Shown here: piece by piece, positions 1 through 64,000 of the stretch
Position numbering within the stretch: position 1 is the stretch's first letter
Layout of the letters: each line of letters begins with the position of its first letter
Origin: Nemertoderma westbladi
Taxonomy: Eukaryota; Animalia; Xenacoelomorpha
NCBI GenBank assembly: GCA_032718475.1
Contig: JAUCBJ010008784.1
Coordinates: 1-64,000, forward strand
Length of the DNA: 64,000 bases
Direction of reading: 5' to 3'
Program-made: the position numbers and the translations under genes
The notes under the pieces: model-generated
Told to the model about the DNA's origin: nothing
Database searches by the model: none
The model's input: only the letters and a program-made list of their open reading frames with translations

Positions 1-1622
1 GCAGCCTTTAGTTTGACAGTTAGGTTTATTGAATTTCGAGAAACCGATTAAATCACTAACAAATTGCTTTACTGTATCACGTATGTGATGTATGTGTATA
101 TGCTACACTAAACAATACACGATGTGAATAGGTAATTACTTTACGCTTACGCCTTACGGTTATATAATAAAAACAGAGTTTAAAAATAAGCTACGATATC
201 ATAAAAATATCACTATTTTTAATGAATTAGTAAAATAAGTACATGAAAAATATTTAAAATCGAAGTGTGAGATTAATTGAAAACTCAACTACACTAGTAG
301 CTTGGGGGCTAGAAAGATTAAAAACCATCATGAAACTCCCTTAAAATGATATGTTGTAAGGGATGAAGTATCCGCACTATGGACGTGTACTGCCTACCTG
401 CATTACCATTCACACTACTGATAACCAACCCAATGCTATTCCTGTCGTAGTGCCTGCAGCTTCTCTTCCTTGCAGCTTACCCAACCACTGGCCAGACATT
501 GCTGCTATGGCGACCGCAGGGAATACAGTACACCCTATAGCATAGAGGTGGGTTGATATTAATGGATTCGTCATAGATGCGTGGACAGTTGGTTTAGTTT
601 CTTCTTGAAGGTTATACATACTAATACTATGATAGTGAAGAGTTGAGGCAATGTATTAATTAATGTTGGATTGATGTTATTCATAATAGGAATGGATTCT
701 ATTATAGGCATTATTGTGAAATGGTTAAGTTATTATATTTATAGTCCAGCAGCAGCTCTGAAAAGTACGATCTATCGATCTATGGTTTTCACGATGTTTT
801 TTTTCAAGTATGCTGATTCCCAATCTCCAATTGATTCTAATGCTATAAGTTTGGGTTTTTTTTATTACGAATTAGAGTTAGCGTTATAATCATTCGGTTG
901 GTAGTAGTTCCGACTCCGACATAATTCCTACGATACTATTCCTGTATTTTTATATTTACTTTTATTTTTCTATCTATATTCTCGCCTCAACTTAATTCAA
1001 CTCTATTTTCTATAATCAAATTATAATCTATTGTATTATTCGAATGTCCTGGGACTGGGACACATGTTAGAATAGCAAAAACTAGATATATGACTTTTAC
1101 CTTTTTATGAATCGTTCTAGAATAAACAGATAAAATAATATGTTCTAGGACTTATTTATAAAATATTGGAACAACTAGCTAGTACGTACATGATTTGTAA
1201 CTTTTTTGAAACAAGTTCTAGAATACAAATACCTTAATATACATATATATACCTATAATACAGTATATAATGCAGCTACATTACAGCATGCTGATATAAG
1301 TAGTAGTGGGTAGATCAAATACTTTTACATGGGAAAGTTTTCTAACACAATTGCAAATATTTGAAAATATATGTTGCGTTATATTGTAAAAGATATAATA
1401 TCATTTTGTTCTGAAGTGTGAAAAATATGGAAGCACATCACTGGGGGTTGAACCAGCGCTATGCGATTCCGTTTCGGCCTATTAGGGCACATAAATAGCG
1501 CTAACCAGCTCAGCCACCTTTTCCAGACACTTGCTTGTTTATAAGTCCACCATGACCTACCGGATGCCATTATTGTTATTCCCCTAAATGTTTTAAATCG
1601 AACTTAAACGACCACTACTATT

Positions 1623-1793
1623 GTGGCCCATGGCTGCCATTATAAAACTCTTGATGAAATATTTAAATAAAAAATAAGTGGAAAAAATATCTTGAAAAAA
1701 AAATAAGTAAAATAAACATCTTGAAAAAAATAAGTGAATATCTTAAAAAAAATCTCAGTAAAAAATATCCTGAAAAAAAAGGTAAAAAAAATA
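1623..1793. repeat. Dispersed repeat; inverted copy at 17766-17941
   Basis: gtggcccatggctgcca.tataaaactcttgat...ggtaaaaaaaatac is the reverse complement (with indels) of 17766-17941. Confidence 0.75.
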
Positions 1794-1919
1794 CGGATCG
1801 GATCGCCCAGTTACAAGTTGCCCTCAGTTGTATTTTTTAAACCCCGAGAGTTGTTGATAGAGCCTCTTACTACTTCCGAAATCGTTGATCGTGGTGCCGG
1901 TACCGGAATCTGGCTTTGA

Positions 1920-2350
1920 TTATAAACACTGAACTGCTGAACGATGGCGGAATCTACGAAACCCGGATTCCTAATCCTGTAATCCGAGAAGGCGACGGAG
2001 TCATTAAACGTAAACAATGAAACGATCGCTAATGGACAACGGAGTCTATTCAATCCAGAACGATACGATGGCGACGGAGTATATTACTGTATTATTACAA
2101 TATTAAACACGGAACCTGGAAGCAGAACGATCAGACATTGGCGAGGCAGCGAGGTATACCGAGGTAATCTACAAAACACAGAACGACAAGAAGGCGACGG
2201 AGTTTATTAAACCCAGTACGATATGGTGCATAGCGATAGAGACCGACAACGCGACAACGGTGTCTATTAAACCTAGAACCTGAGACGACGGAGTCTATTA
2301 AACCTCGAACGAAGACGGTCAGACGGTGGAGTCTATAAACCCAGAAACCT
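1920..2350. repeat. Degenerate ~35-45 bp tandem repeat (core acggagtctattaaacc.agaac)
   Basis: Core motif recurs about 8-9 times with variation. Confidence 0.65.
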
Positions 2351-4224
2351 GGAACAATGCGAACGAGGCTACTGTAAAGTTAGACTGGTTTGTGAGATTA
2401 ACCTGCCAATACTAACTCAATAGAATTCGCTTTCTTCGAATTCCTACCAATATATTTAAATCTTAATAATAATTATTCAACATCAATTATTATTTTATAA
2501 GTCTTGTATAAGATTGATAAAGTCTATAGAGCTAACTTTAGGATAATCTGCCTTATATTTTTAGAATTATTATAATTAATTTTGTTATGTTTATAATGAA
2601 TTATAGTGCTGTAGTGTAAATGAATTATATCTTTTGACAGACTACTGTATATGCGCGACCGTGATGATAATGGGAAATGGGAAGGTAAAGGGGGGTGGGG
2701 GGATCGCAATCAATATTCTTCCCTCCTTAGGTGAAAATCGACGAAAATAATAGCTTGTTTACTACTAAAAATAAAACTGTAACCTGTTCTACTGGGAAAA
2801 TTTTAGAAAGTTGTGCCTATTTTAGTCAATAGACAAGATTACATGTTTACCAAGTTTGGCATAATTTAGTCAAAGATTGAATGAGTTACGATTTTTAAAA
2901 TATCAGTGGAGGGTGAAGGGGGCAGGCCAGGGTTCAGTTATACTTGAATAAAGAATAGTGATGTATACTAAACAAAGGGATACGCGATATACTGTATGAC
3001 ACTGCTGTATAAGTCGTCTTCATTATAAGCCTCGTTGTGCTCGTCCTGTTTTGTATTTAAATACATTTCCTAAACGCAGACTGACTTTATAACTACCGAT
3101 GCCTTCAATAGGGGAAGCCAGGTATGGTTTATAGGAATATAGTCTACGCAGTAATCGTCTTCATTATATGCCTCATTGCGCTCGTCGCTCGTCCTGTATT
3201 GTAATAAATTTTTTTTCCTAAACGAAGACTGACGACCTTTATACAGTTATAACAATGCGAAGTTTCGAAAATGTGCGAGTAACTGCTGATACATCTATGT
3301 GGAGATGTGTGATACAACGCCAACGCATCGTATGCCGATGTAGTACAGTAATATGGGTATTTAAATAATATTACAATTCCCCTCTGGTTAAGCTTCAGTA
3401 AAAACTCCCAGCAGCTACTGTAGCTGCTCCACACCCCCGCAGAGACTATATTAACCAATAATGGGCAGGGTTAAATTTGTACTCAATAATTGTGAAGTTT
3501 TAATTACGTTTAGATCAATTAAAGACATTTATTAAAGAAAATCAATCACATGAACTAATTAAAAACTACAATGTAATGGGGTATGGGGATTACAGCTATA
3601 TAACTTTTAAGTATAATTATAAATATAAATAATTAAGTTCCTTTAAAAGGCAGGTTGAAAATGGTGTTTTTACAGTATTCAACTTAATTAACTAATTAAC
3701 TGCTATTATCTTAGCTTCAAGAAGGCCACACGAAAATTCTGTAAAGGCTTTTGCGGAATTAGCTAGTCGCAATACGCCAAAATACTCTTGATACAGTGTA
3801 AGTTCAGATGACGACATCTATCAGCTGATATGTCCACGTGTAACTTTTCCTTTGTTCTTTGTTCGGTCGACCAATCAGAGCGATTTTCTTTGTGTTGGAC
3901 AGTGCATATAGAAACTCACGCAATTCAGTCAGTGTGTATTTTTTCCTAAGCCTAGAACACCGGCTGTGGAATTATTCTGTGTTTCAGACTTTAGCCAAAC
4001 ATTAGAATGGCTTTGATCATAGAAACGTATAACTGTTATCAAACTGGCATACAGCCCATATCATACCATACATACCTTTCACCGCATTATTTTACTGCTA
4101 TTTACTGTCGGTTATTAATTGTATCAGTTGATGGAATATTGTTATATTTGGAGAATATCGATAAATAACCATAAAACCCCAATCTTCTTGATATACTGAA
4201 GGTTAGAGACTGGTTACATATAGC

Positions 4225-6485
4225 TGGACTGGGCAGCCACCTCTCCAGAGTCCATTGATACTTTCAAGTATCGTGTGAAAACTAATCTTGATATGTATAT
4301 AATTAACAACAATTTATTAAACTGTATGGACACTAAATGTTCGGTTCATAATGACGATATTGATATCTTGTACAATAGTGTTGTATCAATTTTAACTACT
4401 TGTGCTGTAGAATGTATTAAATCGAATCCCACTGTAAATTGTAACTCCACCCAGCGCCACATTCCAGGCTGGAATGACCTTGTGGAGGAGAAACACAGTG
4501 AGGCTCGATTAAAATTCCTGTGTTGGAGATCTTCTGGGTCTCCAAGGCAGGGGCAAATATTTTCTGATTACCTAAGTGCTAAGGCTAATTTTAAGCGTTC
4601 CCTTAGGGCGTGTAAACGTGAAGAGGATAATATCCGTAACGGTAAAATAGCGAATTCACTATTGTCTAGTGGTGCATCATCAACCACGTTTTGGTCCAAT
4701 GTGCACAAATGTTGTTCTAGTACAACTGTATTGCCTAATAAAGTGGGCGATGCTGTTGGTCCCAATCAAATTAGCGATCTGTGGAAGTCTCATTTTCACA
4801 CTCTACTGAACTGCGTTAAGGACGATTCCGATAAGGAATTCGTTTCTGAAAAACTTATTGGAACTTCATTTCGTGCAGATTGCATTGTTAGTAATAATGA
4901 AATTTTTGAAGCTATTAATAGCCTATCTATTGGAAAGGCTGTTGGCCCAGACGGGTTACAAGCTGAGCACTTGATTAATGGCTGCTGTGTATCGTTACTT
5001 GATATTTTGGCTGTGCTTATTAATAGTATTTTTGTTCATGGTTATATGCCATCACTCATGATGGAATCCATTATTGTTCCACTTATCAAAGATAAAACAG
5101 GTGACCATACTTGTAAGGACAATTACAGGGGCATTTCAATTGCAACAGGTTTGAGCAAACTTGTAGAAAGCGTTATTTTAGCGCGTAGTTTAGCGCTAAT
5201 GTATACAACTGATAACCAGTTTGGTTTCAAATCCAAACTTGGAACGGAATATTGTATTTACACCCTTAAGGAGATCATAAACTTTTACCTTTCTAGCAAC
5301 ACTCCAGTATATGTGTGTATGCTTGATGCCAGTAAAGCGTTTGACCGTGTCAACCACTTTACCCTACTCCGTAAACTTATATTACGAGGTTTTCCATTAT
5401 ATATAGTACGGCTAATTTTGTTTTGGTATCGATCCCAACTCATGTATGTTATGTGGGGTGGTATTTTTTCTGCCAAATTTATGGTGACTAATGGAACGAA
5501 ACAGGGAGGTATACTCTCGCCGTTGCTGTATAATGTATATATTGACGATCTGAGTAAGGAGCTCACAGAGGCTGGTGTTGGTTGTTATGTCGACTGCATC
5601 AGATTGAACCATATATGTTATGCTGATGATATGTGCCTGATTTCGAATTCTATTTTCGGTTTACAACGGTTAATTGACATTGCCGTTAAATATGCTGATA
5701 TTAATTCAATTATATTTAACACGAAAAAGTCTAAGTGTTTATACTTCCTCCCGAAAGGATCGTCAGTTATTCGGCGCCCTAATGTGTTTCTGTATGGTGT
5801 TGCTATTGAAATTGTAAATAAATTCAATTATTTAGGCCATATTTTACATTGTACAATGGATGATGACTATGATATTCTTAACCAAACTTGTAAGTTATAT
5901 TCTAGAGCTAATTTTATTATTAGGAAATTTAGCGGCTGTGCAAATAATGTAAAAGTGCAATTGTTCCGTGCATTCTGTACCCCGATTTATTGTAATGCCT
6001 TATGGGCTAGGCGTAATTACTCAGATCGTATCCACAGTAAACTTAAAGTAGCCTATAATAATTGCGCAAGGCGATTATTTGGGTTACCAAGAGTTACTGA
6101 TGGACAGACATCGAGTATTTCACTAGCGCTCGGTATGTTGAATATACCATTATTTATACATATCAGATATAGATCAGTAATCAGTCTATTTGATCGTATA
6201 AACAAGATAGATAATACACTATTGCAAGCATTAAATACGGCAGTAGTTAAGATATCACGAATACGTGAAATGAAAGACCCTGTATTTCTAACCTAAATGT
6301 GTATAATCGCGAACAATATGAGTAAATAGTTATTGTTTTTCTTCTTTTTTCTTTTTTCTTTTTAATAATATATTCATAGAAGTTAGTTACCATGTTGTAT
6401 GATATATATATTTTGTGATCATATATATTAAATAATTTTACTATGTGCAATTGCATGAAATAAAGAATATAATATAATAATAATA
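4225..6485 (+). mobile_element. 5'-truncated non-LTR retrotransposon (LINE; clade uncertain, possibly Proto2/RTE-X-like) inserted in the LTR
   Basis: Absent from the other LTR; ATAGC duplicated at 4220-4224 and 6486-6490; (TAA)n tail; RT ORF. Confidence 0.9.
4275..6296 (+). CDS. LINE reverse transcriptase (endonuclease domain lost by 5' truncation)
   Basis: NYRGIS, QFGF, LDASKAFDRV, GTKQGGILSP, YADD, YLG motifs; frame is open back to the insertion junction. Confidence 0.92.
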   Translation: MKTNLDMYIINNNLLNCMDTKCSVHNDDIDILYNSVVSILTTCAVECIKSNPTVNCNSTQRHIPGWNDLVEEKHSEARLKFLCWRSSGSPRQGQIFSDYLSAKANFKRSLRACKREEDNIRNGKIANSLLSSGASSTTFWSNVHKCCSSTTVLPNKVGDAVGPNQISDLWKSHFHTLLNCVKDDSDKEFVSEKLIGTSFRADCIVSNNEIFEAINSLSIGKAVGPDGLQAEHLINGCCVSLLDILAVLINSIFVHGYMPSLMMESIIVPLIKDKTGDHTCKDNYRGISIATGLSKLVESVILARSLALMYTTDNQFGFKSKLGTEYCIYTLKEIINFYLSSNTPVYVCMLDASKAFDRVNHFTLLRKLILRGFPLYIVRLILFWYRSQLMYVMWGGIFSAKFMVTNGTKQGGILSPLLYNVYIDDLSKELTEAGVGCYVDCIRLNHICYADDMCLISNSIFGLQRLIDIAVKYADINSIIFNTKKSKCLYFLPKGSSVIRRPNVFLYGVAIEIVNKFNYLGHILHCTMDDDYDILNQTCKLYSRANFIIRKFSGCANNVKVQLFRAFCTPIYCNALWARRNYSDRIHSKLKVAYNNCARRLFGLPRVTDGQTSSISLALGMLNIPLFIHIRYRSVISLFDRINKIDNTLLQALNTAVVKISRIREMKDPVFLT

Positions 6486-8550
6486 ATAGCAATTGCGACT
6501 TACTTTATATTGGTTTTGGAGTGAATCTAATGCTATTTCATAGGCACTACATGTGTCGGTTGCTGTTTTCCTTATATATGATTAAAATTAGTGAAGGTCG
6601 GCAGATCGGTGTGCAGCATTGTGCGGTAGTGTGCATGAGTGTGATAGATAACAAAGCATCTCCTAAAGAATGCGCTTTATACGTGAATCATTAGCCATCC
6701 CGTTGTGTTTAGTGTAAGTCATAACTCTGTTTACATACTTAGAGCGCCACGTCCTAAAGGAACTGTTAATATTTCCCGAAAGTGAATAATATTTGTCAGA
6801 GATTATATATTAACGATCAATCGAATAATACAGTAGGCCTACACCGCAATAAGGTTAGAGCATCCGAATCCAGTCTCCCGGGTAAATCCAGCGGGTGAAT
6901 GGTCGCGCATAGGCTGGCTTCGGCTAATGTAGTGCATCAAATACTTGTCATAGGCTAAAGTCGATTTATAACCTAGAAGACACCTAAATTTGGCAGGTTA
7001 AACTGCTAAAGGTCTAAAAGCGCGAACAAATTCAACTTGGAAAATTTCTAAACTTTTCCCAATCAACATGTGTACCAAGTTTGGATAGATTTCATCGAAG
7101 ATTGGCCGAGTTATTAACGTTTAAAATTGAACACTGCAAAAAAAAGCGACAGAACGACAGTTTAAAGTACCGGTCGACCGGTAACCAGTAGGCCTGACTG
7201 CCTAGCTACCCGAACCGGTACTTACAGCAGTACAGGTACATCAGTATTATTCAATTTTGATAATTATATACCGGTAGGTCTTAATATTTAATCGGGGACG
7301 CCTGGTTTTTTATTGGGATTTTACTTAGGCCTATTTCTGTCAGTTGTATTTATTTGAAAGTTAATAGTGAGCAGAAGGCGTGTAAGCCTGCTCAGATTGT
7401 ACAGATAATGTACTAATGATGCTGGATTGTTGTCTGGCTGTTGTTAAGTCTGAAGAGATTGCAGTGTGTGTAGAGTATGTCCGATAAAGTACTAGTTAGG
7501 AACGTAGGGGCTTCCAGTGCTGTAAGGTAAATCCCCCCCCCCGAAAGAATAAGTCGTACTACTCGGTTAGAACGCATACTAACTAACCATTTCGGAGTCT
7601 GCATATACTGTAGTTTATTTGGGCTTGATAGTAGTCTGCCAGCATTTGGTCTGTATTTTGTTTGTGTAGTCTGTACGGGTAGCGTAATATTTATTATTCA
7701 GAGTTTATGCGATTATTCGCAACATTCACAAACCCCAAGTTTATTCCTACAGTAATTGTGCTTGTTATACATACCGTTATAGTTAAATTAACCCCGGTAC
7801 TACATCAGGGCTGTTTGGCGTAGGTAAAGACTGGAGATTTTATGCTTTGGTCACTCCGGCAGATACCGTGGTTCTTTTAGCTGTACAAGTATTTTTAACT
7901 GCTAGTTATTTGTTGTATAAGTACTTGTACCTAATTTAGGGTTTAGTGTACAGTGCTTTCCGAAGGTAATTAGTGTGTAGGCAGTATATTTGTGTTGTAA
8001 AGTGGTTAATAGGCACGTTGGCTCTGGTAGGCCGCGGTAATTAACTTCTAGGTAGGAACACTCCGTGATACATAACGTAGTACTTATAGCGCTACGGCTA
8101 TAAGTCGTCAGACGGTGGTATTTTTCCTATCTGGACAACGCAGTATATTTACTACTGCTTTATTCCTTTCAAATACCGTAGTATCCTGTCCGTTGTAATA
8201 ACCAGAAATTCTAACCCTTTGTTAGGCTGGTTTGTAGATTTCTTGTAAAATTAACCCTAAAAATTCATACGTGTAATTTTTGTGTTTATTTAGAGATTGT
8301 AATCTCACAGCATCTGTGTAGAGACTCCTTCCCAGAAATAATAACATTTATTTCAAATATTGACAAAACCCATTAAACGGGTATATATATTATAAATCAA
8401 CTCAAACCGATTTATAAAATAGTAGGCCTGTCATACAACAATTAGGTCTTAATGTCAGTTGGACTACTGCTTAAATAACGGTAATAAAGTAAAGTAAAGT
8501 AACCAAGTAACCCTAAAATTCAGAAATTCAATTATTCTAAAATAATTGAC

Positions 8551-8797
8551 ATACCGGTATTCACGATAGGCTTACTATATATTTATATATATTTGTGCTG
8601 AAATTATATACCGGTATTCTGTAATTAATTCTAGTCTATAATTATACTTATATATACTATAAGTGTAAGCTGTATACCGGTATTCACGATAGGCTTATTA
8701 TATATTTATATATTTGCGCTGAAATTATATACCGGTATTCTGTGACAAACCTAGTCTGTAATAATACTTATATATATACTATAAGTGTATACCGGTA
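8551..8797. repeat. ~105-bp tandem duplication in the BEL leader
   Basis: ataccggtattcacgataggctta...ctgaaattatataccggtattctgt occurs twice. Confidence 0.75.
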
Positions 8798-8935
8798 CTC
8801 TAATATATTGTATATATATCACGTTACCTAGAGTAACGATATCGGTAATTAATTACTAGGCTAACAGTGATACTGAATTATTAGACTTGCTTTAACTGTA
8901 ATTATTGCAGTAGACATTCAACTGTACAAACAAAC

Positions 8936-10972
8936 ATGTCTGACACAAAGCAAAACCTGTCAGACAGTCTCCTAGATACAACCATCTGTGACCCAGACAG
9001 GAGTGTGGAACGTGTGAGACCGAAGTTCAACTCACCTCCTACTGTAAGAAAGATCATCCCTCCAGTAGTGGTATCAGATCCTAGGCTAGTCCAACACCGT
9101 AGGTCTATCATAGGCACTCGGGCCCAAGTCAAGCGTGACCAAGAAGCAGCTGTTAAACAGCAGCAACACTCGAGCCGAGAACTTATTTCTCAGCGGCCTG
9201 ATAGCTCCAGTAGTTCGGATACTGTAGAGCTGACACCCGAGCGCGGAGCAAAGATGGCAGATGCGGTTTATTCGGATCCCCTTCTCATTCTTCCTGCAGC
9301 CGTACTCACTAGGGTATTGATTGCGGTGGAGGAACACCAAATTGATTGGGCGAGAAGTAAGCGATCGACCAAGGACAGTTAGAGTGGCGAGTGACAAAAG
9401 ACACTAGTGATCCAGCTGTGTGGAAGAGGTCAGCAGCAGGATATGTACAGGGATTCTTCAGCTCTTTGGAGCGATTAGAGGGACAACTGTTTCGACAACC
9501 CCAAGGACCTCAAGAGCAGGGAGAGCTGCTTTATCAAGTTAGAGAAAGAATTCTAAGAATCAGACTAATCCTATCGGCCTTTGAGGAAGCTTCGAAAAGA
9601 AGACAAGACACGTCGTTGCAAGTTGCCGTAAAGACTTGGTTCCAGCGGGTGGATCTCAAGGTTCAAGGAACGGCCCAGTGGAAATCTCAGCTGGCTGACC
9701 GCTCAACCCATGAAGAATCAACAGACGCTACCTTCTCCCAAGTGGAAAGTGAAGCGACAGCAGAGAAACTGCATGAGAGGGATGCTATTGACATCTATCT
9801 GTCAGACTATCAACGATTTCTAGGTGACGAAGAGTTGAGGAGATGGCTGGCTGGACTTCGCCCTAATAGTGAAGGAGCCAAGTTTGTTCTGGACGCAATA
9901 GATGCGGAAATGTTAGCTGCGAACCAAGCTAAATTTGATGAAAGCAACCGCATCGCTAGGGTCCAAGAAGAACAAGTAAAGAAAAAACGTATAGAAGACA
10001 GAAAGAAAGCAGCAGTGGCAGTGGCAGCGGCAGAAGCAGAAAGAAAAGCGGCAGATGCAGCGGCAGAGGCAAAAACGGCAGCTGCAGCAGTAGAAGCGGA
10101 AAGAAAAGCGGCAGCAGCAGAGGCAAAAGCGGCAGCTGCAGCAGTAGAAGCGGAAAGAAAAGCGGCAGCGGCAGAGGCAAAAGCGGCAGCTGCAGCAGTA
10201 GAAGCGGAAAGTAAAAGCGGCAGCTGCAGCAGTAGAAGCGGAAAGAAAAGCGGCAGCGGCAGAAGCGGAAAGAAAGATAGCAGTGGCAGAAGCAGAACGG
10301 AGAGCATCTGAAGAGACCACCCAACTAGAGTTGGAAAATCTGCAAGAGAAGCAAGAGTACATAGATAAACAGAGAACAGCTACTCAGTGGCAGATGATAA
10401 GTCGATCCACCCCCAAGCGACAAGGCTTTACATCATCGGATGAAGGCGATACCACCGATCCTGAAGGCGGAGGAAATAGATCTCATTCCACCAGACGCAG
10501 AAGAATGCCTCACCGTCAGAAATTGCCTGATTTGCCCCCAGCTGTTAGAAGGCAACTAGCTAGCACATACTTAGGTAGTACAGAACCCACAGACCAAATT
10601 ATTAAAATAGAAAGACTCCCTACTATAGTAGATGAGCCTGAAATAATTAGGCCTGTTCTCGAAGCCACCCCTTCGGTGATAGAGACACCTGTACTCCCAG
10701 AACCTACCTCTAAATTCCCTTTGCACAGCACAGCATCTACTTTACCAAAGGGTGGAGTAGGTACACGCTGGGATAAGAAAGTGTTATATATGATGGAACA
10801 ACAACGACGAGACCCTACCATGGCTGATCTCATGTCATTCTTAGATGGAGAAGTAAAATTACAGCTCCTAAAGCAGTCCAGAGAGAAGACACCGGAAAAT
10901 AAGGTAAGTGAGAAACCCGTTTCTAGGAGAAAGGTAACACCAGTGTGTTATACAGACGACGGCGAAAGCTAG
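8936..10972 (+). pseudogene. BEL/Pao Gag N-terminal region (broken into ORFs 8936-9382, 9391-10311, 10283-10972)
   Basis: Consecutive ORF pieces upstream of the zinc knuckles; coiled-coil Ala/Glu/Lys repeat; PTMADLMSFL resembles the BEL Gag motif. Confidence 0.65.
10025..10295 (+). repeat. 54-bp coding tandem repeat (AERKAAAAEAKAAAAAVE) with a frameshift near 10212
   Basis: Repeat is visible in DNA and protein; the reading frame switches to a Ser/Gly/Arg-rich tail. Confidence 0.85.
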
Positions 10973-11149
10973 GCTTCTCAAGAAGAGGACAGCGAGAAAG
11001 ACACTGAAAGATCTTACTATGTCAACAAAGCGCCTAAAGACGTAAGTAAATTTAAGTCTCGAACCAATGACAGGAGAGAACAGGTAACAAAAACTCCTCC
11101 TACGTCTCCTAATAGAGTTCATGGAAGAAAGCCCGAGGAAAGAACGAGA

Positions 11150-12929
11150 GTGCACAACGTTACCCAAGGTAAGGTGAGTAACATCAAACCAAAATGTGTG
11201 TTGTGCGACGGGCCCCACCGTTTAAGTGCGTGTGATGAATTCCTGAGGAAATCATTAAAAGATAGACGTGAAGTCATGTGGGATAAGCGGTTGTGTTATA
11301 ATTGCCTCAGACGAGGACACCAACGACGAACCTGTTACTCCGATGCAGGGTGTGCTAAGTGCGGCGCAAAACATCATATCTTGTTGCACACTGAATTCGA
11401 AAGAAACAGCCCGAGTCAGGTAAGTGAGTCCGAACTACATGTCCAATTCAGTGATGTGAACGACACTGATCAAAGTTCTGAGATGGAAGGATTCTATACG
11501 GATGAATTCTCCGACGAAAACGAATCCTGTTACCTAATTAATACCGCAGTGTATCGAGCACTTATGTATGAGAAAGAAACCGATAGTGAGCTCCCCCCAA
11601 CTGCTCCTGACCGACAACCATCTTGGAAAGCACCAACTTCCAATGTAGGAATCCGAGAATTTCCCGTAGTGCAGTTGAGAGTCCACGGGCCTAAAAAGAG
11701 TTATATAGTGAACGCCCTCCTTGACTCCGGCAGCACAGGAACATTCATCGACAAAGAACTAGCCGAAGACATCTTTGCTGGACAACCCAAGTTCCGAACT
11801 AAGTTAAACATGTCAGGAATTATGCAGGTTTGGAAATCTACAGTAATTGCAGATTACTATGTAGGCGCGTTGTCCACCCCCCAGGATGAACTAGGAGAAC
11901 ACAGTATAAGGTCAGTAAAAATGGTGGCGATAAAGAACTTCGCTACCAGCCAAGTGGAACCTTATAACTGGGACGAAGACGATTTCACCCAGCAGCATGA
12001 GATACCTAGATTCAACACCGACTACCCAGGGGTACAGATACTCATCGGCCAAAATGCGCATGAGGCGCTTGAGACATTAGAGAAACGGCCTGCTCGACCG
12101 CAACCATTGCAAACCTATGCGGGAAGAACAAGAGTAGGTTGGTACCTCACTGGACCTTCCCGTAGGACACTCATGGAAAGGCTACCCAAAGATCGGGTCC
12201 ATCAGGAGAGTGAATGGGAAGAAGACATCAGTGAGGGAGAGACGACCACAACTGAGGGAACACCATACTCCTCAGATAATGACGATATTAACTCTAATGT
12301 AGATCAATGGAGACATTGCCCCGAGACGATTAATCTAGCCGACATCGCTTCCAGAGGAGCAACTCCTCAAGAACTGACAGATACTCCAGACTGGTTAGGT
12401 GGACCCGACTTCCTAAGTAAAGAAGATGAATGGCCTCCCCATCTTACCACGGCTGAGATTAGACAAGCCAAGGGAGCGGAGAAAGTCAAACCTAAAACCC
12501 GGACGAGTAAATCAAGGTTATTTAAACCCATGATAGATCTGTCTGTACTACACATTGCCAGGGACGACGCTGTGGATCTAAACTCCCCCACCGTGAATTG
12601 TGGAGATCAGAGAGAGAGACTGGAGATCTGGAACACCAGACGTCTCGCAGGGACTCTCACCTCTCCTGCCGGGAGCGATGGACCACTATAGCTCCTGGAA
12701 TCGGCTTTGTAAGGCCGTCGTGTATTTGAAGCGATGTTTCTATCGTCACTATTCCAGGACGAAGAGGAAACCTGGAATTGTCTTCGAGACGCAGCAGCTC
12801 AATCGCCCAATTGGTCGTTTATGTTTACTGGAAAGAGACAGAGAACTCTCCGGAAACTATGGAAGGCAAGATACTCTTCCCACGACCACTTCCCTAATAC
12901 AACCAACATCTAGGGACTCCCCAACGTAA
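11150..12929 (+). pseudogene. BEL/Pao Gag zinc knuckles + aspartic protease fused to RNase H C-terminal remnant
   Basis: CVLCDGPHRLSAC, CYNCLRRGHQRRTC, CAKCGAKHHILLH; LLDSGSTGTFI; QWRHCP..NLADIASRG..WLGGPDFL..EWP; YSSWNRL; no RT or integrase motifs. Confidence 0.9.
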
Positions 12930-13453
12930 CAGCGTCTGGAGTGGGTGTGTGACTATATTATTTTATATTTGCTTTTATTATTTTATACTTATGTATGTAT
13001 TATTATGTAATTTTATTATAATCGTTTTCTTTAATTTTATTTAGTAGAATGTTATTTTAGCGATTATTTAGTAGATTAGTGCCATATATATTCGCGGTTA
13101 TTACTTAATTACTTATATATTATATATTTAGTGCGACGGCGAGAAATAATTCTTTTACTCTTTCCTTACTGTCCGTATCATATTATAAATACGTGACTAC
13201 AGTAAGATGAAATGTCCGTACTTATTAAAGTACAATAAAGCTCCTACTATATTCAAGTATTATTGGTAAGTAGAGTATTAGGAATGCAAAGTTCAGATCC
13301 TCGTGTCTCGGCTAAACCAAGCTCTGGGTAGACCTTGGAAACGACTTGCCTCTTCTCACTGACATTGCTTCTTGCGATATTGCTCTCATACCGTATATTA
13401 AATAATACATATAGTAGCGTGATGTCCCTTTAACAGTAGCGTAAAACGCAAAA

Positions 13454-13830
13454 TAAATCTGTTAAACCCTTTGACCATCTGTAATTCTAGTCTATTAAGA
13501 TATCGCGGCACCCACCGATATACTTGAAAGACAAAATTCTAGAACCAGTGGTTAACGTCCCCAGACATGTTCTGGAATAAACCGGTGCCCATCTTAAATA
13601 TTAACTATTAATATTTATAAAATCTGTCAAAAAAATACAATAGAGTAACTATTTACAAGTTAACTCTAGAAAATCTATAAATCAAAATCTGTTAAAATTT
13701 AGATCCTTTAACATTCTAGTCGATTAAGATATCGTAGCACTTACCGATACTCTTAAAAGGACAAATTTCCTAGAATTCAGGATAGTCCCCAGACATGTTC
13801 TGGAATAAAATGGTGTCTATTTTAATATTA
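13454..13830. repeat. Diverged tandem duplication (~230-bp period) in the BEL internal non-coding region
   Basis: aatctgttaaa...attctagtc.attaagatatcg...ccccagacatgttctggaataaa occurs twice. Confidence 0.75.
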
Positions 13831-14630
13831 AATAATAAAATTTACGGGAATAAATTTAAATTCATCTTTGTAATGAATTTGATAAATTGTCATTTTTATA
13901 CAATTTATAACATTCCCAAAATTCCATTAATTAATAGATCATGGGAGCGGAGATTCACCCTATTAAGTGTATTAGTGTGCGAGAATCTCCAATATATAGT
14001 CAATAGCCGATAAAATTCATAAAATCATGTATAAAGGGGATATTGACAATTAAAGAATTACTATTAAATAGCATCCCAGATCTGTATGCATGAGAATTAC
14101 CCTAATTCTACCGCTAGCTTTCCATAATGTCACCATGGCAACAACCACGCTAGAATTAGAAGTGAGTTAAAAGAACAATAAAGGCTTGCCACATTGAATA
14201 GCATAAAGAATAAATAGCACACTGCTAGTATCCAAGGATACCCAATAATAACGTGGCATTCTGGAAGGCACTTGACTAACGGACAAATGGCCCGAATGTG
14301 TGCGGTTTGTGACAGTTGTGTGGAATTTGTGCGTTTATAGGTGAATGTTACTACTAAAGTGTGTTTACAGTAGCGAGTCGCAATTGTGAAAGTAGCCCTA
14401 ACTCTGCAGTAATAACCTGAAGTAAATCTTAGCCCTTGGGACGGACAGTGGAGTGACTCGCGCTGGTTGTTGTGGTCGTTGTGCAGCTACTATGTTGGTG
14501 ATAGGCACATCGGCGAAAGTGCATCGGCGCTGAGGATCTTGCGCTGTCCGGGGGCTGTGAGGGGTAGGCAGCGACGCCCGCTAGCCTAATTATAAACTCA
14601 TTATAATATTGATAAACTCATATAGCAGAT

Positions 14631-16169
14631 ATGACTGAGTTGATAGAAGATGATCTTGGTATCAGGGAGCGATATACTCTACCGTTGCAAGCGTTTGTGG
14701 ATAGCTTGATACGCGGCGACGCTAGTCCAACTACTACGAAGGACAATGGTCGTTATATCGAACCGCCGATGTCCCAGGAGCAACTTACGCGTGAATTGGA
14801 CTATAGAAAATTCACCGCTCGCTATACGCATCGTAATGGTACGTATATGAACTTCTTAATTACTGGCCATCCTATCGATTTACACGATACGGACTATGTC
14901 GACACCGAAAGGGAAATGGTACTATTTAAATATCCTACCCAGCGGAGTCGGAATGATAAACTGAAAATCGAATGTGAAAATCCTATTCGAAATCGACTCG
15001 AAAGAGAAGACGTTAAAGAACCTGATAAACGCGGTAACTCCAACGTATATTTGGAATTCTTGAGAGAAACATTGTAAAACCGAATAAATATCACCCGCGT
15101 TTCCCCTACAAGATGTGCGTCTTTGGTATTATTGCGATGAATGCCCAAGACCCAACCAACCAACGGAAAGACATAAACATCCGCGGAGACGTTGCTTTAA
15201 ACATGGTTTTACTAGCTATATTTACGGGAGTTTCGAGCGAAACTTGTTCGATGTATCAACTACGCTCGCTCGATTCAAACGATCCTTAAATAAACCTATG
15301 ATCAGAGTTCCGGAATACTCGGTCAGACCTCTTCATTCCCTAGTTAGACCTCAGACTCTTGATCCTAATAGTATCATGGATCCTCCCGAACTGTACTCAC
15401 TGTTCAAAGATCTAGTGTTACCTGAACAGTTAGTCGGTGGCACTCCGGTTGTGGGCTCCCTAAATATTCGCTCATCTTACCTAGTCGGATTGGGACGCGG
15501 ACATCTAATATCGCCATTCAACCGTATCATCGTCCCGGTTTAACCCGATACAACCTAGGAGAGAGTTGTACGAAACGCATCGGACACTATTTGTCAAAAG
15601 ATCGGAAAAGGAACCTACAATTGTTTAGAGAAATGTAAATTGCACCGGCAAGTCCAAGCGGTAAACGAATTAGCTTTATATCAGTTCGATCGGGAAATCC
15701 AGAATCTCTAAGAAGATATTGAACTTGGACGACCCTACACTCTAAACGAGTTTTAGACGAATGCTTCCAATGACAAGCGGAGGAAAATCAGCTCGAGGAG
15801 AAGCATATCGATTTCGACAGAGCCCGAGAACTCGAGTTGGAAAGAATCATCAAACCGAGGAAATTTCTCACTACATACGGTCCACCTACCGCTATCGTTC
15901 AGATGACTCGTCAGGGACCAGTAGGAGCTGCTGTCCTAAGACGCGCTCTAAAGGCCGTTAGACCTCGCTCCACTGAAGTTGATATCGATCAACCAGGTAC
16001 CTCGACCGGCGGATACACCGACCGTAATCCTAAACCTTCTGATGCAATTGTATTGCACCCTTCACCCAGGAGTTATAGCCCTCCTAGTAAAGTGGCTCGC
16101 CCCAAAGAGAAAAAGACTCTTGCTAGCCTCAAAAAACTGCGTAAACGCCGTCCTCGCAAGAAAGACTAA
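14631..16169 (+). pseudogene. Extra 3' ORF of the BEL element (~500 codons, decayed), unknown function
   Basis: Chain of ORFs and in-frame stops ending ~80 bp before the 3' LTR; basic C-terminus KKLRKRRPRKKD. Confidence 0.6.
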
Positions 16170-16247
16170 CTGTTTAGAGTATTTTTATATTTTAGAAACT
16201 GTGATTTTTTATATTTTATAGAATTAAATCCCATTTTCTGGGAGCGG

Positions 16248-17272
16248 TGTAAAGGCTTTTGTGGAATTAGCTAGTCGCAATACGCCAAAATACTCTTGAT
16301 ACAGTGTAAGTTCAGATGACGACATCTATCAGCTGATATATCCACGTGTAACTTTTCCTTTGTTCTTTGTTTGGTCGACCAATCAGAGCGATTTTCTTTG
16401 TGTTGGACAGTGCATATAGAAACTCACGCAATTCAGTCAGTGTGTATTTTTTCCTAAGCCTAGAACACCGGCTGTGGAATTATTCTGTGTTTCAGACTTT
16501 AGCCAAACATTAGAACGGCTTTGATCATAGAAATGTATAACTGTTATCAAACTGGCATACAGCCCATATCATACCATACATACCTTTCACCGCATTATTT
16601 TACTGCTATTTACTGTCGGTTATTAATTGTATCAGTTGATGGAATATTGTTATATTTGGAGAATATCGATAAATAACCATAAAACCCCAATCTTCTTGAT
16701 ATACTGAAGGTTAGAGAGACCGGTTACATATAGCAATTGCGACTTACATTATGGTGGTTTTGGAGTGAATTGAATGCTATTTCATAGGCCCTACATGTGT
16801 CGGTTGCTGTTTTCCTTATATATGATTAAAATTAGTGAAGGTCGGCAGATCGGTGTGCAGCATTGTGCGGTAGTGTGCATGAGTGTGATAGATAACAAAG
16901 CATCTCCTAAAGAATGCGCTTTATACGTGAATCATTAGCCATCCCGTTGTGTTTAGTGTAAGTCATAACTCTGTTTACATACTTAGAGCGCCACGTCCTA
17001 AAGGAACTGTTAATATTTCCCGAAAGTGAATAATATTTGTCAGAGATTATATATTAACGATCAATCGAATAATACAGTAGGCCTACACCGCAATAAGGTC
17101 AGAGCATCCGAATCCAGTCTCCCGGGTAAATCCAGCGGGTGAATGGTCGCGCATAGGCTGGCTTCGGCTAATGTAGTGCATCAAATACTTGTCATAGGCT
17201 AAAGTCGATTTATAACCTAGAAGACACCTAAATTTGGCAGGTTAAACTGCTAAAGGTCTAAAAGCGCGAACA
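16248..17272 (+). repeat. Right LTR
   Basis: TG...CA ends, preceded by a purine tract, followed by AATTC. Confidence 0.9.
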
Positions 17273-17466
17273 AATTCAACTTGGAAAATTTCTAAACTTT
17301 TCCCAATCAACATGTGTACCAAGTTTGGATAGATTTCATCGAAGATTGGCCGAGCTATTAACGTTTAAAATTGAACACTGCAAAAAAAAGCGACAGAACG
17401 ACAGGTTGATTAATGGTACCCCTACGCTAAGGCTCACTCACTTCGTGGCTCGCCCCACAGTAGTCT

Positions 17467-17941
17467 GGCAGCCATGGTCCATGTATTACTGATCTTGGGG
17501 GCTGTGGCAGCCCTGGGCCACGAGGAGGTATTTTATTTTTTTACTATTAGTATTTTAATGGCAGCCATGGTCCAATACTATTACTGATTCTGGGGGCAGT
17601 GGCAGCCCTGGGCCACGAGGGGGTATTTTATTTTTTTTACTATTTGCTTTTTTAATGGCATCCATGGGCCAACTGTTATCTGATTCTGGGGTGATGGCAG
17701 CCTGGGCCACGTGGGGTATTTTTTTTCTTTAACAGTATTTATATTATATGGAAATTTTTTCGTGAGTATTTTTTTACCTTTTTTTTCCAAGATATTTTTT
17801 ACTGAGATTTTTTTAAGATATTTTATTTTACTTATTTTATTTAAGACATTTTTTTTAATTATTTTTTTTCAAGATATTTTTTCCACTTATTTATTATTGA
17901 AATATTTTATCAAGAGTTTTATAGTGGCAGCCATGGGCCAC
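17467..17941. repeat. Dispersed repeat with ~95-bp tandem subunits (ggcagccatgg / ggcagccctgggccacg)
   Basis: About three tandem units, then a T-rich part matching 1623-1793 inverted. Confidence 0.7.
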
Positions 17942-19101
17942 CATACACTACCAACACTTCCACAAAGTTCTATCCATCATAGTGGAAGTAATCATTTGCA
18001 ATCATGGAGATTTTTTGTATTTATTTATTTTTTTGAGTTTGTACTTTTAATTCTCTTGAGTAGCCTACGGTTCCACTATAATTGATATAGACAGGAAATA
18101 TAGATAACGGAATATAGAATATATACAAATTCACTGTACAAACTCGTAAATTAATTTATAATTTAGTATTGCTGTATTGTATTTGTAGGTACCCTTAACG
18201 TGACTGCACCGCACCCCTAATCGTGATACCCAAACACCGTACCCTGAACGACGTGTAATAGCTCTGCATTTATTTATGAGCGGGTCATTTAAATCTTATG
18301 GCAAGCGTTGTCAGTTTCATAGAGTGCAGGAGTGCTGTATTCCATGCGTGCATAAAGTTCAGAAGTTAGCAAGTGATATCTGTTTGTGTACTGTTGTACC
18401 GCTACTGCATACTGCTGTACCTACTGCCTACTCACTACTGAATCATACTGTCAGTATGATGAATCATACCATAAATGATTACCGCATTCCAATGGCCGCA
18501 TGCCAGCAACAAGAGGGTCTTGTTACTTGAGGACCGTTGTGTCAACCGTTTCTAATTGTCATTCTACAGCTGCGTACCGGTACCTATTGCTTGACTCATC
18601 TGCTCGTTGACTATCTGATTTTTTTTGGTTATAGAGTGACTTACCAGATTACTGCTGTACTGACTTTTTGACCATATGGTTTCCCTCAATTGGTAAAGTG
18701 ATCGTTTATTATTTTGGTTAGAAAAGCCCGGTTCTGTAATCGTAATCTACTCCTTTCCATCAATTGGTAAAGTGGCCGTTTATTGTTTTAGTTAGAAAAG
18801 CCTGCCTCTGAAACCTGGTCCTTTCCCTCAATTGGCTTATGACGTGTGTTAGGCCTTCTTGTTTATGAAAAAAATTGTTTATGAAAAAAAAATTGTAAAA
18901 AGTGTTTCATATAACGGTCCCCAAAGTAATTATACCCGCATGGCATGCCGCATGAAGTTAAGCAGCAGTAGTCTTTGAGGCGGCTGTCAGATAATTTATT
19001 GTTGTTTGTTATATATTTTTTCGGTCATCCGGCAAACAGGACTGCTGTACTGCTACTGCTGTACGCTGACTACTGAGTGTGTTGGACTAAGGATAGGGAA
19101 G

Positions 19102-19232
19102 ATGCTTCCGAGGCCAAAAGCCCGCGAAAGCGATAAAGATCTCCTCGCATTACAAGATGAATTCTTTAAACGACAGAAAGACAATCAGTTTAAAGGGGAG
19201 ATCAATTCTTTGTCTACGGATGTTGTTCGTAT
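19102..19232 (+). CDS. RPAP1: RNA polymerase II-associated protein 1, exon 1
   Basis: MLPRPKARESDKDLLALQDEF matches the RPAP1 N-terminus; GTAAGT donor at 19233. Confidence 0.85.
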
Positions 19233-19554
19233 GTAAGTTATGTCGAACTAAGAAGTTTATATTTAGTTTTGTAATTACGTTTATTGTTATCACCGTAATC
19301 AGTAAGCTTTGTTGCACTGATGAGGTAGAGGGACAGGTTGATTGGTCGTTAGAAGGCTCATATTTCGATATTATTAACCAGTGGATAGTATTTATATATT
19401 TAGTAACTTTCTCAGAAAAAAACAGCGCACGAAATATTGACAATAATGACAAGTATATGTAAACTCGTCCATAGCCTACACATTTATTAATATAAGATTC
19501 ATAAAATCGACATTTAATACTATATATTATTATTATTTCACTGTTAATTTTTAG

Positions 19555-22500
19555 GCAAGGAGGTCGTGACGTTGTAGATTTATATGAGTCGAATCAATCA
19601 GATGCGGTCACTACTACATCTTCCCATATAAACCACAACCATTCATTGGATGCCACAATGGTAACGTGTCCTGTTACGGAGTGTATCAGACCCGGTTCCA
19701 TTAACCGAATAACCTCCAGTGCTGGTGGATTCCCGTCTGTAGTGAAGGAACGTGTTTACGGGAGCGAATCAACCTGCCCTGGTAGCGGAAAAAAACTAAG
19801 TTTATTTGCGAGGAACTTCGACAAACATTCCCTTAGCGATTTTGGTTTGATTAAAAGTTCAACCGAATTAAGGGCCGACGGTGTTGGTGGCGTTTATAGA
19901 GATAAAGTCCGACTGAGTTACAAATCTACTGAACTGGGAGATAGAACTGCTAGTGGTGGAGCATCACTGATGAGTGGGGCGGGTTTAGAACTACCGAAAG
20001 GTTCAGACATTTCGTTAGAATTAAATAAAATCCACCAAGAGAATGTTGAACTCATCGAGGAAATGGATCCAGAGGAAATATTGGAACATCAACGGATGCT
20101 GAAAAAGCGGCTGGATCCAAAGATTTTAGAGTTTATATGGAGAAAGGGTCGAATAGGGATGGAGCAGAGAACAATGGGTGATACTGCTCCATCTGATACA
20201 CAAACTGCTGCATCTGAGATACAAACGGCTCCATCTGATACAGAAACTGCTCCATCTGATACACAGAGTGCTCCATCTGATATACAAACCGCTCCATCTG
20301 ATACACAAACTGCTCCTACTGCTCCATCTGAAACAGAAACTGCAGGATTTAGTACAAACAGGAGTTGGTTGAATATGGATGTTGTGGAATCAGATAAACT
20401 GGAATGGATGAAACCCGTGGCTATTCCCCCTGGTTGTGTAGGTCGGAATAAACCTAGATTCGACTTCCAAGGTCTGTTATGCTCCATAGATACAGCCAAT
20501 AATCGCTCTTCACATGATAACGTAGCCAATCAAGGTCTGTGTCACCATGGGGATGACCCAATGTTACCCGGTTACACCCTGGACGAGTTAGTCTACCTGG
20601 CACGCAGCTCCATAGACAACCAACGTCGCTTTGCTCTTTCAACCATGGCCCAAGTCGTCTCGCATTTACACCGCTCCCAGTTCGACTCCGAGCTGTCGGA
20701 ATCTTTACTCCAAGTTTTCCTCCACCCCGAGTTTATTTACTTAACACGGGTGAGTATAGACGACAAAGTCCCTGTGGTTCTCAATGCGGCTATCGCGTTG
20801 CTTCGCGGTTTAATATACGTGGAGGCCGATGAAATATTCCTGGAAATAAATTACGTTAATTATTTGGGTCACGTGACCCCATCCTTTGTGACGTCAATGA
20901 ATCTCCAAGACGACGAGGATTCCAGGAGCCCGGAGATGCGTACAATTGATTCCGATGTGGTAAAGGGGTTGCTAATGACTGGAATATTGAATCGATTCCG
21001 ATATCTCCTGGAAGAATATCGATTAGACACGATATCCGTTTTTAATCTGCTTGATATTCTCTGCGTTATATCCCGCCACGGGCTGGAATCGTCCGTGAGG
21101 GTTGTAGAATCCCCTCGATTGTTACAAACAATCTACTCCAACTATCTACCTTCTACTTGGACCCCGATTTCTACCGCCATTAAGGATCTACAGGACCCCC
21201 GCGGTTACCCCGTTGCCAGGGTGATTAAGCTAACAGCTACGATTTGTTCCACCAGTGAGAATTTAAGTAGAATTCTAGTTAATAAACTCGGTTTAGAGAG
21301 CGTGATATCGCGTATAATATCAGTAGACCCTCGCAATTTGAACCTAAATATAACAGACGCTATTTCATTACGCCACGAGGTCATTCATCTGTGGTCTACA
21401 TTGGCGACCTATAGAGTGTTAGACAACCTACAGGAGGATTTAAACCCAATAATCTGCAGCAATCTCCAATCGTGTCTGCGACTGGATGTCTCTCAACAAA
21501 TCAACCCTATTGACGCCGATTTTCTATCGAGTTTAATTAAACTCATCGATTTATTAACCAATTCGATTAACACCGATTCCATTAACCATCGCCATTTTTC
21601 CTTATCCAAATCCACATTCGCTATAATTCTGGCGTTGGCTAAACAACTCCTCTCGCAATGTTCGGAGATTAATTATAACTATCTTACAAATAGAGTTTTA
21701 TCATCACTATTCAATTATCTCTCCTCGTATTTCGTAACTTTTATTAACGTTGACGCGACGTATTTGACGTCGGTAATACAAGATTTCTCCATCTCGATAT
21801 TAATTCCGTTCTCTCTCAGCAAATACGTTGCCAGTTTGTTTGACAACCTCCAAACTGTATCCTATGTGGGTCACAGCATTACATCGGAGTTCCTCTCGGC
21901 TAACAGTATTATGTATCTACATTGTGGAACATTTCAGAACGCATTAAGCCCTTCCGGTTCTGTAATACCCGTTCTAGCTGCGTTGTTCCGTTTGATAAAC
22001 GCAACACTCAGTAAACTACCCGACCTCGCTGATAAATACTCCTTCCTGATAAACAATCCATGTCTAACTAATTACATTGCGTCTGTTTCTAATAATATAA
22101 ATGTCCCTTTGCAATCTCATTTTATTGTAAGAAATGAACTTCATTTTATCTATTGGATGAGTCAGTTCGCGATCTACACGCCATTATGCGGCCACGATTG
22201 GAAGTCGCTTCCATGGAAGTTGGTATTTCTCCTCTCCGCCGGCCAGGAATGGATTCTCCACGATATTTTCTCGAAATGTTTATTTTCACCGGAATTTCAA
22301 CCAGATTCGGCCGCAACGAAACTCACAGAAAATTACAGAATTATTTCAGCAGAAAATCTCCGAAATATTCGAAATACTTATATAGCCTGTCTCCCTTGTA
22401 CTCCCAAAACCATGGAGGTTTCCCGTTGTTACTATAGCAACCATGCACCCACCTCCTGCAGGATAAATAACTCGGGTAGATTGATGCCTTGCGATTGGCT

Positions 22501-23179
22501 GTACCTTCCTGTAGTCCGACTATACGAGGGCTCCTGCTCAAACTCCGCCCACATTCGGTCTGATTCACTGAGCCAGGAACATCTCGCAAATATCGACGAC
22601 TGCCTCAAGATGGCGCTATACTTTCACCAAACAAACAAATCGGCTTTTGATTGGCTGTCCCCGACGGTTCACTTTACTCGACTTCTATGCGTATTCCTAT
22701 TGGCTGATGACACGTTCCTTCATCCGCCAATCAGAGAGAGTCTGAAGTCGTTGCTATGGCAGCTTAATCCTTATTGGTCTCTTTTGGAACTCGAGTCAGC
22801 CATACCGGGACTGGGATCCGCTTTTATCGATTTTTATTCGAACTTTGTCGAACAATTTAAGTCCGTTTCGTACGGCGATCCGACCTTCTGTAACTTTGTA
22901 TTAATACCAATGCGGAATCGATATTCACCCCGGTACAGACTACTTATGTGGACGGACCGCGAACTACTGCGCATTATGACGTCACTTCCGCGTCAGCAGT
23001 TATGCTTCGACGTGGAAGAGCTCGAGGAAGTTGTTGAACCGTCGCGCGAATCCGACCGTAAGATCGTGGATAGGATTATCCAACTGCAGCAGTCAGCCCT
23101 GCGCAACGGGTATCTAACGTCCACTGACTCCGTGCCCTACCTGGTAGCAGTAGCTAATATACAGCGCCAATCAAAGTAG
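19555..23179 (+). CDS. RPAP1: RNA polymerase II-associated protein 1, exon 2
   Basis: TTTTAG acceptor in compatible phase (RDVV); IHQENVELI..M..EEILE (RPAP1_N); RFDFQG, GLCHHGDDP..PGYTLDEL..LARS (RPAP1_C); DWLYLP; QFKSVSYGD. Confidence 0.93.
20180..20345 (+). repeat. 21-bp coding tandem repeat (TAPSDTQ) within RPAP1
   Basis: About 7 copies of actgctccatctgatacaca-like units. Confidence 0.85.
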
Positions 23180-23688
23180 AGAGAGACGTGAATGTATACC
23201 AAACAATTCTCCATAATATAAACTATAGTTAATATGGACGTGTAGTGCTGGTCCGAAAGTTGCAATGATTGAATATTATAAATCCATTTAATTAATTAAT
23301 TTTTGAAAGAAAACCAACATTCATAATATTGTTATTAAAGCCACCACGTCTATTTTTAGACGAAGTAGCAAATAGGTACCTATAAATATACGTGACAGAT
23401 GTATATTTTGTCATATATTGTTTTATTTTTTTTACAAAAAAAATAAATTGTTTCGGTCATTTTCAAGCAAGCAAACAGTCAGCCGAGGCCGGAGGCGACC
23501 CGAAGGCTCCTATTTCAATAGCTGCTACCCGAGGGTAGGGGTGGGCGCAACTCCTATCCCAAATATTGACTTTATTTCTTTATATATGTTGTATTTCCTA
23601 GCCTTGCGGTTGCTAACCATTAATTATGAATGATTTTCATACTGTAGAACCAATTATATTTATTATATTATTATCTATATATATATAA

Positions 23689-23729
23689 ACTAGAAAGCCA
23701 GTGGCCCTTCGGGCCACGGCTTTCTAGTT
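23689..23729. repeat. Strong hairpin ending in CTAGT, like a Helitron/Helentron terminus
   Basis: aactagaaagcc-a-gtggccc-ttcg-ggccac-ggctttctagtt. Confidence 0.5.
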
Positions 23730-25103
23730 CACAAGCCTATTCACCATTCCAAACATTAATTAATTAATTAATTAACTTAACAAAACTTCATATGATTGAG
23801 AGTGTCAAAGAATTGTTTGCCGCTCTCTCTCTCCAGTAGGGGGTGAGACAGGCAGCCGGTCAGGAGATATCTGACGCCTGTGAGGCCGATTGTGTCCAGT
23901 CATTCCACTGGCCTCTAGTGGCTGGACCTCCGCATTACTAATGTAATCCATAGTGGGGGTTGGGGGGTGCTTTTTTGCCGAGTCAGCTCTCGGGGCAAAT
24001 ACCACACCCTGGTTTGCCATTCCACAGGGTGGGTGTCGCAGTGGAGTCAGATATGAGGCCCATCACCCATATCTACTCTCGCGCACATGACCCACCATTG
24101 GCTGTGCAGCTCATCTGCTGGGTCATGCCCTGTACCCCTGCTGCCAGGTGCAAGTCGCAGTGAAGTGCACTCAGAGTGGACATGAGAACACTCTACTCCT
24201 GACCAGCCATTGGTAGATCACCATCTGCCTGGCCAGGCCATATACCCCTGCAGCCAAGTATATGGGTCCTTAATCCAGGACCAAGGGCGTCCTTATCCCA
24301 GAACGAAGGGCGTCCTAGTTACAGGACCAGATTTGCCCTAGTAAGAGGGTCTATGCAGCTACAGGTGGCACCTCCTTTATGCTGCATGGAGGTGGCAAGT
24401 TTTCTTGATCAATGACCTAGAATACCTGACCTGACCTGACAGTGTATAGGGTTACAGTGTACTGTAATTCTCTTTGGTCTAAGCGTAACTATTCAGAATA
24501 TGTTCATGATAAAAGTTTGCTTATAATAGCTGTTTCAGATTGCTACTACATTTCATATCCCAAGAGTTACAAATGGTGAACCAACTAGTACTGTATAACA
24601 TGTTATATAACGTGTTATAGAGTCGTATATAGTATAATGTCACGGCAATACGCACTTTCTGTATAATAATCCTATATATAAATTTCATACAATAAACAGC
24701 ATTATTTAATAATTTCCCCATTATGATCAAGGAATTCAGTTTAGTAGGACTCGTAAGTCTTGAGAGGGAAATTCAAATTGAATCCTATTGCGCATAAGTC
24801 AGGAGATAAGTTAGGTCATATTACATGTATTACGATATTACAGGTACCTGACCGGTAGTAAAATTAAGTAGGCCACGTACCGTTCGTAATGTCAGAACCC
24901 TGTTTGCCTGACAAGCTGACATCATGAGGCTCTAATCTAATAACGATGTGTGGCTACAGGTAAGTCACACGAATAGTCCTGTGTTCGAAGAGTAATCGCG
25001 ATTCCATGACTCATACTCCGGTTCAGCGGTTGGCTTAATTAATCGCTCATTCCTTTTATAGGCTAATTTATAACCTCTAATAAACTTTTATGAAAGTACA
25101 GCG

Positions 25104-27239
25104 ATGTTGAGGTATACCGCAGTGTTTCCAAGATTCCTACGTATTCGTGGATGCGAATACATCGCCCCCCGCAAGAGTTTCACAACCGCAACTCTAGTCG
25201 GAAACACGACGAGAGAATTCGTTAACCCACCCGGCGATGCTGTTTGCAATACGCCAGATATGTTACAATTTTTTCACAAAACGAAGTTATTATTAGACAT
25301 GGAACGAGTTGCTGAAATTGAACATCATACTGCGCTATTAAGTCAATGTTCCTTGGAGCAGTTGGAACAAAGGGGTATTTGTTTATCAGAACTTGTAATG
25401 ACGTCTTCGTTTATCGGTCTATTTGGAAGGAAAATAGTTACATTTGGGAGGACGGAATTCGCGTGGAATGATAACAGTGGTAATCTACCGCCACATTCAA
25501 TCCGCCATGGTGATATTATAGGGGTCGGTATATCTGGTGGCTCTATTGAAAGCCACATATCCACAGGGGTTGTGTACAGTAGATCACAAACTGAAATAAC
25601 ATTAGTGTTGGATGGAATATCAAATGATTTGGAAACTTATGATACTTGTTTTCAACTTGTAAAGATATCAAACGATGTTACTCATAAGAGATTAGTGGGG
25701 AGTGCCAATCATATGATCAATATATCAGATGGCTCAGCCATAGTTCCTGGGTCTGAGCTGGCTAAGGTTTGCTTTGGAATTTTACAACCCTCAGCTTTTT
25801 CTCTGGACATTGATGATTATAATGAGATAAATTTCTGGAACGCATTGCTCAATAAAAGCCAGAAAGATGCAGTGGTATTTGCATTGAACCAAAAAGAGGC
25901 TTCCATTATTCATGGCCCGCCTGGGACTGGGAAAACTACTACGATTATTGAACTCATTCGTCAGGAAGTTGACAGGGGGAATAAAGTGTTAGCTTGTGCC
26001 CCGTCCAATGTTGCTGTTGACAATATTGCGGAGATGTTGAATGAATGCGGAGTTCGTATTATCCGCATGGGCCACCCTGCTAGGGTTTCTCCCGCTAACC
26101 TCGGCGTTTGCTTCGAGGCTATGGTCTCTCAAATTTCTGAATCATTTGTGTTTCAGGCGACGGAAGTCGAAAAAATGCTCCGTCGTAATTCGAGATTATT
26201 GTCAGGAGTAAAACTAAAACGTAAAAAAGCAACGAAACTGAAAAGTGAAAATGTTTTTTTGAGATCGTTAAAAAATAAAATAGATCAGCGCAATAAACAT
26301 TTGGTTTACGAAACTTTATGCGACGCGGATGTAGTTTTGGCGACTTTGTCTGGTTCTTCGCGCGAAGGTCCTCTGAAGGTCCTTCCAGATGATCACTTCG
26401 ACGTTGTTGTTATAGATGAGTGCGCTCAGGCCTTAGAGGTTGGATGTTGGATCCCACTGAGTGGGACAACACGCTGCGTGTTAGCAGGGGACCATCAGCA
26501 ACTAGCCCCAACTATAATGAGTGCGGACGCCCGTAGTCAGGGCCTCGGTACCACGTTGATGCAGAGGCTATTGGAGATGCACCCGAATATTAGCAGGATG
26601 TTAACCACTCAGTATCGGATGAATGAGTTGATTATGAAGTGGCCTTCACACAAATTCTATGATAACAAGTTAGAAGCCCACAGGAGTGTGGGATCGCATT
26701 TATTGTCTCACATCCCAGGTGTTATCGATACAGCAGACACACGAACACCTTTACTTCTCATAGACACTACGGGATGTGGTACACAGGAAATACAATGCAG
26801 TGAGACACTTTCTTTCGGCAATCCGGGAGAAATTAATTTAGTAGCTAGTCATGTGGAATCTCTTGTACAAGCTAATGTTAATCCTAATGATATCGCTATA
26901 ATAACTCCCTATAATCTACAGGTTTCTATGCTAACGAGTAAACTTGCAGACAAGTTTCCTGAGTTGGATATTCAAACAGTTGATGGTTTCCAAGGTCGTG
27001 AGAAGGAGGTAGTGATACTGTCCCTGGTTCGTTGCAACAGCGATGGAGCGGTTGGGTTTGAACGGCGTATTAACGTTTCTATAACCCGAGCTCGCAGACA
27101 TTTATCTCTTATATGCGATACAAGTACGGTATCCAACTGCGCCATACTTAAATCATTGGTTGATTATATGCTGGATAATGCGGATGTTAGAATTGCCTCT
27201 AATGTTCACCAGGATGTTCCACTCAGTGCTGTTGATTAG
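25104..27239 (+). CDS. IGHMBP2: IGHMBP2/SMUBP-2-like SF1 (Upf1-family) helicase, intronless, no R3H/AN1 tail
   Basis: LLDMERVAE N-terminus, IHGPPGTGKTT, CAPSNVAVDN, IDECAQ, LAGDHQQL, QYRM, TVDGFQGREKE, RINVSITRARR. Confidence 0.9.
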   Translation: MLRYTAVFPRFLRIRGCEYIAPRKSFTTATLVGNTTREFVNPPGDAVCNTPDMLQFFHKTKLLLDMERVAEIEHHTALLSQCSLEQLEQRGICLSELVMTSSFIGLFGRKIVTFGRTEFAWNDNSGNLPPHSIRHGDIIGVGISGGSIESHISTGVVYSRSQTEITLVLDGISNDLETYDTCFQLVKISNDVTHKRLVGSANHMINISDGSAIVPGSELAKVCFGILQPSAFSLDIDDYNEINFWNALLNKSQKDAVVFALNQKEASIIHGPPGTGKTTTIIELIRQEVDRGNKVLACAPSNVAVDNIAEMLNECGVRIIRMGHPARVSPANLGVCFEAMVSQISESFVFQATEVEKMLRRNSRLLSGVKLKRKKATKLKSENVFLRSLKNKIDQRNKHLVYETLCDADVVLATLSGSSREGPLKVLPDDHFDVVVIDECAQALEVGCWIPLSGTTRCVLAGDHQQLAPTIMSADARSQGLGTTLMQRLLEMHPNISRMLTTQYRMNELIMKWPSHKFYDNKLEAHRSVGSHLLSHIPGVIDTADTRTPLLLIDTTGCGTQEIQCSETLSFGNPGEINLVASHVESLVQANVNPNDIAIITPYNLQVSMLTSKLADKFPELDIQTVDGFQGREKEVVILSLVRCNSDGAVGFERRINVSITRARRHLSLICDTSTVSNCAILKSLVDYMLDNADVRIASNVHQDVPLSAVD

Positions 27240-28262
27240 TATTATTAATTTTTTATTTTTATATCTGGGCCAATATAAACTGCCAGAAAACAGAACGTTA
27301 TTAATAGTAATTAACATTTTACTGATCCAGGTGATTTTTGTTTGGTTTGTTACACGAACGAGAATAGTGAGTACAGATAACAGAACACTAAAGTACTTTG
27401 CAACAAGTACATATGTAGTTTTATTCCAAAGTTTTAGCAAAAATGGAAGATGAAAATCTGTATATGAAACTTTTGTCTAGAAAAAGTATTATATTTGTGG
27501 TGCTATTTCTTTCTGGTTTAAATTTAGATTATAGGATCGAACGAAATAAAAAATGGAAACATTTTTTACAAGAATAAAAAAAAATATTAAAGGTTGTGCG
27601 TTAATAAATTGTCAGTAATAAATATTAATTTATTGAACGGTTGCTTGATAATCGCTTGGATATTGAAGTTTTACAACACATTTTAATATCAATTACATTA
27701 TTGGTATAGTATCGGGAGGCAGTTCTATTGAGTCAGTATAGATTATATGTATATCTATATGTATCATAAGGCAATCAATAACAAATGTTACAGGTACCGT
27801 TGTGTATAACAAGCACTTTAAGTGAAGATTCACAATGAAAAATTATAAATATATGATATATATTATGTAATTAACAACAGCATATTATATTGCATTACTT
27901 ACTTTCGTACTCGGTGAAAATACGAAACAACTTGAGAAGCATAAATCAAAGACAATGCGAGAAACTGAAACCATTTTGTTACGAGAAACTGTCGGAACAA
28001 TATATAATAAGAAACTTTTGTGAACATATTTATTAGAAAAAGCACAGAATTGGGTGCGGTGAAAAGGGAACAGCCGCAAAAACAGTTAGTTGGATGTAAA
28101 TCTCAACGCAGAATTAATATATTCTTTAGACTTTAAGGAACCTATTTAGTTCTTCTTTAGTTAGTATTTTATTAATAACTTAACTTAAGGATGTTGTTCC
28201 CAGTACTGTCTGTGTTTTTAGACCCACCCGACCCGTTTGTGTATCCAAGCAACCCGTGTACA

Positions 28263-29000
28263 CTACCCTAGGACCCCTTGTCCTGCCTGTTTGTGCAGCA
28301 GGTCTACCAAGGTCTCCACCGAGGTCTTCCACTCCCCAACCCGCGCACTCATCTCCCCAATCTGTTCCCTGCTCAGCACTCTCGGCTGCACCCACGAGAT
28401 GTAAACCTTCCCGTCTACCTGATCGATAGACCCCTTAACTAAACCGAGAGACAGCGCGCGCATAACCAGTATCTCTACGTGGTCTTCGGCGACCTGGCAG
28501 ACAGCGGAGATCTCGGAGAAAGTGAGAACGCGATGGTTAGCGGGGCGAGTGAAGGACAGCTCTACGAGGGCCATCAGACGAATCTTCTGGGTTAGAAACA
28601 CAGAGGATTTCTCTAGATCGATCTGTTTCGATAAAGAGGAATGAAGTTCGTTGAATCGTCGAATGTTCCCCGAGTTAAACGCGAAGAGAAGATCAACGAG
28701 CCACTGGTTCTCCGTTGCGACGAGCGACTCGAGGATCGGATGCGCTAAGAGTTCCCCGAAGTTGTAGATGCCCCGGGCGAGGAGGGCCGCGAGTCCCACG
28801 TGGAACGCGCGTTCCTTGCGTTCCTCTGTTCCGATCTCGGCGAGGTCCTTGCAGCCCAGGTACCGCAGCGAGTCGGTGTAGAACCCCGCGTGGTCCCCCG
28901 TCATCTTCGAGTAGGTGCTGCTCGTATCGTAGAAGTGCGCGTGGATCGGTGTCAGTCCATCCTCGTTGTCTAGGATACTTCGCGCCTCCGCAATGTGTTC
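28263..29000 (-). CDS. PSMD13: 26S proteasome regulatory subunit Rpn9, exon 2
   Basis: LRYLGC, IYNFGELLAHPIL, VEILVMRALSLGLVKGSIDQV, WVQPRVL (PCI domain); AG acceptor at 29001-29002, in frame. Confidence 0.95.
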   Translation of the reverse strand, partial: EHIAEARSILDNEDGLTPIHAHFYDTSSTYSKMTGDHAGFYTDSLRYLGCKDLAEIGTEERKERAFHVGLAALLARGIYNFGELLAHPILESLVATENQWLVDLLFAFNSGNIRRFNELHSSLSKQIDLEKSSVFLTQKIRLMALVELSFTRPANHRVLTFSEISAVCQVAEDHVEILVMRALSLGLVKGSIDQVDGKVYISWVQPRVLSREQIGEMSARVGEWKTSVETLVDLLHKQAGQGVLG

Positions 29001-29561
29001 CTAAGTGGGATTATATAATAATTATTAAATTGTTTTAATTACACAATTATTTTAAAAGACAGTCATATTTCCATACCTGACATATTTTTATTTATTTATT
29101 ATGTAACGGATATGAAAGACTTTTGGTGTCTATACTGATATACAAATAATATGACAACGCCATATCGTTCCCTGAACTTTTATATAAAACCAAACAATCA
29201 GTAATTTAAGCCTAAGGTACGCTGGTATGCTGCTGATGTAGCATAATAATAAAATAATAGGAAGACTAATCAAAATATATAAAATATGATTGGGCTCTTC
29301 CTATCAAACTGTACTATGATATTAATAATAATATCATAACAGCTTAACAATGGTAAACCCAATCGAATAAATCTATATTTTAAAATTACCAGACAGCCAG
29401 CTGCCCAGATTGGTCAGTTGGACATAGTTAATTCTAATTGAGAAGTACATCTATTATTATTCTTAAAATTTTTGTACATAAACAGCCAGTGGAATCCGGA
29501 CCAAAATTAATTTTTTCATTTATTCATATAAATATCATATAAAGGGCGTTCAGAACAGAAC

Positions 29562-32500
29562 AGCATTGATTGATCCACCCTGATAGGCACTGCGGAACTT
29601 TGTACTCTCATTGATTGATCCACCCCGATAGGCACTGCGGAACTTTGTACTCTCATCGATTGATCCACCCTGATAGGCAGTGCGGAACTGTGTACTTTCA
29701 TTGATTGATCCACCCTGATAGGCACTGCGGAACTGTGTACTGGCATTGATTGATCCACCCTGATAGGCACTGCGGAACTGTGTACTTTCATTGATTGATC
29801 CACCCTGATAGGTACTGCGGAACTGTGTACTGGCATCGATTGATCCACCCTGATAGGCACTGCGGAACTGTGTACTTTCATTGATTGATCCACCCTGAGA
29901 GGTACTGCGGAACTGTGTACTGGCATTGATTGATCCACCCTGATAGGCAGTGCGGAACTGTGTACTGGCATTGATTGATCCACCCTGATAGGCACTGCGG
30001 AACTGTGTACTGGCATTGATTGATCCACCCTGATAGGCACTGCGGAACTGTGTACTGGCATTGATTGATCCACCCTGATAGGCACTGCGGAACTGTGTAC
30101 TGGCATTGATTGATCCACCCTGATAGGCACTGCGGAACTGTGTACTGGCATTGATTGATCCACCCTGATATGCACTGCGGAACTGTGTACTGGCATTGAT
30201 TGATCCACCCTGATAGGCACTGCGGAACTTTGTACTCTCATTGATTGATCCACCCCGATATGCACTGCGGAACTGTGTACTGGCATTGATTGATCCACCC
30301 TGATATGCACTGCGGAACTGTGTACTGGCATTGATTGATCCACCCTGATAGGCACTGCGGAACTGTGTACTGGCATTGATTGATCCACCCTGATAGGCAC
30401 TGCGGAACTGTGTACTGGCATTGATTGATCCACCCTGATAGGCACTGCGGAACTGTGTACTGGCATTGATTGATTCACCCTGATAGGCACTGCGGAACTG
30501 TGTACTGGCATTGATTGATCCACCCTGATAGGCACTGCGGAACTGTGTACTGGCATTGATTGATCCACCCTGATATGCACTGCGGATCTGTGTACTGGCA
30601 TTGATTGATCCACCCTGATAGGCACTGCGGAACTGTGTGCTGGCATTGATTGATCCACCCTGATAGGCACTGCGGAACTGTGTACTGGCATTGATTGATC
30701 CACCCTGATATGCACTCCGGAACTGTGTACTGGCATTGATTGATCCACCCTGATAGGCACTTCGGAACTGTGTGCTGGCATTGATTGATCCACCCTTATA
30801 TGCACTGCGGAACTGTGTACTGGCATTGATTGATCCACCCTGATATGCACTGCGGAACTGTGTACTGGCATCGATTGATCCACCCTGATAGGCACTGCGG
30901 AACTGTATACTAGCATCGATTGATCCACCCTGATAGGCACTGCGGAACTGTGTACTGGCATCGATTGATCCACCCTGATAGGCACTGCGGAACTGTGTAC
31001 TGGCATTGATTGATCCACCCTGATATGCACTGCGGAACTGTGTACTGGCATTGATTGATCCACCCTGATAGGCACTGCGGAACTGTGTACTGGCATTGAT
31101 TGATCCACCCTGATAGGCACTGCGGAACTGTGTACTGGCATTGATTGATCCACCCTGATAGGCACTGCGGAACTGTGTACTGGCATTGATTGATCCACCC
31201 TGATAGGCACTGCGGAACTGTGTACTGGCATTGATTGATCCACCCTGATAGGCACTGCGGAACTGTGTACTGGCATTGATTGATCCACCCTGATATGCAC
31301 TGCGGAACTGTGTACTGGCATTGATTGATCCACCCTGATAGGCACTGCGGAACTGTGTACTGGCATTGATTGATCCACCCTGATATGCACTGCGGAACTG
31401 TGTACTGGCATTGATTGATCCACCCTGATAGGCACTGCGGAACTGTGTACTGGCATTGATTGATCCACCCTGATAGGCAGTGCGGAACTGTGTACTGGCA
31501 TTGATTGATCCACCCTGATAGGCAGTGCGGAACTGTGTACTGGCATTGATTGATCCACCCTGATAGGCAGTGCGGAACTGTGTACTGGCATTGATTGATC
31601 CACCCTGATAGGCACTGCGGAACTGTGTACTGGCATTGATTGATCCACCCTGATAGGCACTGCGGAACTGTGTACTGGCATTGATTGATCCACCCTGATA
31701 TGCACTGCGGAACTGTGTACTGTCATTGATTGATCCACCCTGATAGGCACTGCGGAACTGTGTACTGGCATTGATTGATCCACCCTGATAGGCACTGCGG
31801 AACTGTGTACTGGCATTGATTGATCCACCCTGATAGGCACTGCGGAACTGTGTACTGGCATTGATTGATCCACCCTGATATGCACTGCGGAACTGTGTAC
31901 TGGCATCGATTGATCCACCCTGATAGGCACTGCGGAACTGTGTACTGGCATTGATTGATCCACCCTGATAGCTACTGCGGAACTGTGTACTGGCATTGAT
32001 TGATCCACCCTGATAGGCACTGCGGAACTGTGTACTGGCATTGATTGATCCACCCTGATAGGCACTGCGGAACTGTGTACTGGCATTGATTGATCCACCC
32101 TGATATGCACTGCGGAACTGTGTACTGGCATTGATTGATCCACCCTGATAGGCACTGCGGAACTGTGTGCTGGCATTGATTGATCCACCCTGATAGGCAC
32201 TGCGGAACTGTGTACTGGCATTGATTGATCCACCCTGATATGCACTGCGGAACTGTGTACTGGCATTGATTGATCCACCCTGATAGGCACTTCGGAACTG
32301 TGTGCTGGCATTGATTGATCCACCCTTATATGCACTGCGGAACTGTGTACTGGCATTGATTGATCCACCCTGATATGCACTGCGGAACTGTGTACTGGCA
32401 TCGATTGATCCACCCTGATAGGCACTGCGGAACTGTATACTAGCATCGATTGATCCACCCTGATAGGCACTGCGGAACTGTGTACTGGCATCGATTGATC

Positions 32501-33965
32501 CACCCTGATAGGCACTGCGGAACTGTGTACTGGCATTGATTGATCCACCCTGATATGCACTGCGGAACTGTGTACTGGCATCGATTGATCCACCCTGATA
32601 GGCACTGCGGAACTGTGTACTGGCATTGATTGATCCACCCTGATAGGTACTGCGGAACTGTGTACTGGCATCGATTGATCCACCCTGATAGGCACTGCGG
32701 AACTGTGTACTGGCATTGATTGATCCACCCTGATATGCACTGCGGAACTGTGTACTGGCATCGATTGATCCACCCTGATAGGCACTGCGGAACTGTGTAC
32801 TGGCATTGATTGATCCACCCTGATAGGTACTGCGGAACTGTGTACTGGCATTGATTGATCCACCCTGATAGGTACTGCGGAACTGTGTACTGGCATCGAT
32901 TGGTCCACCCTGATAGGCACTGCGGAACTGTGTACTGGCATTGATTGATCCACCCTGATATGCACTGCGGAACTGTGTACTGGCATCGATTGATCCACCC
33001 TGATAGGCACTGCGGAACTGTGTACTGGCATTGATTGATCCACCCTGATAGGCACTGAGGAACTGTGTACTGGCATTGATTGATCCACCCTGATAGGCAC
33101 TGCGGAACTGTGTACTGGCATTGATTGATCCACCCTGATAGGCAGTGCGGAACTGTGTACTGGCATTGATTGATCCACCCTGATAGGCAGTGCGGAACTG
33201 TGTACTGGCATTGATTGATCCACCCTGATAGGCAGTGCGGAACTGTGTACTGGCATTGATTGATCCACCCTGATAGGCACTGCGGAACTGTGTACTGGCA
33301 TTGATTGATCCACCCTGATAGGCACTGCGGAACTGTGTACTGGCATTGATTGATCCACCCTGATAGGCACTGCGGAACTGTGTACTGGCATTGATTGATC
33401 CACCCTGATAGGCAGTGCGGAACTGTGTACTGGCATTGATTGATCCACCCTGATAGGCAGTGCGGAACTGTGTACTGGCATTGATTGATCCACCCTGATA
33501 GGCAGTGCGGAACTGTGTACTGGCATTGATTGATCCACCCTGATAGGCACTGCGGAACTGTGTACTGGCATTGATTGATCCACCCTGATAGGCACTGCGG
33601 AACTGTGTACTGGCATTGATTGATCCACCCTGATAGGCAGTGCGGAACTGTGTACTGGCATTGATTGATCCACCCTGATAGGCAGTGCGGAACTGTGTAC
33701 TGGCATTGATTGATCCACCCTGATAGGCAGTGCGGAACTGTGTACTGGCATTGATTGATCCACCCTGATAGGCAGTGCGGAACTGTGTACTGGCATTGAT
33801 TGATCCACCCTGATAGGCACTGCGGAACTGTGTACTGGCATTGATTGATCCACCCTGATAGGCACTGCGGAACTGTGTACTGGCATTGATTGATCCACCC
33901 TGATAGGCACTGCGGAACTGTGTACTGGCATTGATTGATCCACCCTGATAGGCACTGCGGAACTG
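29562..33965. repeat. Intronic minisatellite, 45-bp unit, ~98 copies
   Basis: Unit ttgattgatccaccctgataggcactgcggaactgtgtactggca, highly homogeneous. Confidence 0.98.
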
Positions 33966-34649
33966 ATCGTAGCGACTCATTTCACGTCCTTTATCAACTT
34001 GATTCGTTTTTTTTTTCAATTTTTTTCATTCCAGAATAATCCCATAATATTGTGTGATTGTTAAAACTTTATCCATGAATTCGTAATTGTATTACAATCA
34101 TTACCAAAAATTATTACCGAAAATACGTTACAAATCATTACAATTTGTAATGGATTGTAACGCATTTTTCGTAATAATTAGTTTAATGGATGTTTATTGA
34201 ATTGAATACAAAATATTTCCGAATATAATAAAAGGAATTACAATAATTATAAATATTGTAATAATTGTATTTCATTCACATTATTACATATTATATTTAA
34301 TTAATTTATCTCTAATAGAACTGCTAACTGCTAGAATTACTTTCTGCTTTCGACTATAAAATTGTCCACAAGCTAGCGTTACGTTACTACTAGGGGGGAA
34401 GGGGGGGGGGGGGGGGGTCAAAAACACATGTTACTATGTGTTACAAGGGGTGGGGGGGGGGGGGTGGGTCAAAAAATGACGTTACGTAATATGTGAACAG
34501 CCCCTTACTGCCTTAAAAAAGTTACGTAATCAAATGTGAAACCGGAATGTAATTCAGTAATTAATTAACATAGACAGATATTATTATTATTATGTTAATA
34601 AACCGTTGGCCGACTGGCCGTAGGTATTTATTTAGACCTATTGACTTAC

Positions 34650-35054
34650 CTTAGCTGAATTGCGATCGCCTTCTTCCATCCGCTGTAGTTTCAGCACCGC
34701 CATCGTTGTCAGTATCAACGCTCTCGCCTGCTCGTTCGGTCGCACAGCGTGGATCTTCTCCTCGAGGAAACCCACCGCCTGTTCGTGGTCCCCAATACAT
34801 CGACCGATCGCGCAGCATATCTGCGCCAAACTCAGTTTATTTATTCGGTTCTGCAGCTCCTTCAGTAGACATTGGTCCGCGTAGAACTGCAGTAGATCAT
34901 CCGGGGCCGAGTCCGCTATCACGATCAGTAGCTGCTCGGTCAGCTGGTGCCAAAGTTTCTTGGTGTAGAAGTTTTCTATTTCGTTCCAGTACGTAGAGTG
35001 TTTCTCGTCAGACTCTTTCCGACTCGCAAGGAAATCCAAAACGTTTTTATCCAT
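34650..35054 (-). CDS. PSMD13: 26S proteasome regulatory subunit Rpn9, exon 1
   Basis: YTKKLWHQLT motif; GTAAGT donor at 34649; 135 codons, phase 0; joined protein 380 aa. Confidence 0.93.
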
Positions 35055-35382
35055 ATTCCTGTCAGACTTCAGATATTCCTGTATTCTCTAAGGGTCTAAT
35101 CAGCTAATCCAGTAATCCAAAACAAAAGCCAACCAACTGACAAATAAATAGCGCTATAACCCAGCAGATACTGAGATAGGAAATGTCTCATTAACGGCAG
35201 GGAGAAGGAGACTTATTACTGTTGTAATTGATGAATTTGGAATTGATGAGCATGAGATTTCTCAATTTAAGATTTTATATAGGCCTACCTGCAGACCTGT
35301 ATCTGGTATCTGTGTATACTGCAGCACTGAGATACCGGTAGGCCTATAGGCAGATAGGTGAGGTGATAGGCCCCATCTAACC

Positions 35383-37034
35383 GGGTATATCTTTTGCGTA
35401 GAGGTATAGCCTACATAGAGGCTACATGTAGGTATGTGTAGCCTACATGTAGATGCACGTGTAGGGTGAATGTAGGTAGGTGTAGGTAGGTCTTTAAAAA
35501 CAACAATGATGAATGAATAGGCCTACACGGGGTACCCGGACCCGAACTTCCTCGATGAGATGCGAATGCGGCGAACGGGGGTGGTACCCGGAACAACCAC
35601 GAAGAGATGCGCATATGGCGGGCGGTGGTACCCGAAACAACCAGGAGGAGATGCGAATACGTCGAATGGGGGTCCCCTGAATACCCACGAGACGGAGCCT
35701 ATCAATACTACAGTACTGACAAAGGAAAAAACGACTGAACGATATACCGATACATACTGTAGATCTTATGATCCTGCGGGTTCAGGCATGGAGGCTAATG
35801 ACTTTGTATGGGCCGAACGGCCCGAACCTGATGTTTCCAGTCAAGGAGGAATCGACTAACGGTTAGGGTTAGAGCTCGTCGTCGGTGTCCATGAGGGTCT
35901 GAGGATGAGTGGGTAATTCAACAAAACGCTAACAATGATACCGGACTGACTGATTGAACCAGAGTGGCGATGGTAGTCGCTGATGTATATATATTATATA
36001 TATCATGTATTGATTGTTAGTAGATATTTTTTTATAGTATTTGTTTATTAAATTGTCTTCAATGTCTATATTGATAATATTGTGTGCTGTGCTGATTTTA
36101 CTTATTTTTCATTTTATAAATCTTGCTGTGGCCGTTTTAATCTACTAAACTGCCGTATCAATTTCATGATATTTTAATGGATATGCAATTTAACTTCTTC
36201 TTTCTATTAACTTTCAATGCAATCAAATATAACTGTAAAGCTATTGACTTTCGTGTTATTGTTTTGCTGTTACTTCGAGATGGGATTTGAATCCCATCGG
36301 ATTACTGATTAATTCCCATCATCGAGATGGGAATACTTTATAATGAAACAGTGTGGTGGTCCGCGGGATAGTGGGAAGGGATGGGACTGTTGCTGGTTGG
36401 TGGAATGTGACTGCCTGAAAAATTAAAACAAACAAAACTTCCAGACTTCTATATTTTTACTTTCAAAACAAAACGTCCAAAACATTTCAATGCTGAAGTA
36501 CTGTTCAAGTCCCATGGATGTATGGTTGATAAACAGATAAAGAGGGGCAGAGGGGGGTCAGGGTTTCTGGTAGACTATAGTCCCCGCGATGATGGCTGTT
36601 CTTGTTTAGGTTACTCTTACTCAATAAACATATAAATCAGAACGAGTTAATCTAATGGAACGATGCCTTTCGTGGCGTTAGCATACTCAAATTTATTAGG
36701 GCATAATATTTATGACGAGTAAGGGACTTTAGTATAATCAGAACGCGATGTTTGATATTTATACAGTACTGCAGTATGCAGTAAAACCTGTTGTCTGACA
36801 GCAGACAGGTCTGCAGGTTGATGTACCGTATTGTACCGTGGAGATCAGAGATTATTGCCATACATCCTGATTGACGACCGTGTATCACGTTACTGCAAGT
36901 TGACACATAAATTACATTAATATCTATGGGACTACACCTACCTACATTCACCCTACACGTGCATCTACATGTAGGCTACACATACCTACATGAAGCCTCT
37001 ATGTAGGCTATACCTCTACGCAAAAGATATACCC
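35383..37034. mobile_element. Non-autonomous Mutator-like (MULE) DNA transposon
   Basis: ~103-bp TIRs (35383-35485 / 36932-37034) starting GGGTATATC; 9-bp TSD CATCTAACC; no transposase. Confidence 0.88.
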
Positions 37035-37139
37035 CATCTAACCTGCTATAACAGCGTAATGACTAAGTTACTACAGTAGGCCTATAATAAGTACAGTAAA
37101 CCACTGTTATATATATATATGTGTGCTAAAAAGAGTTTG

Positions 37140-37600
37140 ATGTTAGTCTGTTATGAGTGTTATGTAGTACAGATGGAAGATTCGTTTGTTACCGCATAAT
37201 GACCAGGAGTTCCATAAGTGGCTTTTTACTTTATGCAGTTATGTTTGAAAACTTCAGTGTTCGGTCTCCTTATGGCGCCTGGCAGTTGGTTCCATAGGTT
37301 TGGGCCTAGATATGAGAAAGGTCATGAAGGTTGTTTTCCGGTGGCAGTTTGTTTATGAGGTACTGTTTACTGTACTCTGTACTGACTGACTGAAGACCGG
37401 GTGCTGCCGTCTGGCCATGGGCATGGCGTCTGGCGTGGCCGCCGATGTATAAGTGTATAAGGTTCTGAAAGTATTGGGGCGCTTTTCTATTGTATATGCA
37501 GTGGAAAGGATTAGTTGGTGTGTACGTTGAGTAATTAGTGATTGGAATTCCAATTCCATTTAACACTGCTCTGAACCAGTCAGCCAGTGTAGTGCTAAGT
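37140..37600 (-). mobile_element. Decayed 3' fragment of a CR1/L2-type LINE
   Basis: Minus-strand remnant GPNLWNQLP...FK typical of LINE ORF2 C-termini. Confidence 0.5.
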
Positions 37601-37754
37601 TCGCTCCTATAGTTTAATACTGAAACAAATTCGGTACCGTAGAGGTACTGATGTCAGGCCTACATCAGTACTGTACCTATTCAGCTGACAGCAAGGACTA
37701 CTGACTACTGCCCCGTAGTCCTTGCTGACAGCTGACGATTACAGGCCTACAGAT

Positions 37755-38030
37755 AATAATAATAATAATAATAATATTGGTTATCTACAGTATATAGCGC
37801 TTTTATACGCTCGGCATACTCAAAGCGCTTTTATTATCATTACCCCAGCAAGCCAGGTTCCCATTATCCCGCTGGGTTGACGTAGGCACTAATGTCTTCT
37901 AATGTCTAAGTGTCTTGCCTAGGGACATAACAGTGCGAAATTTCTACAGCCTTTAGTCGGATTCGAACCAGCGCCACCATGCACTATCGTGTAAGCAGTT
38001 CAGGCGCCGTATCCACACGGACACTGCGAC
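37755..38030 (-). mobile_element. tRNA-derived SINE with conserved central domain and L2-like tail
   Basis: A-box-like AGTGTCCGTGTGG, B box GGTTCGAATCC, TGTCCCTAGGCAAGACACTT core, AAGCGCTTTGAG...AAAAGCGCTATATA, (TTA)n tail. Confidence 0.8.
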
Positions 38031-38419
38031 AATTATGTATAATTCGTCCGGTGTTGTTAGAGGGTACCGGGACGATCAGGCTTCATGAATACCATAATTG
38101 CAATTTGTAATATTATTTTTATTAATCCAAATCAATTTAGAAAACTAATAATAAAACAAATTTGCAACTCGGTACTATGGGGCACTACAGTAGCCTATAG
38201 TGCTAAATATTCGGCTCCGAACTTTGGACTAAGTTTGGTACTTACTAAATAAGGTAGTATATTACTTTCATTTAGTGCATTAAAGTAAGGCATTTAAGAA
38301 TATTCCCACATAGCCCCATTTGTAAAAACCAATTAAGGGGGGCTTTACCTTTTTTAGGATAAAAAATGCGAAATTAATTATTAACATTACTTTCCCCAAA
38401 AAAAGTGTTTCCCGACTTA

Positions 38420-38815
38420 AACAGACAGATTAGATTTTGCCGAACATCAAAACTGACACCGGAAATGAAATCGGCTACCCCGAAAACCCCCATAATGGAA
38501 ATGTTAGCTAGAATGTGTATTTTTGTATGTTGACAGGCATTCGAAAAGACAAAACGACCGACAAGACAGAGAGACAAACTGACAGGTAGACAGACAAAAT
38601 TCAACCAAAAATCAAAACTGGCATCGGAAATGAAATCAGCGATATGGAAAACCCCCAAAGCGAAACAAAGAAGCGTGTTTTATTATATTTTGACGACAAA
38701 CCAAAAGACAGACAGACATTCCTACAGACAGCCAGACAGATAGAGTTGATTTGTCCAAATTTGAAAACTGACATCAGAATTTGAAATAAAGCGACTACGA
38801 AAACCCCCAAATAGT
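38420..38815. repeat. Three diverged ~160-bp tandem units with GACA microsatellite (Helentron/HINE-like)
   Basis: aaactg.ca.cggaaatgaaatc.gc...gaaaacccc recurs three times. Confidence 0.6.
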
Positions 38816-39183
38816 GAAAATTTCAGCTGTCTGCTTCCTTAAAATCATTCATAAATGACAAATTTAATTAATTCGTATCGGCAGTCACATACTGTAGAGA
38901 CTGACTAATTTGCGCGGGAAGGTTCAAACTTTAAATGAATTTTACTCAGAATATTTTTTCTCGTTTTTTGCTTCACGCAAAATCTATCTACTCCGTCATT
39001 TTTTACTCAATTCGTTTGAAACTTTCAGTGAAAGGTCTTGACATATTGACCAATAAAACTTGTAGAGAGAATTTTGAAATTTTCAGTGTAGGTTATATTT
39101 TGGGCCGATAATGTGAAAAAATGTTGGCCCGAAATAAAGTACATTATATTTTTTAGTTTATAATACTACCATGGTGTATTACT

Positions 39184-39316
39184 AGCATGGTGGCCATCCC
39201 ATGACTTTCTTGAGACGCATCTTAAAGGACACTGGTCTTGAAAATGCTGATGATCTAGCAAATGTCATGGGTGATAGGGTGTTGTGGCGGCGCAATTTTG
39301 TCAACAAGCCGGCATA
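39184..39316 (+). mobile_element. RTE-clade LINE 3' fragment, left part (target of the Maverick insertion; continues at 62007-62100)
   Basis: Matches 62962-63093; the sequence resumes after the Maverick TSD. Confidence 0.88.
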
Positions 39317-39721
39317 AGTAGTAGAAGAAGAATGGTCCTTGTCGTAAGTCCTCCCTAGCTTGGGCTATGGGCATACCACTCGGAGGGCTATTAAAAATGC
39401 CAAATTTTGATGCGCGCGCCATATGTCACCATCGGCAGTTGCCATCAACCAATCGTAGCGTAGCTTAACCTCGCGATGCCCGCCTTACTCGACTGATTGA
39501 CTAACCCTACGGTTATTCACCTTTTCGCCACGTTACCACCACTGCCACGTTACCACCACCACTGTATACTGTATATGGTGACGACGTGGCCATCTACACG
39601 CATCACGCATATATTATATTATATCGATTGCCAACTCCTCGACTGCTGTCGCCAAATCAACAAACCAACCAGTATGATACATGAAATTCCACCACGTTCC
39701 AGCTACGCGTATACGAGCATT
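39317..39721 (+). repeat. Maverick left TIR
   Basis: Reverse complement of 61623-62006 with a few substitutions and indels. Confidence 0.95.
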
Positions 39722-39799
39722 AGTGATTATTATTATTACGCAGAACCAAATAATTTTTGATTATACAGTAGTTCCCTACCGGTTAATCAACCAATCAAT

Positions 39800-42700
39800 C
39801 AATCGATACATAAGCTGTAGGCCTGCCGACAATAAGACCAAGAAAGATACCGGTACTAGGCCTATACAGTTTTTATCCCTGAGTCAGACTACAGCCAGAC
39901 AGCACAAATGTTCCCGCTCTTAATCTCCACAGTTTTCATCGTTCTGGGCCGTTTCGTTGTGGCAGAACCATCCGATCCGCGGGGTAACCCTGCAACCCAC
40001 CCAATACCCGTATTGGACTGGTTTGCGGAACACCCTGTCGCTACCGTTTAGAACTGCCGCGCCGAATCGACGGAGATGTGGTCGACGAGTGGATTTAGCC
40101 TCTACTGCTCTCGTCGGGGAAGAAGATCTTGGGTCTCCTCTCCACGATCTAGAGGCCTAATCGCTAAACTCTGTCTACTGCGTCTCTGGCTGGGGATATT
40201 GAGACCAACCCAGGACCCAGCAGGACGCGGGCCCCGAAGATCAACTGTCCCGTCTGTCAACGAGGAACAAACTCTCGGAGTAAGATCGTCCAATGCGAGA
40301 GTTGTGACACATTTGTACATTTAAAATGTTACCGTAGGAAACGCAGTAATTTATTCTCCACCAGAACAGCAGAAACAATCTTGAACCAAGTTTTCTCTGC
40401 AATAGCTGTATTTTTACCGAACTTCCCTTTCATGATACAATTTTAGAATCAGAAACCGACGATTCATTTCTCACATCGCCTCTGCAAACTCCAAGTGATG
40501 CTGAGAGTGAAACTTTTAATTTTTTTAAGAAAAAAGGTCTGCATTTTTTGCACTTAAACGCACGATCTCTGCTTCCAAAACTTTCCGAAATTCGTATTTT
40601 AATCAATAAATCCAACCCAGCAGTTTTAACAATCTCTGAAACTTGGCTCGATGATAGTGTTTCTGATATGGAGAAATTTATATTGATAATTACGTAGTTT
40701 TACGTAAGGATAGGGACAGACACGGTGGTGGTGTCTGTACTTACATTCGATGTGATTTAGCTTTTAATCGTAGGGAAGATTTAGAGACTTGTGACGAAGT
40801 TTTACTGGTGGAACTTTTACTTCCTAAAACTAAACCTATTTTAATCGGTACCTTATATCGGCCCCCTAAACAATCAGATTTTTTGCAAAATTTTGAAAAT
40901 ACAATTTTATGTAATCTTAGGTCAGACTGTGAAATATATTTCTTAGGTGATTTTAATATCTGTTACCATCACAAAGCATCCCCCATCTGTAAACAGTACC
41001 AAAGTATTTTAAATTTGTTTGGTTTAAAACAAATTATTCGAGATTCTACCAGAATAACCAGTAAAACTTCTACTTTACTAGATCACATCCTTTGTAATAA
41101 TACCGATATTATTTCTCAATCTGGGGTTTTACCTATAGGTCTAAGCGATCATTTTATAGTTTTTTGCACAAGAAAGACACAAAAATCTTTTTTCGGGGAT
41201 CATAAAACAGTAACAGTTAGGTCTATGAAAAATTACAGCAAGGAACGCTTTTTAAGTTTGTTAGTTAATTCTGACTGGGAACCCTGTTTTAAGGCCGCTG
41301 ACATTAACCTTGCGTACACTGTTTTTAAAGATATATTTTTAAAGGCACTTAATACTGTAGCACCAATTAAAGAAATTAGTCTTAAACAACGCACTGAGCC
41401 CTGGATGACCTCGGGTATTCTTAGTAATATCAGAGAAAGAGATAACTATTTGTATAAATTTAGGAAATACCGTGTTTTAGCTGATTATAATAATTACTGC
41501 AAATATAGAAACCTTGTCCAACGGGAAATAAAAAAAGCTAAATCTGAATATTTGTACAACAAAATAAGTGAGAATAAAGATAATCCTAAAAGTCTATGGT
41601 CTACCCTAAAATCGTTAGGTTATAAAAACCTTAAATCTAAATCGAATATTGTTCTGCAAGATAACGGTGAGCTGATTCATGATCATACTCTAGTTAGTAA
41701 TTTATTTAATAATTATTTTACTAATGTTGCCTCTAATTTAGTTAAGAAATTACCGTTATCAAGTAATAAATATAGTATAGGGTCTGAAACTCTAAATAAT
41801 TTTTATTTAGAAAAGTTACAAAATTCAGAAAAGTTATTTTTAAAACCCGTTTCTGAGGATTTCGTTTTTAAAAATCTACTTAGCCTATCAGCCTCAAAAA
41901 GTACCGGTCTAGATCTAATACCTGCCCGTTTTCTTAAGGATGGTGCTGAAGTACTTAAAGTGCCTATTACTTTTATTATTAATTACTCTATCGTAGATAA
42001 TGTAGTACCAGACGAACTGAAATTAGCTAAGGTTGTTCCTCTGTATAAAAAGAATAGTAAAGTAGAACCCTGTAATTACAGACCTGTTAGTATCTTAAGT
42101 ATTATATCTAAAATTCTAGAACGTTCTGTTTTTCTACAGCTGGAGGCACATCTTAGTAGGCTAAATCTGATCTATGAACTTCAGTCCGGTTTTCGTAAAT
42201 CATATTCTACAGACACCTGCCTTATTAACTTAACTGATACAATTAGATGTAATAACGCAAAGGGTTTATATACTGGTATGGTAATGTTGGACCTACAAAA
42301 GGCTTTCGATACTGTAGATCACGAAATTCTGCTTGGTAAGTTAGGCCTGATGGGTGTAGGTTCTATAGACTGGTTCAAGTCCTACCTGTCAGACAGAGGT
42401 CAAACTGTAGTCATTAGCAAATCGCTGTCTACTGTACAAGAGATTACCTGTGGTGTACCGCAAGGTAGTATATTAGGTCCTCTGCTTTTTGTATGCTATG
42501 TAAATGATATGATAAGTAGTATAGATCCCGATTTTAAACTCATTTTATATGCCGACGACAGTGCTCTTATTTTCTCTCATAAAGATCCTATCCATATTTC
42601 CCAAAAGTTAAGTGCAGTTCTAGAATCCTGTAATGAGTGGTTGGTTGATAATAAGCTATCCATTCACTACGGTAAAACTGAAAGTATTTTGTTTGGTTCC

Positions 42701-43748
42701 AAAAGAAAGTTAAAGAAGGTAACTAAGTTTGAAGTCACTAGTAATGGACATAAGATTGAAAATAAAAAGGAAGTTAAATATTTAGGCGCCACATTGGATA
42801 ACTGCTTATCAGGAGAAAGTACAGTGAAAAATATTTTCTCGAAAGTTAACAGTAGGCTTAGGTTTCTATACAGAAATAAAAATAGTTTGAACACTGACTC
42901 CCGCAAGTTACTTTGCTCTTCTTTAATACAATGTCACATGGACTATGCATGCACTTCTTGGTATGAAGGCTTAACCAAACAGCTTAAATGTAAATTACAA
43001 GTAGCTCAGAATAAAGTAGTACGATTTATTAAAGACTACAAACCTAGGCACCACCTAACTCCAGATGACTTTTCTGAATCTGGACTACTTAACTTAGATA
43101 GTAGAGTTAAGCAGCTACGCCTTAACCATGTGCATAAAGTGTATAATGGTGAATGTCCCAATTACCTAAAACAAAAATTCAACAGAGTTCGCGATACACA
43201 CTCTTACAGTACCAGAGCTAGTGCTTCAAACTTCTACCTCCCGAATTGTAAATCCTTTGAATCTGATACTTTCTTTTTTAACGGCATAAAAAATTGGAAC
43301 GCTCTGCCTAATGAAATTAAAAACCTAGATAATCAACATTCTTTTAAATCTGCAGTTAAATCTCACCTCCGAGTGCAATGTAAAAATAGGTACAATAGTC
43401 ATACAGTAAGTTATTAGTTTATTAATTATTTACTATTTATACTGTAATTACGTTTTATAATAAATTGTTCTGTACATTACATCTTTATCGTTGAGTCGGA
43501 CATTGTCACGCTCTCGGTAAAGTTGTACATGTACATAGTGTAATTACGTTTTATATTGGTTTTAGGTTAGCGTAGTGTAATATTGTATTTGTAACCAAGT
43601 AACATAAAGGACCCCCTTGGAAATAAGCTGCAAAGCTTTAGGGGTAATCCTATATGTTATGTTGGACAATACCTTTATACCGGTACATTGTTTGGTGTAT
43701 TTGTTATTGTTTTTACATAATGTATAAATAAATCTATCTATAATCAAT
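39800..43748 (+). mobile_element. CR1/L2-group (Crack/Daphne-like) LINE nested in the Maverick; boundaries approximate
   Basis: Leader-2A-PHD-APE-RT organisation; 3' UTR stem-loop GGACCCCCTTGGAAATAAG...GGGGTAATCC; AATAAA + ATCT/AATC tail. Confidence 0.88.
39908..43417 (+). pseudogene. LINE polyprotein: leader, 2A peptide, PHD finger, APE endonuclease, RT (frameshifts in the 5' part; 40808-43417 open)
   Basis: GDIETNPGP; CPVC..CESC..HLKC..CNSC; HLNARSL, ISETWL, YRPP, GDFN, SDH; [23 protein letters not shown]. Confidence 0.92.
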
Positions 43749-43908
43749 AAACCGAATTTAGGCTATTTCTCAGTTTAAGACCTGTATTATTTTTGAAAAT
43801 ATCTTATATATATAATCTCTTGCTTTAATCACAATTAATCATTTGTAATGGTTTTAGTTTAAAAGTTTTTACTTTGTTTGTTTGATTTACAATAAAATAA
43901 ATTAAATA

Positions 43909-44352
43909 ATGTCTTCTGATTCCGATATGGTTATGCCAATAGTAAGGCATTCATTTTTTGCAGAAGATGGTGAAGCCTATATTGTTATTGATTATACAAT
44001 TTACCGTCGGGGAGATGATAAATATAAAATTGAGTTTTCTGAAAAAGCCAGGAAAGTTTAAAGCTCAATTGATATTGATGCTTCTGATAATAGTATTCAT
44101 CTCTTAGATTACATCCTGAAAGTTGAGCATGAGGGAAAATTAATCAATATCTTACTATTATCCATGATAGAGGGGTTAATTGTTATTACACAATACAACA
44201 AAGCTGGTGAAAAGTTTGAAATACGGCTAAATCGGCATAGCCCCTACGAAATTATGTCTTTCTTTATTGTAATGATTTCAAAAGAATCCTTTGTCGAAAC
44301 TGAAGAATCAACAGATAATGTTGAATATGTTGATAATATCATTGATTCTTGA
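43909..44352 (+). pseudogene. Maverick hypothetical protein (147 codons, one in-frame stop)
   Basis: ATG at 43909 is in frame with ORF 44164-44352 across a single TAA. Confidence 0.55.
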
Positions 44353-44535
44353 CTTTTCCCACTATATTATGAATATTTTATGATTATTTATAAAATTTTG
44401 ATGTTTTTAATTATGAAAAAAAAACATCAAATTTTAAATAATCGAAAATTGTAGTAGTAATTGCATATACAGTATAACAGATTTGTTTGTTGTGTATTGA
44501 GGTAATTATTTTCAATTTACTTTAAAATTTGGAAA

Positions 44536-44985
44536 ATGGATATTTTAAATGAAAAATGTCCAGTTTGCTATTCTAAGTTATTGCAACATCGAGATTATTA
44601 TAAATGTGAAAATAAACATGCAACTTGCGTACAATGTATTGTACAATATTCCGAAATGAATAATTATTGTTCTAAAATTTGTCCTATTTGTCGCGCACCC
44701 ATATCTAAGTTTAATATAAAGTTGGCAAGATACCAACCCTATTATTGGAAAGAGCTTCGCAATATAACTTATATTTCTGCGGAAAGTAATGATCCGGGAG
44801 ATTTATTTACAATATTGGAGAATATTTTTTATAGAAATGTAGTACGACGGTGTTGCTACTATATTCCTTATTTTTTTAGCAGCGAACATAAAAAAATCAT
44901 TAGCGCAAAATTCTCGGGAAGTGATTTCCAAACCGCCGATGTTTCCTATCATTATTTCGCGTATAAAGACGCTCACCATGCTTGA
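44536..44985 (+). CDS. Maverick RING-finger protein (putative E3 ligase)
   Basis: CPVC-x12-C-x2-KHATCVQC-x14-CPICR. Confidence 0.8.
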   Translation: MDILNEKCPVCYSKLLQHRDYYKCENKHATCVQCIVQYSEMNNYCSKICPICRAPISKFNIKLARYQPYYWKELRNITYISAESNDPGDLFTILENIFYRNVVRRCCYYIPYFFSSEHKKIISAKFSGSDFQTADVSYHYFAYKDAHHA

Positions 44986-45197
44986 AAATGAGTCTATACT
45001 ATAATTGGAAATAGCACCTTTTGTTGCAGCGAGCGTCACATACTGTAGTTGTATCATATGTTAATTAAATATACAGTACTCTAATATTATAGTTGCATCA
45101 ATTATTATTATATACATAGTAATGGTGATGGTTTATTGATATTGATATTTATATTATATTATATTGTATTGTTGATATATCTTAATAATAATAATAA

Positions 45198-45872
45198 ATG
45201 GCTGACTTTAATTCAGGTCCATATAATTTAAACTTTCAAATGGGAACGAGTATGATAATTTCTGGCCCATCTGGTTCTGGAAAGTCAACATTTGTTAGCA
45301 ATTTAATTAAACACAAGAATGGTTGTTTCAACGAAGCCCCCTTGCGAGTATTGTATTGTTACGGGAGCAATCCCCCAACTATTCCTGGTATTACTCACCT
45401 TTAAAAAGGTTTGCCAGAAAATATAGATAGTTTAGTGAATAGTCGAGATTTATTAATTATAGATGATTTATTAACAGAAACTGAGTCCAGTACAGCTTTA
45501 ACTGTATTGTTTACTAAGGTAGCTCATCATTCCAATATATTTATTTGTTTTATAACGCAAAACATGTTTTACGGTGGGAAGCATAACCGCACAAGATCAA
45601 TTAATAGCCATACTTTAGTATTAATGAAAAATCCGCGAGACAGTTTATCGGTTTTAAATTTCGCGAAGCAGATGTTACCAGGGCAGACCAAATTTTTAGT
45701 AGATTCCTATCAAGATGCGACTATTGAACCATTTTCACATTTCTTAATTGATTTACGACAGGAAACACCCGAACATTTAAGATTTAGATCGGATATATTT
45801 CGTAATCATAATTGTTACATTAAAAATTACATTGACTATAAACGTAGTGAAAATAATAATAATAATAAATAA
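45198..45872 (+). pseudogene. A32/FtsK-like DNA packaging ATPase (one in-frame stop at 45402)
   Basis: Walker A GPSGSGKST, Walker B LLIIDD, HH..I...ITQN, KNPRD. Confidence 0.92.
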
Positions 45873-45909
45873 TTAATATTTTGTAACAATTTTCAATAAT
45901 GTTGCAACA

Positions 45910-46293
45910 ATGAATAGACTTGTGCAGAAATATCGTAACGAACTGGAATTTCTACGCAGCGCTACCCCTCAACAAAGAACTTATTTTATTAACCATACCG
46001 CGAGTAACGAATTAATACGGCTCATTGTAAATACTGCATTAAATGTTCTAAAAGGTAACGTACAATTGTCCCCTCATTCATTTAGAAATATTTACCGCTA
46101 TATAAAGGTATTGAAATCACTCAACCGTAAAACAAAAAATATATCAAGTTAAAGAAAAAAGTTAAGCAATCAATCTGGAGGCATACTACCGTTTCTAATA
46201 CCCTTACTCGGCATTGGTGCGAAACTCGCCGCGAGTGCCGGTGCCGCCGCCGCTGGAGCGGCTATTGCGAAAAAAATTAACCGCGGACGGTAA
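45910..46293 (+). pseudogene. Adenovirus pX-like core protein (one in-frame stop at 46150)
   Basis: ALNVLKGNV; C-terminal QSGG/ILPFLIPLLGIGAKLAASAGAAAAG, like the pX GG/ILPLLIPLIAAA motif. Confidence 0.75.
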
Positions 46294-46295
46294 TA

Positions 46296-46466
46296 ATGGT
46301 TAAAACAGGAGTAACATTTAGAAAATTATATTTAGTATCGAGTAAACCGTTAGCTACTGATTTAAAACCTCAAGATATACCTAGAGTAAATACTACAAAA
46401 AGAAAACCCTTTAAAACATCAACTTCAAAGAAAATAATAAAAAAATTTCAGTTGTTTTTACGGTGA
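46296..46466 (+). CDS. Small basic Maverick ORF (56 aa)
   Basis: MVKTGVTFRKLYLVSS...; tightly packed between the pX-like gene and integrase. Confidence 0.45.
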   Translation: MVKTGVTFRKLYLVSSKPLATDLKPQDIPRVNTTKRKPFKTSTSKKIIKKFQLFLR

Positions 46467-46517
46467 TGCCCTTTATAAGAGATTTGAATATACATATTAC
46501 TTGTGGTTGTCGAAAAG

Positions 46518-47592
46518 ATGCCACGCAAGATGAAACCGATTTTAAACCGAAGCTTAGACAAAAAACTGTTAAGAATTTATTTAGATCCTTCATCCCCTGC
46601 GGGATTTGCAAGTATCGCAAAATTAGCAAAAGCTGCAAACATCAAACCAGCTCAAGCCCAGAAATGGTTGAGCGGGCAAAATACATACTCCCTTCACGCA
46701 CCACGTAGACATCATTATCCAACATCTAAAATATTTACGGGAGGCTTAAAAGATATATATATGATAGATCTGGTGGATATGCAGCAATATAAATCGCAAA
46801 ATAATAATTATAACTATATATTAACATGTATTGATGCCTTTAGCTGGCTTGCTTTTGCCTATGGTATGAAAACAAAAAAGGGTATTGATATTATTAGTAT
46901 ATTGCAAAAAATATTCCAGAAAGGAAAACCATACAGAATCGCAACCGATCAAGGGTCTGAGTTTCTAAATAAATCTGTAAGGAAATATTTAGATACTATT
47001 GGTATAAAGTATTATGTAATGTATTCTGTGAATAAGGCGGCTATTGTCGAGAGATTCAATAGAACATTAAAAACAAGGATGTTCAAAATTTTCACACAAC
47101 GGGGAAATAATGTTTGGATAAAAATTTTACCGAAGCTCATTTATGCTTATAATAGGTCATATCATAGGACAAAAAAATGACACCCATTGAAGTTAATAAA
47201 TTTAATGAAACTGAATTAATGATAGATTATATGGGAAATATAGACAGATTAATCACAAGAAAATAAAATTTACAGTATGATTATCTATCGCTCGTACTGC
47301 TTTTGCTAAAGGCTATCGAGAACAATGGACACGTGAATTATTTATTATTCATCGGGTCAGATTGGATAGAGTACCAGCGGTAATGTTCGATATTAAGGAC
47401 AGCGCTGGAGCTATAATAAATGGCTCATTTTATTCATACGAACTCCAAAAGGTCCACCCGAATAGTAATATTTATCTCCCGATTGATAAAAATATTGGCA
47501 AACTTAAAGAACGTGTACGCAATGGGAAAAAAGAATATTTAGTCCGATTCATCGGATCCAAGAAACAGTCGTGTGTACAGCATATTCAATAA
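46518..47592 (+). pseudogene. Retroviral-like (rve) integrase with C-terminal chromodomain-like part; frameshifted after 47170
   Basis: YSLH, IDLVDM, IDAFS, TDQGSEF, KAAIVERFNRTLK, FAKGY..QWT.E, GSFYSYELQ, KEYLVRFIG. Confidence 0.93.
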
Positions 47593-47871
47593 GTTTAGGT
47601 TTATACTGTATATTAATTCATTTTGGGCACATATGTCCGTAATTAATTAATCAATCAATATTAACTCGAATGATATTACTATACTATAGTTCATTCGCTT
47701 TAAATAAAGCCAGTAAAATATTGATCCCTCGCATATACTGTAGAAGCGCATATACTGTAGAAGCGGGGGAATGAACGTGGTCACAGATGTCTATAATTTA
47801 ACATTATACCGGACTGTACTGTACTGTATGTACAAAGGAGTCAAGTAGAGAGAGGTTAAATAATAATAATA

Positions 47872-48747
47872 ATGGCTGTAGATACATATATCACTCTACT
47901 TTCAGATAGCTCATTAAACACTTACCCCAATAATAACCCTAGCGAGTTTACTGTTGATTTAGCCGAAGAATTATATATTGGTCCAAACGCTAAAATTGGA
48001 CTCGCGGAGATACAATACCAAGCAACATACAGTAATATTACTCTGCAAACTCAAATCTCGCTGTCAATCGGGGTAGATGCAAAAGATGCCAAATTATACA
48101 GTTTATTTCCTGGTATGCATAGCTCTATTCAAGTCATTATTGATGATATAAATAAACTGTTTAATTCTGAAGCGAAATATAGAGATTTCGAATTCATTTT
48201 TAATACAAATAATTCTAGAATTAAATTTAAATTTCCTAAAAAGTTGAAAAAAATACAATTAAGTCTACGCGGTGATTTAATTCAAATTCTAAGCTTAAAA
48301 CCGTTATTGGATCAGAATCATCCGGATATTCCGAATTGGGATATATACAGTACCACTACAGTGGATGAATTAAGCAATATAGAACAGCCGATATTAATTT
48401 TAAATTATAGTGGACCAAAAATTTCGGAAATTGGGATTTCAGATTTTCCAGCTCCCACGAATATTACTCGTAATAAAGATACTATCTTCATATATACAGA
48501 TATTATTAAGAGCTCATTTGTTGGCGACGCTTTAGCTCCGCTCTTAAGAACCTGTCCTTTAACACAATTAAATCGAAAATATATTAATCACGAATACGAG
48601 AGCATTTGCTATTACCCGTTGTTGAATAAAAAACTAAAAACAATATTAATTACTTTACGTGACGGCCAAGGTGAATTAATTAATTTCAATGGTGGTCGCA
48701 CTGTTATAACACTTAAGTTAATACGCGGTGGTGGTGGTGATGGATGA
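47872..48747 (+). CDS. Minor capsid protein (penton) 1
   Basis: YITLLSDSS..YPNNNPSEF; IGLAEI; IFIYTDII..SFVGD..APLLR; I.ITLRD..GELINF..G...ITL. Confidence 0.88.
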   Translation: MAVDTYITLLSDSSLNTYPNNNPSEFTVDLAEELYIGPNAKIGLAEIQYQATYSNITLQTQISLSIGVDAKDAKLYSLFPGMHSSIQVIIDDINKLFNSEAKYRDFEFIFNTNNSRIKFKFPKKLKKIQLSLRGDLIQILSLKPLLDQNHPDIPNWDIYSTTTVDELSNIEQPILILNYSGPKISEIGISDFPAPTNITRNKDTIFIYTDIIKSSFVGDALAPLLRTCPLTQLNRKYINHEYESICYYPLLNKKLKTILITLRDGQGELINFNGGRTVITLKLIRGGGGDG

Positions 48748-49583
48748 GCTCTACGTTAGACTACCAAGTAACTCCTGTCCAATTGATTTTCCTCGTAATA
48801 CTGCTAGTAATTATCAGATCAATTTCCATGGCGCCTTACCTATAAATCCAAACGAAAACTGGGTGGTAGGTATAAAAAGTATATTTTACTTAGCCACATT
48901 GCCGTCCATGTATAACAATGTAGAGAATGTTATTTTATTAAAAAAAGGGAAAAAAAATTTTGAGGATACACTTCCATCCGGTTTGTTCTACAGTATCAAT
49001 GACATTATAGATTATTTTAACACTGGGGTGTTGAAAGATAAATTACAAATAGTTGAAATACTCAGCAAAATAGGTTGCAATTTATTTTAGGGAAAACTGT
49101 ACGAGAGTTATTTATAGGTCAACAATTAGCCTATTATTTTGGAATTACTGAAAATAATCTCGGCGCGAATTTAAATCCAAATTTTAAAATTATTTTGAAG
49201 ACGAAAAATAATATAAAGGGTTATTTAATAAAGGTTATCGGAAATGGAGAAAAGCTTACCAGATGGTATTTTTATGCCCTCATCCACCCAATTCTATTCC
49301 AGAACCTAAATCGAACATGTACGTGACTACTAATATAATTGAAAATGAATATATTAATGACTTTGGTTTAGCCTTACTTTGTCGTGTCGCGATACCTGAT
49401 GACGTGAAATATGGTAGTGTAATAAATAAAGAATTTGTCAAGGATACAATTCATTATATCCCTGTAAAAAAATCATATAAGATAACATACATTCATATTG
49501 AAATAACAGACAAAGAAGGAAAAGATTTTAATTTTGAATACGGAACAACTTCAATTACCTTACACTTTAAAAAAATAAATTAA
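48740..49583 (+). pseudogene. Minor capsid protein (penton) 2, frameshifted
   Basis: YVRLPSNS...FPRNTASNY; WVVGI; MYVTTNII...INDF..LL; YIPV; IHIEITD..GKDFNF.YG...ITLHF. Confidence 0.85.
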
Positions 49584-49584
49584 A

Positions 49585-50148
49585 ATGGATTCCGATTTAT
49601 TTCAAAGATACAGTAAACCTCAATATGGTGGTGCAGACTCTAATCTTGCTGTTTTTAAAGGTGGTAGAAGTACGAGAGGCTCGACGCAAGTTCCTGTTTT
49701 TCGAGGTGGTTCATATATTGACCCTTACGGACAACAAATTGGTGCATTTGGTCCAAACTTAAAACAACGTCGTTTTCAACGTTATCGTAGAGGTATGTTG
49801 CGAACAAATCAACACGGGGAAGGTATATTTACAGACGCTTTATCTACATTGAAAAAATTTGGTAAGCCATTAGCAAAAAAAGTTTTACAAAAAGCTTTAC
49901 CATTTACCACAAAATTTATGAGACAACATGTAATACCAAAAGGTAAGCGGGTCTTACATCAGCAGGCTAATACGGTTATTAATAAAGCATTAAATAAAAT
50001 GAAACCATCCACAAGATCTGTTGTTGAAAAAGTTTATAGAGACTTAAAGCGACCTACTAGACCAATGTCTATGAACATACATCATCGACGTAGTAAAAAG
50101 AGAAAAATAAAAGGCAAACTGAAACACTGCGAAAAAAGTATTTTTTAA
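49585..50148 (+). CDS. pVII-like basic core protein
   Basis: K/R-rich; adenain-type sites QYGG, FRGG, QHGEG followed by IF..L. Confidence 0.75.
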   Translation: MDSDLFQRYSKPQYGGADSNLAVFKGGRSTRGSTQVPVFRGGSYIDPYGQQIGAFGPNLKQRRFQRYRRGMLRTNQHGEGIFTDALSTLKKFGKPLAKKVLQKALPFTTKFMRQHVIPKGKRVLHQQANTVINKALNKMKPSTRSVVEKVYRDLKRPTRPMSMNIHHRRSKKRKIKGKLKHCEKSIF

Positions 50149-50150
50149 TA

Positions 50151-51403
50151 ATGTCAATTATTAAGGAATTAGATTTATTTTCTACACAGCCAATACAGAC
50201 TGAATTTAAAGCAAAGCATTATGAAACAATTTACCCAGTATCCAATCTCAGAAGTGAGTCTAGGGAAGTCACGTTCCTTGTACCAAGATCCAATGAATTC
50301 TATACGAAACTGCAAGATGCGTTATTAATTACAAAATGTACTGTACGGTGGGATAGACGACTTGAAAACTCCCATATTTATATGTTGAATTACCCCGCTG
50401 GAACTATGTGGAGTGATATTAAAATAGACCTTAATGAGAAGCAGGTTGAAAATAGTAATAACCATTATTTCTACAAGTCATACTTATCCAATTTATTATT
50501 TACAACATACGAAACTAAAAATGGGCTACTGGGGGCGGGTGGCTTTCATCAGCCTTTATCCGAACACGGAAATGAAATTGATCCTGGTGCGCATCCCATT
50601 GGCAATGCCTTTAGTAAACAAATGCAATTTGTAAGTGGATTGACAATTGATTTTGATACTGAAACTAAAATAATACAACCCGGGTATGATTTAAGAATGT
50701 ATTTTAGAAAAGTATCAAATTCGTTTATTTTTAAAATCACTCCAAATGCAAACGCTGTGACAAATCTTCGGTTAGAATTAGATGAAGTAAAGATCCTAAT
50801 CCCTAGAATGGAGGTTAATCCCGTAATAGAAAGCTTAAAGGTTTAGAGAGTTACGATATTGAATATCAATTCCAAAAAAAGGAGGTTACAACATTTACTA
50901 TTCCCGCACAAACCACAAATTACACCCAAACAAACATATTTGATGGTAAAAAACCCAAATTAGTTATTATCGGTTTTATAACAAATAATGCATATTCGGG
51001 AGAATTAATTAGTAACCCCTTGAAATTTGAACATTTTAACCTTAGACGCGCGGAACTGATTGTAGACGGTCTTCCAGTAGGTGGTGTAATATACGAGCCT
51101 AATTTTACAGATGGAACATATATTTTTGAGTATACTCAATTAATGAAAAACATTAATACATATATTAACGGTTATGGAGGTAATAATATAGACCATGAAA
51201 CCTACTTAGGTAATTGCCCACTCATATCCTGGGACCTAACCGCCGACGGCTATGTTAGAGATCCGCAACCATCGATATATACTAACGGCCAATTAAAATT
51301 AAGATTTGCTGAACCGTTGGTTGAGACCATAAATGTAATCGTTTTTAATATTTATGATCAATCATTAAGTTTAAATAGCAGGAAAGAAATACATATCGAT
51401 TAA
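50151..51403 (+). pseudogene. Major capsid protein (double jelly-roll), frameshift near 50835
   Basis: ELDLF...PIQT; YFYKSYL; PKLVIIGF...AYSG...NPLKFEHFN; WDLT. Confidence 0.9.
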
Positions 51404-51405
51404 GT

Positions 51406-51858
51406 ATGTTATCTACAGAGGACCTTGATATGTTTCCAGTGGGTGGTCACTATTTGGGAGCGTTTCCATCTAACAAATTACCTAAATTAGATAATAATAA
51501 GCGGAGAGATTATGGGTTAATAGTAAACACCGATAAACAGCATCTACCCGGGGTTCATTGGATCGCTATATATATACGAGATAATGAGGCTGAATTATTT
51601 AATTCATTCGGACCAAAATATCCAAACAGATGTATCGAAAAATGGCTTGAGAAAAATTCAGCAAGATGGCGTACTACCCGGAAACAATTTCAAGACCCCA
51701 GGAGGACCACATGTGGATTATACTGTCTTTATTACTTGGTAAATCGAATTCATACAAACTATCCAATGAGAGCGTTTACAAATAATGTGGAAATAAATGA
51801 AATAATATTATATAAATGGCTTGTTAATTATTATAAAATAAACCAACAAGCGTTGTAA
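51406..51858 (+). CDS. Adenain-like cysteine maturation protease
   Basis: IVNTD...GVHWIA; FNSFG; Q....TCGLYC. Confidence 0.92.
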   Translation: MLSTEDLDMFPVGGHYLGAFPSNKLPKLDNNKRRDYGLIVNTDKQHLPGVHWIAIYIRDNEAELFNSFGPKYPNRCIEKWLEKNSARWRTTRKQFQDPRRTTCGLYCLYYLVNRIHTNYPMRAFTNNVEINEIILYKWLVNYYKINQQAL

Positions 51859-51889
51859 TTAATCATTTAACTTTTGTTTATCAGATAAA

Positions 51890-52468
51890 ATGGATAATAT
51901 TATTTTTGTTGATTTTCAATATTATAAGATAGACAATAAGGAATATCCGGTAGTATTTAAAGAATTTGCTATATTCGATTCTAATTACACCAAAACTAAT
52001 GTAAAGACGTTTTTAATTAAAGGTCCACCTAATATTAAGTTATCAGCATTAGATGTAGCTCATGTAAACAATTTACGAGACATGACTTCGCATTTACCTT
52101 GGGATTACGGTGACATTTCGCAAGATGACTTTAAAAAATACATGAAGAGACATTTAAAATATAAAAAAAATATACATATATTTGGGTTGATGAAGCGGGC
52201 AATATTAGTTTCCCAACTTGATGTTCTCGCACCAAATTCGATGGAGAAATTGGGGATATATCGACTATATTACAATTATTTAACTCCATGTCGCTTCCAC
52301 GATCAATTTACTACTACTACAGTAGAAGATAAATGTAGTTTTCACAAAGATGGTGATAGCTGCTTGAATTACTGCTCAGCGAAAAGGATTGGAGGGTATG
52401 TAACGAAGCGTTTAACTGAAACTGATGATAAACAGAAAGAAATAACTGCGGTGAATGATGTACAGTAG
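51890..52468 (+). CDS. DEDD/DnaQ-like nuclease-fold protein
   Basis: IFVDFQ....VFKEFAI, HLPWDYGD, late C..H....C motif. Confidence 0.6.
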   Translation: MDNIIFVDFQYYKIDNKEYPVVFKEFAIFDSNYTKTNVKTFLIKGPPNIKLSALDVAHVNNLRDMTSHLPWDYGDISQDDFKKYMKRHLKYKKNIHIFGLMKRAILVSQLDVLAPNSMEKLGIYRLYYNYLTPCRFHDQFTTTTVEDKCSFHKDGDSCLNYCSAKRIGGYVTKRLTETDDKQKEITAVNDVQ

Positions 52469-53052
52469 GTTTACTCTAAGCATGTAATGTGATGGGATAA
52501 TATAATTGTTTTAATGTCAATAAAAATAATAAAAACATTAAAATCTATTTTTTTATATCTCAGTTTGACTGAAGGTGTAGGGCTTAAGTTTACACTCACA
52601 AACACACCGTACCTACCGGTAGCCGGCTGTTGTATCAGAGTTTAACTACCAGTAGCTGACTTTACACACATACAGACATATAGCAACAACGCTAAACTGT
52701 AGAATGGCAAAATGGCACCGACAGCAGCCGCAGAGCTTTAGCGTTACTTGCTAAATAATAAAATTAAATTAACTCGACATGAGGGTTCGTGAATGCAGCA
52801 TTAGAGGAGCCCGCCTAACAATAGGCCTACTGGTACCGGCACTGTAGCACTCTTGTAACTGGATACTTGGATAGAGCAAAGACATGCAGGTTTCTTCGAT
52901 TTAAGGATTAGGCTATTACACTTGAATGCTTCCAATTTTCTGTTTACAACTTTAATTGGTCTAATCTACATTACTGTCGCATAGGCAAGCCTATACAGCT
53001 ATAGTTAACTTTATGCGGCCCCCTTTTTCGAATGTTGACCCAATATGGTTTA

Positions 53053-53412
53053 CGGTTAACCTTTAGAACTTGCGGATAGGTAAGGTACACCTTCATTCGG
53101 TTAGGCATATAGGCCTAATGACTACTCCTCAACTGAAAGCTGACTAGCTCACGGACACAATAGGTGTGGTTAGGTACCAGTAGCGCTATTGGACCTATAA
53201 AATCCCCTCGCACTCTCTGTTACTAACTTTCAACATTCACTTTATGACAGTATGTTGTATGCTATACCGTTAACCTTTAGAACACACAGTCAGGAACCCC
53301 TTCATTCAACCAGTCAAGGCCCCACTCGCATACAATAGGTGTGGCTCGCGGTATACCTAACTAAGCCTATATAAAATCCGCCACATTCTCTGTTACTAAC
53401 ATTCACTCTATG
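53053..53412 (+). promoter_or_regulatory. Tandemly duplicated module with TATA box and Inr-like CATTCACT
   Basis: Two diverged copies (53053-53245, 53267-53412), each with TATAAAA followed by ctctgttactaac..cattcact. Confidence 0.35.
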
Positions 53413-53507
53413 TTGACGGGACTATATAAAACATAGTTAGTTTATTTATGTATTCGCTTTTTTTTAAATTAGATATAAAATAGGTTCGGCCTACTAAGTT
53501 TTATAAG

Positions 53508-53508
53508 C

Positions 53509-53539
<31 letters not shown>

Positions 53540-53569
53540 GCAACAACAACAACAACAACAACAACAACA
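53508..53569. repeat. (CAA)n microsatellite
   Basis: About 20 units. Confidence 0.95.
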
Positions 53570-53595
53570 CTAAATTTATTACCGTATTATACTTT

Positions 53596-54363
53596 TTATA
53601 TACCTATATGAGGTTCCCTCAGAGGTGTTTCCTCCTTTACCAGTACCTGTAAATGGTTGTTTGAGGAGTTTATAGGCCTAACTTCTACCGGTCTTTGCTG
53701 TAAATGGTTGTTTGAGGAGTTTATAGGCCTAACCTCTACCGGTCTTTGCATCGGTAGATCGAAGCGAAGCGTATTATCAACATCATTCTCCCAATTCTCC
53801 GAATTTTCACTAGAGCGTGAGCTTCCCGATATTTGAGGTTGTATCCTTATATTGAGGGTGAAATCTTTAGAAATTTCAACCTTTGTTGGTACTACTAGGA
53901 TCGGCATGCTGCATTGCAGCTGCATTTTTAAGAATGCTGTGCCGGCTTGTCAACAAAATTGCACCGCCACAACTCCCTATCACCCATGACATTTGCTAGA
54001 TCATCCGCATCTTTAAGGCCAGTGTCCTTTAAGATGCGTCTCAAGAATGTCATGGGCTGTCCACCATGCTTATTCACTCCATGAGGCTGCCAAAGTACAA
54101 GATTATGCACTGGCTGGTCCTCACGGCGAAAGCAATGTCCTGCAAAGCGGAGGCGATTTTGTTCTAGTGTCAACCTTTGTTGGTGATAAAGGTAGACCTA
54201 CTCCATATTCTACCGAAGTAAACCCGATCTCAAATTTTTGGTTCATATAACGCAACTCCATCTCAGCAATATTGGATGCTGAGAGATATGTTTCGTCGCT
54301 TGATTGCAAATCAATTTTGATACAACTTTTCAACCCTTGGTTATTAAAAAAGGCGAATGTCAT
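53596..54363 (-). pseudogene. Maverick hypothetical protein (~157 aa) split by an RTE insertion
   Basis: Removing the insert joins ...LSPTKV to EISKDF... in frame. Confidence 0.75.
53891..54169 (-). mobile_element. 5'-truncated RTE-clade LINE
   Basis: LRFAGHCFRR...DRELWR; TSD TCAACCTTTGTTGGT (53876-53890, 54170-54184); (TAG)n tail. Confidence 0.92.
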
Positions 54364-55039
54364 CTTCGAGGTAAGTTGTCGTCGTCGTAACTACCGGTAA
54401 GAATATCTTTAAATTGAATAGGCCTACTGGTATTTTTTTCTTCTTTTGTTTAACAAAATTATAGTTCACTGTTAGAAAAATTGAGTTTATATATATTTTT
54501 GTAGAGGGTCGCAGATGTTTACATTACAAAATTCTCATAGTTAACAAAATGCATAACATAAACCTTTCCCATGCGGATTAGCGATATATGCTCTGTTCAT
54601 TGTTCTATTCTGAATGTAGGGAGATGCATAGCTGATGTTTTAATGATATGTACCGGTATACAGACTAGTAACAGATAGGAGGGCATCGTCTTTGACTATG
54701 AATACCAGCACATAGTCATAATCTTTTCTCACTGAGCTTAGCGTTGCCGGCCGCACACACGCACACTCATAAGTAACAGATGCGCTATTGTAGCTCACTC
54801 GTGAGCAGCGATGCTTAGTTAGCTATCTAGCTAGCTACGGCCGCTGAGTAAACTATGCCTACTCGAGTGTTACAAGCAATCGCTCTACTGAAGTTAGTTA
54901 GTTAATTTCCCCCAACTAGTTGTTGATTTTAAAAAAAATATTCATAAATTTTTTTCCAGCCAAATTTAATATATATTTTACAGTAAAAATCTCCACCACC
55001 AAACAGCAACAACAACAACAACAATAAATTTCACTCGCA

Positions 55040-55621
55040 CTAATTATATTTTACATCAAAAACCCTCACACCAAACAATAATAAATTATTAACCAGTTTG
55101 TTGAATATAGGATAATATATATGAAATTTAAACGGGGAACACATTAATGTACATTTACCAGTGTAGAAGCAGCAAACAACAACAATATTATTTATTCTGA
55201 CTTTACAGTTATTGAATATTTCAGGCTCGTATGAAATTTCTAGTTTAACATTATCAAATATAACATAAAACCCGATATTGTTTATAAGTAACCTATAAAT
55301 TACAGTATCGATACTAAAAATATAAGTACACAAATTGATTGATTTAAAAATCAAATTAATGTTTGTTTTTTCGAATATATGCTTTTTCACTTTATTAAAA
55401 TTATATTTTCTACCGAGAATTGTTATTTGTCCATTTGTAAACATTAATATGGTTGCACCAAATACCTTATATATAAACTGATTAGGTTTGAGTACAATTT
55501 TACCATTCAATTGATTTTTTAATTCTTTTAAATTAAGTCCATAAATGATCTGCTTACAACTTATATTTTTATTTACTATTTGATAATTCATCATCAACAC
55601 CATCATCTTTTGGTTCTTCAT
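55040..55621 (-). CDS. Divergent TATA-binding-protein (TBP)-like protein
   Basis: Two TBP repeats: ATILMFTNGQITILG and SYEPEIF...VVVCCFYTGKCTL (cf. TBP TALIFSSGKMVCTG and SYEPELF...VLLIFVSGKVVLTG); core-only length. Confidence 0.72.
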   Translation of the reverse strand: MKNQKMMVLMMNYQIVNKNISCKQIIYGLNLKELKNQLNGKIVLKPNQFIYKVFGATILMFTNGQITILGRKYNFNKVKKHIFEKTNINLIFKSINLCTYIFSIDTVIYRLLINNIGFYVIFDNVKLEISYEPEIFNNCKVRINNIVVVCCFYTGKCTLMCSPFKFHIYYPIFNKLVNNLLLFGVRVFDVKYN

Positions 55622-58600
55622 AAATTGGTATATTTGATATTTTTATAGGTTTTTTGAGGTTTGTTTTATAGTGCCCCCAAGGAAGTGATTGATTTTTATT
55701 AACCCAATAAAGTTTATCATCAAAGCTACTGAGTGCAAATTTATTTTGCTTTAAGGTATAAATACGATGTAATTTAGATTGAAATCTGTGTATGTTTTTT
55801 TTTATTTCTTCATTTGAGTTATATGCTTTTAAATATTCTTCATGTGTAATATTCGTTTCCACAACAGCTCTTGTAATACCTTTTGCTCTACGAATATTTT
55901 TGTTATTCCATTCCAAAATTGAATATAATTTTGGTCTTAAAAATACTGCTTGTTTAATTTCACGTGAAGCTAGTTCATCTTTACAGTAATAAAGTCTCGA
56001 TTTATTTTTATCACTGTAGAGAGGGTGATCCTTAGGGTAATTGGATGTATCTAAAATATTATTTTTAATTAATGCTTTTAAAAAATTATTCTGCGATGTA
56101 TTATAGTAACATCCTATTAAAGAGTCCGTATCTGATGCAGCAATTTCAATACGGCAGTTTAATTCTTTCTTAATAGGTAGCAATTTATTGTAAAACAGCT
56201 CATACATATCCAATTTTGCCAAGTCCAACACAGTGCTACCAAAAAATATAGGCTTATCGAGAGTTACAGAGTCTTTCACTAATAAATGTCCCGATAATGT
56301 ATTATTGTATATTATAAATTGTTCGTGATTAATACGATTCACCAATTGGTCGCATTTATCATTGCTATTTGCGATACGAAAGTTACATCGATCTCTTATC
56401 TTTTCTATTGATTTGCCAAATAACGAATTATTGAGCAATTTCGCGACAGCTGTTTCAATGTAACTTTTTGCTAATCGCCTTTGATTAATATTAAAATCGA
56501 TGTAATTTTTAAATACAAATTCTTGTTGAAAAGAATATAATTTATGTAGTTTAGTAACAATTAATCCATGTTTTATATAAAATTTTAACAGTTTCAAATG
56601 TAAATGATAAAACTCTTTATCAAATTGCGTCAGCAAGAGTTTTGCTGTAGGCATCCTATATTTACGGGCGGTACTTCTTTGTATCGATAAGTTATTAAAT
56701 TGTTCCCTCATATAAGGCGAAAGCATTGATTCATTTATACTTAAATGCTCTGGAGCTAACGGTAATTGTAATGTTTGATCGTGAATAGCTTTGGGATAAT
56801 TTAAATCACATATTAAAAAATATCCAGTAGATCCATCAATGTCTAAATCTACCAAGTACTCGATTAGGTTTTCTGGAATTGCATTCTCTAAGTGTTTAAT
56901 ACTTACTTCTTTGAATTGTGAGGTGGGTAGTTTTTTACTTAAATTCCCAGAATATAAAGAGTTGAAATCAATATTAAAAATATGGCATTCTTCCTTAGTA
57001 GAATCATATGTACTTGTTCCTGGTATATTTGATTCTATATAATGCTTTCGACAAAATGAAACACCACCCCTAATTGATTTTTCAAAATCTCTATATGTCT
57101 GATAATCCTTTATTAATTCTATTTTACATTTATTATATTTTAGTGCGCAATCATAGGTAAATTACGCGATACTACAGTAAAAAACCGCTTCTAAATTGTA
57201 ATTTTGTTTACAAACATTCCTAAAATTCTCAAATATATCAGCAAGCAAACAAACATCGAGTTTTAAATAGGCTAAAAGATAATCTTTGAGATTCACACAG
57301 TCGAATTGTACCCATGATAATTCCGCAAACCTATAATCTTCAATTGTGCATGTTTTTTGACTTAAGTTACTAAAAAAATTATTTATAGACGGCAAACCAG
57401 TATCATTAAATTTATTTATATCTGTCAAGTACTCGTATGGAAATACTCCTTTCCGTTTAATTGTTAAGTTATTCAAGTTTGGATAAAAATATTTCATTTC
57501 TTGTAGAGTAATAGGTAAAATTGAGCTTATATCATGACTCGCTACATCCTTTGTTGAATACTCAAATAAATTACTTAAAGAAAAGCTTAAAAATTGATAT
57601 GTGTCTAAGAAACGTAACTCAATTTTCTTAGAAGTGTTTTGAATTGGGATAAATGCACTCAGTGAAATATATCGTTCTGTATTTCTCGGTATAACCTTTA
57701 TATCCCAATCTGTGTATTTCTTATCTCTAAATCCGGTTTGTAATATACAATGTATATCGTACTTGTTGGAATTGTGTCCGCAAAGTACATACAGGTATCG
57801 TTTCAATGATAAACTTCGGTTACAACTATTACAGGTTGCTGCAATATATTTACCTGTAATATGTGAATGATGTCTGTTTTTCCCTACATTATTATTTAAA
57901 GTAACATTACAATAGAAACAAAATTTTGCTTGTTCAAAATTTACAAAATCAATATTAGTAAATGACATAGTTTTATGAGTGTATATTTCTGACCAACAAC
58001 ATAATTCAGTTAAATCAGTATATAATGAATCTAAGAAATCTTGAATACAATTATTATTATTTGACTTTACGAATGTTTTCAAATGACATTTTGGAGCATC
58101 AAGTAATTCACTATTGGGAACAATTAAATAACTCACAGCATACGGTATATGCTCCTGTATAATTTGATTATTAACTGAAGGTTGTAAGATACATTCTATA
58201 TCAATGTAGGTGACAAACAATGGGGATAAGGTTCTATCTAAATTTGTAAAACTAATGTGTGTTCTTTTTTTATTAGGTAGTTTCTCTCGTTGACTTCTTC
58301 CTTGGTAGCAGGAGAGACGGTGTCGATGAAGAACTTCCGCTCGAAAAAAATGAGTCAAACACCTTTCACAATATTTCCTATTGCTGATATGAAGAGCTCT
58401 CGTATTCAGCAATCGATTCAAGTTAGTTATGCAAACATAATGATTCAGTTTAGATACATTGTTATTTTTTACTACAAGTAATATATTTAATAACTGTTTA
58501 TCAGGTGTAATTTTACTAAACGGAGGTTGTCTTAATATAGATACAGGGGTGTGTTTGTTGTCGTTATTCCAACATAGTAAATTAATTATATATTTTGAAT

Positions 58601-59630
58601 TTTGTTTTTCAAAAAGTTTAATCGCTAACTGCCACTCTGTTGGATAATCATTTTTTCCGTTGTCAAAAATGAAATGACTCATATAATTTTTGTACGATGA
58701 AGTAAGCTGTTTGTTGTTTTTCACTTTGCTACCAAATTTTGCGGTTATAATAGCCCATTTGAAACAGTCATTATCAACCGATTGTACATTTATAACACAT
58801 AGTTTACTCGATAGAACCTTAGGTAATTCCATATATCCATGCCCCTTATATAGTAACGACCTACACTTAGATTCAGCTAATTTAATTTCAACCCTTAATA
58901 AAGATTTAATACGCCACCCTGAACCACGTGTGTTAAAGATGGCTATTTTTTGTAATATATTTTCCAGCACATACTCAAACCATGTGTCAAAACTTTGTGA
59001 TGAATCTACAGTATTAATAGCACCACCGGAAGAATTAAAATAAAAGGTTTCCAATTGCTCACCTTCTGAAAAATGTGATCTGTACATTAATACATTTAGA
59101 CCTAACCACAGTCTAAGAACATTCATTTCTTTCAATCTATCTAATATTAACTGAAGAATATTACCTCGAATTTGCATTACTGCTGTTTCTACATCGGGAT
59201 AATCTCTAGAAGTTGGGAGGTCGTGGACATAAATTTCAAGACGATTATCGTGAGCTTCTTGTTCCCGCGTAAAAATTGTTGCGCATGTACCAAGAGCCAC
59301 CCTTAATTTTTTTCTAGATAATATATTTTTTTTATGTTGCGGAGATTTACGCTTTCTTGTGTAGTAACATTTCAAGTGACAGTCGTGTCGTAAATAATTC
59401 TCACATGTATACTCTTTATTACAGGTAGAACAAGTCAATTGATAGGTACGGAACTCCATTTCTTTATAACCAGTAGTTGATTCATGTCGTTTACAAATTT
59501 CGCTGGATGAAGTCACGACATGACACTTAAAACAAGAATAACTTTCAAAATGTGACCGTAGGTGGCGTAAATAATTATGTCTAGTTACATTCATATGACA
59601 GAATGAACAACATATTGTTATTTTATCCAT
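55569..59630 (-). pseudogene. Protein-primed family B DNA polymerase (1354 codons, single in-frame stop at 57162-57164)
   Basis: Exo motifs YIDIE, HNSNKYD, YLKLDV; KGVFPYEY; SIRGG; DFNSLY; KLLNNSLFGK; SDTDS; PKLY; KGI. Confidence 0.96.
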
Positions 59631-59823
59631 GCTGAAGTTTGTTTAGATAAATAATAATAATAATAATAAAATATCTCCAAAGATTAAAATAAAATGAAAT
59701 GAAATGATATTGACTATATCTAAACATTTATATGCTAGCGAGTGAAATAATTTTAAACCAATCACCAAACATCAATCGCCTATGGGTATTGGAAACCTCA
59801 AAGAGTTTAACTTATGATCAGGT

Positions 59824-60838
59824 TTACATGTTAGGATAATAATCTGGTTTCCATGGAGAATTAGTAACTAGATCTACTGGAGCTGGGTTAACAGCAACTT
59901 TCTGTTTCTTTGCAGGTGATTCGTTGGTAAATTTACTCGATGATCTTGGCTTCCGAGGTAATATTTCAGGAAAGACCTGTTGCGGTTGAGAGCAACTCTC
60001 TTCAACATCCGGATTAGGTGATGTGATCTCTACGATACTACGAATGCTTTAGGTTTATCCAAAAGGACAAAACCGTCTACATTGGCTTCAATAAGAGAAA
60101 CGCCATCCATAGCCTCTTTGAGAAAACTAATATGGGCTTTATCATTCAAGTAATGCAACTCAATAGAATTTCCGCCGGCTCCTACTTCAGTAGAATTATC
60201 GGTGTTGGTGATAATAATTTTTTTATTATTGGTTTTAATCATTTTGAGACGGTCTGATAATTGAATGATATTTTTATCAAAAAGATGCTTGTCTGGTTCA
60301 TCAATTTGAGTGTCCCACTCTCGCAACAAAACGGTTAGTTCCTGATTTGACAAATTGAAACCCGTATAATAGTTAAAACCAACACTGTTACAAATCCAAT
60401 AAACTCTGGATTTGATAATTCAATGTAGAATTGATCTCTAATAATCTCTAGCGGTGGAGAGAGAAATTGCAATAATTTCCCTCTGTATTGAATTAGAACT
60501 TCAGTAAAAGCTTTGTTGAGGACTTTACATTTGCCTTGTTTCTGAACGTAAACATCACCCGATGTGGGGTTGATAGAAATATTCAAATTTCCCCGTGCAA
60601 AACGAAGAGTGGGATATATCCTACCTGGTATAATTGCTGGTCTGGATTGATGTTGGTTGTTGGTTGTTGTTTCTAGAATGTCTAGCAAATAGCGGGTATC
60701 TTGATGGGAAAAACAAATTGATTCGTTGTCCTCCTGAGATTCCACAATAAAATACTTGCTGTGAACGGCGGTACAAGTATATTTATTGTAAGTAAATTTC
60801 CAGCTATTTGTTGCTCCGGTTTTTTGCGTTAAGGCCAT
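59824..60838 (-). pseudogene. Maverick hypothetical protein (~335 codons, two frameshifts) with NLS-like PAKKQKV
   Basis: Overlapping ORFs 60335-60838 and 60030-60353 plus a downstream open frame to TAA at 59824. Confidence 0.55.
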
Positions 60839-60926
60839 AATAATAAATACGAAAAATATTACAAGTGATAAATTTTAAACCGTATCGCTGTAATAAATTG
60901 ACACCATATTTCTCACTCTAAAATTA

Positions 60927-61138
60927 CGTTTGGATGTAAGGGAGAATTTATAGTATCGATGAATATCATGATTTATATGTTTCACCAATGATCACATTTT
61001 CTTTGGTATTCATGATACGGAAATTGCATCGGTCCTGTATTTTCTCTATCGTTTTACCAAAGAAAAATGTGATCAATTGGTGAAACGTATAAATCATGAT
61101 ATTCATCGATACTAAAAATTCTCCCACACATCCAAACG
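60927..61138. repeat. Imperfect palindrome, ~82-bp arms, ~46-bp spacer
   Basis: 60927-61008 is the reverse complement of 61055-61138. Confidence 0.9.
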
Positions 61139-61622
61139 AGATTTCCTTTGAGTTACATAATTACGTTTAGAAACCCAATGTGGGAATCAGTATCATTTAT
61201 TCGAGTGTTTCCGACCAATGAATATACAACGAGTAAGATAATGTAGAAATTATTAAGGAAATAACACAATTTCAGAGTGAGAACAAAAAATTAGATATGG
61301 TATCAATATATTACCATGAAGATTACAAGTGATGAATTTTAACAAAAACATTCAGTTATATATAAATTTTGATACGTGTGGATGTGGCATAATCAACGTA
61401 GAAGAGATGGGGTGTGGCATAATCGACGAATGAGAAAAGAGATGGGTTGCAATGTGGATGAATGGTTGCGTGGATAGGAAATACGTGAAAGAATATGAAT
61501 CATTGGGTTGTGCGTAATAATAATCAATAATTATAATAAAAACGCACAGTATAATGTTAGTAGTAGCCTTTCAATATGGCACAGATGCTGAGGGATCGGT
61601 TAGGATGAGTAACTACTATGGA

Positions 61623-62006
61623 AATGCTCGTATACGTGTAGTTGACGCGTGGCGGAATTTCATGTATCATACTGGTTGGTTGGTTTGGCGACAGCAGTCG
61701 TGGAGTTGGCAATCGATATAATATAATATATGCGTGATGCGTGTAGATGGCCACGTCGTCACCATATACAGTATACAGTGGTGGTGGTAACGTGGCGAAA
61801 AGGTGAATAACCGTAGGGTTAGTCAATCAGACGAGTAAGGCGGGCATCGCGAGGTTAGGCTACACTACGATTGGTTGATGGCAACTGCCGATGGTGACAT
61901 ATGGCGCGCGCATCGAAATTTGGCATTTTTAATAGCCCTCCGAGTGGTATGCCCATAGCCCAAGCTAGGGAGGACTTACGACAAGGACCATTCTTCTTCT
62001 ACTACT
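61623..62006 (-). repeat. Maverick right TIR
   Basis: Reverse complement of the left TIR. Confidence 0.95.
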
Positions 62007-62736
62007 GGCATAGCATTCTTAATATATATATGTAATATATATATAATGCAACTGCAATGCAGCATGCCTATCGTAATAGCAGTAATAGTAGTACTGTAGT
62101 GGCTCCGCCACTGGTTACTGAAATACTTTAAGGTACCTTTGGGGTAATTTATTGAATAAGATCAACAACTGGCAAATAAACCGTATTGTTTAAGAGCAAT
62201 ATAATAGTGTAATTTTCAGCATGTGTTGTCATTTTTGTCTCACATTACTTCTTATTTGTCGACATAATATTATAATATTAATTAAGAATCCAAAGTTATT
62301 TTCATTTAATTTTTGTTACAGGGTTTAACTAATTTGAAAGCTCACCAACCCATGGTGTGGTGTGGGTTGCAATGGTACAGTATGTTCTAGGATAACGAAA
62401 AAATGAAGAAAGCTGCTGAGCTTAAGATTTAAGAAGACGGTTGAACCGAGCCCGAATTTCACGTCAGGCAAACGAGACTTACCGCTTCGCCGGTACTTCA
62501 CTTTCCGTTCACTAGTACCCAAGGTATGGTCCATGGTAATTTCCTGCACATTTAAGGCCCGTGTTCTTACCTTGAATCAATCCTCGCACCCACGCGTCCA
62601 CGCGCCTTTCACGATTTCAGGTACTCCTACACTGCTCGCTTCCTCTCCACTCCGATTTTCGCGTTTTTAGAATATTCGGAGACGGTTCTATTTAAACACT
62701 TATTACACCATTATTGCATTATTATCCATTATTGCA

Positions 62737-63149
62737 CCAAATCTCTGGACGGCACATTCAAAAGAATGCTACGCCGGGTTCATTGTGTCAAGTTCAATGG
62801 ACACATCTCCAACCAGACACTATATAACATTGGAGGTGTCTCATTGGTTCCTCCAAGCTTGACACTAGAACAAAATCGCCTCCGCTTTGCAGGACATTGC
62901 TTTCGCCGTGAGGACCAGCCAGTGCATAATCTTGTACTTTGGCAGCCTCATGGAGTGAATAAGCATGGTGGACAGCTCATGACTTTCTTGAGACGCATCT
63001 TAAAGGACACTGGCCTTGAAGATGCGGATGATCTAGCAAATGTCATGGGTGATAGGGAGTTGTGGCGGTGCAATTTTGTCGATAAGCCGGCACAGCATTC
63101 TTAAAAATGCAACTGCAATGCAGCATGCCGATCCTAGCAGTAGTAGTAG
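62737..63149 (+). mobile_element. 5'-truncated RTE-clade LINE
   Basis: LDGTFKRMLRRV...LRFAGHCFRR...DRELWR; (TAG)n tail; near-identical to 53891-54169. Confidence 0.9.
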
Positions 63150-64000
63150 TATTGCATTATTATTACACACCATTATTATCACCATTATTATTAATAACTA
63201 GAAAAGTCAGCAAGCTGGCTATAAGAAGACCGCCCATAGACAAACGTAGTGTAGTTGGTTCCCTCCCCATTGAACAGCTTTGTTTACAGTTTGAGAGAGT
63301 AGGACTAATCACAGCCACTAAATGTCATTAGGAACCACCCTTTCAATCAGCTGGCCCACCACCTAACATAGCAGTGTTCACCAGTGAGTAGTATATATAG
63401 ATATTCACATAGGATTCACTGGGAATAGATATTCAGCTGACGGGGTAATACACTATAAACTAACAGTTGTTGATGTTTGATTACTGTCTGTGATAGCGTG
63501 AGTGAGTAAACACAACCTTATTAAAACCTGGTAAGTAATGCAGTTTGGGCGTATCCGCACCAGTTGGTGTTTCTATCCTGTAGGCGTATTATACATTTAG
63601 AAGGTAACTAAATTTATTATTTGGCTCTATTCGTTGTTATTTATCTGGTTGTGCATTATGGGCATTTTTTTATAAATATTCGGTAATCTTACATCTTGTA
63701 AACATGCTTGATAATTAAATTATTAGCTTCATATTATATTTTTGTTTGTGGTAGCATAGTTTCATTTTTTTATTATGTGGGACAAGCCACAATGTCAGCT
63801 AGCCTCACTCCTTACTAGTTTAGACAATTATTTAGTTTACTGACATATGTAGTTCATTTGTAATATTCTTGGCTAGGATTCTTCCCCCGGGCTCCTTCCT
63901 TCCAGCTTGCTGTTTTCTAGTTCTGTAAGGGTCTAGAATAAAAGCATAGGTTCTAGAACTTATTAAAGTAGCTAAGTATGTTCCAGGTACGATACCTCCA

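Follow-up and report, generated by a model that had tools for sequence, protein, structure and literature searches.

Why should a mobile element in which no RNA polymerase gene was found encode a TATA-binding protein (TBP)? The question is raised by a 64,000-nucleotide stretch of Nemertoderma westbladi DNA (assembly GCA_032718475.1, contig JAUCBJ010008784.1, positions 1-64,000, forward strand; hereafter, the window), in which a Polinton carries an open reading frame (ORF) that a first-pass annotation had read as a TBP-like gene coupled to that of the DNA polymerase. The protein addresses a larger question as well, namely whether animal Polintons are true viruses that run a timed particle-making phase of their own.

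The TBP Gene

The gene and the sequence elements next to it are as follows.

55040..55621 (-): intact TBP-like ORF; its first ATG gives 193 aa, and Met10/11, the probable start, 183-184 aa
55641..55670 (-): two canonical TATAAAA boxes in the 3' end of the polymerase gene, 56 and 79 nt ahead of Met11

As first described, the ORF is intact, intronless and AT-rich: it is ATG-initiated and uninterrupted, needs no intron, has 23.9% GC and lacks an N-terminal extension. The probability of 193 open codons arising by chance at this composition is ~2e-9. The product matches Pfam PF00352 in two stretches (E=6.9e-6, 26.3 bits, against a curated cut-off of 22.9), and the motifs that had been assigned to the two TBP repeats (LNLKEL, ATILMFTNGQITILG, FKSIN, SYEPEIF and VCCFYTGKCTL) are all found. 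In an Atlas search, 29 of 30 matches lay in TBP clusters, with a recognition value below the Atlas threshold. Among PDB sequences, the protein gave only three chance matches to S15; as a query it matched none of 129 candidates and none of 1.84 billion representatives, and the metagenome and viral contigs searched with it held no related locus. The ORF at 55040-55621 is a real gene encoding a genuine two-repeat TBP homologue.

Its start had been placed on the stop codon of the protein-primed DNA polymerase B (pPolB). The overlap with the end of pPolB stands, but the position on the stop codon does not: the first TBP ATG falls within the final 53 nt of pPolB, whose stop codon is at 55569-55571. 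It can be seen in the sequence that the run of ATG codons at the 5' end of the TBP ORF arises incidentally from the Asp-rich tail of the polymerase. Translation probably begins at Met10/Met11 instead: nearly all other copies have a different codon in place of Met6, residues 1-10 have pLDDT values below 50, and relatives begin about five residues ahead of an Asn-x-Asn strand. The two TATAAAA boxes at 55641..55670 are candidates for the promoter of the TBP gene itself.

The Polinton and Its Surroundings

The Polinton spans 39317-62006 (22.7 kb) and is bounded by terminal inverted repeats of ~400 nt. Its flanks correspond to a host repeat of which the window contains another, uninterrupted copy. 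Its features, apart from those above, are listed here.

39317..39721 (+): left terminal inverted repeat, starting AGTAGTAG, with the target-site duplication GGCATA before it (39311-39316)
41225..43417 (+): LINE-type reverse transcriptase ORF (PF00078)
44536..44985 (+): RING-finger ORF, profile match under the curated cut-offs
45198..45872 (+): packaging ATPase, with an in-frame stop at 45402-45404
46518..47589 (+): retroviral-type integrase in two pieces (PF00665)
47872..49583 (+): two putative minor capsid genes, the second in pieces, labelled from position and weak similarity to a related locus, L025
49585..50148 (+): basic ORF, which we take to be pX/core-like
50151..51403 (+): putative major capsid gene in two frames
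51406..51858 (+): adenain-type maturation protease (PF00770)
51890..52468 (+): 192-aa ORF of no known family
53596..54363 (-): ORF downstream of TBP, split by a ~290-bp retroposon fragment with a flanking 15-nt duplication
55569..59630 (-): pPolB, with one in-frame stop at 57162-57164
60335..60838 (-): 167-aa ORF of no known family, first of the minus-strand block
61623..62006 (-): right terminal inverted repeat, with GGCATA after it (62007-62012)

Relatives of pPolB at ~40% identity are annotated PF03175/PF02945. The capsid ORFs have no Pfam match and show weak tblastn similarity to the genes that stand in the same order in L025. The reverse transcriptase ORF is probably a later insertion, and the copy as a whole is decayed, with pPolB, ATPase, integrase and capsid genes broken. 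Neither TFIIB nor RNA polymerase families were detected among the Polinton ORFs scanned with Pfam, in agreement with the earlier statement that the element has no RNA polymerase gene. The 167-aa ORF, checked as a possible partner of TBP, matched unnamed clusters only. At 60921-61144 there is a region with a 69-nt inverted repeat, a minus frame of which resembles a pPolB piece of a related element (similar to 56323-56367).

Elsewhere in the window, a 4.4-kb array at 29516-33980 contains ~98 copies of a 45-bp unit (96% matches) and is open in two minus-strand frames of 1471 and 1476 aa, one of which has a DUF7888 match and a weak alphavirus E1 match. Three host-type genes each appear as one long ORF, unusually for intron-rich animal genes.

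19658-23179: RPAP1
25104-27239: SMUBP-2/IGHMBP2 helicase
28263-28904: proteasome Rpn9

Relatives and Gene Order

A search via pPolB yielded 43 related loci. One of these, L009, is an intact Polinton with unbroken polymerase, ATPase and integrase genes and a 169-aa TBP (Pfam E=2e-15), which is 28% identical to the window TBP over 127 aa. Used as a query, the L009 TBP returned ~87 clusters of TBP-like proteins, mostly 150-190 aa in length. Three of the 87 are on contigs equal in size to those of close pPolB relatives (45383, 33920 and 28807 nt), and the contig of one member of the L009 cluster has the size of an ATPase contig (6846); these equal sizes suggest that TBP may be linked to pPolB or ATPase in those relatives. 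Among the fetched pPolB loci, most of them short, one of 43 has a TBP match. TBP is an accessory gene of Polintons.

Other genes in these loci merit mention. L009 also carries KilA-N and parvovirus-type phospholipase A2 (PLA2) genes (11783-14128). Another pPolB locus (L013, 4778-6849) has, beside the polymerase, a gene of the Bcl-2 family and a tandem gene for PC4 (transcriptional coactivator p15); this PC4 is another homologue of a host transcription factor in a Polinton-like element.

The first-pass annotation had proposed that TBP is coupled to pPolB, with synteny in other animals as the check. As a conserved trait, the coupling fails. TBP lies directly behind pPolB in none of the 25 relatives with at least 700 nt downstream (33 of the 43 loci were counted, and 10, in which the match falls short of the polymerase C terminus, were omitted), and the L009 TBP gene is directly ahead of the ATPase gene, 5.5 kb from pPolB. 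The adjacency in the window is therefore particular to this lineage.

In a tree of 43 sequences, a subset of the 87, the window TBP is on a long branch joining the outgroup (support 23/56); this branch has 4.55 changes per column, and the composition of the sequence is biased. A profile of the mini-TBP family gives the window TBP 38.5 bits, as compared with 74.9 for a viral (Nucleocytoviricota) TBP of canonical type from another locus (L044) and 12.6 for the best shuffle. That canonical-type protein is the weakest match to the window TBP among 42 sequences. The window TBP resembles the mini-TBP family of Polintons; its long, unplaced branch and the higher profile score of the L044 protein speak against plain membership, as do the lost residues described below.

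Fold and Key Residues

An AlphaFold2 model of the window TBP from 78 aligned sequences has a pLDDT of 71 and a pTM of 0.60, and a prediction from the single sequence has a pLDDT of 33. When the model was compared with the PDB by Foldseek, every listed row with E<=0.001 was a TBP entry; in VIA-align the best 38 rows were all TBP (best Z 9.2 over 158 residues, rmsd 5.9), and the first non-TBP entry had a Z of 6.0. These matches support the TBP fold that had been proposed. Superposition on TBP gives rmsd values of 5-9 Å and a TM of ~0.4, and residues 106-118 of the model are of low confidence, which together leave the geometry of an intact saddle unsure in the model.

The residues expected to intercalate into DNA are in part retained. 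With the yeast TBP numbering of these sites, which we assume in part, Phe61, Phe136 and Phe152 are kept, and the first of the four sites has no clear Phe. There, the first stirrup is shortened, and a short Pro-x-Gln turn (Pro46/Asn47 region) replaces the Phe site, as is common to the mini-TBP family; Pro46 is present in 74/74 relatives and Gln48 in 72/75, and the window TBP shares both. Asn17-x-Asn19 likewise aligns with the Asn-x-Asn first strand of the group, and Gly64, Gly70 and Gly155 are kept. Lost, on the other hand, are residues that hardly vary in the family, namely the Arg at 67 (77/77), Gln98-Ser99, Pro137 and Asn150, all at positions that we take to face DNA in TBP–DNA structures. 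Gln65 appears private to this copy among the copies compared.

Both C-terminal stirrup glutamates of the YEPE motif noted at the outset, Glu132 and Glu134, are present, each also found in 75/77 relatives, and the commonest variant at codon 132 in other copies is still acidic. In the account of viral TBPs drawn on here, binding of TFIIB/Brf is assigned to these glutamates, which most viral TBPs have lost, relying instead on a TFIIB of their own (PMC7221094).

Selection in Other Copies

Other copies of the Polinton are known as contigs of four public runs, from two organisms, that cover the element. In the two deepest runs, the depth of the TBP region is about that of pPolB (depth giving no copy number); TBP therefore belongs to the Polinton family and is no one-off insertion. 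One run, which may be of RNA, covers the whole element. There are 33 variants listed in the TBP ORF, none of them a nonsense change; by codon position, 20 fall at the third, 8 at the first and 5 at the second. Outside the overlap with the polymerase, 14 are synonymous and 16 non-synonymous, corresponding to a pN/pS of 0.27-0.41 (p=0.0006-0.013 over three transition weights), a rough value because codons with multiple hits were classed base by base. Well-supported indels are absent from the ORF and located just past its stop codon, and the alignment of a diverged subfamily ends at 55040, exactly at that stop codon. Some low-depth contigs have gaps within the ORF. The variants support purifying selection on the TBP gene in the other copies, and with the depths they point, as first suggested, to a gene that is part of the Polinton family.

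We set aside one idea about the intact ORF in this decayed copy, that of domestication by the host, since a 582-nt gene may escape a few breaks by chance. Alternatively, a once-functional mini-TBP could be decaying in this lineage as a passenger. A branch of 4.55 changes per column with biased composition, the loss of residues invariant in the family, the decay of this Polinton copy and the existence of low-depth contigs with ORF gaps would all be natural on such an account; it fits poorly, however, with the low pN/pS, with the excess of third-position variants and lack of nonsense changes, and with a TBP depth equal to that of pPolB in the two deepest runs. We consider it improbable.

Promoters and the Search for a Late Box

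The promoter regions divide by gene class. TATA[AT]A[AT] occurs 10-150 nt before 7/8 non-virion genes, pPolB and TBP included (2.6 expected, p=0.001), and before 0/8 virion/integration genes (2.9 expected from composition, p=0.006), where the spacing window, consensus, start codons and gene classes were all chosen after seeing the sequence. The split is supportive, not conclusive.

In L009, a second box can be recognized. CATAAAC occurs 12 times, always on the coding strand, versus 3.35 expected, and 0/200 shuffles reach 12. Eight of the 11 occurrences in the gene block are 5-125 nt before a start (p=1e-4). The genes that the box precedes include those for the ATPase, the integrase, a PLA2-like protein and minor capsid proteins; pPolB and TBP are not among them. 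The result survives, for this one element, a class-wide test of 1000 patterns (0/400 nulls). L025 has one CATAAAC, and its available sequence has no TBP match.

The window Polinton contains CATAAAC only once. A de novo motif search there did no better than in random windows, and the best xATAxx pattern had a class-wide p=0.16, so that no shared late box is left after correction. Several candidates were discarded individually: GCAAGATG and AGCTCAT are located inside coding regions; TACWGTA is also common in the host flank; and YATACA, which ranks first among 16 patterns (p=0.006 each for strand and position), is not significant class-wide, is also frequent and strand-skewed in the flank, and has spacings of 29-139 nt. 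The densities of TACWGTA are 0.84 per kb in the flank (1-39316) and 1.3 per kb in the Polinton. A separate observation concerns the central non-coding gap, where three TATAAAA-type boxes occur at 53194-53430 (+) with no ORF downstream on that strand. Two of the three precede a similar 33-nt sequence, and they are possibly promoters of non-coding RNA.

It had been suggested that the protein either redirects host Pol II/III to viral promoters or binds AT-rich origins. The promoter patterns, both the TATA split and the CATAAAC of L009, fit the former, for Pol II; a late box in the window, which would complete it, did not emerge. The latter finds no counterpart in the terminal repeat, which is 46% GC and has the TATA consensus on neither strand. 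The same composition counts against a broader role in replication, in which the saddle would bend DNA at the terminal repeat or aid initiation by pPolB. Host factors that bend DNA serve at the origins of adenoviruses, and the TBP gene overlaps the 3' end of pPolB in the same strand block, both of which lend this role some appeal. But the arrangement does not recur in any of the 25 relatives, the L009 gene precedes ATPase instead, and a replication factor would have no need of the TFIIB glutamates. Such a role thus seems unlikely.

A more serious competitor is that the protein reads no specific box and acts as a decoy or modulator, binding host TFIIB/Brf or regulators of TBP and thereby dampening host transcription or boosting Polinton genes indirectly. 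This could explain why the stirrup glutamates are kept while many family-typical residues of the DNA face have changed, and why no late box was found in the window Polinton. It would not explain the retention of three intercalating Phe residues together with Gly64, Gly70 and Gly155, the virion genes without canonical TATA, which ask for another reader, or the clear CATAAAC box of the relative L009. We regard it as possible but rather doubtful.

A Proposed Model for Late Transcription

We favor a different reading, in which a stripped-down Polinton TBP, made early, steers host TFIIB and Pol II to TATA-less late promoters; we put its probability at roughly 0.55. Events would proceed in the following order. 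First, host TBP would transcribe the replication block, the TBP gene included, from canonical TATA promoters. Second, the viral TBP would consequently be made early, the timing being suggested by the canonical TATA promoter of its own gene. Third, it would replace host TBP at the TATA-less packaging, capsid and integrase promoters, to which it is presumed to bind. Fourth, its conserved acidic stirrup would contact host TFIIB and in this way recruit RNA polymerase II. Finally, late virion and integrase genes would be activated.

This late-transcription model is weaker for the divergent window TBP than for L009. A wider version would hold that many Polintons use a TBP of ~170-185 aa as a one-protein early-to-late switch that reads a lineage-specific non-TATA box, displaces host TBP and docks host TFIIB, with the window Polinton as an extreme case whose DNA-reading face has been rebuilt. 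Taken jointly, we would give these propositions even odds.

If true, no viral late-transcription system smaller than this one-protein switch would be known, and the switch would be direct evidence for a helper-independent, timed nuclear cycle of animal Polintons. In any case, TBP and the TATA-less virion genes offer a direct handle on the question: the protein is small, and the residues and promoter fragments of interest can be named. Elements of the L009 type are better suited to such tests, as the window copy is in decay and yielded no late box. More generally, the mini-TBPs form a natural series of changed DNA faces with an unchanged TFIIB dock, which is useful for understanding TBP specificity and for the design of orthogonal promoters.

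Comparison with Known Systems

Cellular TBP (PF00352; PDB 1ais, 1ytb and 1cdw) shares with the window protein the two-repeat fold, three of the four intercalating Phe residues and a C-terminal YEPExF stirrup with both TFIIB-binding glutamates. The window TBP differs in being only 12-21% identical in structural alignments, in its shorter first stirrup without a clear first Phe, in the lack of an N-terminal extension, and in being carried on a mobile element. That element is like other Polintons/Mavericks (adintoviruses) in its AG-starting terminal inverted repeats, its 6-bp target duplication, and its pPolB, integrase, ATPase, protease and capsid-like genes, several of them broken here. It is unlike them in TBP, an accessory present in 1/43 of the fetched, mostly short, pPolB loci.

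Among viral proteins, the nearest structural matches to the window TBP are the stand-alone TBPs of Nucleocytoviricota, which usually encode their own RNA polymerase. Viral TBPs are known from these giant viruses, and in the account cited above they differ from the window TBP in usually being accompanied by a TFIIB of the virus and in having mostly lost the stirrup glutamates (PMC7221094).

A TBP-like gene has already been placed in a mid-size virus or element with a Polinton-type polymerase: "TBP" is one of the labels on a map that shows MELD viruses whose PolB is adintovirus-like (Starrett et al. 2021, PMC8502044, Fig. 5 legend). The gene appears there just as a label, in a section devoted to non-animal datasets, and the text of that paper, as far as drawn on here, gives no analysis of family, residues, promoters or function; "TBP" is absent from the supplement text searched. 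Our literature search for a Polinton TBP returned this legend alone and, in the sources it covered, nothing that describes the family or its promoters. The first-pass annotation had called this its best candidate for an undescribed system, which is accurate for the family and its promoters, as far as these sources extend, but not for the presence of the gene.

A precedent is provided by the late TBP mimics of beta- and gammaherpesviruses (KSHV ORF24, EBV BcRF1 and HCMV UL87) and their TATT promoters (PMC12529657). As described in the parts of that source used here, these are viral TBP-fold proteins proposed to read non-canonical late promoters with host Pol II, early promoters being conventional (PMC12529657). 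Foldseek matches of the window model to BcRF1 and UL87 are weak (E 0.06-0.12). Of the herpesvirus-type promoter logic, the split between canonical and TATA-less genes is seen in the window Polinton and a shared late box only in L009. The machinery is different. ORF24, by the same source, is a large protein that binds directly to Pol II, functions as part of a complex of six proteins and, according to modelling, is not compatible with TFIIB (PMC12529657). Among the Polinton ORFs scanned with Pfam, the families of such a complex and a Pol II-binding N-terminal domain are absent, and the window TBP is by contrast shorter than 200 aa, stands alone and has kept its TFIIB stirrup.
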